Assembly: GCA_965603825.1 (NCBI GenBank)
Contig: CBFDEM010000032.1
Span: 558,001-622,000 of the forward strand
Reading direction: 5' to 3'
DNA: 64,000 nucleotides
Source: Blepharisma stoltei ATCC 30299
Lineage: Eukaryota > Protista > Ciliophora
In this document: piece after piece, positions 1 to 64,000 of the stretch
Numbering within the stretch: the stretch's first letter is position 1
How the letters are laid out: every line of letters starts with the position of its first letter
Notes under the pieces: model-generated
Databases searched by the model: none
What the model was told of the DNA's origin: nothing
The model's input: the letters and a program-made list of their open reading frames with translations, nothing else
Program-made: the position numbers and the translations under genes

Positions 1-1
1 G

Positions 2-2905
2 AAAGAAGAGCAATTTATTATTGCAATGCATATAATAGCAAATGTAAGATCAAAAGGGTACGAAGTGCCTGATGCTCTCCCTGACTCACTAAAGCGGCTA
101 GTTTATAAAAATGAAGATTCATCTCCTTTATCTCCACCGCCACCTCCTCCTCCATTCAAAGAAAAGCCTAAACCAGAAAAGCCTCCTTCTCCAAAGCCAG
201 CACCTAAAGTCATAGAATTCACATTTCCAAGTATGGATCAATTTACTGTAAACCAGCCCCCTGCTCCACCACAGCCAAAAGTTCAGAAGCACTCCAAAAA
301 TAGCTCAATAAGATCATATGAAGATGTCCCTCGACCAGAAGAAGTCTCTATGCCAAAAGACCACATGGTGGCAGAACAGCTTGAAAAAATAATAAAAGAA
401 AAAGAAATAATGATCAAAAACAAAAATGACTGACTAGCAAATCTAAAAGATATGGCTGAATATGATAAAAATGAGCTAGATCTTTATAAACAAAAAAATA
501 AGCAGTTAGAAAATAAGATTAGAGAGCAAGAAGGCACACACACAAAAATGCAAAATGAGCTGTTTAGTGCAAAAATTAAATTTGAGGACAATATCAAAAA
601 GAAGGATGATGAGCTGACTGAAATAAAAAACCAATTAGCCCAGCTGCAAGAAATCAATAAACAGCTGATGGAAAGGAAAACTGTCTCACAGCTGAAAGAA
701 CAATATGAAAATTATGCAGCAAGGCAAGAAAGTAAAGCTGAAAAACCAAAGTTTGAAAATAAGTCTGAAAATATAGCTGTTGAGAAGAAAGTGGAAGCTT
801 TTAATTTTAATGCTCCAAATGAAAAATTTAATTTTTCTCAAAAAGATAATACCAATACAATTGAAAGTAAAAATGAAAATTTTGAGTTTAATGGGAAAGC
901 AAAATTTGAAACAGAAGTGAAAGAAATTAAACCAATCCAAGCAGCAGTAGAAGATAAATCAATCAAGCCTGGTTTTCAATTCGAATTTTCAACGAATGAA
1001 AGGAAAATTGAGCCCTCTGCCTTGAACTTACCATCAATTGAAAAATTTGATTTCGAAGTTAAAGCCCCTATCAAAGAAAACAAGGTAATGCAAAAGCAAA
1101 CTCACATACCAGAACCTCAGAAAACGGCAGAATCACCAAAAATAAAAATAGAGCCTGATGATTTTACAGCTTTTCAAGAAATTCCAAATAAAAAGCCGGA
1201 TCTTCCAAACTTTGATTTTAACCCTCAGGCTCTTTCATTTGAAGATAAGTCTATTATGCCTCCAAATATTGATAAAAAGATTGAACCAAATTCATTTCAG
1301 TTTGAACCTCCAAAGCCAGCTTTAAAATCTGAAGGATTTGGATTTGACTTCACAAATGCGCAGAAAATAGAAAATAAAATTACTCCAATGTTTGATTTTA
1401 ATATGGACATAACAAAGCTTGAAAATAAAAAGCCTGTCCCTGCCAAAGAAACTAGTATTTTTGATTTCCCAAAAGACGCCTTGGTCCAAAGAGCTACTCC
1501 AGTTATTGAGCAGCCAAAAAATGATCCAAATCCTACTATTGAAATAAAAAATAAAAATAATAAAACTGCTGTTGATCAATTTCCTCAATTTGTTTCGCCA
1601 GATAAAAGTAAAGACCAAGCAAATATTAAACTGCCGGTTAAAAATTTTAGCTTTGACATGCCTAAAGAAATCAAGTCTGATAAAGATTCAAAATCATCTT
1701 CTCCTTCTATCCGATCTGAATCCCCCGAGTCAAGTTTCAAATCTGAGCCAGTCACTTCTTCTTTGTTTTCCTTTGATATACAAAAACCTAAAGAAACTCA
1801 AAAGATAAATATAGATCCTTTTAATATTTCTCCCACAAGGCCCGCAGACCAGTTTAAATTCCCAATAGATACAAAAGAGCTACCAAAACCAGCTGCTAAT
1901 GAATTTCAATATATACCTGAAATTAAAATTGTTAAAAACGTCAATTATTCAGCTAAGGAAAAAGAATTAAAACTAGATGAGTCTTCTTCTAGCTCAAGTG
2001 AATCTCTAGAGTATGAAAATGAAAAGCCTGATTTTGACTTTAACTTGAAGCCTGAAGATATTCCTCAACCCAAAATGGATTTTGGATTTGGCAATGATAC
2101 GCCCAAGACAAATGCTCAGCCTAAGCTTGAGTTTAATTTTAACCAAGCCCCTGCAAATAATCCTCAGTCAAAATTAGAGTTTGATTTCAATAAAGATTCG
2201 CTTAAATCTGACTTCAATCAACCCCCAAAAATTAGCCCGCAGCCAAATATAGGGTTTGATTTTAATAAAGATGCGCCTAAAGTTGACTTTAATCAATTTC
2301 CAAAAGACAATCCTCAGCCCAAAGTTGATTTTAATTTTAGTAAGGATGCACCTAAAGCTGATTTTAGCCAAACCCGAAAAGACAATCCTCAGCCTCAAAT
2401 GGAGTTTAATTTTAATAAAAATCCTCCTAAAGCTGAGCTTAACTTAGCCCCAAAAGAAAATCTTCAGCCAAAGGTAGATATTGATTACAATAATGCTCCT
2501 AAAGCTGACTTTAGCTTAGCCCCAAAAGAAAATCCCCAGCCAAAGATGGAATTTGATTTTAATAAAGATGCGCCAAAAGCCCCTCAATTTGATTTCAATA
2601 AAGGATTCGCGCAAGCTCCTCAGTTCGATTTCAATAAAGGAATGCCAAAAATCAATAGTCAGCCGAAAGCAGAATTTGAATTTGGTAAAGAGATTTCTCA
2701 GCCTAAAGCTGATAACAGCCCTTCATTCTCTTTCGAGTTCAAACCAGATGATATTAAATTTGACCCACAATTTGATAAGCTTAATGGCCAAGGTTTTGAT
2801 TTCCAAAGTGCTCCAATTGTAAATGCTTTTAAAGGAGATTTATTTAAAATAGAGACATCAGCCATTAAGCCTCGAAAATCTCCTACAGAGCTTGAATTTG
2901 ATTAA
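2..2905 (+). CDS. EH-domain (Eps15/intersectin-like) endocytic adaptor, 5'-partial; Pro-rich linker, coiled coil, long FxF/FDF-rich tail
   Basis: Frame open from the window edge: KEEQFIIAMHIIANVRSKGYEVPDALPDSL matches the end of an EH domain. ORFs 26-433 and 452-2905 are in frame across TGA(431-433)=Trp. Ends TAA. Confidence 0.75.
2060..2740 (+). repeat. Degenerate intragenic tandem repeat (~20-22 aa unit, NPQPKxxFxFNKDAPKxDF)
   Basis: Repeated aatcctcagcc.aa...ga.tttaattttaataaagatgc.cc.aaag units seen in both DNA and protein. Confidence 0.75.
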
Positions 2906-3568
2906 GTAATGATAAATTTAAAGATAAAGTAATTTCTACTTATCACTATATAATTTGCTGCTCTTAATTGCAATAATAATTATACCAAACATTTAATCAA
3001 CATACTGGCATATATTCAAAAAGGAATTAATCAAACCAATTCAATATTTTAAAATTATGATAATTCTTGTGTCTGCAAAAGCAGCTATCATCAATGCTAA
3101 TGGGGCTCGCCTCTGAAAAATTATTTTAAGCTATGTATCTTTTATAAGCAAGACTGAGCAGGTGAAGGTAGTATAAGAATAGTACTCATTTTATAAAAAA
3201 TAATTTATAAATTTATACAAGAATTTTTATACTTTCTATGGTAGAATTCTCATAATAATTTTAATTAATTATTATTTTTGGCCAAATAAAATTTCTCAAT
3301 TCAATTGATCGCAGGCAGATCTCATGGCGAAATATCTCCTTTCCGAGAAAGTATATCTGCTCTGTATTTCTTTTATTCTAGATTTTGCCATATGCATCAA
3401 TGAATCATGTTTATTTATTAAATATCTATAACTAACGAATATTAAATCACATATCATATTAATATAATACCAAAAATCATTATCACAATTACAAAAATAG
3501 CTCACATTGAGAATTAAATATTTTAAAATCCTAAGATATGATTTACTGATAAACTTATTATATATCTA

Positions 3569-6500
3569 ATGTCACAGCAACAAAATGAGAGAAGTCGAGA
3601 AATAGAACTTTCAGGATATGCACTTGAGCCCACATCTTTGTATCCGAAAAATAAAGTCAGATCCACTCGATATAACCCTGTAACCATAATTCCAAAGAAT
3701 TTGTTTGAGCAGTTCCATAGGTTTTCAAATATATGATTTTTGACTGTCTCTGTTTTTCAACTAATTCCAATAACAGCGAACCCAACTGCTTCATGAAGTA
3801 CAATAGCTCCATTTAGTTTTTTATTGGCCTTTACCTTCCTAAAAGATGCTTATGATGACCATCGTAGGCATAAAGGTGATAAATTAACAAACAATTCGTT
3901 TTGCCGATGCTGGAATGGAGTTAAGTTTGAGCAAGCCAGATGGAAAGATTTGCAGGTTGGGCACATTATTAATGTATTAGATGGAGAAAAGATTCCTGCG
4001 GATATTGTGCTACTTTCAGCTGATAACTCAGATGGTACTTGCTATGTGAGCAGATCTGGGATTTTGGGGAAAACTGAATTGAAATTAAAAACCGCCGTGA
4101 CGGAAACCCACAAGATAATATTTAATTCTGATGAAGAGCTAGCACTAAAGAGGCTTTCAGGCACAATAAAGCTTGACGACCCCAATAATGATTTTTCTCA
4201 TTTTGGAGGAGACTTGAGGCTTAAATTATATCCAAAGTCAATAGACTTATCACTTGATAATGCAGTTTTTCGTGGAAGTACACTAAAAGGATCAAATTCT
4301 ATTATTGGAGTCGTTGTTTATGCTGGAAAAGAAACGAAAATCCACATGAATATCCAAAAACCCTTAAAAAAGACCAGCAGGATTGAAAAACGTGTCAATG
4401 AATTTGTGCTGTACATTTTACTCTTTCTACAACTAATAGTCGCATTTTCTATGATTTTTCAGTATTTTGTATATAATACCAACCATGATTATAATACTTT
4501 TGAGTCGTATGTTAATTTCGTGCTCTTATACAACAACATTATACCCATTTCGCTTTTTGTGACTATGGATATTATAAGGATTTTTCAAGTTTGGATTATT
4601 GAAAGACAAACAAAAGGAGAAATTGAGTTCCGAACTGGAGATTTAAATGAGGACTTGGGACAAGTAGAGTATATTCTGGCTGATAAAACAGGTACAATAA
4701 CTGAAAATGCGTTAATCTTGGACACCTGCATTGTAGGACTGGACACTTATACGAAAGGAGGCTTGTTTGAGAGCTATTTAACTATAAATGATGAAGAGAA
4801 ACCGTTGACATCTCATATAGAAAATCAGTTTGGAACGACACTTCCTGAGCTTGAAAAAACTCATGAAAAGATCAATATTGACACCTTCAATTCATCAAGG
4901 CCCTTAATAAAGCTCAAAGATGAAGCTTTAATTGAAAAAGGCGATTCCCAGCTATTGCATTTCATCAAATGCATGGCTCTATGCAATTCTTGTGTAATTG
5001 AAAATGAAAAAAATTGGAAATTCATAGGAATTTCAGTAGAAGAGAAATTATTATTGGAGTCTGCAAAACTTTATGGCTTAAAAGTTATTAATATGAATCC
5101 GAAAAACTGTGTGATTGAGTGGAATGGAGCCTTAGAGCTCTATAAGGTTATTGCTTCAAGGCCTTATAGCTCAATTACTCAAAAATGTTCAATTGTTCTA
5201 GAAAAAGAGGGTGAAGATTTTGCTATTTTATATAGTAAAGGATGCTTAGAGCAAATAATTCCACTTCTAGATGTTGGAAATGAAATTAAAAGCTTTATTG
5301 ATGAAAAGACGAAAGAGTTATGCTTCAAAGGCCAAAGAACTATAATTGAAGGCTGCAGGATTATTAGCCCAGAAGAGAACTTTGAATTCAAGAAAAAGCT
5401 AGAAATAATCAGGAGCTCTCCAATAAACAGCGAGGTAAGAATGGAAATTTTATTTCAAGACATGGAAGCCAATTTATCATATTTAGGCATCATTGGTATT
5501 GAAGATAGCATTTCTTCAAAAACACAAGATGCAATTACCAATTTGCAGGATGCAGGAATTAAGATATGACTTTTGAGCAGTGATGCAGAAATTTCATGCA
5601 TAACAGCAGCTTATAAATCGAATTTATTTAAAAAAGAGAACCCAGTTCTCAAAATCCATGGCTTAAATAGCCAATACCTCTGCACTAAAGCTTTGCAAAA
5701 TGGAATAATGAACTATATTTATTGTGAAGGTGTAAGCTCAATGGTCTCCAGAAATCAATCATTAAGTTACAAGCGAAAAATGACTTACAGAAGAAATAAA
5801 TCAATTAATTTGCACATGCGGTCAATATCAGTAAGAGATAGCCAACAATTATTAAAAGAAGTAAGTGCTAATTACTCAGAGCCAGAAAATGAAGATCCTG
5901 ACGCTATGCCATTTCAAAACGGAGCTGAAAAACTCCTCTCTGTCCACACTATGGGAAAAGAGTTTACCTTAAGAGAAAGATTTTCAAGCAATTTTCAGCT
6001 TTTAGACAAATCATTTGCCCATGATAAAGTAAAATTTTCATTAACAATCGACAGGATTTCTTTTGATACTGCATTTGGAATCGATGAAACTCGAAAACTC
6101 CTAGTCTGTTTGCTTTTGGCAGCTGATTCTATTTGTTTTTATGGGTTTTTACCTCAAGATAAAGCTAAAGTTGTAAAGCTATTAAAAGAAAACACAAGCT
6201 TTAAGCCACTTACTCTAGCAATTGGAGATGGAAATGGAGATATACCAATGATACAAGAAGCTGATATTGGGGTTGGGATTATAAATAACTTAGAAAGCCA
6301 AGCACAAAACTATGGCGAAATCAACGTCACAGACTTCGCACAGCTGGAAAGGTTGCTATTAGTATATGGATTCTGAAATTATTTGAGAATTACAAAAGCT
6401 TTGCTGCTTTATCTATATAAAAATTTTATATTGACTTATCTAATTTTCGTCTTTGTGTGGGTCAGTGAGTTTTCAGGCACTTTAATATTTGATGGCGACC

Positions 6501-9500
6501 TTCTAATTGGCTACAATATTTTGTTTACCACTGTCCCTATTATTTTACTAGGAATCTTTGACCAGCCATTATCCCAAAAAAAAATTTTCGAGAATCTCCA
6601 AGTGTATTCAATTGGAATTTTAAACAAATATTTCAATGCCAAAAGGATCCTGAAATACACAGTTTTCTCATTTATCCAAGCTCTCTTAATTTCAGTTCTG
6701 GTTTTTTATTCATTCAGCTCAATATCTAATGAAGGAAAAACAGAAAACATTGGCATGATTGGACTTGCGATGTACATTATAATGGTTTGCTCAATACTTT
6801 TTCAAGTCTTTTGTGAGACTTTCCAATATTCGCTGCTATATTTATTATCTCATGTTTTATCTATTTCGGCTCTTGTTATTTGTGTTACTATTTTATCATC
6901 TGTGTATTTTGATGATAATGATTTATATCAAGTAGGCTCGGAAATATCAAATTATCCAATAGCTATCATATTAATACTAACTGTGCCGTTGGTTAGTATT
7001 ATCCCAAATATTACCTACAAACTTGTAAGAGCTCTTCTGTTTCCTACAATTCTTGAAGAAATTAAGTCATTTTCTATGACTTTAAAATCATCAGAAAAAT
7101 TTTCAAGACTAAAGCAGTTTTCAAGCAGTTTGAAACAATTGTATAAATCTGGAAACATCACTCAGGCAACGCTAGAATATGAACTTTTTGATATAAATAA
7201 ATATACGTTGAATTTTCTTTCAAGGTATATCGAGAGATTCTATAAAGAAACTTATATTGCAGAAAACAAATTTTATTTTAGAATAATAACAACACTGCTT
7301 TGGGTGTTTTTCACTGTATGGTCGCTAATTGAAATTTTATGGCTCAACTCAGCTCTTTCTTATAGTCTGATTAGAGCTCTTTGTATGTGTGGATTTACTA
7401 TTATCCTTTTCTTTGTATGGACTGATATTTTTCATAAAAAATACGTCAACTTTGTGATTATTTCTATCTTGATATCTATAGTAATCAAATTTATAATAGA
7501 AATGACCTACTCTCAAGTCGGCACAATAACTACAGCTTGTATTCCTGCTCTAACATTTATCTTATTTAATGTCGACTGAATAAAAAACTTAGCACTCAAT
7601 GTATTTTCAATGACCTTATTCTTTTTCTCAATCAGCATTAACTATCCATCTTCAAACGACCAGTTTCAAGAAACTCTAGACATTTTATCTTTTATCATAA
7701 TAATCCTATCAATAGCCTTCTCATCAGGAATCGTTGGCTATTTCATTGACCTCTCCAAAAGAGTTGAGCACAAATATACAAGACTTAAAGAAATTGGCAT
7801 TGAAAAAACCCAAAACATTTTAGCAATATTTCTCCCTAGCTTTGTAAGCAAACGTGTAAAAGATGGAGCAAGATATATAGCAGAAGACCAAGGGATTGTA
7901 ACTGTAGTATTTTGTGATATTTATGATTTTGATACTATATGTGCTGAATATAAACCAAATGAATTGACTTCCTTTCTGGATCAACTGTTCCAAGAATTCG
8001 ACCAGATTTGTACTGTGGTAGGGATGACGAAGATAGAAACGGTTGGGAAAACTTATATGGCTTGTGGAGGATTGAAAGATAGTGATAATGAGATGATAAC
8101 AAGAGTTAGAGAAGTCCCTCATGCTAGAAGAGCAGTCGAGCTAGGGTTGGCTATGATTTCACATGTGCAGACTTTGTGCTTGAAAAGTGGGGCTGAGCTG
8201 AAAGTAAAAATCGGGATAAATAGTGGTCCAGTGACAGCTGGAGTTGTTGGGTTTCATAAACCGCAATTTTCACTTGTAGGGGATACTGTCAATACAGCAA
8301 GCAGAATGTGCTCAACTTTGATGAAGGCAAATAATATTCAAATTTCGAAAGAAACATATGATGTGTTGGAAAATTATGCAGGACTTTCTTTTGATCCAAA
8401 CGAAGTAGAAGCCAAAGGAAAAGGAATAATGCAGACATTTATAGTCACAGAGATCCCAGATCCTAATAGCTCAGTTAAGCAAGTCGCTGAGCAACGGAGA
8501 GGATCACGCCTGAGCTCAGTTGGGCAAAATGCCTATGATGAAATTCCAACAGAAACAACGACTACCACTCTTTCAAAACTCACGAGATACAGCACAATCT
8601 TAGACCATTTCGAATTGAAAAACCCTAAAGAAGTCTTCAAACGAAACTTCACCGGACAAATCAAAAAAGTCAATTTTTTTGACTTTTCTTGCAAAGAAAA
8701 TGAAGTCCAAAAGCAGTTCAGAGAAGACAAGCTAAACAAAAGCAGAGACGCCAAATACATTGTAGTCTCGATTTCCGCCATTTGTTTTGGCTGGCTGCTG
8801 CTTGTGTCTATTTTGAAATATAGTTACTTGGATACGTGCACAAATACCCCTATTCTTATCAGCCGAATTATTGTAGTAACTATTCTTGTGTTGGTGATTA
8901 CCCTTCACAATAAAATCTACTTGACCAGACTTTATCCATTATTGATAATAATTTCAATATTATTTATGTCTGTCTCGGCGCTTAATGCTTATGAGTATTG
9001 TGAAATTGTAGTCGATGACCTTGTTGCTGTTGAAATCATGTATATTATTCTTATCCTAAATTATATCAGCGGAATCTCAATTACTAATTTAATTTGGTCG
9101 AATTTTGCTGTATATATTTCATGGGTTATTACTGGGGTTATTTATGTGGATAGTAGCTCTCATTATTATAATATTGTTTTGATTGGCGCATTTGCATTGA
9201 CCCATTTATCGAGTGTGTACTCTCAAGAAAACCATTTACGAATCCATGAAAATTTGAGAATACTTGCTGAAAAAGAAATAGAAAAAACTGATAAGCTATT
9301 AACACAGATGATGCCACCTAATGTGCTAGAAAATTTAAAACAAGGAAAGCCAAGCACTGATCGACTTTTTCAAGTGACTTTGCTTTATGCGGATATTGTG
9401 GGGTTTACTGCATGAAGCTCAAATAAAACACCTCAAGAAGTGGTAGGTATGCTCTCAGAGCTTTTTACGAGATTTGATAAGCTCTGTGTAACTCACTGCG

Positions 9501-9934
9501 TGTATAAGGTTCATACAATAGGCGACTGCTATGTGGTTATGGGATACACAAGTGAAGAGTCAAGAGACCCTGAAATTGAATGCTTGAATATGATTAATAT
9601 GGCAAAAGATATGATTAGGATTATTAATGAGGTCAATGAAGTTAACGGCAGCCAATTAAATATGAGAATTGGACTCCATACTGGAGAAGTCATTGCTGGG
9701 ATTATAGGTACTACTATTGTAAGGTACGATATATATGGTCCTGATGTGCTGATTGCTAATAAAATGGAGAGTGGAGGTGAAGCAGGAAAAATCAACGTTA
9801 GCGATGTGACTAAGGAAATGCTAGAAATAAGATACCCAGGGCACTTTCTATTTACATTTAATAGAGAAATCAGTGTTCCGACGATTGGGAAAACCCATAG
9901 ATGTTTTTTCGTAGATAATGAAGTAAGAAATTAA
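3569..9934 (+). CDS. P4-ATPase (flippase-like)-guanylyl cyclase fusion, alveolate type, 2121 aa
   Basis: ATG 3569. Five ORF-track pieces plus an unlisted 5' segment are in one frame, joined by six TGA=Trp (3734, 3794, 5567, 6374, 7577, 9413). Motifs PKNLFEQF, PISL, DKTGT, AIGDG, then TM blocks and two class III cyclase domains (KIETVGKTY...GDTVNTASRM; YKVHTIGDCY...YDIYG). Confidence 0.93.
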
Positions 9935-9946
9935 TTTTATCAATAA

Positions 9947-10387
9947 ATGGAGAGCAGAATTCATAAAGAGTTCAACGATTTTACAAGCAACTCAATAGAA
10001 AATTGTTCCATTGAGATGCAAAGTGACAATTCTTTTATTTGGAATGCTGCTATTCTAGGACCACTGGAGACTCCATATGAAGGAGGTTACTTTTTTTTGA
10101 GAATTACAATTCCTGAGGATTACCCTATAAAGCCACCAAACGTGCAATTCACGACTAAGATTTATCATCAAAATATAAATCCTGATGGAAAATTTTGTAG
10201 TTATCATTGCTTTTGGAAGGATAATTGGTCAGCAGCTAAAACAATAAGAGGTGTTATTGAATATATTATTGATCTTTTAAAAAATCCAATTGCTGATTGC
10301 AATGCGGATCATAATTTTGATGATATTAATGATACTGAGAAATTTAAAAGAACTGCGAGAATTTGGACTCAGAGATATGCGATGTAA
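9947..10387 (+). CDS. Ubiquitin-conjugating enzyme E2 (UBE2D/Ubc4-like)
   Basis: GPLETPYEGG, PEDYPIKPP, TKIYHQNI..DGKFC (catalytic Cys), WSAA. Confidence 0.9.
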   Translation: MESRIHKEFNDFTSNSIENCSIEMQSDNSFIWNAAILGPLETPYEGGYFFLRITIPEDYPIKPPNVQFTTKIYHQNINPDGKFCSYHCFWKDNWSAAKTIRGVIEYIIDLLKNPIADCNADHNFDDINDTEKFKRTARIWTQRYAM

Positions 10388-10498
10388 ATCGGCTAACTAG
10401 AAGATAAGTTATCGTTTTCTGAATTAAGAATTAATATTAAAATAATTAAAATAACTGAAAAAAATATTTTTTAATTATAGATGCCGAATTTATTAAGT

Positions 10499-11560
10499 TT
10501 AACTTTTAACGGTATCTCTCATTATTGGAAACTCTAAGCCATCAATCAAGCAAGTAAAATCAACTAAATTGAAGTGAATAAATCCTTCGTTTTCATCACT
10601 TAAATCCAAGGTATTTTTCCCTAGAAGCCAAGCTTGATCAAGCAGAAAAGATTTATTTTGGCATAATGTTTCTCAAACCTTATGCCTTTTCATGATTTTT
10701 CACGCAGGCTCTGCCATAATTGTATTTACCCTTTTAATTTTATTCGCATTTCCTCCATCAATTTCTTTCCAATTTTCAAAATTAACTCTTTTATATTTAT
10801 TTCCCACTCTAATTCTGACATCAGAAAACCCAGCATTATACGAAGATTCGATAACTCCTGAATTTTCTGCATATTCAATTCATTCGTTTTCTTGATTTTT
10901 CCACGCCCAGTAAATTCTATTGTCATTTCTCAAAACTTTATTTTGACTTCTTGTTCCCTTATCACGATTATTTTTAAAGATTCTTTTTTTATCTAAATTC
11001 TTAATATGTTTTCCAACCAAATTTATGATATTTTCGTTTTGTTTCTGAATTTCTTGTTTCTTGATTTCTTCAATTTCAGCAATCCTCTTTTCTTCTTCAA
11101 GTTTTTGAATACTATCTATAGCTGCCATAGCTTTGGCGGCTTCTTGCATTTTAGCTTGTTCTAGCTCTTTTTTGTGTTCAAGTTCTATTTCTTTTTGCCT
11201 TTTTTCAAGCCACAAAGCCATTTCAAGCTTTCCTTGGCATCGAGCTGTCTCAATTTCTGCAGCCATTTTTCTTTCTGATTCTGCTTTTGATCGATTTATT
11301 TCTGACATGCTTTTTTCCTTTTCAGATAAAATTTTTTTTCTTTCTTCTATGAGAGATATCATAGCAAATGCTGGGCATAAGTTGCTGACGTCTGCAATTT
11401 TGTTGTCCTGAGGACATCTAGCTTGGTTCTTTTTTTCTTTTCCTTTTAGCTGTCCAAGACAGAATCCGCATAATGCATGGCCGCAAGAAAGAATATATGG
11501 CTTATTTCGTTCTGAATACTCCTCAAAGCAGATGCAGCACTCAGTTATTGGATTATCCAT
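10499..11560 (-). CDS. RING finger + coiled coil + tandem WWE-like domain E3 ligase, 353 aa
   Basis: N-terminal CCIC...CGHALCGFC...CPQD. Reading TGA (10880, 10700, 10673) as Trp extends the ORF to TAA at 10499: YWAWKNQENEWIEY..NSGVIESSY...KRVNFENWKE...IKRV, then PAWKIMKRHKVWETL...LLDQAW...FNLVDF...IMR. Confidence 0.78.
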
Positions 11561-11655
11561 ATTATTAATAACATTTATATCAGAAAAATTCTTTTAAGCA
11601 ATCATGCATTGACCATAATTTCATGAAATTATTATTTTAGAGTTATGTTCGTAAG

Positions 11656-12855
11656 CTACTCCAGATCTTTTCCTTCCTTAATCCATTGCGTCTTTACTCC
11701 ATTTTTCCATATTCCGTATCTTGTTTCAAATTTATTCTTGTTTTTAACTGGGAATGTCAAATGTCCTTTTCCATCTTGTTTCCCATTTCTCCACTCCCCA
11801 TCATAAATTTTCCCATCAGGCCAACTGAAAACTCCACGTCCGTGCTTCTCATCATTTGCGTACTCTCCATCATATTTCCTTCCATCAGGCCACGTAAAGA
11901 CTCCACTCCCATGCATTTTATTTGCCTTCCATGCTCCCTTATATTCTTTGCCATCATTCCAAACATAGTGCCCGTACCCTTGCATATCGTTATCTCTGAA
12001 TTCTCCTTCATAATAGCTTCCATTTTGCAAAGTAAACACTCCTTTCCCATGTTTTAATCCATTTTTATAATTTCCTTTATAACTCCAGTCTTCTGTTTCT
12101 TCTTTTCCTTCTCCATGCTGTACACCATTTTTGAAGTTGCCTTCATATTTGGATCCATCATAGCGATAGAGAGCTCCTTTTCCATTAAGCTTGCCTCCTT
12201 TGAAATCTCCTTGATATAAATCTCCTTCTGCCGTAATTAGACGCCCATCTCCACATCTTATGTTATTTACGAAGTATCCTACATATTTAGACCCATCTGC
12301 TTCAATTTCAATGCCTTTTCCATGCTTTTCTCCGTCTTCATTCCATTCGCCTTCATAGATGGTTTCATCATTAAGAATATAAGCTTGGTGGGATGTGACT
12401 TGTCGATTCTCATTAGAGCTAGTTTCTGGGGAAAAGCTTCCCCATTGTTTTTCTACTTTTTTAACATTAGATGATACCTTGCTGGAGAGGGAGCCGTTGT
12501 AGGCTTCGTAAACAGTTTCTGGGTTAAAACTTTTGATAACTTGATGGATTTCTTTCATGGCTGATAACTCTTTTCTATCCAGATAGCCTCTAGCTGCACT
12601 CTGAATTCCTGTATATTCGTGCTTTGTTTCTTGATTTTTGAGTTTTTTATCAGCTTTGCTTTTAGTTGCACTCTGTTTTTCAGTATAGTCAAGTTTTGTT
12701 TCATGATTTGGGAGTTGGACTTCAACAACTACTTCAGGCTTGTCATTCTCTTGAGCGGATTCTTGAACTAGTGCTGATCTCTTGGATTCATGCATTGTCA
12801 TCTCATCTCTATTGAGTTTAGGATCTTCTCTCAAGCAGGAACAGTCAGCACCCAT
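11656..12855 (-). CDS. MORN-repeat protein with IQ-like motif, predicted N-acylated
   Basis: Many YxGxW/FxxGxxHGxG repeats; IQSAARGYLDRK; MGADCSC N-terminus. Confidence 0.92.
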   Translation of the reverse strand: MGADCSCLREDPKLNRDEMTMHESKRSALVQESAQENDKPEVVVEVQLPNHETKLDYTEKQSATKSKADKKLKNQETKHEYTGIQSAARGYLDRKELSAMKEIHQVIKSFNPETVYEAYNGSLSSKVSSNVKKVEKQWGSFSPETSSNENRQVTSHQAYILNDETIYEGEWNEDGEKHGKGIEIEADGSKYVGYFVNNIRCGDGRLITAEGDLYQGDFKGGKLNGKGALYRYDGSKYEGNFKNGVQHGEGKEETEDWSYKGNYKNGLKHGKGVFTLQNGSYYEGEFRDNDMQGYGHYVWNDGKEYKGAWKANKMHGSGVFTWPDGRKYDGEYANDEKHGRGVFSWPDGKIYDGEWRNGKQDGKGHLTFPVKNKNKFETRYGIWKNGVKTQWIKEGKDLE

Positions 12856-13546
12856 TTATTATTAGTGATATTGCTTATCTATTTTAAGAACTATTCGTTT
12901 ATGGCATAATAATCGTTAATATCGATACCTTTTTTATATTTCAATTTTAGTTGGATTACAGAATTTTAGCTGCATGAAATCATTCAATATAGTTTTAATA
13001 AAAATTATTTGGATGCAAGAGATATTCAATAATTATAATTGAAAAAAATTTTAAGCTATGTATAAAAATAATAATCAGGCTGATTATGCGGGTTTTATTG
13101 CGCATATAAAATTAATTTAATTTATAAAATGCATAGAGAAACCCCTATCTTATGTATAGAAAGCAAAAAAATTTTGATAATGCATTTTACACAGTTGTTT
13201 ATTAAATTAAAACTATTATAACCAAATTTTATAAAATTATATATAAATTATATATAAATTAACATTTAAAATTATATAAATTAATTTTTTTTAACTATTT
13301 ATTAGGCGCCCCACAATATTTATTTTACCTTAGATTTTCAGAATTCGAATTACTATGAAGGTAGTGTCTCAAGCTTTCCCAAATCCCGCTCAATTTTATT
13401 CCTAGCACAAATAAATTTTCGCTACTTGCCAATATCAAATTCCCATTCCTTTACGATCCATTTCCATTAATTGCCTCCACAAATTAAATTATGACCTAAT
13501 CCATCTAAAATGTCGATTATAAACTAGCTGTAGATAGCTGTACATA

Positions 13547-14878
13547 ATGAACGAAAGGAAATTGATTGGCAATATCCTCGCTGAGGATAACGACTCTGAT
13601 GAGGAACCTCTGGCACGTTTTACGAAGACCAAGCGGCATGTCCTTTTAAATAAAGATGAGCTCAGCCAGCTATTTGAAAGACCTACGTCCGCCCCTGCAG
13701 TTTATCTTCCTTTCCCTCAAGTGTTTTGGGCTGAAAAAGATCCTCAATATACAATTGGAAATATCTCATCTGGCTTGTCAGAACTTTCCGTTCAGGATTC
13801 CTTTTCTGTCCATAACCCACCTCCAGGCCTATCAAATCCAAATCTAAACTTGGGTGCTCCGGAATTTGTCCCTTCTTTTAGTGCCCCACCGGTCCCATCC
13901 AAGATGAGTGAACTCGCTGAAATTCGTGGAAGAGTAGCAGAAATGTCCCGCGACCAAGCAGGTTCAAGATTTCTACAGCAAAAATATGAAATTGCTTCAG
14001 CTGAAGATAAACAGATGGTTTTTGAAGAAATTTATAGGTGTGGCTTCAGCATCATGATTGATGTTTTTGGCAATTACGTTGTTCAGAAAATTTTAGAGTT
14101 TGGAAACTTAGAACAGCGCAGAGCCATTGCAAGTGTAATGTCTGGGAGAGTCATTGAGCTCTCCATGCACATGTATGGCTGCCGAGTCATACAGAGAGCC
14201 TTAGAAGTTATTGAAGTTGACCAAAGAAGGTTTTTAGCTTTAGAGCTCAGAGGGCATGAAGAAAGGCTAGTTGAAGACCAAAACGGGAACCATGTTGTCC
14301 AGAAGTGTGTGGAAACTCTGCCTTACCAGTTCATGAGCTTTATCGTTGATGCTTTGAGGCCAAACATTATTTATTGGACTGAACATCCTTATGGTTGTAG
14401 AGTTGTGCAAAGAATTATTGAATTTTCTCCTAGAGAAGCGATAACTGATGTGCTGCTAACTGTCATAAGAAATGCCGTTGAAATCAGCAAGAAAAATTAT
14501 GGCAACTATGTCCTTCAGCATATTCTCGACAAAGGCAATCCTCAAGACAAGCAGCAACTTATCAACGCATTTCCAGGCAGACTTTATGAGCTCAGCAAAC
14601 ACAAGTTTGCAAGCAACGTCATTGAAAAATGTTTAATTGTCGGCTCCCCAGACCAAGTTAAGGTGTTCACCAAAGAGATTTTTGCCCCTGAGCGTGTGTT
14701 TGAGCTGATGACTGACAAATTTGCCAACTTTGTGATCCAAAAAGCCCTTGAAGTTTCCAAAGGCGAATTGCAGCATTTCTTAGCTTTAAAAGTAAATGAA
14801 CATGCAGCGGCTTTACGGAATTATCCTTACGGCAGACACATCCTCAACTGCCTCGAGAAAATAAAAAAGAGGATATAA
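13547..14878 (+). CDS. Pumilio/PUF RNA-binding protein
   Basis: Eight PUF repeats (DQAGSRFLQ, DVFGNYVVQ, HMYGCRVIQ, DQNGNHVVQ, HPYGCRVVQ, YGNYVLQH, HKFASNVIE, DKFANFVIQ). Confidence 0.95.
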   Translation: MNERKLIGNILAEDNDSDEEPLARFTKTKRHVLLNKDELSQLFERPTSAPAVYLPFPQVFWAEKDPQYTIGNISSGLSELSVQDSFSVHNPPPGLSNPNLNLGAPEFVPSFSAPPVPSKMSELAEIRGRVAEMSRDQAGSRFLQQKYEIASAEDKQMVFEEIYRCGFSIMIDVFGNYVVQKILEFGNLEQRRAIASVMSGRVIELSMHMYGCRVIQRALEVIEVDQRRFLALELRGHEERLVEDQNGNHVVQKCVETLPYQFMSFIVDALRPNIIYWTEHPYGCRVVQRIIEFSPREAITDVLLTVIRNAVEISKKNYGNYVLQHILDKGNPQDKQQLINAFPGRLYELSKHKFASNVIEKCLIVGSPDQVKVFTKEIFAPERVFELMTDKFANFVIQKALEVSKGELQHFLALKVNEHAAALRNYPYGRHILNCLEKIKKRI

Positions 14879-14922
14879 TAAGCTAATGACTTCTCCTAAT
14901 TATAAAAAAATATTAATAATCT

Positions 14923-16149
14923 TTACATGTCACTCCTTTGTAGCTGCATATAATAAAAGTCAGCAATTGGCCCACAGACAGTGTCGCATCTATTGTTCTG
15001 GTGGCTTTGATGGAACGTTGTGTTTGCAAATTCCCACTCAACTTCGCCAGGGCCTGCCACTTTTTGTGAGCAATCCACACATTTATAGGTATGATCACCT
15101 TCTATGCAAAAAATAACGCTGTACCAAGTCAGTTTTTTGATTTTTAGCCCACCGATGATGGGAACTTTGGAGACTGAGGTTTCAGGGGCGTAGGTGATTC
15201 GGACCTTGGACGGGTTCTTGTAGACTGGGGTGGAGTTGGTGCTTTTTCCTTTGAGGACTTGGAAGTCTTTTACTGTGACCACTCCTCCTTGCTTGTAAGG
15301 AGTACAAAGACCAACCCCAGTAAGCTTTACATCGCTGCTGGCCATAAAAGTTAACGTATCTATTCTTTCACCTGTATATCTTCATTTCAGTGCCCTCGTA
15401 ATATTAGTCCTCCTCACACTCACTTCCAGTGGGTTCACCAAACTGACTTTTGTGCTGAAATTTATCAAATTTCTCAATAACTCTTCTTGGATCGACACAT
15501 TCAACGTTGAGCAGTTCAAGCTGTCAAATTCTCCAAACCTCAAACTATCTCTTCTCCCTGCCTGTATTTTTCTGATTTTATTTATCAAAGAGTCATCTCT
15601 TTGATAAATCATTTGAAAATTCTTATAGCTCTCGTCCTCAATCTCCAGTCGTTTCGTAATGTCGACCAGTTCTTGTTCAACCTTATGAATATAACTGCTT
15701 TGGCTTTCTTCCAGCTCGCTCACAATTTCTTCTTCTCGATCCTGCAGCAGCTCTTTGATTTTGGAAAAAGTGCTTATGAGGCAAACCTCGCTTGTCGCTT
15801 TTTTTTCTTGCATACAATTGATTGCGAATAAAGGGGGAGAATGGACGTGACGAGCATGGTTAATCATGTTTAGCCAAGAACACATTTCTTTGTCGGAGTC
15901 AGCAGCAATGAAGTATCGGGCGTCCTGAACAGTTATACGGAAACAATGATCTTTTGCCATTTCAAATTCACAAGGAACAGCTTCGTCGATGGTAGATAGC
16001 TCGATACTCATTGTAGAATGGTCTTGATCTGCAGGATTTTTATACGTTTGGAGAACTAAGGGGGAGAGAACAAGCCATCTTTGTCGCCAGGTCTTGAGGT
16101 ATTGTGATCGCTTTTCTACCCAGCCTGACTTAATTTCATTTCCTTCCAT
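14923..16149 (-). CDS. PH domain + coiled coil + PHR-like domain protein
   Basis: N-terminal PH (KSGWVEKRS..LKTWRQRWLVL...EMCSWL). ORFs 15382-16149 and 14923-15345 are in frame across TGA 15382, giving KWRYTGERIDTLTFMASSDVKLTGVGL, which resembles the PHR start WxYxG..D.I.F....i.L.G.GL. Confidence 0.72.
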
Positions 16150-16247
16150 TTCAGGTATATAATATATTGGTTCACCATAATCAGTGAGGAAATTTATTTT
16201 TTAAGTAAGACAGGCCTTATAAAGATTTCCGATTAAAATATAATTCA

Positions 16248-16547
16248 ATGAAACTAATTGGGTTATTAATTATTATTTTACTCCTAACTCACACAGATGG
16301 AGCTAAAGCCAAATTCAAAGACATGAAAATTAGAAAGAATGAATGCTTAAATTATGACGCTTGCAAATTTGACAAAACTGAAAACTGTTTAAATCGCTGT
16401 CTCTCTGAAAAATGCTACCTTGAGTTCTACGGAAATAGCCCTTTAGAAGAAGGCCAAGTTGATCGAGAAAAATACAGGGTTTTTAATGAGTGCTTAAAAA
16501 ACGAAGAAAAGGAGCTAAGGAATAGGTGGCGGAACGAAGAATTATAG
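16248..16547 (+). CDS. Small secreted Cys-rich protein (DUF4787-like)
   Basis: Signal peptide; NCLNRCLSEKCYLEFYGNSPLEEGQVD...FNEC. Confidence 0.7.
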   Translation: MKLIGLLIIILLLTHTDGAKAKFKDMKIRKNECLNYDACKFDKTENCLNRCLSEKCYLEFYGNSPLEEGQVDREKYRVFNECLKNEEKELRNRWRNEEL

Positions 16548-16555
16548 CTTATTAA

Positions 16556-17671
16556 TTAGCGCTTTCCTCTAGCCTGCTGTCTTTGAATTTCTGTTAATGG
16601 TGCTACATTGTTTGTTGGTTTTGGACCCCACGCTCCTTTTTCAGCCTGCCCTAACCCCAGCATTGATTTCAAGCTATTTGTGGCTTCTTCATCTTTCCCA
16701 GTTTGCTTTGTCTGAGCCTGCTCCCTCATTTTTGCCTGCTGCCTCAAAGTGTAATATAAAAGAGGAGCGAAGTGTGAAGCATTGCTATGAGCAATCATAA
16801 GGTTACTATCAAAATACCCTGCAGAACTCCAATTAAACATCTCAATAGTGCTGAAAGGCCCTTGCACAGTTTGCCGAGGATCCTTATAATACCAGACTTT
16901 TTCATATGCAATTGAATTTGGGATCGGGATGACTCGTTGCTGCTCGTCCACTGTACAGTTTTCATATATAATGGCGGCAAACGGGTTTCCTTCTTGCAGC
17001 TGCATCTGGACTAATCCTAAAGGGTAACACACTATAGTAATTGGCTGCGCCTTTATCTCAGGCGAGTAGGGCTTTTCTGGCTCAGGGTCATCCCACTCAG
17101 GGATTTCTTCGTCCTCTTCCACAATTTTCTGCTTCTTTTCGAACTCCTCGTCAACCTTACTAAATTCTTCGTCAATTGAAAGCCCTTGGAATTCTTCAGG
17201 CAAGTTCTTGATATTCCCTACAGTAGACAGAGTGATCTGTACAGGCTGTTTTTCAGCTTCTGTCTTTTTTGCGGTTTCCTCTTCAGCTTGTGCCACAGGA
17301 CTTGATTGTTTTGCAGTCTCTTCTTCCTTGAGAGGGTTTTCTTCTGTAAACCACTCAGGGACTTGCTCCTTGAACTCTCGTTTCACAGGAGGAGGCCGGC
17401 TATTTATATTGGATCCTAATGGAGTGGAAAAAGCTGCATTTGAAGATAAAAGAGGAGCTAAGCATTCTAAAGATATCAAAAGATCAAGACCATCAGCTTG
17501 AGGGAATACAGGGCTTTCAGGTGCGTGAAAATAGGAAAAAATTGCTTCTCGTGTGTACTTTACAACTGCAGGATTTGTCAATGGTTTTCTCCAGTCTGTT
17601 TTGTATTGTGGGGCAGCTTTTCGAGTTTTGCTGGGGTCTGACATGTTTAATGATATTAAATTATGTATCAC
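16556..17671 (-). CDS. GYF-domain protein (GIGYF/Smy2-like); start may be the Met at 17644
   Basis: WYYKDP...VQGPFSTIEMFNWSSAGYF; N-terminal KYTREAIF resembles an eIF4E/4EHP-binding motif. Confidence 0.85.
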   Translation of the reverse strand: MIHNLISLNMSDPSKTRKAAPQYKTDWRKPLTNPAVVKYTREAIFSYFHAPESPVFPQADGLDLLISLECLAPLLSSNAAFSTPLGSNINSRPPPVKREFKEQVPEWFTEENPLKEEETAKQSSPVAQAEEETAKKTEAEKQPVQITLSTVGNIKNLPEEFQGLSIDEEFSKVDEEFEKKQKIVEEDEEIPEWDDPEPEKPYSPEIKAQPITIVCYPLGLVQMQLQEGNPFAAIIYENCTVDEQQRVIPIPNSIAYEKVWYYKDPRQTVQGPFSTIEMFNWSSAGYFDSNLMIAHSNASHFAPLLYYTLRQQAKMREQAQTKQTGKDEEATNSLKSMLGLGQAEKGAWGPKPTNNVAPLTEIQRQQARGKR

Positions 17672-17730
17672 CTTGCAGTTCTATTTTTATCAGAAAGATG
17701 TTAAGATTGCAATGCAATTCATAAATAAAA

Positions 17731-18516
17731 ATGAATTTGGCACAAAGACTCACTCTTTTTGGGTCCATAGGAAGTGTTTTGGTGTATAATGCCTTACTCC
17801 TGTGCTACCTTGTGGCAGCAAAGTTTAAAGAGCCGATTCTCAAATTCTGTGGACTGGCTTTCTTTTCAATTAGCTGTATGACGAATCCTATCATGCTGGC
17901 ACTTGCTACGAAGGACGGCTCAACATTCTCGTCTCAAAAGTATACTTTAAGACTGCTTATTTTCTTTCCTCTGTCTATTGTCCTTTCGAATACCTTTTTG
18001 GCTCTGAACCCAATTATCATGCAGAAACTGATGCTTATCGTCGGGGTGACTGATTTTAGCAAGGTGGTATACTCTGTTTTTTATCTTTATATAGGAAAAT
18101 TGTGCTCAACTGGAATTCTCGATGTTTTTTGCCAATTCTTTATTGTCGGATCAAATCTAGAAAGAGATGGCATTAATGCAGAAGAGCCCCAAATTTATTT
18201 ATTGGCTCTTTTGATATTATCAATTATTTTGATTTTTTTAAGCCTCTGCTGCTGCACTGATGTAGTAACAGCTTATTTGGAGCAGTATCAGCCGTTAAAA
18301 AATGTCAGAGAAAAGCTAATTCCAGGTATTAAAAATTATTCTATAGAAATGAAAGAAGAAATGTGTGCTATCTGCTTAGAAGTTTTCTCTGTAGGTCAAA
18401 AAATAGGAGCATTAATCGGCTGCCAGCACATTTTCCACGAATCCTGCTTGAACAAGTGGCTTGGGTACAAAGAAGTCTGTCCAATCTGCAGAAAAGAAAC
18501 CCCAGCTGGGCTGTAA
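17731..18516 (+). CDS. Multi-pass membrane RING-H2 E3 ligase
   Basis: Several hydrophobic segments; C-terminal CAICLE...GCQHIFHESCLNKWL....CPIC. Confidence 0.88.
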   Translation: MNLAQRLTLFGSIGSVLVYNALLLCYLVAAKFKEPILKFCGLAFFSISCMTNPIMLALATKDGSTFSSQKYTLRLLIFFPLSIVLSNTFLALNPIIMQKLMLIVGVTDFSKVVYSVFYLYIGKLCSTGILDVFCQFFIVGSNLERDGINAEEPQIYLLALLILSIILIFLSLCCCTDVVTAYLEQYQPLKNVREKLIPGIKNYSIEMKEEMCAICLEVFSVGQKIGALIGCQHIFHESCLNKWLGYKEVCPICRKETPAGL

Positions 18517-18581
18517 CTAATGTAAATTAACCCTTACAAACTAATAATCTGCTAGACTTTCGAAGAGAAATTAAGTTATTA

Positions 18582-20240
18582 CTAACCTTCAATAAGCTTC
18601 AAGTTTTCATTGTCACCTTCCCAAGCTCTTCTCAGTACATCAATTGCTTCTCCAACTTTAAGTTTCAATCCGTCTGGGTTAGTCAATAACGATAAAAGTT
18701 CTTCATTTTCCATCTCCAAAAGCATACCAGTGATCTTCCCTGCAATCTTTTGGTTCGAATTCTTCAGCACCACAGGGTATAATGCTTCTCCTAGCATTCT
18801 TTTCTTGAATTCTGGTGGAGCACTTTCATAGGTCTTGATGTCGAAGTTCAATGGGACTGGTGGTGGCTGTGCTACTTGTTGAGGAGGGAAAGCTGCTTGA
18901 GGAGGGTAAACTGGCTGCTGAGGGAATGGTTGTGGAGGGAAGCCTTGGGGTGGGAACGCTGGCTTTCCTCTCCCCATTTGTTGAGGTCCTGCCCATCCTC
19001 TTCCAGGCATAGCTCTTGGCTGCTGTCTTCCTCTGCCTCCCATCATTGGTCCAGGCATCATTCCATAATCAAACATGAAGCTCTGCATCTTCTTCATCTT
19101 AGAGATGTTAATCGCTTTCGCAATTTCTTCCCTTGGCTTCCAAAGATTCACGAACAGCTTTTTCTCTTCTACTGATTTATCCCTCATCCCTTGTACAGCC
19201 CTTATAGCGCTCTGAGGTTGGGCGAAAAGAATATAGGCGACGCCTTTTACAGTAAATTCTTTGATCATTTCTGAGTTTTGGTACCTGATGTTTTCAACTT
19301 TTGGAATCCTTATAGACTCGATTTCTCCGAATTCTTGGAAGAGTTTTCGCAGTTTTTCTTCGTCAATGTTAAGTGGAAGTCCTCTTATATAGATATTTCT
19401 TCGTTTCCAGTCTTCTTGTTTTTTCGCATTTTCTTGTCTCAGCAAAGCTAAACGCTTTTTCTTGTTCATGTGGACTGCAATGTACCAGGTGAAGCCATTG
19501 TCTGATTTCCCATTTAAGGCTTGCAAAGCGCTTGCGGCGTTTTCTGGGGTGGCAAAGCAGACGAAGCCGAAGTATCTCTCAGTGCCGTCTTTGGCTTTGT
19601 TGGACAGAATGACGTGTGAAGTGATTTCGCCGAAGGATGAGAAAATGGCGTGGAATCGTTCAGCGGTCATATCAGCGCCAAAGCCTCTTACGTATAGGTT
19701 GTTGTTGGCAGAGATTATTCTGCTGCTGATTGGAATAAACTTGGCTACTTGCAATTCGCTTCCTCTCAGTACTGATCCATTTGCATTAGCGATTGCTGCT
19801 TGAGCTGCTTCACGCTTATCGAACTGAACGAATCCGTATTTTTTGGAATTTCCGTTTTCGTCGTAGCTGATCTTAGAAGACAAAATGTTTCCATAACCCT
19901 TGAAGTGACTTTCAAGCTCCTTGTAAGTGACATTTTCGTTGATATTTTTGACAAAAATGTTTGCTTCAGGGTCACGTTCTTTATTAAATTTCATCGCTCT
20001 GATGACTCTGCCTTTGAAGAGCAGCCCATTCATCTCGTTTCTCGCCCGCTCCACGGAAGCAGCATCAATAAAATTGATAAATGCGACTCCAAGAGACGAT
20101 TTTGTGTCAATATGCCTGAGAACTCTAATGTATGCAACTTGGCCATATTGTGAGGCTTGTTGGTAAAGGTCAGATTCAGTGACAGTTTGGTGAAGATCGC
20201 TTACGACTATTTGTGTTTCACTACTAGGACGTTGCTGCAT
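18582..20240 (-). CDS. PABP: Polyadenylate-binding protein (4 RRM + MLLE)
   Basis: Four RRMs, Pro/Gln linker, MLLE (KRMLGEALYP...KITGMLLE). Confidence 0.95.
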   Translation of the reverse strand: MQQRPSSETQIVVSDLHQTVTESDLYQQASQYGQVAYIRVLRHIDTKSSLGVAFINFIDAASVERARNEMNGLLFKGRVIRAMKFNKERDPEANIFVKNINENVTYKELESHFKGYGNILSSKISYDENGNSKKYGFVQFDKREAAQAAIANANGSVLRGSELQVAKFIPISSRIISANNNLYVRGFGADMTAERFHAIFSSFGEITSHVILSNKAKDGTERYFGFVCFATPENAASALQALNGKSDNGFTWYIAVHMNKKKRLALLRQENAKKQEDWKRRNIYIRGLPLNIDEEKLRKLFQEFGEIESIRIPKVENIRYQNSEMIKEFTVKGVAYILFAQPQSAIRAVQGMRDKSVEEKKLFVNLWKPREEIAKAINISKMKKMQSFMFDYGMMPGPMMGGRGRQQPRAMPGRGWAGPQQMGRGKPAFPPQGFPPQPFPQQPVYPPQAAFPPQQVAQPPPVPLNFDIKTYESAPPEFKKRMLGEALYPVVLKNSNQKIAGKITGMLLEMENEELLSLLTNPDGLKLKVGEAIDVLRRAWEGDNENLKLIEG

Positions 20241-20550
20241 TTTGTTCTCAGGTATTTATTATGGCCATCAACCATTTACAGCCTCTCCTGCTTGATGCAA
20301 ATATGAAATGATGGATATTAGCTATAATCATTTAAGGGATCATTTGAATGAAAATAATTATTAATAGATTTTTATTTGGCTTGTTTTGGCGATTTTTTAT
20401 TTTTTATTTTGTGAAGATTTGATGTGAAATTGTGAAGAGAAATATATTTGAATTCAATTTGTTATATATGGGAATAAAAAATGAAAAAATTTGTATCTTT
20501 GATGATGATTTCGGAAACAGTTCCATATTAAGTCTGTAAATTAAAAAATA

Positions 20551-20799
20551 ATGGGATCATTTTCAAGTAAATCACAAAAGGGTCAGATAAAATCAAAGAA
20601 TAATCTTAGCAAATACATTGAATTTAAGTCATTGAAGAACAATAAGCTGTATTTTACAAAGAGATCAGATTTAGAATTACTCAAAACAAATGATAGACGA
20701 AGAATGTCTACTGAAGAAAGTAGCCCTAGACAGAACAAAACGACGATTAAGCAGCTGCATAGTCATCAGAAAGCTGTAAGATGCCAAGTTTTGAATTAA
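20551..20799 (+). CDS. Small hypothetical protein, possibly N-myristoylated
   Basis: ATG after an A-rich leader; MGSFSSK; ends TAA; flanked by very AT-rich DNA. Confidence 0.5.
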   Translation: MGSFSSKSQKGQIKSKNNLSKYIEFKSLKNNKLYFTKRSDLELLKTNDRRRMSTEESSPRQNKTTIKQLHSHQKAVRCQVLN

Positions 20800-21616
20800 C
20801 TTTATATTGGCATATAATTAATTAAGCAATTTTGAATGTATTATAATTATAGAATATACAATAAATTATCAAAAAATCGGTATGAGTTTTTAAACAAAAA
20901 ATTAGCTTTAACCTTGCTAAGAGCCTCATTTCAAATAGCTTATTCTTCTAAGATTTTTTAAAAAAATTAATTGGTATGCTAAACTTGTTCCTATCAAATT
21001 GAAGATATTTTCATTTGTCTTTATATTTAAAAATTAATATTTAAATCTAAATCTTCGAAATCTAAAATTTTACGTTTTAAAATTTAAATTTTTGTCTGTA
21101 CATTTTAGATTAAAAGGGGAAAAAATGAAAACACAAAATTGACAAATTCAAAATTTATCGCTTTATTTTTTATAATCTTTTATTAGATTATCAAAAGATC
21201 ATTAGCTTATTCCTTTATATTGCGATTAGCAAATATTAACTATGATTATAAATTTAGAATTAAACTATTATTATGCATTCTTTATGCTTAAAAATAAAGC
21301 TTATAATTATCTCTTATTTAGAAGCGATTCTCTTTTATTATAGCTTCACCATAATTTTTTAACCTCATTTCTTCCTTTTTATTAGTGAGAAATTGGATCT
21401 TCATGCTCCTTAAAGCATTTCTAATCTCGCATTAAGATTTATACCCTTTGATATTAATTTCACTTAAGCTTGCGTTTTGGAAATTTAGCACTTAAAAATT
21501 TTGGTCTACAAAGTATGCAAACCAAGTAATACCTGGCAAATTTTTTAAAATAAGCTGCTTTAAATATTTTATATCAAAAGTTAATCAAACTACTTGTTAA
21601 ATGTTAGTTTCTAAAC

Positions 21617-22291
21617 ATGTTGAATAAATTAATGTGGATATTGTTAGTTGTCGCAGGCGTAGCACTAGCTGACCCAATACCTCCTCAGTGGCCTAACACT
21701 TTTACCCAAGTATTTAACGAAACTTTTGCTACAGGCAGCTATGGAAACCAAACCACAACTGGAACTTTATATTATGACTGGACCACCAAAAGCACTCGCA
21801 TCGACAGAGCTAATGGAAGGTATGATGCATTTTGTGGGCTAAATGGGTTCAAAATCCTTGTTGATGGCCCATGCTCACATATTGTCGTCAATGGAAACAG
21901 ATATCTCTATTATCCTAAAGACCACTATTGTTGCTATTGCTGCAATTCAGCACAAGGATGTGGATCACTAAATCCTACTTGGATGGACAATGGAACATTT
22001 TTAGGGACTGCTCCTCACAACGGAGTGAATGCTTATGGCTGGCTTAGAACTCTTCAACAGGACAGATATTATTATGAAACAGCTGCAACTCAGCCAAGCG
22101 CAAGAGTCATGCTTAGTATTTACGAAATGGGTGGAGATTTCAAAGATTTCCATGCTATTACTTACAGCGTTCCATCTGGTATTTTTGACCTTCCTAAGGA
22201 GTGCAATATTAAGCTAAAGTGCCCAGAAACTTCGGTTTGTTCACAGCTAGGTGAAACAGAATCTGAAGAAGAAAGACCAGTCTTTTTTTAA
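21617..22291 (+). CDS. Secreted Cys-rich protein, ependymin-related/LolA-fold-like, copy 1
   Basis: Signal peptide; PPQWPNTF...GTLYYDW....RID...CCYCC...FDLPKEC. Confidence 0.65.
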   Translation: MLNKLMWILLVVAGVALADPIPPQWPNTFTQVFNETFATGSYGNQTTTGTLYYDWTTKSTRIDRANGRYDAFCGLNGFKILVDGPCSHIVVNGNRYLYYPKDHYCCYCCNSAQGCGSLNPTWMDNGTFLGTAPHNGVNAYGWLRTLQQDRYYYETAATQPSARVMLSIYEMGGDFKDFHAITYSVPSGIFDLPKECNIKLKCPETSVCSQLGETESEEERPVFF

Positions 22292-22890
22292 TAGCTAAGA
22301 TATTTCAATAATTAGTATTGCAGTCTAAAGTTCAAATAAAGTTATTATCTAGTTGCCTAAAGATAATATTGTTTTTTTATTTGTATAGATTTAAAAATAA
22401 GGAGACGATATCCCTTTAAATATCAGCTTTTCATGCAGAATATGATACAAAATCATCAGATTAATTTAATTTAACAGTAGCCTACTTTGAATATTCATTT
22501 CTGATGCCAAAGCTTATATATGATTTAGTGTATCGGAGGTATATAGAGCAGAAAACATGACATCTAATGTGATCTTTGGTATAATTGTTATAAACTTAAT
22601 AAAATTAAATATATATGCAAAATTTATCAATTTTTAGATAATATGATTTATTATACTTTAAACTCTCAGCACACATATTTCATTGAAATTAAGTTCTAAT
22701 ATTTGTTAACCCTTGATTTATTTTTATCTTTCTCATATTAATGACAAATAATTGACTATTACCTTCAGGTCATTTTTAGTATAAAATATTCAATAATGCT
22801 CTTCCTTCATAATTAAACAATAATTATACTGAATAATTATATGCTAAATCATAAATTAAATTTACATAATAATCATTGTTGAATAAATAA

Positions 22891-23550
22891 ATGTGGACAT
22901 TGCTCATTGTAACTGGTTTAGCACTTGCTGACCCATTACCTCCTCAATGGCCTAACACTTTCACCCAATCCTTCAACGAAACCTTTATATCCACAAGCTA
23001 TGGAAATCACACCACAAATGGAGTTTATTACTATGACTATACAAGCCAAAGCACACGTATAGACAGAGATAATGGAAGATATGATGCGTTCTGTGGATTA
23101 AATGGGTTCAAAATTCTAGTTGACGGTCCATGCAACCAGTTCGCAGTTGGTGGAAACAGATATATTCATTATCCTAAAGACCATTATTGCTGCTTTTGTT
23201 GCAATTATCAACAAGGATGCGGACCATTGTATCCAACTTGGATGGATAATTCAACATTTTTAGGAACTACTATGCACAATGGAGTTCAAGCTTATGCTTG
23301 GGATAAAATGGGAAACCAGCCAAATTATTATTATGAAACAGTGGCAACTCAGCCAAGTCAAAGAGTAATGCTTGGAATTTATGAAATGCCTGACGACTTT
23401 AAAGACTTCCATAGCATAAGCTACAGTGTCCCTGCTGGAACTTTTGATTTGCCAAAAGAATGCTCTGTTAAGATAGTTTGTCCGGAAACCTCAGTTTGTA
23501 CGCAAATAAGAGGTTCTGGTTTACAAAGTGTTCTTAAAAACATAATTTAA
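22891..23550 (+). CDS. Secreted Cys-rich protein, tandem paralog copy 2
   Basis: Colinear with 21617-22291 (NGRYDAFCGLNGFKILVDGPC identical). Confidence 0.65.
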   Translation: MWTLLIVTGLALADPLPPQWPNTFTQSFNETFISTSYGNHTTNGVYYYDYTSQSTRIDRDNGRYDAFCGLNGFKILVDGPCNQFAVGGNRYIHYPKDHYCCFCCNYQQGCGPLYPTWMDNSTFLGTTMHNGVQAYAWDKMGNQPNYYYETVATQPSQRVMLGIYEMPDDFKDFHSISYSVPAGTFDLPKECSVKIVCPETSVCTQIRGSGLQSVLKNII

Positions 23551-23721
23551 GATCTTTTTTACATAAAAACTATTCGGGAAATATGAAATTTTAAAATAGA
23601 ATTATGAATACATCATTAGCCAAGCAATTCTTATTTTTAAGCCAAAAAATAATTATTTGCTTTTCTCTTTGATATATTTAATATTTTCTACGATCTACAC
23701 CTTATTTGTGATGAATTATTT

Positions 23722-24306
23722 CTAAATTAATGAGCTCTCGAAAATGCTCAATTTATTCATCCCGATTGCTTGAGATATTATTATTTCAAAGAGACTGCTT
23801 ATATTATGTGAGTTTTGTGCAGAAACTTCAATGAAGGTCGCATCTAAACTATCAGCGAGCTGTTTTCCTTCATCGAATGAAACCTCTCGTTCTTTTTCCA
23901 AGTCGCATTTGTTTCCTACAACGAGAAGAGTTTTCCTATTTTTTGATTCTTTTTCTATTCTTTTCCCTCAGCTTGAGACATGTAGAAATGAATTTCGGTT
24001 TGTAACGTCATATATCAACAGTATCCCATGTGCCTCTTCAAAGCAATCTCTTATCATAAATTCCCAGAATTTATTCCCAGCAATATCTCATACAAGCAAG
24101 CCGTATTTTGTGCCGTTTCTTTCGATTAATTCTTTATTCTGCATTAAGATTACAGGTGAAAGTCCAAAGGTTGGGTCATAAGCTTCTTCAAATTGATCGT
24201 TGAAAAATCGGTTAACAATTGACGTCTTCCCAGATTTAGCTTCTCCAATTAAGGTTAACTTTAAGCAAAAAAGGCTGCATAACATGTACCTTTTCGAAGT
24301 AGCCAT
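23722..24306 (-). CDS. Divergent Rab-like small GTPase, no C-terminal Cys
   Basis: GEAKSGKT, PTFG, LVW(TGA)DIAG, second TGA in HVSSW, VGNKCD, EVSA; ends TAG 23722. Confidence 0.85.
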
Positions 24307-24714
24307 ATTACTGGCGATTTTATTATATTAAAATACATTTATCCTTTGTAAGCCTTAAATATGGATACTCAAACATAAATGATCAGTTTAAAGTTAAATC
24401 TTTTATAGGCTGCCAGAATTAAAGGATCTTTGAGAACTTATGGAATTGAAATCAGGGAACGATCAAAGATATAGCATTTTAAAAAATCAGCATAAGTGCT
24501 TATAATCAATAAATAAAAGGCTTCTAAGAGCTCATTTAAAGAATTTAGCTTAGAAAGTATGCGATATGAATTGAGTTTTAAAGCAAAAGTGCTATAATAA
24601 ATCAAATGTTTATTTATTTGTAAATTATCTATAAAAATTTTGAAATCTGAATGCATTTTAAGCTCAATTATAACCTGAAAATAAATTTTATATGAATTGC
24701 ATAACTGAAACAAT

Positions 24715-25422
24715 ATGGATGAAAATTCAATCCCTGTTAGCCTTATAGATGCCATCAAAGCTAGAAAGCAAATGGAAAGAGATGCCCAGCTCCTCGCAAA
24801 CCGCATAAAGCTTCTCCAACAAGAAGAAGTCAAAACTTGGAAAAAAATCGAAGAAACCCGTAAACGCACAAAAGAAATCATGACAAAGAAACGGCATCAA
24901 GAGAATGAGCAAAAACAAAAATCAGGTCATCTATCAGAAAGAGAAAGAGCCATGAGTGAAAAGCGCCAAACAAATCACATGATAAGAGAAGAACGAAGAA
25001 AAGAATTCGAGAACCTCAAAGATTCCATTCAAATAGCTAAAATTGAAGAAGCTAAAAAGACAAGGATGGAGCGAAATTTGAACGATAGGAGAAAAAGAGA
25101 ACACCTAGAAAGCATAAGAGAAGAAAATGAAATGAGAAAAAATGCAGTCAAAGCCAGCAAAGAAAAAGGAAAAGAAAAAATTAACCATTTAAAAGCTAAA
25201 AAGTACGAAGAATTCAAGCAGGACTATAAGAAACGTATCGAAATTGAAGACATTGAAAAGCAAAACACAGAAAAAGAAGTGATGAGCATGGAATTGTTAG
25301 AAATGGAGCTCATCAAGCGTCTGCAAAACACCCAGCAGATCCAGCAACAAGTAACACAAGACCTCGAACAAGCTATCTCCCATCCAAGAAAATCATCATA
25401 TGGTGCTAAAGCAACATTTTAA
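24715..25422 (+). CDS. Coiled-coil hypothetical protein
   Basis: K/E/R-rich heptads throughout; clean ATG-TAA. Confidence 0.8.
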   Translation: MDENSIPVSLIDAIKARKQMERDAQLLANRIKLLQQEEVKTWKKIEETRKRTKEIMTKKRHQENEQKQKSGHLSERERAMSEKRQTNHMIREERRKEFENLKDSIQIAKIEEAKKTRMERNLNDRRKREHLESIREENEMRKNAVKASKEKGKEKINHLKAKKYEEFKQDYKKRIEIEDIEKQNTEKEVMSMELLEMELIKRLQNTQQIQQQVTQDLEQAISHPRKSSYGAKATF

Positions 25423-25439
25423 ATTTACACTGTATTATA

Positions 25440-26234
25440 TTAACTCAATTCAAACTCAGCCACAAGAGGGTAATGGTCGCTTGGACAAAATGTACCTTCT
25501 CTGATATTATTTACAACTCTTGCTGTTTTTAGCTTGATGTTCCTAAACCAAATGTAATCATACACTCTTGGCACTTTGGGGCCCAGCAGCTCGTAATGCC
25601 AAGTTTTCATAATTTCCTCGTGATCTAACAACTCTGATGGGAAAGTTTTTTCCGGCTCCTCTCCATTGGCCACATAAAGTGCAGATTGGAACTGTTCTGA
25701 AAGCAGAGCGTAGGCACTTGAGTCTGGGGTTGCATTAAAATCTCCAGTAATAATTATGGGGCAATCCATCATTGGCTTCATCCATTCTAATAATTCTTCA
25801 ACTTCTTTTAGCCTGCTCGCGTCGGTTTGCCAGTCTAAATGAGTGTTGACGACCCATACAATTTGGTCATTAAGCCTTATCTTCATTCTTTGGGCATTGC
25901 GCAATTTATCTGAGTATTGGCGGTAACCCTCAGCCAGGACTTTGATTTTCGGTTTTACTAGAAAAGCGTTCCCGTCAATCCTGAACCCTTCGAGCCACCG
26001 AAATGATTCTGGAAGCTCATTTACATTCCAAGGTCCCATTGATTCATATAATGGGGAGAATTTATAGTCGTAGTCTGGGTGTATGTAAATTTCCTTGTTA
26101 CCTTCATAATTTATTTCTTGAAGTCCTATAATATCACAGTCCATTTCTTGAATGGCACGTTTTATGAGAGGAATGCGCTCCTCGTAGAATCTATGGGTGT
26201 TGAGGATATTGAAGCTGCTGATCTTGAGTGACAT
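25440..26234 (-). CDS. Endonuclease/exonuclease/phosphatase (EEP) family protein
   Basis: ISSFNIL, DIIGLQE, VNTHL, ITGDFN, YDYIWF, PSDHYPL. Confidence 0.92.
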   Translation of the reverse strand: MSLKISSFNILNTHRFYEERIPLIKRAIQEMDCDIIGLQEINYEGNKEIYIHPDYDYKFSPLYESMGPWNVNELPESFRWLEGFRIDGNAFLVKPKIKVLAEGYRQYSDKLRNAQRMKIRLNDQIVWVVNTHLDWQTDASRLKEVEELLEWMKPMMDCPIIITGDFNATPDSSAYALLSEQFQSALYVANGEEPEKTFPSELLDHEEIMKTWHYELLGPKVPRVYDYIWFRNIKLKTARVVNNIREGTFCPSDHYPLVAEFELS

Positions 26235-26623
26235 ATTTATATCAGAATTTGAATTTTACTCAAGAAATGGACGTGTATGAATGCGATTTTGGTAAATGGG
26301 ACAAGGGCTTATAGAGAAATTCATTAGGATTTTACTGGACTAATTATTTTACATATTTTTTTGTTTTAGAAAAGTGAAAAATATTCTTTTGCATTTTTGG
26401 CAAAATGCAAAACTCATGTTAAATTATTAGAAAAATCTCTGTTATCAGAAATTTACATTTTTTTAACAAAAATATAATTTTTATATTTTTGATGATTTTA
26501 AAGCATTAACATATAAGATCTAAAGACAAATAAGTATTTGCACATATTATTTATTTTTTATATATCTTAGAATCATATTTCCATGCATGAACCATATTAA
26601 CAGTAATTGGACACATCGTTAAA

Positions 26624-27244
26624 ATGGATTATTTTGCAATTTCTCCTCTACGAAAGTCATTTACTCCTAAGCCAGTTCTCCAAGAGAAAAATGAAGCTAT
26701 TAAATACTCCGCCACCAAGCCAGAGGCATCATCTCGCATAAAAAGATACCCAACAACTAGCAAACAGAAATCTTCTCAAAAATCAAATATTGAAAACAAA
26801 CCAAAATTAGAAGATAAGAAAGCAGAAGCCAAAAAGGTAAGAGAAGAAGAAAAGAAAATCAAAAATGAAGCCAAAAAACAAAAAGAAGAAGTTCTCCAAG
26901 CCGCCAAACAAAGGGTACAAGAAGAGCGACTTCGAAGGAAAAAGAATCAGCCTGAGCAGCCAAGATCCAAATCAAAGACCATTATCCAAGAAAAAGTTAT
27001 ATTGGATAGGCCTATAACCCCTCAACCATCAACCAAAAAAGCTGAGACAACTGGAGATTGGCTTAAAACAAGAGTTCAATTAATAGAGCAGCTGCAAAAT
27101 TGAATGAAAGAGCTCGATAAACAAGAAGACACATTATTAAAAGATATAGAAAAAACTTGCAACTCACATATAATGTCATATAAGGACTATGATGCAAATC
27201 ATCAGCCCTTGACTGCTAGAGAGTCTATTATGAGATCTCCTTAA
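26624..27244 (+). CDS. Basic coiled-coil hypothetical protein
   Basis: ORF 26624-27103 continues through TGA=Trp for 46 more codons to TAA 27242-27244. Confidence 0.7.
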
Positions 27245-27284
27245 TTTTAATTGTATTCATTTTATCATATTTTATAACTGAATA

Positions 27285-27824
27285 ATGTCTCAGAATTTAA
27301 TAAAGCCGGGATTTGATGTGCTTGTCTTCGGGGATGAAAATGTTGGAAAATCAGCGATTTTGAATAAATACTGTGCTGGAGACTTTGAAATTAATTCAGA
27401 AATTCAAAGATTGGAAAGCAAAAATTGTAATGAGCGGCATAAGATAATTCAAGCAAATCATGAAAATATGCAAGTTAGCCTTTGGGAATATCAAAACTGG
27501 GCTATGCATGGGATGCTCCCTCTATTCTTTGGAAAACCTTATGCAATAATTTTTTGCTATGATGTTACGAACAGAAAATCTTTTAAAAATATATCAAATT
27601 GGATATCTAAATTCGACGAAAGGTTGATTAAAAATTTTACTGGAATTTTAGTAGGAAATAAATCTGACTTACCAAGAGAAAGAGGAGTCTCTTATAATGA
27701 AGGCAAAAAATTGGCAGAAAAATTGGGACTATTGTTTATGGAGACATCTGCTGAATATTCAAAAAATATTGATGAAATATTCAATATTTTACTAAGAATC
27801 CTAGCTTTAAATTTCGATAGATAA
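27285..27824 (+). CDS. Divergent Rab-like small GTPase, no C-terminal Cys
   Basis: GDENVGKS, VGNKSD, METSA; G3 box replaced by LWEYQNW. Confidence 0.82.
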   Translation: MSQNLIKPGFDVLVFGDENVGKSAILNKYCAGDFEINSEIQRLESKNCNERHKIIQANHENMQVSLWEYQNWAMHGMLPLFFGKPYAIIFCYDVTNRKSFKNISNWISKFDERLIKNFTGILVGNKSDLPRERGVSYNEGKKLAEKLGLLFMETSAEYSKNIDEIFNILLRILALNFDR

Positions 27825-28131
27825 TGATATTATTGTATTATTATGACTTTATTTGCTTTAATTGTTAAAATAGTTTTCCAGATTATTGAGCTTGTCTATT
27901 GAAAATTAGGCGTTCTAATAAATAAAAAAATTATAATCTAACTGAGATTCAGCACTCTGGTTAATCTTAAAGCTTATTATAAATGATCTTAAATATTTTA
28001 AATTATTGATTGTCAAATTTAATTTATTATAGCCTAATTTATAGTGTGAAAAAAATTAAAACGCTCAATAGAAAGATCAAATCATTTCCTCATGTATTAT
28101 TTCAAAAATGTCACCTCTTAATATTTATTAT

Positions 28132-28705
28132 ATGGACGTACACAAATAGTAACATCCACTCAGCAAAAATTGCATTAAAATTGTACTAGTAGGCGATTCA
28201 GAAGTCGGAAAATCTGCCTTGATAAATCGTTTTTGCCTAGGCAGGTATTTAGACATCTATGTACCAACAATTGGCATCGAAAAGGTATTTTTCTAAAAAG
28301 AATTATATTTCAGCCCACCAAGACACTAGAAGATGCACGCTAGAGCTGTGGGCATCTTCTGGGAATGAGAGATACAAAGTGATTTATTCTCACTTCTATA
28401 AGGATGCAAAAGGCATCATAATTGTATATGATATTACCAAGAGAGAATCATTTTTACATATAAAAAAATGAATTGGAGATATACAACTTTATGCTGAGCC
28501 GAGCTCTATAGTATTTTTAATTGGAAGTAAAAGTGACTTAGAAGGACGGAGAGCGGTGGCTTATGAAGAAGGGAAAAGTCTTGCTGATAGTCTAGGATAT
28601 CCGTTTCTTGAGGTTTCTGCAAGATCATCAATGAATCTGGAGAACTCCTTTTTGACTATTACAAGAATTATAAATTGCAACCAAAGGCTTTCAATGTCAT
28701 TTTAA
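28132..28705 (+). CDS. Divergent Rab-like small GTPase; join(28132..28148,28164..28284,28301..28705)
   Basis: Removing a 15-nt and a 16-nt intron gives MDVHKYKNCIKIVLVGDSEVGKS...YVPTIGIEKNY...LELWASSGNERY...KKW(TGA)...IGSKSD...EVSA...TAA. Confidence 0.78.
28149..28163 (+). other. 15-nt spliceosomal intron
   Basis: GTAACATCCACTCAG; A at position 10; removal deletes the in-frame stop and links the ATG to the Rab G1 box. Confidence 0.75.
28285..28300 (+). other. 16-nt spliceosomal intron
   Basis: GTATTTTTCTAAAAAG; removal restores the frame between G2 and G3 boxes. Confidence 0.65.
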
Positions 28706-28767
28706 TTTCACTGTAAAGTTGTTAATATATACATTTTAAATTGATTTAATGAAAGATCAAGAAATAA

Positions 28768-29885
28768 TTAGTTAGCTGGATGGAATGTTTGTATAAAGCT
28801 TTTTGTCTCAAGGACAGCTCTATAATTTGGATAATGAGGGGCTCCATTAGCTAAAGAGTTAACTGCAGCTTGAGTATCAGCGAATTTATAAGTTTCAACC
28901 CTTGGATAAACATTGTTAATCCTTACAAATTCAAGCATTTGTTCTGTTTCAAGTCTGGAACCTGTTAAACTTGACTGAACTTTTAATTGATTTAAAAGTA
29001 TAGGAACAGATTAAAGTTCAAATTTTCATTTGAACTTGGAGCTCCACATAAGTGAAGAACGCCTCTTGGTCTAAGCAATGAGCAGCACTGAGTAATATCA
29101 TAACTTGTGGCAGTATTAATGATATAATCTAAGCTTCCCATTGCATTTTTCATCTGGGCCTCATCTCTCAAGTTAATAAAATGATGAGCTCCAAACTCTC
29201 TAGCATCAGCTTGCTTATTATTGCTCGTAGAAATTGCTGTAACCTCAGTTCCCATAGAATTTGCAAACTTAATGGCCAGATGCCCTAAGCCTCCAATTCC
29301 AATCACTCCAACTCTCATTCCAGAAACTACGTCTCGATGAAGTGGAGCAAACACTGTCAACCCTGCGCAAAACATTGGTGCTGCCTCTCCAGGAAAACTC
29401 TCATCGAGCTTAAAGAAAAAGCTTCCTTTGGCTTGAAATGATGTTGCATAACCTCCAAAATGAGGATCATATGTAGTCACCTTTTTAGGGCACAGATTAT
29501 CGAATCCTGTTCGGCACTGGAGACAGCTATCATATTCTTCGCAGCAGTCTCGAATAGTCCCAAACCCTACTTTATCGCCAGGCTGAAATTTTGATACTTT
29601 TTCCCCAACTTTATCAACAACTCCAACTATTTCGTGCCCAGGAACAAGAGGAAAGCAGCCACCAGGGAACCAGGCCTGAGTTGACATAAAAATATCAGTG
29701 TGGCAGCAGCCAGCATGAGTTACATTGATTCTAACTTCATTGTCAAGAAGGGCTGGATGACGAAAAGGAAGAGGCGAAACTGTTGTCCCTGGATTCATAA
29801 ATGCCATCGCAACTCCATGGGCGTCACCTATAGCACATGGCTGGGGTGCTCTGTCTCCTAAGACTTCAAAAGTATTTCTTTGCAT
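28768..29885 (-). pseudogene. Zn-dependent alcohol dehydrogenase (CAD/YjgB-like) copy 1 with a 1-nt frameshift (pseudogene or assembly error)
   Basis: GCCHTD, GHE, GIGGLG. Span is 1118 nt versus 1119 nt for the paralog at 31082-32200. One base is missing near 29004-29007, and the C-terminus (NQLKVQS...HYPNYRAVLE...PAN*) continues in another frame. Confidence 0.85.
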
Positions 29886-30494
29886 ATTTTTATTATTAAA
29901 TTCATTGAGCTATATTAAATGGCATACTTTTGCGTTAATTAATGGCTGATTTAACATCAGATTAATAAGCTTCAGAAAAATTAAAATCTTAGAAAACCTA
30001 TGCTAGAAATCATTTGTTATCCTATTTTTTCAATTATTAGATGCAACAGCTTTCAATCTAATTTTTGCTAAGGATGCATTTAGTTTGGAAATCATTTAAT
30101 ATATCTTATTGGCCGAAATTAAGCTTAAAGAGCATTTTAGCATAATTAGAAATGCATCAAAGGTAAAATAAGTGCTGAAAGTTATTATCTGTTTCAAGTT
30201 TTTCACATATAATCTTTTGTTGTCACAAAAACGTTATTTTTGACCATTAAGAGGTTAACATCTTCTGAAATATTCAGAATGGTTAAAATGCCAAGTGAAG
30301 TTATGTCCCCTATGCCCAGTTGAGTTGATCTCTGACTAAAAGAAGGTGGATCCAATTCGTCGAATTTAATTATTAAATCTTGAATTAATGAAAATTTATG
30401 TGTTCTTAATAATACACATTTTTGCTTAGAAATAATCATTTTGTTTATTAATTATTCATCCTCTATAAGCATTTAAATTAGAGGAAAATAAGCG

Positions 30495-30810
30495 CTTTCA
30501 TAGAGCTTTTTTCCCTAGAGCAACTCTATAATTTGGATAATGAGTAGCAGCTTGAACTTCAGTAAATATATAAATTTAGCTCTTAGATAATATTATTAAT
30601 TTTTATGAAGTTATGCATTCTCTCCATTTCAGTCTAGAGCTCATAGAGCTGAACTGAGCTCTTAACGATTTCAAAGGATCGGAAACATGCTAAAATTCAA
30701 ATTTTTATTTGAGTTTGGAACTCCGCATAGATTAAGAGTTCTTCTAACCTCAGTGACGAGCAGCATTGAGAAATATCATATATTATAGCAGTATTGATAA
30801 TGCATAAGCA
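30495..30810 (-). pseudogene. Decayed 3' fragment of a fourth alcohol dehydrogenase copy
   Basis: ctctataatttggataatgag and gagcagcattgagaaatatcata...gcagtattgat match the 3' ends of the neighbouring ADH genes, with deletions. Confidence 0.75.
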
Positions 30811-31081
30811 TTCAATAGAAATATTACTAATCAATCTATTTAACGAATTAGCAATATTTAATAACTCATGTACCCGAAACTACCTATTTCTCATTAATAT
30901 AATTTAAATTATATATGTAAATTATTAATAATTTTGGCTTTTTATCTTTAGGTCCCAAAATCATTATTCTTATTAATCTTAATCTCATCCTTAAAATTTT
31001 AATTTTAGTTTCATTTTTATAGCTAATAATATAAAGCAAAAAGAGATCTTTTTTTGGTTTAATGCATTCTTAGTAAGAGAA

Positions 31082-32200
31082 TTAATTAGCTGGGGTGAAT
31101 GTCTCCATAAAGCTCCTCATCTCAAGAACAGCTCTGTAGTTCGGATAGTGAGGATTTCCGTCTGCCAACGAGTTAACAGCAGCTTGAGTATCAGCAAATG
31201 CATAAGTTTCAGTTCTTGGATAAATATTATGAATTTTTACGAACTCAAGCATTTCCTCTCCTTCTAGTCTAGATCCTACTGGGTTTGCTTGAACTCTAAG
31301 TTGATTTAAAAGAATTGGAAGCAGACTAAAGTTAACATTTTCTTTTGCATCTGGGAATCCACAAAGATTTAGAGTTCCCATCGGTTTGAGAAGTGAACAG
31401 CACTGAGCAATATCATAGCTTGTTGCAGTATTAATGATATAGTCTAAGCTTCCTATAGCATTCTTCATTTGAGTCTCATCTCTTAAGTTCACAAAATGAT
31501 GTGCTCCAAACTCCGTAGCATCAGCTTGCTTGTTATTACTTGTAGAAATTGCTGTAACTTCTGCTCCCATGCAATTGGCAAATTTTAAAGCTAAGTGTCC
31601 TAATCCTCCTATTCCGACAACTCCAACTTTCATTCCAGCAACCACATCTCGATGAAGGGGCGGGAAAACAGTCATTCCTGCACAGAATAGTGGTGCTGCT
31701 TGACCTGGGAAACTTTCGTCAAGTTTATAGAAAAAGCTTCCCTTTGCTTGAAATGATGTGGCATAGCCTCCAAAATGAGGATCATAGGTTGTAGCTCTTT
31801 TTGAGCAAAAGTTTTCATGCCCAGTTCTGCATTGCATGCAGGTTTCAAAGTTTTCACAAGCGTCTCTCCATACTCCAAAGCCAACTTTATCACCAGGTTG
31901 GACTTTTGTAACTTTTTCGCCAACTTTGTCCACTATTCCAACAATTTCGTGGCCTGGAACAAGAGGGAAATTTCCATTTGGAAACCAAGCTTGAGTTGCC
32001 ATAAAAATATCGCTATGACAGCATCCTGCATGAGTTACATTGATTCTAACTTCATTGTCAAGAAGGGTTGGATGGCGAAATGGAAGAGGAGAAACTGTTA
32101 ATCCTGGGTTCATAAATGCCATCGCCACTCCATGAGCATCTCCTAGAGCACAAGGCTGAGGAGCTCTGTCTCCTAAGGTCTCAAAAGTATTTCTTGCCAT
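31082..32200 (-). CDS. Zn-dependent alcohol dehydrogenase (CAD/YjgB-like) copy 2
   Basis: GCCHSD, GHE, structural Zn Cys cluster, GIGGLG. Confidence 0.93.
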   Translation of the reverse strand: MARNTFETLGDRAPQPCALGDAHGVAMAFMNPGLTVSPLPFRHPTLLDNEVRINVTHAGCCHSDIFMATQAWFPNGNFPLVPGHEIVGIVDKVGEKVTKVQPGDKVGFGVWRDACENFETCMQCRTGHENFCSKRATTYDPHFGGYATSFQAKGSFFYKLDESFPGQAAPLFCAGMTVFPPLHRDVVAGMKVGVVGIGGLGHLALKFANCMGAEVTAISTSNNKQADATEFGAHHFVNLRDETQMKNAIGSLDYIINTATSYDIAQCCSLLKPMGTLNLCGFPDAKENVNFSLLPILLNQLRVQANPVGSRLEGEEMLEFVKIHNIYPRTETYAFADTQAAVNSLADGNPHYPNYRAVLEMRSFMETFTPAN

Positions 32201-32486
32201 AATTTATTATTAAATTCCTTAAATTCTACCAAATAAATGTTTGATATTTTATTAGTAAATTTATTGGGAGCTATTTAAATAATATTTCTTGTCACTGATT
32301 TTATTATTAAAATCATTGAATGCTATTAAGCAATATAACTATGTGAATTTTAAAATGGCTATTACCAGCATTTGAAGATTATAAGTGCTTTATTCATCAT
32401 TTTGATATGGCTATTTCCTATATATTTCAAAAAGAAGCTAAATAAATAATTGTAAATAGCTAATGCTTTACAAATAAAATAAAAAA

Positions 32487-33596
32487 TTAATTAGCAGGCG
32501 AGAAAGTCTTCATAAAGCTTCCCATTTCTAGAACAGCTCTGTAGTTTGGATAATGAGGATTTCCATGAGCTAAAGAATTAATTGCGCTCTGTGTATCAGC
32601 AAAGTTGTAAACCTCAACTACTGGGTATATGCTATGGAGTCTAACAAAATTCAGCATCCTATCTACTTCTCTTTCAGACCCTGTAAGATTTGACTGCACT
32701 CTCAAATCATTTGTTAAAAGCTGAAATAAATTAAAATGCAAATCTGTGCCTGCCTCTGGTGCTCCACACAAGTTAAGGATTCCTTTTGGTTTTAATAATC
32801 CGCAGCATTGTTCAATGCTAAAGCTAGTTGCAGTATTGATTATATAATTCAAGCTTCTTGAAGCACTTTTTACTTGATTTTCATCTCTTAAGTTAAGAAA
32901 ATGATGAGCTCCTAGATTTCTCGCATCTGCTTCTTTGCTTTGGCTGCTTGAAATAGCAGTAACTTCAGCTCCCATCGCTTTTGCGAATTTTAAAGCTAAA
33001 TGACCTAGGCCTCCTATCCCAACGACTCCAACCTTCATTCCTGGTCTAACGTCATTAATAAGAGGAGGGAATACCGTAATTCCTGCACAAAACAAAGGAG
33101 CAGCCTCTCCTGGAAAATCATCATCAAGCTTATGGCAGAATTTACTTTTAGCTTGAAAAGATGTGGCATATCCACCAAATTCTGGATCATAGGTATGCTT
33201 CCGTTTTAGGCAATGGTTTTCAAGGCCTGTTTTGCATTCTTCGCAAGTTTCGCAGCAATCTCTTCTTGTGCCAAATCCTATTTTATCACCAGGCTGTAAA
33301 TGTGTAACTTTTTCTCCAACTTTTTCTACAATGCCAATGAACTCGTGGCCTGGAACAAGGGGAAAGGAACCATTTTTTGACCATGCTTGGGTTGCGTAAA
33401 AGACATCAGTGTGGCAGCATCCTGCGTGGGTAACGTTTACTCTTACTTCGTTATCAAGAAGTTCAGGATGGCGGAAAGGTAAAGGGGTTACTGTCGTGCC
33501 AGGCTCAAGAAATGCCATTGCAACTCCATGTGCATCTCCAAGATTGCATGGCTGTGGAGCTCGGCTGCCTAAAAGTTCATAAGAATTTCTTACCAT
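32487..33596 (-). CDS. Zn-dependent alcohol dehydrogenase copy 3
   Basis: GCCHTD, GHE, CCETCEEC....ENHC, GIGGLG. Confidence 0.93.
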   Translation of the reverse strand: MVRNSYELLGSRAPQPCNLGDAHGVAMAFLEPGTTVTPLPFRHPELLDNEVRVNVTHAGCCHTDVFYATQAWSKNGSFPLVPGHEFIGIVEKVGEKVTHLQPGDKIGFGTRRDCCETCEECKTGLENHCLKRKHTYDPEFGGYATSFQAKSKFCHKLDDDFPGEAAPLFCAGITVFPPLINDVRPGMKVGVVGIGGLGHLALKFAKAMGAEVTAISSSQSKEADARNLGAHHFLNLRDENQVKSASRSLNYIINTATSFSIEQCCGLLKPKGILNLCGAPEAGTDLHFNLFQLLTNDLRVQSNLTGSEREVDRMLNFVRLHSIYPVVEVYNFADTQSAINSLAHGNPHYPNYRAVLEMGSFMKTFSPAN

Positions 33597-33887
33597 TATT
33601 TTTAATTATAAATTAGATGGCTTATATATTTGGCCCAAATGGAGATATTGCTGCATTTATTTATATCTATTTCCTAATCTTCTTATATCAAACATTCATT
33701 CTATTTATAATTATTGGCTTAGTTTGATCAATCTACTATAATTGTCAAAAATTACTTAAATATAAGTCATTTTCAATCATAATATGACAATTTGCAGGAA
33801 TAGTACGAATTTCTGAATCTTTTCACTCCTCCCTTTCGATTTCTTATTTTTATAGCAATAAAACAGACAGTCAACCTCAATACATAA

Positions 33888-35846
33888 ATGGCAGAACTTC
33901 ACACTCGAAGACGACAAACATTTGAAGAAAATTTTACCCAAAACGAATCCTTTTTAAATTCTCTCCCTCAGCTTGCTCAGGCTCCACAAGTGACATTTGA
34001 TTTAAACGTCGACGGTCTCCGTCAATTTTTAAATGAGATGAGTAGCACCGTAAATCAGCATAGCAAGTTCTTAAAATCTTTATTCAAAGAACTCAACATA
34101 AAAGTACCAAACGGCGATATTTTTCAAATATTACAATCGCTATCAAGCTCAATCCCAAGAGACTTCGGTGGGAGTTTATCTAATTTAAACAACTGGCAAG
34201 ATGGATTGGCTTCTACTTCTTCAGGCCTCCAAGGGATTTCTCTCCAACTCTCCAATTTAATTAATTTCAAACAAGAAATCACAACAAAATTCAACAATTT
34301 ACAAGAAAAACTTGAAACCAAAGCTTCCCATGAAGAGGTCGAAACTGTTTTGAGGAAAACCAAAGTATTGCTAGATGAAAAAGCAAGCAAAGAAGAAATG
34401 AAAGCAAGGCTTCAGGACATTGAGAGAATTATAAAAGTTACTGAAGATAAGCTTAGCTTAAGGATAAATGAGCTTGAGAAAAAATTTCAGGAGCTGGAAA
34501 TCAATACATTGTGGAAGCTAAAAGACTGTGAAGAACTTTTAAAGGTCAGGGTTAATGAAAAATTTGTGTGGGACGCTATAAATAGTGTTGAAGGAAAAAT
34601 TAAGAGAGAAATTTTTAATGAAAGCCAGGGGAGATTGGAAAAATTAGAAGCAGATTTGAGGAGCCTTGGAAAAGAAATGGGGAGGATTCAGGAAGATGAA
34701 GCTAGAAAAGATAAGGAGATAAAAGCAAAAATCCATGAAATTAATGAGCAGTTTGATTTAAAAGCTGGAAAAATAGAGCATAACCAGCTAGCACAGCTGA
34801 TAAAAAACTTAGCATCTGAGCTAGATGCTTTAAAAGCAAAACAGACTAATGAATATGACGAAAAACTCAAAAATTTAGAAAAGGATATCGAAAAATTGAT
34901 GAATTCTCAATACAACAGTATTATTGAAGAACTTTCAGAAAGGGTCAAAAAATTAGAAGAAGCTATAACAGAGCTACTTAATCGCCCCCCTGTGCAGCCA
35001 CAAATTATTTCTGTTGAAAAAGTTGAGAGAAGCAGAAACCCTTCAATAGACAGAGACCTTCTTTCACAATTAGTCGCAGATATTGAAGCTTTAAAAATTT
35101 TAATCAATACTAAAGCAGATAAAGACATCATTCAAGAACTCCAAAGCATGCAAAAACAACACCCAGTAATTGTGAGCCAGCCCAGCGGAGATATTAATGA
35201 GTTATGGAAATTCAGAGAAAAAGCAATGCAAAATTTCAAAGATATCAACGATAGATTTGAAAAAATCATAAAAAAGCTTGAGCTTAAAGGAATTAAAAAA
35301 CAAATTTTGACGAAAGCTGATGATGAAGCTACAAAACGGAGTTTAAGAACTCTAGAAGAAACGGTAGAAAGGCATGAGCAAGCTTTTGTAGGAATTCAAC
35401 GCCAATTGGAAGCTCTTCAAAAAGCTCTAGCAAAATTGTTTTCGATGTTCAATGAGTTCAGTGTCCAATCTGGGTCTGCTCTTATTTCAAGAAAAACCTT
35501 TGCTCCGCTGACATGCTTGTCTTGTGGCAGAGGTGACACACAATATCTTCCTCCTTTACCTCAAGTTCAAGGGGCTGATGGTAGAATGTATCAAGCGGAT
35601 ACCCAGATTCTTAAAAATGTGACCCTTTCAGCCTCAATGACTGATTTACCGAAAATGGACCCTGACTCTTTGTATCAAGAAACTTCTTCTCCGATTCCGT
35701 CTGGAGCTCAAGGAATGACTCAAACCATTCCTCTTAAAGGATCCATGAGATCAACCCTTTCTGTTGTTATTGGAAAAGAGCAAAAAGTTGCTTTTAGAAG
35801 TGATAAGTCAAGAAATCGGCCACAAAGTGCAAGAATAACTAATTAG
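33888..35846 (+). CDS. Long coiled-coil protein with C-terminal CLSC motif (DUF4795-like)
   Basis: Repeated KAxK units; TCLSCGRG near the C-terminus. Confidence 0.6.
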   Translation: MAELHTRRRQTFEENFTQNESFLNSLPQLAQAPQVTFDLNVDGLRQFLNEMSSTVNQHSKFLKSLFKELNIKVPNGDIFQILQSLSSSIPRDFGGSLSNLNNWQDGLASTSSGLQGISLQLSNLINFKQEITTKFNNLQEKLETKASHEEVETVLRKTKVLLDEKASKEEMKARLQDIERIIKVTEDKLSLRINELEKKFQELEINTLWKLKDCEELLKVRVNEKFVWDAINSVEGKIKREIFNESQGRLEKLEADLRSLGKEMGRIQEDEARKDKEIKAKIHEINEQFDLKAGKIEHNQLAQLIKNLASELDALKAKQTNEYDEKLKNLEKDIEKLMNSQYNSIIEELSERVKKLEEAITELLNRPPVQPQIISVEKVERSRNPSIDRDLLSQLVADIEALKILINTKADKDIIQELQSMQKQHPVIVSQPSGDINELWKFREKAMQNFKDINDRFEKIIKKLELKGIKKQILTKADDEATKRSLRTLEETVERHEQAFVGIQRQLEALQKALAKLFSMFNEFSVQSGSALISRKTFAPLTCLSCGRGDTQYLPPLPQVQGADGRMYQADTQILKNVTLSASMTDLPKMDPDSLYQETSSPIPSGAQGMTQTIPLKGSMRSTLSVVIGKEQKVAFRSDKSRNRPQSARITN

Positions 35847-36661
35847 AATTAAAGTAAATTTATAAATTATTATGAAGTAAAATGATTGAGGAATATTAGG
35901 ATGAATTATTTAAAGCCAACCTTAGGGATTATTTATTACTTGCAACTTTTATTTGCTTAAATATAATTACTACAATAATTTTTGTGAAAATATTCTTTTT
36001 AAGTGAATGCTATGCTATCAAGCATATTTTAGAGCAAATTTAAATCATCAACTTTACTGTCAACAGAATAAAAAATATTAATTCTCCATATAACCTAAAT
36101 TTTCTAAGCATTTTTAAAAATAAAATTGTTCGTTTTAAACTTAGAGAAAATATGTCAAGCAATCATAAAAATGCCAAGCAATCAGAGACTCAAAAATTTA
36201 AAAAATACAATATTAAGAAGTATCCTTGAATACAAACTCAAAAGTAGCATTATATTCTTTATATTATTTTTTTTGAATTCTTGAGGTTGTATGAATTATG
36301 CATTATATGTGCTTTTGATATTGTTTAATTTTATAAAAGACTCAAAATTATCTTAATTTAAAATTATTTGCTTTTCAAAATTATGTTTTGAAAATTTAAA
36401 CCCATTTTTATACCCCATAAGTTTCTCAACGAATGAATTATTAAGTTAGCCATACTTTATCCAAAACTAAGCTATCCAAGTTTTAAAGGTAGAACCTTTC
36501 ACCTTTATTTAAAAATGCAACACTAAAACTTATAAGCTGAAAATTCGCCTATATCTCAAATTTAAAATTTTATTAATTTTTTTGCTTTCAATTTTTTTTC
36601 TCCATCTTAATATGATTTTGATTACTTTATTTCATAAAATTAATGTTCTGATTAGGTAAAT

Positions 36662-37195
36662 TTATTGTTCACATTTAACTTCAATACATTTTTCTTCAAC
36701 CACTTGGCATTTTTTCAAGTGATTTTTAAGTTTGTACTTGTTGTAAAATTCTTTCTTACATTTATGGCACGGAACTCGCTTGCCCTGATCATGGACCTGG
36801 TCCATATGAAACTTGAGGGCATGCTTATGTTTGAATAATTTGTGACATATATGGCATTCAGCATTTTTTCCTTGAGTTTCATGCACCTTCCCTAAGTGCT
36901 GCTTATAGCCTTGGTTGGTGCTAAAGTATTTTGAACATAGAGAGCAATAGTTAAACTGATTAGCGCAAGGCAGCCGGACTGTTGAGAGAGGAGGTTTGTA
37001 GACAGGGACAGTACAATTTACAGCCTGCATTTCAGGGAAATTATGAGCTGCCAACTCAGCTTCAGATTGGAAGGAAAGGCTGCATTTTTGGCATTGGAAA
37101 GGATAGTCATCAGTTTTTGATTGGGAAGGAGCACCTACAGGGGTTATAATCCTTGGGACCTGAAAGCTTAATTGTGAGCTATACAACTTTTCCAT
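36662..37195 (-). CDS. C2H2 zinc-finger protein
   Basis: CSLCSK...QHLGKVH, CHICHK..KHKHALKFHMDQVH, CHKC...YNKYKLKNH. Confidence 0.88.
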   Translation of the reverse strand: MEKLYSSQLSFQVPRIITPVGAPSQSKTDDYPFQCQKCSLSFQSEAELAAHNFPEMQAVNCTVPVYKPPLSTVRLPCANQFNYCSLCSKYFSTNQGYKQHLGKVHETQGKNAECHICHKLFKHKHALKFHMDQVHDQGKRVPCHKCKKEFYNKYKLKNHLKKCQVVEEKCIEVKCEQ

Positions 37196-38092
37196 GAATG
37201 GTTTATTTATACCGAAAAAAGTTAATCAAAGCCATTAATAACCTTTGTAATTTTGTAACAGAAAAGAATTAAAGAGACAGACGTTATTTTAAGTTCTAAA
37301 AATTATGTGACCTTGGCTAAATTTTCCTAGCCTCATTTTGAATTTTAATTGGAAAAAAATTTATATTTATTCAAAAATTGTTAAACATTTTATATCATAA
37401 TTTTTAGATAAGTAAGGTATTGGAAACAGTTTATAGTTGCTTGATGATTGATTTGCAAGCTTATTGAATTAATTCAACTAAATCACTCTATTTTACAAGG
37501 GAAAATGGAGTAAAATGAAATTACTGAGTTATGCAAATACTCTTGAGTCTTATCATATTCCAAAAATGGCAGAAGGGAAAGAGATTATTAGCTAAGAAAT
37601 ATCTTAATTGAGGAAATGTAGAATTTTTAATAATTCATTGTGTATTTTGATAGCATTATATTTTTTCAACAGAAAAAATCTGGATTCTAATTGGCCCATT
37701 TAGCATGACTTGAAAAACGATTATTTCTGTCATTAATAATGCAGGTGTATATTAGTGATTCTAAGCAATTGCTAATCATCATTTTAAGATTTACTTTCTT
37801 AACTATATGATTTTTAAGGTAAAGATGAAATAAATGCTTTTCCCAAAAAATGGGATCAGAAAAAATGTAGTTAAAGTTTACATTTGGAGCCTTATTAGCT
37901 AGCTTAAGCGGGTAATCTAGATGATGCATGCTTTTTAAATAAGCATTAGTAATAAAAGACTTAATTTAGATGAATAATTTACATTTTTCAATAATTTATT
38001 ATTATTATAGAGCTATCATTAAACTCATTACATGTATCATATAAATCTTTCAAAGTGTGAACTCAAGCTGAATTAAATAATTAATTTATTAT

Positions 38093-39019
38093 TTATATTT
38101 TAATTCTTTCTTTCCCACAGAAAGCACAAAATCTTGCATCAGGCAAATATTGCTTTCCACATAAGTGACAAAATGATTGTTTTTTAGAAGACTCTAGCAG
38201 ATTTTGTTTATACCTTTCTAGCCCTTCTTTAGGCTGAATTTCTGCTGGCTTATACTTCCTTTTTCTGATATTTGAGTTGCTAGATTTTTCTGAAATTTTA
38301 TGCTCTTCTTTAAAATCTTCTAATTTTTTTTCGTTTTCTCTCACAGTCGCATCTCTACACGCAGCCACATGAAACTCAAACCCAAATTCAATTTTTTCAT
38401 AGCAAAATGGGCATTCTTTTTCCTTATGCTTTTTCAAAATTTCTTTGAGCCCTGGAGGTGTTAAACTTCTTGCATGATGTAGTCATTTTTCTTTCGCTTT
38501 TTGCACTTTTCTTGCATATCTGATATCTTTCAGCATCTGTGAGTAATTTCGCTTTAGTTCGATTTGCTTTGTTTCTTTGTCCCTACTTTTTATTGCTGGC
38601 TCACTTTTTCGGTTTTTAGGGGTATCTGATACTTTCTTTTCTTTATCTTGAGGCTTATTCATGTATTTGCTTGGGACATATTCTTTAATGTTGCTTTGAT
38701 TTTCTTTTGATTTCACAGGCTTGTAAGGATGATCAGACGTGCAACTTTTTAAGTGAATTGGGAGTCTTCCTTCAAGAAATTTTCTTTTACAATGTGGACA
38801 TTCAATCATTTCGGATTCACTTTTGTAATTTTCTTGGATTTTTATATACTCTTCTTTCACTGAAGCAGATTTAGCATTTTCTTTGCTATCATTTTCCCTT
38901 GGACTTTGAATTTTTGCGCATTTAAATTGATGAGTGGCTAATGCAGAAATGTTTATAAGTTTTCCGCTGTGTTAAAGTTACCATACATAGCAAATCATCT
39001 TCCTAGGATCTGCAGTCAT
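38093..39019 (-). CDS. C2HC zinc-finger protein (ZC2HC1-like); complement join(38093..38966,38982..39019)
   Basis: MTADPRKMICYVC|GKL..ATHQFKC after removing a 15-nt intron; CPHC..H..SC; TGA 38483=Trp; CPFC..H..AC; terminal FCHLCG...FCAFCG ribbon. Confidence 0.82.
38967..38981 (-). other. 15-nt spliceosomal intron
   Basis: GTAACTTTAACACAG; A at position 10; contains in-frame TAAs; removal creates the CYVC zinc knuckle. Confidence 0.85.
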
Positions 39020-39403
39020 TTCAGTTTATATATTAACACATTTTATCAATATGTATTGAAGATTGATATTAATTTCAATTCAACTCTTCTTTGTCCAGTT
39101 ATAATTATATCAAAGTAAAAGCACAAAAAATTTTTGTTTGGGTGACTAAATATAGCGATAAACAAGTTATGATGAAAAAAGGAGAAATCTATATTAATAG
39201 TCACAAGAAATTGGTGGAGTTTTGGATCAATTCTCATGAATATTTATAATTAAATTACAAATAAAATAATTTTGAGAATAAAATAAGGTTATAGTTTTGA
39301 AATAAATTATAATTGCTTTTGTATTATTTAATCAAACAGTTTATAATTTTGCCTATCACCAAATACTTCATTTACAATTATTTATTTATATTAATAAATA
39401 TAT

Positions 39404-40663
39404 ATGATTGGAAGAATTCTAAAACCATTTGCACGAATCCGAGGCTACACCAAAAAAGATCTCTTTGAAAAATACAAAGAAGGCTTCAAGAAAGAAAAAT
39501 CAGAATTTTTAAATAACCCTGATTTCTTTAACAACTATGAAGAAGTAATTGATATCCCCCAGCTCCATTCTCGAGGGTCCCTAACACTATGTCCTACACC
39601 AATCGGCAATTTAAAAGACATTACCCTCCGCCAATATCAGGCTATCAAAACAGCGGATATTTTAGCCTGTGAGGATACCCGTGTGAGTGGTCATTTATTA
39701 GAGCTTTTAGATAATTACAATTTATCAAATCCTCGTGATGTAGAATTTCCTCCTAAAAATTTTGAAGTCTTCCCAGAAAGAGATGAGTACACATATGGGC
39801 TAAGCGGTGACTTTATTTCTTATACTGTAGAGCAAATAAAGAAAAACAGAGAAGAAAGGGGAAGAGGGCTTATGGTCAGCATTAATTCTTATAATCAAGA
39901 AGGCAGAGCCCCAAAACTCGTCAAAGCAATCATGGCAGGACTTAAAGTTGTGCTAGTTTCTGATGCAGGCACACCTTTAATTTCAGATCCTGGCTACAGC
40001 TTGGTCAGAGAAGCAGCAAAAGCAGGTGTAAAAATAGAAACTCTTCCAGGCCCAACAGCAGCAATTACTGCATTATCTGCATCTGGATTTCCTACACAGT
40101 CTTTTTTCTATCAAGGATACCTTACCAAAACAAAATCTGAAAAAATATTCAGACTAGAAAAACTAAAATCCACTGAATGTACCACGATTATCTATGAAAG
40201 CTCACATAGGATTTTTGATACCCTTGAGTGCTTAAAAGAGGTATTTGGAAAAAAGCATCAGATATTTATTGGCCAAGAAATGACAAAATTCCACGAAAAA
40301 TTATATAGAGGGAGCATTGAAGAAGTGTGTGAAGAAATGAAATTAGAAGAAAATGCAAAAGGAAGAGTCCATGGAGAGCTCACCATTGTAATTTCGCCAT
40401 TTATTTCGGAGGAGGAAGAAGAAACTATTAGGCTTAATGTAAAGGAGGTAATTGCTACTTTGGTGGAAACAATTGATGGAACTCCGAAAAAAATTGGGAA
40501 ACTTGTGAATTTATTGACTGGGTATTCAGCAAATAAAGCTGCTGCTTATGCTGTTAAAGGTGATGAAACTGAAGAGGAAGAAGAAGATGAAAATTTGGAA
40601 GGAAAAGGTGGTGAAGAATCTGATGGGGTACCAGAAGTTTTCCAACAAATACTTAAGAAATAA
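39404..40663 (+). CDS. rsmI: rRNA small-subunit 2'-O-methyltransferase I (RsmI/YraL family), probably mitochondrial
   Basis: TPIGNLKDIT.R, ACEDTR, LVSDAGTPLISDPG, PGPTA, YESSHR, EMTKFHE, GELTIVI; basic N-terminal extension. Confidence 0.9.
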   Translation: MIGRILKPFARIRGYTKKDLFEKYKEGFKKEKSEFLNNPDFFNNYEEVIDIPQLHSRGSLTLCPTPIGNLKDITLRQYQAIKTADILACEDTRVSGHLLELLDNYNLSNPRDVEFPPKNFEVFPERDEYTYGLSGDFISYTVEQIKKNREERGRGLMVSINSYNQEGRAPKLVKAIMAGLKVVLVSDAGTPLISDPGYSLVREAAKAGVKIETLPGPTAAITALSASGFPTQSFFYQGYLTKTKSEKIFRLEKLKSTECTTIIYESSHRIFDTLECLKEVFGKKHQIFIGQEMTKFHEKLYRGSIEEVCEEMKLEENAKGRVHGELTIVISPFISEEEEETIRLNVKEVIATLVETIDGTPKKIGKLVNLLTGYSANKAAAYAVKGDETEEEEEDENLEGKGGEESDGVPEVFQQILKK

Positions 40664-40690
40664 TACACAATAATCTTTCTATATTACCAA

Positions 40691-42079
40691 TTAATCAACT
40701 CCAGGCTCTCTTTTATTTTTTCTTGCAAGTTTCGCTTCTCTTGCTTCATTTGCTAAAAATTCTTGAATATAATCTTCATAAAACGTCCTGAGATGAAAAG
40801 TCTGTCGATTTATATCTCTTATATCATCTACCTTAGCCAGCGCTTTTAAATAGTCAATAAGGTTAAAAAGCTCTTTATCATAATAATCGTCCATTCATGA
40901 TATAATCGGAACTCCATTATCTAGCTGATTTCCAAATGAGTAAGCTGAATTATCAATAATTACCATATCTTTAAGTTTTCTGTTTGCAAATATCCGAAGA
41001 TCTTTCATATAAATACCTTCGACATTTACACAGTTATTTCTATATAAGCGATGATGAATGAGCTCTTTGCTAGGGTCTAGGTAATCTAATACAACGTCTG
41101 CATAACATTGGTGGCTGGCTGTGAATACAATAATTTCATATTCTTTATTGATTTCTCTTAAACACTCAAGGGTGTAAGGCCTAACATTAATTCCTGCATC
41201 TATTGCTTCTCCAGTAGGAAATATAATAGGTAAAACTACATCGCAGTCTTCTATTCCATCACAGCAATGAACCAGTGTTTCATCTAAATCAAAAATCGCT
41301 GTCTTTTTATTTTCCCAGCCTGGCCTTTTTGGCAAATTTAGTCTTTTTTCTCTGATTTGGCTGATTTCTACAGGTGGCAAATTTCTAATTAATTTTAATG
41401 ATTGAAAAGTTTGGAAGAGGTGCTCTTTATAATAAGCTTCACTTTTTGCTTCAATTTCAGCTTCAGTTAATTGCTTTTTAATTCTTTTAGCTGACGCAGG
41501 CTTTTGTACCTGCGTGACATAGATATTTAAACTTGGGGATGACCCTGTTTCTGGCTTAATTTCAATATTTTGTACTGCTGCTTTATTAGTGACAGTTTTA
41601 GGTCTTGGCGGCAGCCCAGGAGAATTTTTGGATCCTGTAGGAGTTGAAGGCTTTTGGCTTGATTTTCTTGGAGATGTTCCTTTGGCACTTAATAAATTAC
41701 TTTTTACTGCGAAAACAGGTGGCGCTTTATGCGCTGATTTTTTGACTTTTGAAGGAAAATTGAAGGAGCTATCGTTTGAGGTGGGAGTATTCCCTTCGCT
41801 ATGGATTTGTTTAGGCTGCTGTTGTTTTGAAACAGGCGCTTTATGTTTTGGAGTCCCTGATGTTGTAGGTATTTTGCTTGTATTTAGAGTTCCCCTTGAA
41901 TGAGAAGGGGAATTTTTATTTAAAGTAAAAATTTGATTTGATGCTGTGTCGTCGTCATTTTCTGGAACATCTATTGTTAGCTTTGAGGCTTTGGCTAGAA
42001 TATTGCCTCCTTTTTGAATAGATGAGAAATATCTAGGGTCTGGGTGGGCCTTAGGCGATGCCATATTATTACTAATCAT
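40691..42079 (-). CDS. FCP1-homology/SCP CTD small phosphatase (CTDSPL2-like)
   Basis: DLDETLVH, FTAS, KDLRIF, IIDNS. TGA 40895 supplies the conserved Trp in PIISW-MDD..DKEL. Confidence 0.92.
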
Positions 42080-42319
42080 GATATCCTATATTTTATTGAA
42101 ACTGAGAAAATAAAATTAATAGAAATGAACAAGCTTTTTATTTAAGGTTTTAATTTATTGTCAATCTAGAGATATGATTTTATTAATTATTATAAAATTA
42201 AGATATTTCTGATATTTTTCAGGTTTATATCAATTATAGAATTTTATCTTGAATAGCCCTGCAAGGCACGCTTTCTGGATGAACCAAAAGGTATTTACAT
42301 TTGAAAGCTTAGAAAAAAC

Positions 42320-42869
42320 AATTCTATTAAAGATTTTTAAATAAAAATGAAATCGTATTTTTATTAATTACTGCAATATATGGAAGGAATTCTCCTATGC
42401 TTGATCTTCGAGCATCTCTCAAAGTCCCTATATGAACCTCCAATAATTATTGTAGCTGAGCAGGGGTCTACTGTAACAGCAGTAATGAAGTCTATGCAAT
42501 TTGTTTAACAAGTCTCCCATTTACAGGCGATCTTGTTGAAGGAATATTTAGCAGGCTTCCAAAACTTTTGATTTTGGCTATCGTGATTGATGATAATTCC
42601 CAAACTCAAGCTTTAACTTTTTCCAGCGATCTTTGCACATTGAATTCTTTGAATCAGCTGGAGCTTCAGAAATTAAATATAAATACAGCGTTTCCTTCAC
42701 AAATTCTCATCTGCGAATTTGCCTGATTTCTCTAATATGACCAAACTAGAGACGCTAGATTTGAATGGAAATAAGTACAGGGAACATTCCTCAATCTATA
42801 GAATTTAGTAACTTTGCAATTATTCAGTAATTCACTTAGTGGAAGTCATGCAGCAAGAGTGGGCTATAA
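42320..42869 (+). pseudogene. Truncated signal-peptide + LRRNT + LRR gene, left arm of inverted repeat
   Basis: ATG 42347 (frameshifted at codon 2-3); ...IW(TGA)TSNNYCSW(TGA)AGVYC...LETLDLNGNK...LQLFSNSLSG; has deletions; reverse complement of the right arm. Confidence 0.85.
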
Positions 42870-43089
42870 CCAGTCATAAGTTATAATTAATTATTTAGGT
42901 CATAAATATATTGCTCTTCTTAAAATCTGCAAAGATTAATAACTCGTTTAAAATGGAGTGATTTCTCTAAAGGGGCTCATTAATCTAAGTATATTTAAAT
43001 CATAAAAGAGAATCAACAAATATATAAGCTTTATATCAAATTTTGATGGAACAACCAAAAATAGAATCAATTTTAATTAATTCAATTGA

Positions 43090-46000
43090 TTAAGATTTTT
43101 TAAATCTCTTTTCTGGCTTTTGTACTATATTTCTTTTTCTTTTTCTACTATTTCCTTCCTCTTCTTTTTCTCGTAACTTATTACGTATGATTTCCAAGCC
43201 GGAGTCTTTCTCTTTGATTTTTTGAATTAATCTTTCTATGTTTTCGTCACCAAACTCAATTCTTTTTTCATTTGTTAAAGTAACATCATTTTCTCGACAC
43301 AATATTGAACTCTCTGGAAATATTTTTCCTTTTGAAGTACTAAAATGATTATTTATATCTAATGCAACTTTAATGCTGAATTGGTGCTCGTCTATATGAA
43401 TCTCTCATTTTCCATCAACAATATTTCTATAAAATACAATTCCGCGAATTATCATTCGTTGGAGATAGTCATAATTTGGATTTAAGACAACTTCTATGTA
43501 CTTTTTAGCGCATATTTGTCAAAGCGCATCATGAGCCTTTTCACAGACCACAGAAATTTCAGCTTCTCCTAACTTTTTATACTCATGAATTATAGCAACA
43601 TCCCCCTTTCCACGCTTTGAAATGAAAATCCCATCAAGCTTTTTTTTGAATTTGTTAGATATCTCAAAACCGATAAAATATTTTGGATCATTTGATGTTA
43701 ATAGTGGTATTGCTCCTGCTCCTCCTACGATAGTTTGAAAAAACTTTTCACTTTTATCAGTTCGTTCGCTTATTTTATCAAGGATTTCTTCTTGTATCGC
43801 TCTTGAAACTTCATCTTTATGCTCTAAATTTTCAACAAATTTGTCTAACCAATCATAAGAATTAATTTGATTTTCTCCTGTTATCTTTAGTCATACATTA
43901 AGCATTTTGGGGTAAAAATATTTTCTCACTTCTTTATTAGGAACTACCAAAACATTGATTTCTTTCTTATTTTCTAATAGAGTCAAGTATCCTGCATGAA
44001 GTAGCAGTAAATAAGGATTATTTGCTGTCCAAGGTTGATTAATAATCGGGTTTTTCAATTCAAGATACCCAGCTTTCATTATATCAAATAATTCATTATC
44101 AAATTTAAGAGCTTCGAATATCGAAGTTAGAAATCTACCATCATTATCAAACTCATTTCAATATTGACTGAGAGGTCATTCGTTATTATCAACAGCAAGC
44201 TTCAAGCAGCTTATTATCGATCGAGAGTTGTATATTTTATGACCCCCTACATTATATCCATTATATCAGTCTTTTATTAATGTTTTCTGATCCATTAAAT
44301 GACGGTCTGAATATTCTATTAAGTGCTTATTAAGCAGCCATTCAACATCCGCTTCAGTAAATCCAAAGAATTTTGAATATGATTTTGTCGAAATAGTATA
44401 AGGAAAAAAAGCATCTGGACTAAATATTTCAAGCAAAGTGTCATAATAATATCCAGCTACAATTAATTTTTTAATGCAATGATCTGTATGATCGACGAGC
44501 TGTTGCATTGTTTGCCATAAGAGCAGCTCAATTTCATTCTGGTTATCTTCGGTGAGTCCTCTATTAAAATTTTTATCATATCCATCAATAATAACAATAA
44601 CAGCTTGCCTATGAATTATATGAAGCATATGAGCCAAATTTTCCAGTGCTATATTTATATCTATTTGTGAGCTGAATTGCCGATAAGTTCTAAACAGCTT
44701 AATTTCAGCGGGCAATATTATTTCATTACGATCAATAATATGTTCCAGCACCTCAACATCTCGATTTTTATAATTCATTATTTCTACTCCGTATTGCTCT
44801 ATTATTTTCTCTAAGTACTGACAATAGGAAGAAATATGCTCTTTATACACACGTGAAATTTCTGTTTGAATTTTTTGTAAAAGGATTTCCGGAGACATTA
44901 ATCCTCGTAAAAATATCTTAACTAAATCAGGAAAAGCAAAAAAAATAGTCGGAATACACCCAGCAAATTGTCTATAATGTCCATTATCAGCATTCATTAT
45001 TTCAAAGCATTTTTTACTGTCCAAATTATTTAAATCAGTGTTATTTTTTCCTCCTGTAAATAAATACAAATTTGCGAATTGCCCATTTTCATCTTGCTCT
45101 GGATTTAAAAATGTCTTTAGCATAGTTAAATTCAATGTTTTGCCCCAACCTCTTGGTCTCAAAATTGCAAAATTTCGACGCGTGTCATCTAAAATTGCTT
45201 TAATGAAAATTGTTTTATCCACATAGACAGCCTTATCATCAATCATGAGTTTAAAATTCCTATTGCTAGTGCTAAAATTATAAGAACTTTGGACTCTAAT
45301 TACTGATTGTGGTGTCGTAGGAGACTCTTTTAGCTTTTTATTCTTGGAAATTGGTGTTTGGAAGATATTGTGGCAGGGTATTGGGCTAATATTTAAAGAT
45401 TGGATAAATTTATGCGCCATATCTTTTTTGCCTTTTTCTTTAAAATCCCTTAATATGCACAATTGATTCATGCTCAATTTGCTTAATATAATACCCGCAT
45501 CAACTTCCGATATTACCCAATCTTCCATATCTCTTTTAAGCTCATTTGAAATTGAGTCTTTTATCCATTCAAGCCAATTCAACTCGAAATCTCACGAGCC
45601 TATTTCACAATTTTGTGTCAGGATTTGAATAATACTTTGTTGTTCAAATAGCGCTGTAATTTTATAAGCTGATTTCAAATCAAACTGAGAAAATGAATCT
45701 AAAAAGGCAGATTTGCCTGTTGAAATCAGCATAACTATATTGTACATTGATAATAGGCAGCTTTGGAGGCAATGCTTATACATTTTAATGCTATGATGAT
45801 CGAATATCCAATAAGTTTTGAAAAAGCCTCCAAAGGTAGCTGATTGTCCATCAGGCTCATTATAAGAAATTTTTGTACAAAGCAGGTATTTAAGGAGAGG
45901 AGGCAAACTATAATTATTTCCTGATGAATCAATCGAAAAAACTAGCTCAGAAGGGTTATATAGATGTTCTCCGTTAATATTTATGTAGTCCTTGGGGATA

Positions 46001-46359
46001 ACTACCATTGTTTGCCATATGTATTTTTGCTCTATTTGTTCATCTGCAAGATTAGAGTTTTTACTTACATCTAATTTTCAATAGGCTACAATAGGCCTCT
46101 TAAGTTTTTCACCATCATTTGCAATCGCCTCTTCGATTTTCTTTGTATAAGATAACACACCAATTACTTCATCATCATCGATGGCGGGAGAATTAATCAA
46201 AGTCAACTCTGAGCCTATTATATGAATTTTGTCTTGGTAAATACGCTTAAGGGCCTCTTGAATGCCGAAGGCAGATGCATAGCATTTTGTTTTGCTTAAA
46301 CGATCATAAGTATCAAGATTGCTAAAAACGGTGTAAAGATCCTGTTTTAAGCTTATCAT
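43090..46359 (-). CDS. AAA-ATPase-like (PF09820-type) + PD-(D/E)XK nuclease (PDDEXK_9/DUF1703-type) protein with ~370-aa N-terminal extension, 1089 aa
   Basis: Five ORF-track pieces in one frame joined by 8 TGA=Trp; I translated the gaps and found no TAA/TAG. Motifs YVDKT.FI, RPRGWGKTLNLTML, IIDGYD, FFGFTEADV, DWYNGY...IYNSRSI, QYW, LLHAGYLT, VPNKEV, LDGIF...IIHEYK...ALWQICAKKY, RGIVF. Confidence 0.88.
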
Positions 46360-46396
46360 ATTTTTATTAATCAAACTCAATTTATAAGAATATTTC

Positions 46397-47767
46397 TTAT
46401 AACCACACTTGCTACATGACTTCCACTAAGTGAATTACTGAATAATTGCAAAATTACTAAATTTGGTAAATTTGCTGTAGATTGAGAAATGCTCCCTGTA
46501 CTTATTTCCATTCAAATCTAGCGTCTCCAGGTTGGTCATATTAAGAAATCAGGCAAAATCCTGTCAATCCACAATAAGCCACATGGAGAATTTTTAACTT
46601 TGTGCAGCTGAGAATTTGTAAAGGAAACGCTGTATTTATATTTAATTTCTGAAGCTCCAGCTGATTCAAAGAATTCAATGTGCAAAGATCGCTGGGAAGA
46701 GTTAAAGCTTGAGCCTGGGAATTATCATCAATCATGGTAGCCAAAATCAAAAGTTTTGGAAGCCTGCTAAATATTCTTTCAGCAAGATCGCCTGTAAATG
46801 GGAGATGTGTTAAACAAATTGCATAGACTTCATTACTGCTATTACAGTAGACCCTTGCTTAGCCACAATAATTATTGGAGGTTCATATAGGGTTAGGTTA
46901 GGTTTTACTTAAGCAGCTACTGCTGCCGAATGAGCCTTATGGCTCACTTTTCTCCTGCACTTCCACAACTTTTCTGCTCTTTTTATCAGTTCCATAGATT
47001 TCCCTACTTTCATCCCATTCGCATCCCTGTCAATTTCATCATTTTCTTTGGTCATTTTGTTGTTTTGTGGTTTTGGGTGCTTTTAGAATTTTTTGGGTTC
47101 TTTTTGGAATATTGGGCAATTTCGCGCTTTATGGGTTCTTTTGGTGCCTTTTGGGTTTTTTAGATTTTTGGTAGACTCTTGGTTTTTTAAGCTTTACGAT
47201 AGTTAGCAGCATTTTTTTCCCTTGCATCTTCTCCTCTAGCTTAACTGCTCTTAACTCAGGGTTTTTGATCCCTACTTCTTCTCCCACTATCTTGATTGGT
47301 ACAGTGGTCAGCATTGCTTCCCCATCATCCAGGATCATCCCATCCATTTTTGCAAAGAAAAGAACGATTCTTTCAAATTTTTCATCTTTGCTTGGTAATT
47401 CTCCCAATAAATCTTCATCTTCTTCCTCTTCTTCTTGACTTTCCACAGTTTCCTCATCACTTCCCTCGTCCAGTTCTCCCTCCGCTTCTAGAAGTCTGAT
47501 TTCTTCTTCCACATCTCTACTTCAGCTAAAGCTTCATCAAGATCTCCATCTTCATACGGGTAGCCACTATCTAAACAATATTCGTCCCAAGAGTCATGGC
47601 AACTTGAGTACAAATACGCCATATTCATGGCAAAAAATAAAAGTGGAGGCTCATATAGGGACTTTGAGAGATGCTCGAAGATCAAGCATAGGAGAATTGC
47701 TTGCATATATTGCAGTGATTAATAAAAATACGATTTTCATTTTTATTTAAAAATCTTTAATATAATT
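46397..47767 (-). pseudogene. Truncated signal-peptide + LRRNT + LRR gene, right arm of inverted repeat, interrupted by an insertion at 46893-47643
   Basis: ATG 47740: MKIVFLLITAIYAS...; resumes after the insertion with an in-frame TAA where the left copy has TGA(Trp); LPSDLCTLNSLNQLEL...LKILHVAYCGLTG; truncated at the same point as the left arm. Confidence 0.85.
46893..47643 (-). mobile_element. 751-bp retroposed-type insertion (non-autonomous non-LTR element or retrocopy) with 17-bp TSD and (CCTAA)2 3' tail
   Basis: Flanked by tggaggttcatataggg (46876-46892) and tggaggctcatataggg (47644-47660). The left arm has a single copy (42426-42442). Contains a frameshifted acidic-then-basic ORF ending ...EKLWKCRRK...AA* GTAAAA CCTAACCTAA. 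Confidence 0.82.
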
Positions 47768-47825
47768 TAAATTTGCAATAGTTTTTAATATTGATAATTA
47801 GAGTTACTGGTTATTTAAGAATATT

Positions 47826-48420
47826 TTAAGCCAGATTCAGGTCTTTGATAAAATCATTATCTTCTTGCAGATATGTGTAAGCTTCTTTGAATGTGAATCT
47901 TTTTGCTGGATCCATTAAGAGCATTTTTTCTAGCACTTTTCTTAGTCAGTTTCATTTTACTTCATTAAGAATTTCACACATTTTCTCTTGATAAATAATT
48001 TGATTGATTCCTTTTACTCTTTTACTTATGCTAATCTTCCAAAATACTAGTCCTAATGAATAAACATATGCTTTTTCCAGGTTATATTTAAACTTCACAC
48101 ATGTTTGAGAATTTTTATTTAACTCTGAAGTAAGTTCTGGAGGCACATGCGTGCCTTTAATTAAGTACTCATTTTCTTCAGAAATTGATGAAACAACTTC
48201 AGAAATCCCAAAATCAATTAGTTTATACTTAGCATCCTCAGAGACTAAGATATTTTGAGGCTTTATATCTTTATGCACAATATTTAAGCTGTATAATTCT
48301 ACAAATCCGCTTAATAATTTATTTGCAATTTTAGCTATGGTAGAACTAGAATTTTCACCAAAGACAAATTTGTCTATGCAAGCTACTAGAGCAGTATTCC
48401 ATAACTATGCAAAACTCATA
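47826..48420 (-). pseudogene. Decayed Ser/Thr kinase C-lobe
   Basis: HKDIKPQN, DFG, MLLMDPAKR. The hinge CIVMEYC is in a different frame, the activation segment is shortened (GTHVPPE), D of DVYSLG is mutated to Y, and I found no N-lobe. Confidence 0.78.
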
Positions 48421-48549
48421 CTGTCTTTCTTATGATTTTTTGTCGAATTTATGAAACTTTAAAAAAAATAGATAATTAAGCAAAGCTAAACCAGCAAGAA
48501 ATTTTGTTTCTTTTTTGTATTTCAAGTAAGTTTTTTCTTTCTATAAGTA

Positions 48550-49350
48550 TTAACACTTTCTGATCTATTAGATGACGGTCTGAATATTTTATTAAGTGCT
48601 TATTAAGCAGCCATTCGACATCCGCTTCAGTAAATCTAAAAATTATGAATATGATTTATCGAAATATTCTAAGGAAAAAAGCACCTGAATTAGATGCATC
48701 AACCAAAGCTCATAATAATATCCAGCTACAATTAATTTTTATGCGATAATCGGTATGATCGATGAGGTTTTGCATTATTTTCCATAAGTGCATCTTTATT
48801 TCTTCCTGGTTCTTTTGGATGAGTCCTCTATTAAAATTTTTATCATATCCATCAATAATAACAAAAGCAGCTTGCCCATGAGTTAGATGAAGCATATGAG
48901 CCAAATTTCTCAGTGCTGTAGTTATATTTATTTGTGAGCTGAATTTCAGTAGGCAATATTATTTCATTACGATCAATAATATATTCCAGCACCTCAACAT
49001 CTCGATTTTTATAATTCATTTTTTCTACTCCGTATTGCTCTATTATTTTCTCTAAGTACTGACAATAGGTGGAAATGTGCTCTTGATACACTTCTGAAAT
49101 TTCTACTTGAATTGTTTCAAAAAGGATTTCCGGAGACATTATTCCTTGTAAAAACATATTAACAAAATCAGGAAAAGTAAACAAAATAGTCAGAATACAC
49201 CCAGCAAATTGTCTATAATGTCCATTATCAGCATTTATTATTTCAAAGCATTTTTTACTGTCCAAATTATTTAAATCAGTGTTATTTTTTCCTCCTGTAA
49301 ATAAATACAAATTTGCGAATTGCCCATTTGCATCTTGCTCTGGATTTAAA
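48550..49350 (-). pseudogene. Internal fragment copy of the AAA-ATPase-like gene
   Basis: Closely similar direct copy of about 44277-45109 with deletions and frameshifts; lacks Walker A and the nuclease domain. Confidence 0.9.
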
Positions 49351-49948
49351 TAACTTTAGATTGAATAATTTTATAAGATAGATTTTTCTTATCGGAAAAT
49401 TCACATTTTTATATTAACCCCACTTTAATTGAACCTTGACCTTTTCTTCTGCAGGATCACTGCTCTAGCCCTATGGCGTCTTAATTAATCAACTATTTAG
49501 CTTATTCTTTTTTTATTCTTCTTTTTCTGTCCTTCCTTTATTTTCTTATTTACTATTGAAAGGTTGGAGTTATTAGATATTTATAAACACTTTTTCTTGC
49601 TATCCTAATTTTAAAATAAATTTATTTCTCAAGTCAATTTTTATAAGATTTCAATTATTAAATAATTTTGAGCCTAAAATTATAATGATATTCATATTTA
49701 TCCGAATCATTTTTGTTGAGTTCCTTTACGAAAATCTTCTTCGTAATTGCAATTGTAGGTTAAAATTCAAATTGTGGAATACCATTTATAACTTCCACAA
49801 TATTTCCGAGCTATAACTTGCCATTATAAATTTCCATCAAGTTTGTTTTTCTTATATTATATAGTCTATGAGTAAAATCGAAAATTACAAAATTAAATTC
49901 TGTACGAACACTGACTCCATTTTAACCAGTAAAAAATAATTATAACTT

Positions 49949-50509
49949 ATGAAGTTAGAGAGTGTAATGCATGCAGACTTCACTGAAAAGTCTTCTGTTG
50001 ACACATTAACTGACAACCATGACCTATCAATAGTAATAAATACCTTGGAAGTAAATTGCTTCCGCTGTAAGCTCTGTCAAAAAATATTTTCTGAGGCCAC
50101 GGCGCTCAGAAAGCACTTACTTGAAGAGATGGAGCTCGACAACGAAGGCATTGGCTTCTTGAATTTAGAATTAGGACTCGATTTATCTGATGATATTGAG
50201 ACCCATATACAAAAATCTACAGCCAATAATGCCAAAAACAGCATAGTTTGCCCTATATGTTCCAAGATTTGCAAAAGTAAAAAGGGTCTGGAACAGCACA
50301 AAGGTAAGACTCATATACATAAAAGGAAAAGGTGTGTATGCAAAATATGTGACAAAAAGTATGAAAATAAATATGCTTTAAGGTTTCATATAATACAAGT
50401 CCATGAAAAAGCAACAAGAGTGGTATGTGAAATTTGTGGATCAGTCATATATAATAAATATATGCTTGCTGCACATATAGAGAGTGTTCATTCAAAAACT
50501 ATGGTATAA
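49949..50509 (+). CDS. C2H2 zinc-finger protein
   Basis: CPICSK...GLEQHKGKTH, CKICDK...ALRFHIIQVH, CEICG..YNKYML..H. Confidence 0.88.
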   Translation: MKLESVMHADFTEKSSVDTLTDNHDLSIVINTLEVNCFRCKLCQKIFSEATALRKHLLEEMELDNEGIGFLNLELGLDLSDDIETHIQKSTANNAKNSIVCPICSKICKSKKGLEQHKGKTHIHKRKRCVCKICDKKYENKYALRFHIIQVHEKATRVVCEICGSVIYNKYMLAAHIESVHSKTMV

Positions 50510-51224
50510 TTAAATAATTTTGAATATAATCTCGGCTATAGGCTCCAGTCGAAATTGTCAAATTAGGCATTTCTATGGATAAAAATTTTCATATTTTCTG
50601 GCGAGAAATTAAATATTTCTTAAATGGATAATTTTAATAAAGTGCGATAAAGCACTGTATTGCTAATTGAAAAATAATTATTAATTGGTTTCTAACTAAT
50701 AATTATTATAGTTCGAATTTCATTAAATTAAAACTTAAAATTATATTTTTAATGGAATTTAATTCAGTTAAGAAACATTTTTGTGTTAAAGAAGTAGCAA
50801 ATTTTTTTGAAGATTTTTTCTTCAATTTTAAAAGGCTTTTTAATTAAATATTGCATACCTTGCTAAATTTCAATTAACCTTAAAAATATTGAGAAGAAAA
50901 TAATTCATCAGCCAAAATATAAAAACTTTGGTAGTTTATTTCTTCAACTTAATTGCCTTTGACTTTGTAATTAAAAATATTATGGGATTTATATCAGAAA
51001 AATATTAATCTTTTAAGTAAAGCCTAGTTAATTTAACAAAATTAGATTCGCCCGATTTTTCTTTAAATTTAGAATAATTTTTATTTGAATTTTAATTATG
51101 CTAAAAATGAGAAATACTGCTGAAAAAATTCCAACTAATAAGTTAAAGGTGCTAATTTCATTTTTGATCAATAAAAAGGTTATTATCAGTAAAAACATCC
51201 AGCAGAAACTTAAGTAAATAAAAA

Positions 51225-51800
51225 ATGGACTGCGATATTGTAACTTCAAATCCATCTGACTCCCCATACTCCAAAGCATCCACAGACTGCTCATTCCAAA
51301 CAATGAGTTTTGAAGATTTTTTCTCTAGCAGCAACACATGTGAAGTATGCAATCAGTCCTTTGCGTGCTGCAAAGGACTTAAAGACCATATAATTCAAGA
51401 ATTTAATTTGGACAGCGGCGCAGCAGGATTTTTGGATCTTGAATATGGGGAAGACAGTTTTTCAGACTTAGAAACTAACTGTAACACTCCAGTCGACGCT
51501 ACTAAATGTTCATTTAGCACCCCAAATTTCCAAGCAGAAATTTTCTGTCCTAAATGCTCACAGGTATGCAAAAGCCTGAAGGGATTACAGCAACATAAAG
51601 CAAGGGCTCATGTACATAGAAAGAAAAAAGTCCAATGTGAAAAATGCGATAAATGTTTCAAACATAAGCATGCCCTGAAATTTCACGAACGACAGGTTCA
51701 TGAAAAATCAACCAGAGCGGTATGCGAGTTCTGCGGAGTGTCGAAATATAATAAATATATTTTGGAAAATCACATCAAAAAGGCCCACTCAAATTGCTAA
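51225..51800 (+). CDS. C2H2 zinc-finger protein, tandem paralog
   Basis: Same finger layout and GFL.LE.G motif as 49949-50509. Confidence 0.88.
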   Translation: MDCDIVTSNPSDSPYSKASTDCSFQTMSFEDFFSSSNTCEVCNQSFACCKGLKDHIIQEFNLDSGAAGFLDLEYGEDSFSDLETNCNTPVDATKCSFSTPNFQAEIFCPKCSQVCKSLKGLQQHKARAHVHRKKKVQCEKCDKCFKHKHALKFHERQVHEKSTRAVCEFCGVSKYNKYILENHIKKAHSNC

Positions 51801-51894
51801 AAAGTGTGAATATATAAATATATAAATAACTATACATATTAAAAAAAAAGAGTATTAAAATGGATATCCTGAACAGAATTCCAAAAAAAACCTA

Positions 51895-53172
51895 TTATTT
51901 CACAATAATTTTTTTAATTGCTTCGAGAACTTTTCCTACAGGCTCGGACTTATCCAAACCCAAAGCATTTTTCATATTTTGTACAAACAGCCTCATTTCA
52001 TGGACAAATAAAAATAGCTGCTCCATAACTCCTAATAAGTCATCGCCCATTTTTACTTCAAAAAGTTTTTCAAAATATCTTATCGCTTTAATGCTGTCTA
52101 ATACCACACTTTCTGGAGTATTTAATTGCAATTTTAAGCTTGAATAAACTTTTTGCTTAAAATTATGCAGATGATCTATCAAAGATTTTAATTCTTTAAT
52201 GGTAGGAATGACTTCTTCAAAAGCTTTAGAATAAGACTCATAGGTCTGTTCTTTTACTGTGGAGGGTAATAATTCTTGACATACATCTTCTATGAACCTT
52301 TCTAGATTAGGCACAACTTTTAAGACTTTATTCATTTGCTCAATTGCACTTAAAATTTCATCAATTGAGTCGACGCCTAAAGCTGAAGCTATTTCTTTGA
52401 GCCCAATTGTAGATTCTTTATAAGGGGATTCATATGATTCAGGAGAAGAAAAATAGTTCCGTTGGTCGACTTCTTTTAGACGGCTTTTTAGAAAAGAAAT
52501 TTGGTCTTGATAAGAGGTTAATTTTCCTTCATATATCAATTTATGCTCTTCAGATTGTGAAATATATGAAAGAACTGACTGGTCGTAGGGTGACGAGTTA
52601 TCGTAATCTTTGTGTAAAACATTTCAAAAAACTCTGAAGTAGTCGTCTTTTTTTGATCGATTTCGAGGAGTTGAGCTTGACTCTGGAATTGGTGAGCTTG
52701 CTCTCATGCTGCTTCTTGGAGTTTTTTCATTATAATTTTGAGATTTCAATTTTTCATATTCTGAAATTAAAGCTAAAATTGCATCAATTATGGATTTTAT
52801 ATCAGGAGTGCCATAGGAATTTATGAAAATTGCATCAAAATCATTTTTCAGCAATAATTCATTGATATAGTCTCAGTCTTCAGTAGTTTGAATTTGAGAT
52901 CTGCACATCTCGGTTAAAATTTTTATTTCTTCTTGAATTTCATTTGATTCTTTTAAAAAATCGTTTATTGGCTTTTCAAACAGACTTTTGGAGATCTCAG
53001 CAGTTTTTAGGTGCTCTAAAAGAGATGTATTAGGATCTGATGAGTAGATTGGAGATGCTCGCCTATGTGTATTTGAAGAGTCTTTTAAGTCTTTTTGAGA
53101 GTAATGTAAATTTGAAAATGCACCTTTAGAAACTGCTCTTTTTGAACTTTGAGAACGATGTGAATCAGCCAT
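51895..53172 (-). CDS. Coiled-coil protein, CEP70-like C-terminus, 425 aa
   Basis: Three ORFs in frame across TGA 52873 and 52624; C-terminal IRYFEKLFEV...LGVMEQLF...MKNALGL. Confidence 0.65.
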
Positions 53173-53560
53173 GCTCTATTTTGAGTTAAAAATTAATAAA
53201 ATAATATTCGAAAATTATTTAACAATTAAATTTCAAATGGAAATAAACTTTGAAAATCAACTTCATTATTGATCATTTAGAATAATAAAACTTTTCAATG
53301 TAGCTAGTCTAATTTCGTTTGATTTTAATCTTAATATTCTTAATTAGCCATTCTTACTATAATAATGCTCCAAAAATCTATTCTTTACTCCAAAAATTAT
53401 AAATTATTAAATTTTTTTTGAAGCGAAGAGTTTAAATTTCTTCTCATAATAACATATATCAATAAGATAAAAAATAGATTGAAATTTACCTTTACTCTTT
53501 AAAAAATTATTTCAGATTTATTCAATTCGTTCTTAACTTTAAGAAAGTTATTAAAGAGCT

Positions 53561-53965
53561 TTAATCAGTGAAATAAAAGTAATCATAAGCTGAGTTGTCA
53601 TAAGCTCTCATGCCACAAGCACCTGCTCCGTATATGAACAAAAGCCAAGGAATCAAATAAATTTTTCCAGGAGCTTGCTTCCAATAAATAGCTTGTAACC
53701 ACTCTTTTGTGAATGGTTTCCTAATATAGTTCTGGTTCAAAGTATAATGTGAGCGCTGATGAACGATGAGGCCTTTTCCATAAGTATAGTCCATAAGCCA
53801 ATGACGAGCCATAGGGTGAAGGTCTGTTGCAGTATTTTGTGGGAATCTCCACACTCTTTGCCTGTGATTACCCCATTTGTAATAGGCTGTATTGTTAATA
53901 GTGGGCTCAACAAAGACAACACCGCCACCACGAGGAGGGTTAAGCCAAAGCTTTGAAGTTGACAT
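53561..53965 (-). CDS. Small single-TM protein, possibly a mitochondrial inner-membrane complex subunit
   Basis: Clean ORF, aromatic-rich, one C-terminal TM segment; function is a guess. Confidence 0.55.
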   Translation of the reverse strand: MSTSKLWLNPPRGGGVVFVEPTINNTAYYKWGNHRQRVWRFPQNTATDLHPMARHWLMDYTYGKGLIVHQRSHYTLNQNYIRKPFTKEWLQAIYWKQAPGKIYLIPWLLFIYGAGACGMRAYDNSAYDYFYFTD

Positions 53966-54354
53966 ATTTATGGTGATTAATCAAAGAATAATTAGGTCAG
54001 CATATTTTCATAGAGATCCTTGGGCAATCTAGATATTTAATATTTATTTCAGATATGAAAATTCCAAAGAAATTTAAAATACAAATTTTATCGTAAATTT
54101 TAATAATAAAAATGATATGTCATTTTTTATAATTAAACCTGATATTTAAATAAATGTAATCTTACACAACTGATGCTGCCTAGATAAACTGAATATTTTT
54201 ATGCACATCCCTTCATTCTAATTATTAGAAAATATATGATTTTTATTTGTATTAAATCATTTGTTTACCTTAAAGCAAATCGCTTAAAATCTTTAACTTA
54301 TTATCTCACAAATTTTCATTGCAGAGTTTAGTTTCTATTGATATAATAATAAAA

Positions 54355-55245
54355 ATGATGCGATATTTAAGAAGATGTCTAAGTACAATCGACTCAACTA
54401 AATCTATTGATTTCATTTCTGCTTTAGTCACAGTCCCAGAGAAACACACAATTATGGAATCTCTCTACTTTTATCCTTACCTGAATGGTCGATATTGTGG
54501 ATACATTATAGTAGACAAAAGAACTAAAAAAATAGTAGCAATAGACTGCGGCGATTATAGGACTTGCAGATACAATATAGAGAAAATAATGAAAGAGGTG
54601 AACGGGAGTTTCGATACTTTGCTTTTAACTCATGGGCATGATAATCACTGCATAGGAGCAAAAGATTGGCATCGAGTCCATCCTGAGCTACAAATAATTG
54701 GTGGAAGCCAGTTTTTCCCATATGTTCAGCCAGTTGAAGACGGAAAAATTATTTTTGTTGGAGATCTCTGCATTTATTGTATGAAAACTCCTGGACATAC
54801 AGAGCATGATATCTCTTATGTTATCACTGAAGTTTCAGAAAATTCCACCAAAACACCTGTCGTTTTTCCAGGAGACACACTATTTATTGGAGGAGTTGGT
54901 GAAGCTTATACAGGAAAATACGATCTTCTTTATAACTCAGTTAGGACTCTAAAGAGTTTGCCTAATGAGACCATAATATTTTCAAGCCATTTTAATGCGC
55001 TTGAAAATATAGCATTTGCTCATATGATTGAGTCTGAAAATTTTGTTTTGAAAGAAAAATTAAAATGGGCAAAAGAACAAAGAGAAAGCAAAAAATTAAT
55101 TTGCTCGTCAATATTGGCTGAAGAGAGGCTTTATAATCCATATTTTAGGACTGACCAAGCACATTTCAAAACATTTACAGAAGCACAAGACCCTGTTGAC
55201 TGTTTTATGAGGCTTAAAATAATGCAGAATAAAATAATGTCGTAA
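54355..55245 (+). CDS. Hydroxyacylglutathione hydrolase (glyoxalase II)-like metallo-beta-lactamase fold protein, probably mitochondrial
   Basis: THGHDNH, TPGHT..D, FPGDTLF.GG.G, EE..YNPYFR; first ATG at 54355. Confidence 0.85.
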   Translation: MMRYLRRCLSTIDSTKSIDFISALVTVPEKHTIMESLYFYPYLNGRYCGYIIVDKRTKKIVAIDCGDYRTCRYNIEKIMKEVNGSFDTLLLTHGHDNHCIGAKDWHRVHPELQIIGGSQFFPYVQPVEDGKIIFVGDLCIYCMKTPGHTEHDISYVITEVSENSTKTPVVFPGDTLFIGGVGEAYTGKYDLLYNSVRTLKSLPNETIIFSSHFNALENIAFAHMIESENFVLKEKLKWAKEQRESKKLICSSILAEERLYNPYFRTDQAHFKTFTEAQDPVDCFMRLKIMQNKIMS

Positions 55246-55305
55246 AATAAATCGTTTTTATATCAAATTTAGCATTTGCTTTAGCAATAAATTAAACATT
55301 TAAAG

Positions 55306-56388
55306 ATGGAAAATTTTAAGTCAAGAAGGAATTCTCATAGTTTGAATAATTTATTATCGAATAGATCTCAAGAACGCCCACCAAAATTTGCAAGGATGAA
55401 TAAAGCTAACGAAACCTTAAGAGACTGAAAATCTTCTCGAGCTCCGCTGTTAAATCATAAATATGATGTGAAGAAAAAAGCCAAAAATGGAACTGCCTCA
55501 ATGCTGGATATTTTAGAACAGGAAGAAAAATCTGAATATTCTGATCAAATAGTGTCTTCAGAAAATGCAAGTGAAATGAATTTAGCGAATGATAAAAGTT
55601 TTCTGCCTTCAATTACTTTGTGTGGGTTTTATAAGCCTCAGCAATATCCTCTACACACTATATCCAGGCCTGCTGTATTTAGCTCAAAGCTAGAAATACA
55701 TGAAAAGCAAAATAATAGAGTGGATAACTCAGAAAAATATGCAATTATCCAACAAAATAATAAAAATAACGAAACTGAGCTCGAAGAAATTATAAGAAAA
55801 AGAATCACACTTCCCCCAAATAAATTTTCAAAAACAGTCATCCTAGACCTCGATGAAACCCTTGTCCACTGTTCAAAATACATTGATAAAAATGACATCG
55901 TAATAAAACTCAAGCTGCCAGATTTTCCCACAGGACGTTTCGGAGTAAAAATTCGTCCTCATACATCTGAGTTCCTACAAGAAATAAGTCAATTCTTCGA
56001 AGTCATAATATTCACCGCTTCAACAGCTCTTTACGCTGATCCAATACTAGACTTATTAGATCCTGAGCACAAATTTTTCACCCAAAGATTTTACCGAGAA
56101 AGCTGCATCCACAAAGGCCATCTCAAAGTCAAAGACCTCCGAATTTTTTCTAACAGAAACCTAAAAGATTTAATAATCATCGACAATTCCTGAAACTCCA
56201 TTTCCAACCAAAAATCCAATGGAATTTTAATAACCAGCTGATATGGCGACTCATCAGATCACGAACTTCAAGACGTTCTTTCCTTTTTAAAATATCTATG
56301 CAGCGTAAAAGACGTCCGTGAGTCCATCAAGCTAGCCCCGAAGGCATTTTCCAAGCACAAAGCGAGTAAATCTTATAATAGTCTTTAG
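55306..56388 (+). CDS. FCP1-homology/SCP CTD small phosphatase, second paralog
   Basis: ATG 55306; TGA=Trp at 55426, 56191, 56239 (ITSW-YGD..DHEL); DLDETLVH; ends TAG. Confidence 0.88.
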
Positions 56389-56413
56389 GCTTGCTAATAT
56401 TCGTTTCTTAAAT

Positions 56414-57379
56414 ATGAGTCAAAGCTTAGTTGTTCTCTATAGTATCGGAGGTACCTGTGCGTGCATATCTTTGATAGCCTCAATTCACCTGCTTGCTCAG
56501 CACTTTTGGCACTTTTCTAAGCCTGACTATCAGATGTATATATGCAGGATCATACTTATGGTACCTGTCTATGGGATCACATCGTGGATTTCAATGCTTT
56601 ACCCTGCAAACAGAGCGTTTTTTAATATTTTTAGGGACTGCTACGAAGCTTTTGTGCTATACAGCTTTACGATGCTGTTGATGAACTATGTAGGAGGAGA
56701 AAGAAAATTGATTATTAGTTTGGAGCTTAAAGATAGAATAAGCCACCCATGGCCGTTTAATTGATTTTTTAAAAGTTTTACCCCTGGAAGTATGTTTATT
56801 CGCCTTGTGAAAGCTGGGACTTTACAGTTTGTGCTATTCAGACCTTTATCTTCAGCACTGACACTTTTATTTGAATTTTATGGAATTTACCACGAAAATG
56901 CTTACAACTATGAAGACGCTTTTCTTTATTTATTTGCCTTGAATAACGTATCCTTTTCTTTAGCACTGTATGGGCTGTTACTTTTTTATGTGTCTACTGA
57001 AGAAATGCTGGAGCCTTATAAACCACTACCAAAATTTTTATGCATAAAAATAGTGATTTTTTTTTCTTTTTGGCAAGGTATTTTAATAAATATTTTGCAG
57101 CAGCTGGGATTTATTAATGAAACTGTAGGACTGAAGCCTGAAGAAGTTGCTATAACTCTTCAAGAGTTCTTAATTTGTATAGAAATGCTTATAGCTGCTT
57201 TTGCACATATGTTTGCGTTTGGGTATGAGGAGTACACTTCAGAGGTGAACCCTGTGTTTTTGCCAATTAAATCAAGTGTGGCTTCAGGCTTTAAATCTGT
57301 ATTCTTAGCAGAGGATGTGATAAAAGAAGTTAAAGACTCAATAAACCCAGTTCCTTATGATTTTGAGCTTCACAATTAA
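56414..57379 (+). CDS. TMEM184 / OST-alpha family membrane protein
   Basis: RIILMVPVY, RDCYEAF, KFLCIK.VIFFSFWQ, LICIEM..AA.AH; joined across TGA 56762. Confidence 0.92.
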
Positions 57380-57458
57380 CTTTTATTTATAGGCCTATAA
57401 TAATCTTATAGTAAATTTATTGAATTTAAATAAAATTTAAAATCTGAAAACAAAATAA

Positions 57459-57893
57459 ATGGAATCTGAAGATGACAAAGAGCTAAGGATTCGTGACGCT
57501 TTTCGAATGATTGATAGGGATGGAAACAACTTAATTGAGCTGAAAGAAGTAGAAGCCTTCATCTTCAACCAAGGAATGAATATTCAACAAGAAGAGCTGC
57601 AAGAATTTATGGAAAAAATCGACACCAATAGAGATGGGAATATACAATATGGAGAGTTTGAAAAAGCAATGAAGGAATTTTACGAAGAAGGTGCAGAGGA
57701 AAGGATGCTGAAACAAGTGTTTGATTCTATAGACAGAGACCACGATGGATGTATCCGGTCAAATGAGTTGAAATATGCGCTGTATTGCCTTGGCGAAGAA
57801 ATTCCTGACGCAGATATTGAAAACATGATCCAGTTTGCCACAAATGGGAATGATTTTGTCACTTTTAGTGAGTTCGTGAAGATGTCGAAATAA
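57459..57893 (+). CDS. Calmodulin-like EF-hand protein
   Basis: DRDGNNLIE, DTNRDGNIQYGE, DRDHDGCI; fourth EF hand degenerate. Confidence 0.9.
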   Translation: MESEDDKELRIRDAFRMIDRDGNNLIELKEVEAFIFNQGMNIQQEELQEFMEKIDTNRDGNIQYGEFEKAMKEFYEEGAEERMLKQVFDSIDRDHDGCIRSNELKYALYCLGEEIPDADIENMIQFATNGNDFVTFSEFVKMSK

Positions 57894-58023
57894 TTTACAT
57901 CTTCTTGATGGTTAATAATTCAGTTAAATGTGCTTTTTTAATCAAAATGCTGAAACCTGCTCATCAAAATAAGCATCAACGTTGATAATGCATATAAGAA
58001 ATTTGAAATCTAAAAAAGGTTAT

Positions 58024-58533
58024 TTAGTGGTGGTGACGCTTTCTGTATTGTCTGACATACCCCGGAATTCTGCATTTGCAAGGCTTATTTTTCTTATAAT
58101 TCCATCCGCTACCAAGACATCGGGTGCATAGTCCTCTTGATTTGGCGCAAGCTTTGCATGCTCTTCCATGATGCTTGTAGCCAGTTCCTCTGCACTTGTG
58201 GCACATCGGATTTGGAATAAAAGGCAACGGACCAGATCCTACATGGGGGAACATTTGGGCTCCTGGCATCATTGGTGGAACTCCGTATCCTGGTTGCATC
58301 GGATAGCCTGGTTGAGGGTAGCCTGACTGCGGAACTCCAAAACCTGGATGAGGATGGACATAGCCAGGATGAGGAGGTGCAAAACCGGGCTGAGGTGCAA
58401 AACCGGGCTGAGGAGGGATAAAACCTGGCTGAGGAGGATAACCTGGCTGTGGAGGATACCCTTGAGGAGGATAAGGCTGATTAGGATAGCCACCTTGAGG
58501 AGGATAGCCGCCTGGATAGTTTGGATAACTCAT
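58024..58533 (-). CDS. Pro/Gly/Tyr/Gln-repeat protein with C-terminal CxxCxGxG zinc-binding module
   Basis: YPPQPG repeats; CHKCRGTG...CKAC...CTRCLGSG...PCKC. Confidence 0.8.
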
Positions 58534-59184
58534 TTTCTTTTATACGACCATTTCTGATTGGTATAAAAGGACAAAGCTTTTTTTATCGAAATTTCTTTTT
58601 ATTTACAACAAATAAAAATTCCTTGAGTCATTTAGCCCTACCATAAGTTTGAATCAATTCTTATGATTTTTTATCAATTTATGCAAAAATTTTCTATGTT
58701 CATCTATAGCATTATCTACTTAAAAATTTATATAGTATCCAATTTAATAAATTGCTGTTTTGAGAGAAATTTTTATGATTATACCAGAAAGAAACATTTT
58801 TATAGATTTTTAGAAAATTCAAAATTATTCAGTGCAATTATATTTAGAGATTATTGAGAAGCTCTGCTTGATTATAAACTTTTAGTAATTCTCTAATATA
58901 TCTAATATTTGCTTTCTATTCATTCTAAAATCACTATAAATATGATCATTATTTTTCATCTTACTTTCCCAGCTATATTAAACCATTAAATCTCCCAAGA
59001 AAAGTATAATTAGATGCTAATAAAAGTAATCTTTAAATGTATTAGAAATCCTTAATAAAATTAATGAAGTAATTAACATTATCAAAGCAAAAGAAATTAT
59101 TATATATTATAACAAAAATTTCTTTATTTCACCATCCAGCAAAACATCCCTATTTATGATTTGTATTTCATTAAATTAGCAGCC

Positions 59185-59805
59185 ATGCAAAAATCTAAAA
59201 GAAAACAATTGACTCAGAATCCTACGATCCCCAAGATTTTTTCAAATCCTGACTTAATGAAAACAAACTCAATTTTCGCTCATCCATTATTCACAAGTTC
59301 CCCAGCTTCATTCCGTAATACTCCTGACATTGAAGAATTGATGAATTCAGCTCGCAAAGACACAGCACGATTTTCCCAATTCCTCAGCCTTCAAATTCCA
59401 TCCTCTACCATTTCCAGCCCTAATAAGCCGCAGCAAAACAAGACTATAAATCTTTATAAGTCTTACCCATCCCCAAGCAGAAATGCAACGCCCAGTACAA
59501 TGAGCCAATATCCAAACGATCAATCAAAACTTAAAAAAATTAATAAAGAAAATAGATCTTTAAGGTCATTGATCAATAAACTTCAGGCAGAAGTTTTAGC
59601 AGTTTCTCAAGAAAATATGAAGCTTATGAAAGTTGAGCATAAGTGTAATGCAATTGAAACAGAAATTGAAAAACTGACGAAGGAAAATGAAGAAATCAAG
59701 AAAAAATTAAGCGGAAAGCATAGAAAAGCAAATATAAAGAGATTAGAAAATGCTATGGATGGGTTTAAGATGAAAATTTCAAAAGCATTGAAATACAGGA
59801 ACTAA
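59185..59805 (+). CDS. Hypothetical protein, C-terminal coiled coil
   Basis: First ATG 59185; S/P-rich then heptad region; ends TAA. Confidence 0.7.
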   Translation: MQKSKRKQLTQNPTIPKIFSNPDLMKTNSIFAHPLFTSSPASFRNTPDIEELMNSARKDTARFSQFLSLQIPSSTISSPNKPQQNKTINLYKSYPSPSRNATPSTMSQYPNDQSKLKKINKENRSLRSLINKLQAEVLAVSQENMKLMKVEHKCNAIETEIEKLTKENEEIKKKLSGKHRKANIKRLENAMDGFKMKISKALKYRN

Positions 59806-59883
59806 ATGTAAATTGTTACAAAATTTAAATAATAAATAATCTATATATTAATTTTAATCTAAAATTAGAAAATAATAAAAATT

Positions 59884-60123
59884 ATGGGATTAGCCACTGT
59901 GATTGCAGGATATTTTTTGATTATATCAAGCGCGATATTTTTTATAACAACCATGACGTGAATTATAGGAGCTAAACTCCTATTTGGAAGAGAAGAAAAC
60001 GCAATCCTCAGATGAATTCAAGAAGACAAGTATTATTGTTTTTTAATCCCAATGATTGTTCCCACAACTTTTATTTTGGTTTATGGAAATTGGCTTTCTA
60101 TGAAATTCTTTAGGCATAACTAA
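59884..60123 (+). CDS. PIGY: GPI-GlcNAc transferase subunit Y (PIG-Y/Eri1 family), 79 aa
   Basis: Absent from the ORF track because of two TGA=Trp. MGLATVIAGYFLIISSAIFFITTMTWIIGAKLLFGREENAILRWIQEDKYYCFLIPMIVPTTFILVYGNWLSMKFFRHN*; has the D.YY..L.P...W..MK.FRHN signature. Confidence 0.88.
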
Positions 60124-60174
60124 TGATTCATTTAATTCTTAAGAAATATCCTATTATTTTAATTAATTAAACAA

Positions 60175-61647
60175 TTATTTTCTTGAATCAACTGGATCCA
60201 GTTTTCTTAAGTTGATCAACAAATTTCGATTTTTATAGACCCTTCTAGGACTGTCTTCTTTAGCCGCATCTATATTAATTGGCTTTGTTACATTTTTTCT
60301 GCCTAAAATTAGTCTTTGTTTTAAGGTAATAGGCGATCCATAAGGTGGGCTCAAATTATTGAAATTTGGAGTGTTAGGATGCCCATATGGAGGACTGTAA
60401 TTTAGATTTGGGTCTACAAAATTCGACGAGGCACGCTTAAGAGTTCTTTTTTTGGCTTCTTTCTTCAAGAATCAAGGATGAGCTAAAGCTTCACTTGCCG
60501 AATATCTTAAATTAGGGTCTTTTTCAGTCAATTTTACAACCATATTCATAGCTTCAACTGAAATATTTTTCCAATGTTTTTCATAGAAATTTATATTGCA
60601 GTCTCTATTATTTAGCAGCACTTCCTGCACATTTCTCCCATAAAACGCAGCTCTCCCGGTAAGTATCACATATAATATTACCCCAATGCTAAAAATATCA
60701 ACTTTAACACCATATGGATTTTTCCATAATAATTCTGGAGCTGCATATCCTGGGGAGCCACACCTTAAAGTTAGATCTTTGCTTGATAAAGTGGCTAAGC
60801 CAAAATCGGCGATTTTAAATTCAGTGTCATTTTCTTTATCCATCATTAAAATATTTTCAGGTTTTAAGTCTCGGTGAATAATGTTTTTTGAATGAACATA
60901 TTCGAGGACTTCAAGTAAATTTTTGATAAACTGCAAAGCAGTTTCTTCAGGGAAGCAGCCTCTTCTTGTTACTCTACCAAATAAATCCCCATTTTCCATG
61001 TAATCCAATATCAGATGAACACACTCATCGTCTTCATAAATTTTATGTAGTTTTACTAGTCTTGGATGAGACAAGACTCTCATGATCTCAATTTCATTTA
61101 TCAAAGCAGGCAAGGCTCTTTTATTTGCTAATAAATTATCTTTTGAAACTGATTTTACTGCAAATTTTTGCTGAGTTTCTCTATCCAAAGCAAGAAAAAC
61201 TGTAGCAGTAGACCCTTTTCCGGCTTCTTGAATTATTGTATAATAATCCTGCAATCTAGTTGCAATTGCAACGGTTGATAGATATCTTACCCACTTCTGA
61301 AGCTTGACCGACGTTACTGGATAAAAATCTTTGCTAATTTTCCCGGAGGAAAGTGAAAATCCAAGCCTTGGCCTGGATTCATTCTCCTCTGTAAAAATTG
61401 TTAATGTTTTCCAACTAATTATACACATTTTCTTTGGTGGACTTTTGGCATTAGAACAATAATAAAGTCCTGAATTGGTTAAAATAAAACGCCGCTTCTT
61501 AAGCTGCCCTGAGGAGTTCATGACGAATAAAGACCCTGCAAAGATGAGGTTTTGGGCTAGGTCTGGGATATGCGTGCCATTGAATGGCGTCCAAAAAGTC
61601 TTCCCAGGATTCGATCTTCTGTCAGAGGAGAAAAATATCGAATTCAT
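60175..61647 (-). CDS. PH-domain CAMK-group Ser/Thr kinase
   Basis: GKGSTATV, AVK, HRDLKPEN, DFG, CGSPGYAAPE. TGA 60472 gives the conserved HPWF. Confidence 0.92.
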
Positions 61648-61863
61648 GATGGGAATTTATTTAAATTATTAGGAGTTTCATGTAATTTTATTGATATTAT
61701 CAAGGGTCTTTCTACTAGAATTCTTTATTAATTGCTAAGATATTTAGTAATATTCTCTCCATTTATTTTCTTATCAAGAACTATATTTATGCACCTTAAT
61801 TCAAAATAAATTCGGAATAATATGATCTGACCTAAGTTTTGAGGATTTTTACCAACCAAAAAA

Positions 61864-62631
61864 TTATAATAAATTAATAAAATTAGCATTCGAAGCTTCT
61901 TCTGGGAATTCCCAATATCCAAGATCATCAACTTGCAAGCCTAAAGACTTTCGTCTTGGTTCTAAATCTGTTGGTGTTTTTGTTGTCATTTGTAAAGGAG
62001 TATTCGATGTCATCTGAGCATGAGAATACGGAGTATAAGTTCTCCCATTTCTCTTCGTGATTTTTAACTTGGGAGAATTCATTTTATAAACGAAAGGAGA
62101 TTGTATGCTAAATTCTTCTGCAATTTCATTTGGTTTAGACTTTATCGGAGTTGTTGGCCGGCTTTGATGTATAATTTTTGTGCTTGTATTATCTTCGCTT
62201 TGTTTTGATGATGTAAAAGAGGTAATTGGCCTTGCTAGATTAGAAGGCTTTATATTTGAAGAACCTGTAACTTCTGCAGACGTAAATCGTCTATGTTTTA
62301 GTTTTGAGCCTGGCAAGGCACTTGAGGTTACAGGTCTAGTAAAATTTAAGAAAAGTCCTGACAAATGAGGAGTATGAGTTTTTCTTTCACTTGTATAAAT
62401 TGCTTTTAGTTTATGTCCTCGGATATTTCAGTTGCCGTGTATAAAAGTGGAGATTCCTGTGTCAATTGGTATAATTTTTGTTTGGAAATTATTAACTTCT
62501 AATTGGAGCTGTTTATCTTGGGATTTTTTAAGAGGTTTTATATTTTTGTTTTTTAATAGGCGCTTTTTAAGAATTTTTGGACTGGCTGATAAAATCTTCG
62601 GATCAAAGGTGGAAAATTTGGAAGCTTTCAT
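61864..62631 (-). CDS. Low-complexity basic hypothetical protein
   Basis: Two ORFs in frame across TGA 62428; repeated RPxT motifs. Confidence 0.6.
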
Positions 62632-63619
62632 TGGAGTAAAATTTAGTTATTTAAGAAATCTCTTTATTTATTAAGGAATATTAATTAATTGAGATTTTCG
62701 TATTAGTCAAACAAAGTTAATTTTAAAAGTTTTATGTAAGAATCATTCTTATTAACTTATTCTTGTATATAATATAATCAAATTAATTAAGCACATAAGC
62801 TAGTCTTCTTTTTATTTAGCATTTCAAACTTTGCTTTGAATTCTTGTTTTATTTGTCATTTTAATCTTAAATTTTTATTTATAATTGAAAAGAGAAAAGA
62901 TAGCAATTAAGAAAGAAATCATTTTTTGATAAAATTATAGTGCTGTAATCTTAGATCATATTCACTAATTTAAACTCTTCATCGAAATTAAAATTTTATT
63001 TTTTTATCTCAAATGACGACATTTATTTTCAGTATTTTTATCATTTTTGCTCAAATAAAGTATGAAGTAATAGAGCATTAGTCACTAATGCTATTAATAA
63101 AAATGTTGGCAATTAGAGTAATTTCACGATATCTATCTCTATGCACAGCAGAGCAAAAAATACTCAATTTATCGAGACAATAAAGTGTTGGATTATTTAT
63201 TTATATCAAAATGCGCACAATATGAGTTTTTATAAAAAAAAATAATTAATTCGCTAAGCAATAAAAATTTTTGTGTAAATAAAATCTCAATAAGCGCTTA
63301 AAGATATAGAATAGGTTTTAGTCTGCTTGTAGACAGAAGGTAATTATTTTATTCTGAACCATAATTTAAACTTTATGAGTTTTCATTATTTAAAAGAAAT
63401 TATATGATATTAAATTCATAAGTTATTCAACTTAAATAATCGGGCAAGAATTAACCCAATACTATTACATCTTCGATTGCCAATTATATATACATTTCAC
63501 ATAAACCATTTTAACTTGCACTTACCAGATACAAAATCCTTTTCTATTTTTGCGATTTTGCATAAAAGCAATAATCATCAAATTAAACGCAAATATTAAT
63601 GAAAATCTATATTCAGGTA

Positions 63620-64000
63620 TTAGTTTTTTACTAATTTTTGTTTTTTCTTTTGCATCGTTCTCGCCTTTACATTAAGGTTTTCAATCACAAGCGGTTTGAT
63701 ATCTCCACTGCTTAAGCATATTACCGCCAATAAAAAAACTTCGTTCGTGTAATGGCTACTTACTTCATTTATGACCATATTTTCAAACTTTACTATTCCC
63801 GGCTCGCTCATTTCTGCTTCTGTTGTCCCGCGAAGGATTTTCTTGCCACGGATATTGCATTTAAGTAGCTTTGGCTCATCGTCTGATGTAAAAAGCAGCA
63901 CCTTGCATCGAGTATGGTTTTTTAAAAATACATTTTCATTGGAAGAATTTCTAAGAGATACTGCCAATGAAAATCCTCTTTCTTTATAGAGTGTCAGAGG
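63620..64000 (-). CDS. Hypothetical protein, 5'-partial
   Basis: Frame open to the window edge (PLTLYKERGFSLAV...INEVSSHY...IKPLVI...KAR). Confidence 0.65.
   Translation of the reverse strand, partial: PLTLYKERGFSLAVSLRNSSNENVFLKNHTRCKVLLFTSDDEPKLLKCNIRGKKILRGTTEAEMSEPGIVKFENMVINEVSSHYTNEVFLLAVICLSSGDIKPLVIENLNVKARTMQKKKQKLVKN

Follow-up and report, generated by a model that had tools for sequence, protein, structure and literature searches.

Inverted repeats around an ATPase-nuclease gene of Blepharisma stoltei: probable by-product of a mosaic duplication

Analysis of a 64,000-nucleotide stretch of the Blepharisma stoltei ATCC 30299 genome (contig CBFDEM010000032.1, 558,001 bp–622,000 bp; hereafter the window) confirmed that an ATPase-nuclease gene is enclosed by inverted repeats, as an original prediction had described. 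The interpretation of this arrangement as a cassette was not upheld. The DNA between 42320 and 49350 is probably a 7-kb mosaic insertion or duplication scar, which occupies the short intergenic region of two divergent genes, for a NIF phosphatase and a C2H2 zinc-finger protein, and derives from a donor neighbourhood of the type found on contig C10. The features of the region, in window coordinates, were as follows:

40898–42079, minus strand: NIF-phosphatase gene, the left flanking gene
42080–42319, no strand: left intergenic remainder adjoining the NIF-phosphatase gene; original divergent intergenic region
42320–42880, plus strand: left arm, decayed; it reproduces the first 186 codons of an LRR gene from 26 nt upstream of the ATG, with junction filler in its last ~15–20 nt
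42881–43078, no strand: spacer of 198 bp, separating the left arm from the 3′-end of the ORF unit
43079–46399, minus strand: ORF unit, shared with C10:550568–553876 (91.4% identity); coding sequence 43090–46359
46400–46892, minus strand: inner right arm, ~16 nt of junction filler followed by LRR codons ~27–186
46893–47660, minus strand: secondary insertion of 768 bp, found neither in the left arm nor in the C10 parent
47661–47767, minus strand: outer right arm, with the LRR ATG, signal-peptide codons and 26 nt upstream; the inverted repeat ends here
47768–48550, minus strand: kinase-side continuation, comprising intergenic DNA upstream of the LRR gene and the 3′ ~250 codons of a kinase gene (93.5% identity to C10:556188–556987)
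48548–49350, minus strand: second, partial and frame-broken copy of the ATPase-nuclease gene, codons ~438–717 (about 0.8 kb)
49351–49948, no strand: right intergenic remainder adjoining the C2H2 zinc-finger gene
49949–50506, plus strand: C2H2 zinc-finger gene, the right flanking gene

A repeat search, which returned four collinear inverted pairs between the arms, and a gapped alignment showed that the left arm (42320–42861, plus strand) is the reverse complement of the right arm (47767–46404, minus strand). The repeat is far beyond chance, and its main piece gave a blastn E-value of 3e-161. The repeats had been put at ~550 bp and, by eye, at ~90% identity; measured over substitutions only, 496 of 524 shared sites were identical (94.7%). 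Both arms had been described as decayed and as stopping at the same point, and the alignment agreed on each count. The left arm lacked 44 bp (43–44 nt) and 11 bp that were present in the right arm and carried a 1-nt deletion just 3′ of the LRR ATG, the right arm had two 1-nt deletions of its own, and a 2-nt deletion relative to the intact C10 LRR parent was common to both. The truncation point, at approximately codon 186 of 245, was also common to both arms, as was about 15–20 nt of non-LRR filler at the junction. The shared deletion, truncation point and filler indicate that both arms came from one truncated precursor. Arm-arm and arm-parent identities were equal (94.7/94.7/95.0%, with 13/13/13 private changes), which indicates that the arms diverged soon after the copy was made. 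The 768-bp insert (46893–47660) in the right arm lay between the copies of a 17-nt direct repeat, which differ at one position, and its two ends resembled loci on C24 and C44. It is extremely improbable that the inverted structure arose during assembly, from a fold-back chimera among the reads or from the collapse of a repeat, as such chimeras yield near-identical arms whereas these differ by ~5% substitutions, arm-specific indels of 44, 11 and 1 nt and the 768-bp insertion; in addition, the public protein set includes the enclosed gene as a complete model of 1089 amino acids.

Within the 41.5-Mb B. stoltei macronuclear assembly the arm sequence was found in only three copies, namely the two arms and C10:556988–557574. 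Immediately downstream of a kinase gene, itself intact, the C10 copy forms the beginning of an intact gene of 245 codons. Its product is a small secreted LRR protein without a kinase or transmembrane part, the kinase being a separate upstream gene, so the parent is not the LRR receptor that had been proposed. A full-length copy of the ATPase-nuclease gene (91% identity), frame-broken by three 1-nt deletions, was located 3 kb from the LRR gene; the ATPase-nuclease, protein-kinase and small secreted-LRR genes lie side by side within 7 kb on C10 (550.5 kb–557.6 kb). Homology of the piece at 47644–48550 to C10 ran uninterrupted from the LRR gene through intergenic DNA into the kinase coding sequence. 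The inverted repeat does end at 47767, as predicted, but the arms do not bound the copied sequence because right-hand homology to C10 continues for another 780 bp, to 48550. The kinase fragment joined the second ATPase-nuclease fragment at a 3-nt microhomology (TAT).

Alignment of the window (between 31 kb and 58 kb) with C44 (between 376 kb and 405 kb) revealed the two to be collinear, and a 40-nt stretch within 42080–42319 still matched the paralogous C44 intergenic region. The flanking genes were ~0.66 kb apart on C44 and 7.87 kb apart in the window, which indicates that 42320–49350 represents one 7-kb mosaic insertion built from pieces of a single donor neighbourhood.

The ATPase-nuclease gene belongs to a family that evolves fast and of which five other B. 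stoltei loci hold at least eight more copies, full or partial. No inverted flanks were found at any of these five loci (0/5), which the original prediction had named as evidence against a mobile unit; among six distinct metagenomic loci they were present at one and absent from five. The exception, L053, is an unrelated protist contig on which an inverted pair of intact host genes (1070 nt) brackets two tandem family members, giving the topology arm> ORF> <arm. We consider it very unlikely that arm, ORF and arm together make up a unit that is mobile without a transposase and in which captured host DNA serves as terminal inverted repeats, or that they form a defence island module. The arms do lie close to the ORF unit (directly abutting it, within ~20 nt, on its 5′ side and within 200 bp on its 3′ side), published work ties the domain pair to selfish elements, namely Medea and the cif genes carried by mobile elements, and L053 provides one distant homologue pair with inverted flanks. 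However, no second such unit and no further copies of the arm sequence were found in the 41.5-Mb assembly, the flanks of the closest paralogue (C10, 91% identity) were unrelated beyond −40/+14, and the flanks at L053 consisted of intact and unrelated genes. The arms were 5% diverged with large private indels, and the inserted block, delimited by comparison with C44, reached 1.6 kb past the right arm with other fragments of the donor locus, so that the inserted DNA is not delimited by the arms. Within this assembly a mobile cassette is for the most part refuted. Foldback or MITE-like elements and TIR-bounded cassettes offer a parallel, as ~0.55-kb inverted repeats enclose a 3.3-kb gene; unlike them, the present structure is single-copy, lacks a target-site duplication and has as its arms host-gene fragments that do not mark the limits of the insertion.

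The original prediction had also offered a duplication scar as a reading, and this agreed with the identifiable pieces, all of which are copies of one C10 neighbourhood, in mixed orientation and of similar age. Reading along the minus strand, there would be five: an ATPase-nuclease fragment (codons 438–717); a kinase 3′-end with intergenic DNA and LRR codons 1–186; the complete ATPase-nuclease gene from −40 to +14; a 198-bp filler; and the truncated LRR piece again, in inverse orientation. These would have been assembled in one event or a few closely spaced ones by an error-prone repair of breaks in which the template was switched (of MMBIR/FoSTeS type, with one fold-back), or alternatively by end joining that captured several fragments. 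The inverted repeat would then be a by-product that does not serve as the termini of an element, the complete ATPase-nuclease gene alone would have stayed open while the remaining pieces decayed, and the 768-bp sequence would have entered the right arm later. Both the single complex event and the repair mechanism, for which one junction shows the microhomology, are what we infer from the finished structure.

Complex segmental duplications with inverted segments arise when templates are switched during replication or through fold-back repair (FoSTeS/MMBIR-type rearrangements). The present block resembles them in that several short segments from a single small neighbourhood of the donor have been joined in differing orientations, with microhomology at one junction, short fillers at others and segments of similar age. 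It has no transposase, and no target-site duplication was found around the block or its arms, as had been noted for the DNA outside the arms. It differs in that its mechanism is deduced solely from the outcome, the donor lies on another contig than the recipient and one of the copied genes has stayed functional.

The kinase piece was 93.5% identical to C10, and the three ATPase-nuclease gene copies were 89–92% identical to one another in a star-like pattern. The window and C10 copies of this gene (dS 0.11, 91.4% identity) were somewhat more diverged than the LRR and kinase pieces (93.5–95%), a gap of borderline significance on a rough estimate, and there may have been more than one insertion event. 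The 198-bp spacer (42881–43078) had no second copy in the genome and no match in the C10 donor region; as neither it nor the fillers have a traceable source, the exact donor may be a lost third locus.

Certain boundaries were tighter than expected of random breakpoints and count against the scar model: the ORF unit spans −40 to +14 around the coding sequence, ends that are common to the window and C10, and the left arm opens 26 nt upstream of the LRR ATG. As UTRs in this genome are tiny, these positions would be plausible transcript ends, and the pieces could be reverse-transcribed ORF and LRR mRNAs joined by template switching of a reverse transcriptase, with twin priming giving the inverted arm; the 17-nt duplication flanking the 768-bp insert is also possible for a retroposed sequence. 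We regard this as decidedly unlikely, however, as the right-hand piece crosses the kinase coding sequence, intergenic DNA and LRR gene unbroken and would require a read-through transcript, the ORF 3′ junction has no A-rich tail and the LRR copies end mid-gene on their 3′ side and not at a poly(A) site. Intron loss cannot be scored because the parent genes are intronless.

The single intact 3.27-kb ORF predicted between the arms was verified: it runs on the minus strand from an ATG at 46359 to a TAA at 43092–43090, and its 1089 codons include eight in-frame TGA, so that the frame stays open only when TGA counts as a sense codon (UGA=Trp). Its product (P0152) comprised three regions:

Residues 1–345: Ulp1/CE-clan-like domain, catalytically degenerate, with catalytic His and Cys lost
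Residues ~345–700: AAA-ATPase_like domain PF09820 (Pfam E=7e-16), with Walker A intact and the second acidic Walker B residue replaced by Gly
Residues ~840–1015: PD-(D/E)XK, PDDEXK_9-like domain, from profile comparison and a structure model, with nuclease residues D909, E926 and K928 intact

[quoted passage not shown] No sequence-level match to a solved structure was found. DUF1703 proteins (PF09820 with PF08011, PDDEXK_9) occur in Bacteroidota, archaea and symbionts such as Cardinium and Rickettsia, and a single copy is part of the Tribolium Medea element (PMC6387759, PMC3424549), in agreement with the earlier statements that the pair is mainly bacterial and linked to Medea. P0152 shares their ATPase family and, by profile, a homologous C-terminal domain with D/E/K kept, and its family, like the symbiont DUF1703 families, is multi-copy and recombines or duplicates within the genome. 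Unlike them, it is encoded by a ciliate nuclear gene in the host code, is ~500 amino acids longer with the N-terminal Ulp1-like domain, and departs from them in the missing Pfam match and the Walker B substitution. [quoted passage not shown] The same three domain types occur here, and the top two structural matches of the nuclease model were CinB (Z 8.4, rmsd 3.4, 122 aligned) and CidB (Z 7.4), a Z range safe for fold-level similarity only; the order differs, with the Ulp1-like domain first and a single nuclease domain, and no CifA-like partner gene was seen within the inserted block. By analogy with bacterial DUF1703, CifB and RdrA-type proteins, P0152 may be an NTP-regulated nuclease of conflict or defence type.

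Every B. stoltei family locus except C40:582 kb showed recent (85–97%) local duplication of the gene or its flanks. Apart from the inverted arms and extra gene fragment in the window, solo copies on C10 and C54 lay between recent direct repeats (1.7 kb and 1.1 kb, respectively), and tandem arrays of family members were found at C40:660–677 kb and on C58. The nuclease of this family could break DNA near its own gene, with repair duplicating the gene and its neighbours in direct or inverted orientation, so that the scar would be the footprint of a selfish, self-copying gene. Such an origin would accord with these duplications, with the L053 topology, with the ORF-unit ends common to the window and C10, and with the nuclease domain, whose catalytic residues are intact and which is the most constrained part of the protein (dN/dS 0.40). 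We nevertheless judge it unlikely. The regions examined were all picked for holding family members and so give no unbiased background, tandem arrays of unrelated genes were likewise frequent in the 224 kb examined, and five of the six metagenomic loci, like C40:582 kb, had no flanking repeats. Where flanking repeats were present, their sequence, length and orientation differed from locus to locus, with neither conserved ends nor target-site duplications among the family loci compared. Weighing against the scar model, the direct repeats at C10 and C54 and the inverted flanks of L053 hint that rearrangements cluster around this family.

The inverted repeat claimed in the original prediction was borne out by alignment. 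Four collinear inverted pairs were found at the arms by a repeat search of the 64-kb window, which held no other large inverted repeats, and a gapped alignment paired 42320–42861 (+) with 47767–46404 (−). The arms matched each other by blastn (E = 3e-161) and showed 94.7% nucleotide identity over the 524 sites common to both arms and a parent gene on C10, another contig of the same B. stoltei macronuclear assembly. The left arm was missing 43–44 nt and 11 nt that the right arm retained. A single ORF was encoded between the arms on the minus strand, with its ATG at 46359 and its stop codon at 43092–43090 (1089 codons, 8 of them UGA). The long ORFs of the window stayed open only with TGA as a sense codon; the somatic genome published for strain ATCC 30299 is described as using UGA for Trp and as having tiny introns and short UTRs (PMC9942806). 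Paralogues of the protein encoded by this ORF, designated P0152, were found among public Blepharisma stoltei proteins.

Searching the 41.46 Mb assembly (64 contigs) revealed exactly one further copy of the arm sequence, at C10:556988–557574. This sequence opens an intact gene of 245 codons whose product begins like a signal peptide and carries a C.W.GV.C motif and LRRs (Pfam LRR families); the gene supplies the intact parent LRR gene that the original prediction had proposed to look for. An intact protein-kinase gene is located directly upstream on the same strand, and a full-length copy of the ORF unit (C10:550568–553876, 91.4% identical), which contains three 1-nt deletions and no stop codons, is found three kb further along. 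Both arms ended at approximately codon 186 of the parent, in agreement with the common stop point that had been claimed for them, and both carried ~15–16 nt of non-LRR junction filler and a 2-nt deletion that the parent does not have. The shared end point, junction sequence and deletion show that both arms descend from a single copy that was by then truncated and frameshifted; the same three features rule out that each arm was truncated independently. The arm/arm/parent distances were equal (94.7%, 94.7% and 95.0% identity, with 13 private changes each), and this equidistance indicates that the split into two arms came closely after the origin of the truncated copy.

The right arm is interrupted by a 768 bp insert (46893–47660, −) flanked by a 17-nt direct repeat with one mismatch; the left arm and C10 both retain the site without the insert. 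An acidic reading frame led by an ATG opens the insert, and its tail is CCTAA-CCTAA-like. The first ~80 nt of the insert resembled C24:10193–10273 (85%) and its last ~125 nt C44:351725–351848 (78%), and its interior was unique. A TIR transposon was rejected as its identity, as there were no inverted ends longer than 10 nt.

The window between 31 kb and 58 kb was collinear, in inverted orientation, with C44:376–405 kb (loci L049–L051). Gene-by-gene amino acid identity in this paralogous block, an old segmental or whole-genome duplication, was about 55–95%, and each copy can serve as the outgroup when insertions in the other are judged. Two genes with homologues on C44 enclose the inverted repeat:

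40898–42079, NIF-phosphatase gene
49949–50506, C2H2 zinc-finger gene

These two genes are separated by ~0.66 kb on C44 as against 7.87 kb in the window, and a 40-nt stretch at 42177–42216 matched the C44 intergenic region; matches of the two outer remnants to the donor or other regions were otherwise uninformative. The difference in spacing, together with the 40-nt remnant, indicates that a 7,031-bp insertion (42320–49350) entered what had been a short intergenic region between divergent genes. Relative to C44 the insertion reaches 1.6 kb past the right arm, and the ORF is the sole intact gene within this 7-kb block. The original prediction had noted no target-site duplication outside the arms, and none was seen at 42320/49350 either.

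On the right side, homology to C10 continued past 47767 through the LRR upstream region and then the last ~250 kinase codons, as far as 48550 (93.5%). The remaining section, 48548–49350, was a 0.8-kb frame-broken ATPase-nuclease fragment corresponding to codons ~438–717, and it was joined to the kinase piece at 48548–48550 via a 3-nt overlap. At the LRR/ORF junction, the other one readable without the pre-insertion sequence, the filler was ~16 nt. The traceable pieces, which comprise the ORF, the ORF fragment, the 3′-end of the kinase gene and two pieces from the 5′ part of the LRR gene, all matched C10:550.5–557.6 kb, in two orientations, and this upholds the duplication scar that had been offered as one reading of the locus. 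The ORF unit common to the window and C10 was tight, extending from 40 bp 5′ of the ATG to ~14 bp past the stop codon. Parts of the block with no C10 counterpart were a 198 bp spacer, the ~16-nt fillers and the later 768 bp insert; the spacer (42881–43078) had no matches elsewhere in the genome or in the donor region.

The LRR pieces were 94.7–95.0% identical to C10, the kinase piece 93.5% and the ORF 91.4% (dS 0.11), which gives the ORF a somewhat older look. The window ORF, the fragment and the C10 copy were roughly equidistant (89–92%), and three-way comparisons were star-like for both the LRR and the ORF sets. The inverted repeat is genuine, with ~5% divergence between its arms, and is a by-product of a mosaic insertion that took place once or in a few steps and would have carried the ATPase-nuclease gene plus bits of its then neighbours to a new site. 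We infer that the most economical mechanism is template-switching or multi-fragment break repair. The locus is a well-resolved example of a complex duplication between loci, here in the somatic genome of a ciliate; a single assembly contains its donor, its recipient and a paralogous site that is 'empty'.

The other reading in the original prediction, a mobile unit that uses captured host DNA as its arms, was not upheld. No second copy with the same terminal repeats was present in the genome, which has one arm-ORF-arm unit and in which the arm sequence is confined to the arms themselves and the parent gene on C10; the closest copy of the ORF, on C10, had unrelated flanks; and the arms are not the ends of the insertion. 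A processed retrocopy was not supported either. There was no A-tail at the 3′ junction of the ORF and no target-site duplication, and one piece spans intergenic DNA; the parent genes are intronless, so there were no introns to lose.

Comparison of the P0152 gene with its pseudogene copy gave a dN/dS of 0.76 overall and 0.40 in the nuclease domain. In the linker at residues 701–840 (window 43850–44260) dN/dS was 1.8, from small counts, and against the ORF fragment (window 44275–45109) it was 1.9, with few synonymous changes. In the 0.8-kb region common to all three, the intact gene had 44 private changes compared to 34 and 23 in the dead copies. Given these ratios, and a reading frame that is open while its sister has three frameshifts, the gene is probably functional and fast-evolving.

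The sole Pfam domain detected in P0152 was the AAA-ATPase_like domain PF09820 (E = 7.1e-16; score 59 bits, Pfam threshold 26.1). In an alignment of 14 members of the family, that is, of ATPase-nuclease genes, Walker A was conserved as RPRxWGK[ST]. Walker B read hhhhDEYD/DDYD in the 13 aligned relatives and IIDGYD in P0152 alone (residues ~590–595, window 44580–44600 region), a change that may weaken ATP hydrolysis by this protein.

No nuclease family was found in the C-terminal half by Pfam, NCBIfam or PADLOC, and PF08011 was absent even at E ≤ 10. The family profile did align with the PF08011 domain of a bacterial-type relative, P0033 (hhalign 95.6%, E = 1.2e-8), and it had no matches among the sequences of solved structures. 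The C-terminal 176 residues gave a confident fold model (pLDDT 87.6), for which the structural matches (VIA-align) were Wolbachia CinB (Z 8.4) and CidB (Z 7.4), followed by EcoRV, McrC, Cas4, MGME1 and the R2 endonuclease; Foldseek matches were weak and of the same PD-(D/E)XK fold. As judged by profile and model, the C-terminal domain is homologous to PDDEXK_9 but divergent. Residues D909, E926 and K928 are present, and the predicted PD-(D/E)XK nuclease is apparently active.

The N-terminal 345 residues were modelled with a pLDDT of 83, and the best Foldseek matches, all weak (E 1e-3 to 0.1, low TM), were poxvirus I7L, OtDUB, ChlaDUB1, SseL and SENP8. The HW, DS and QQxxxxDCGWW motifs fit the CE clan and are intact in the metagenomic relatives P0009 and P0087. 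Across the family the last motif reads DCGWW in some metagenomic relatives and DSGWW in many, and it is lost in the subgroup of P0152. In P0152 itself Ile stands in place of the His, Met in place of the Gln and Ser at the position of the Cys; the Cys is missing in most Blepharisma paralogues too. On these residues, the catalytic His-Asp-(Gln)-Cys of the putative CE-clan domain is lost in P0152.

The combination of this ATPase with a nuclease is the DUF1703 architecture, which, as had been stated in the original prediction, is mostly bacterial and also occurs in the Tribolium Medea element; in the symbionts Cardinium and Rickettsia it has expanded and undergoes recombination (PMC6387759; PMC3424549). 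CifB proteins have an AAA-ATPase-like region plus PD-(D/E)XK domains (PMC12445526), and PF09820 is listed for RdrA of RADAR as well (PMC10952713). CifB has two PD-(D/E)XK domains and an adjacent cifA, whereas one such domain was detected in P0152 (residues 700–840 lie outside the models) and no partner gene was present in the block. The predicted likeness to DUF1703, CifB and RdrA is one of domain content and fold, and P0152 falls outside the Cif family. The family is eukaryotic and host-coded, and its proteins unite a Ulp1-like domain that has degenerated with a DUF1703-type ATPase and a predicted PD-(D/E)XK nuclease, domain types also present in bacterial CifB toxins. The wider interest rests with the gene itself, which is fast-evolving and found at duplication-prone loci.

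Further members of the family in B. stoltei were identified by tblastn with the ORF (24–44% amino acid identity):

C40:659.9–677.4 kb, tandem array
C40, 582 kb, single copy
C54, 811 kb, single copy
C58, two tandem copies

No inverted flanks were present at the C10, C40, C54 or C58 loci. The nuclease-cassette reading had been staked on inverted flanks at other paralogues; no other B. stoltei family locus has them, and the locus was dropped as a candidate new mobile or defence cassette. The metagenomic protist contigs holding family members represented six distinct loci, as L052 and L056 appear to represent a single locus recovered from two samples, and L054 is a repeat of L053. Flanking repeats were absent from L052, L055, L056, L057, L058 and L059. 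L053 contained an inverted pair (2545–3614 and 11360–12429; 1070 nt, 82%) bracketing two tandem family members in the same arm> ORF> <arm topology as in the window. This pair consists of two intact paralogous genes (78% amino acid identity) with no known domain. With no other B. stoltei locus and one of the six metagenomic loci so flanked, the family is not characterised by inverted flanks. A conserved partner gene beside family members across species was likewise rejected, as nothing related to the L053 flank gene was present in any of the Blepharisma blocks. L053 also carried a third copy of that flank gene, at 235–1212, which was more distant.

Recent direct repeats made up of host genes were found at two of the B. 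stoltei loci. The frame-broken ORF copy on C10 is bracketed by 548614–550398 and 553937–555634 (L022 and L021), a 1.7-kb segment containing a 241-codon gene, with 97% identity over 1 kb and 88% over the remainder. These are the most similar pair of a local tandem array, and their duplication looks younger than the ORF copy. On C54, the family member at 811299–814439 (35% identical) lies between 1.1-kb direct repeats (809349–810447 and 815060–816159; L032 and L033) that are 92% alike, compared to 66–69% for other nearby array members.

Rearrangements seem frequent around family members, at loci that were picked because they contain them; the background for comparison came to 224 kb. It could be proposed that ciliates have in this family a selfish or conflict gene whose nuclease causes breaks in or close to its own locus and which spreads by break-repair copying that drags neighbouring host DNA along. 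The arms in the window, the direct repeats that bracket the C10 and C54 copies and the inverted pair of L053 would be its footprints; we regard this as improbable. It is, similarly, quite unlikely that the encoded nuclease has a part in causing such rearrangements. Should their clustering turn out not to be random, a route by which nucleases drive the spread of genes in eukaryotes would be indicated. Elsewhere in the window, 21597–23499 and 28759–33614 encoded tandem arrays of diverged paralogous genes (70–78% identity) that were unrelated to the inverted repeat.
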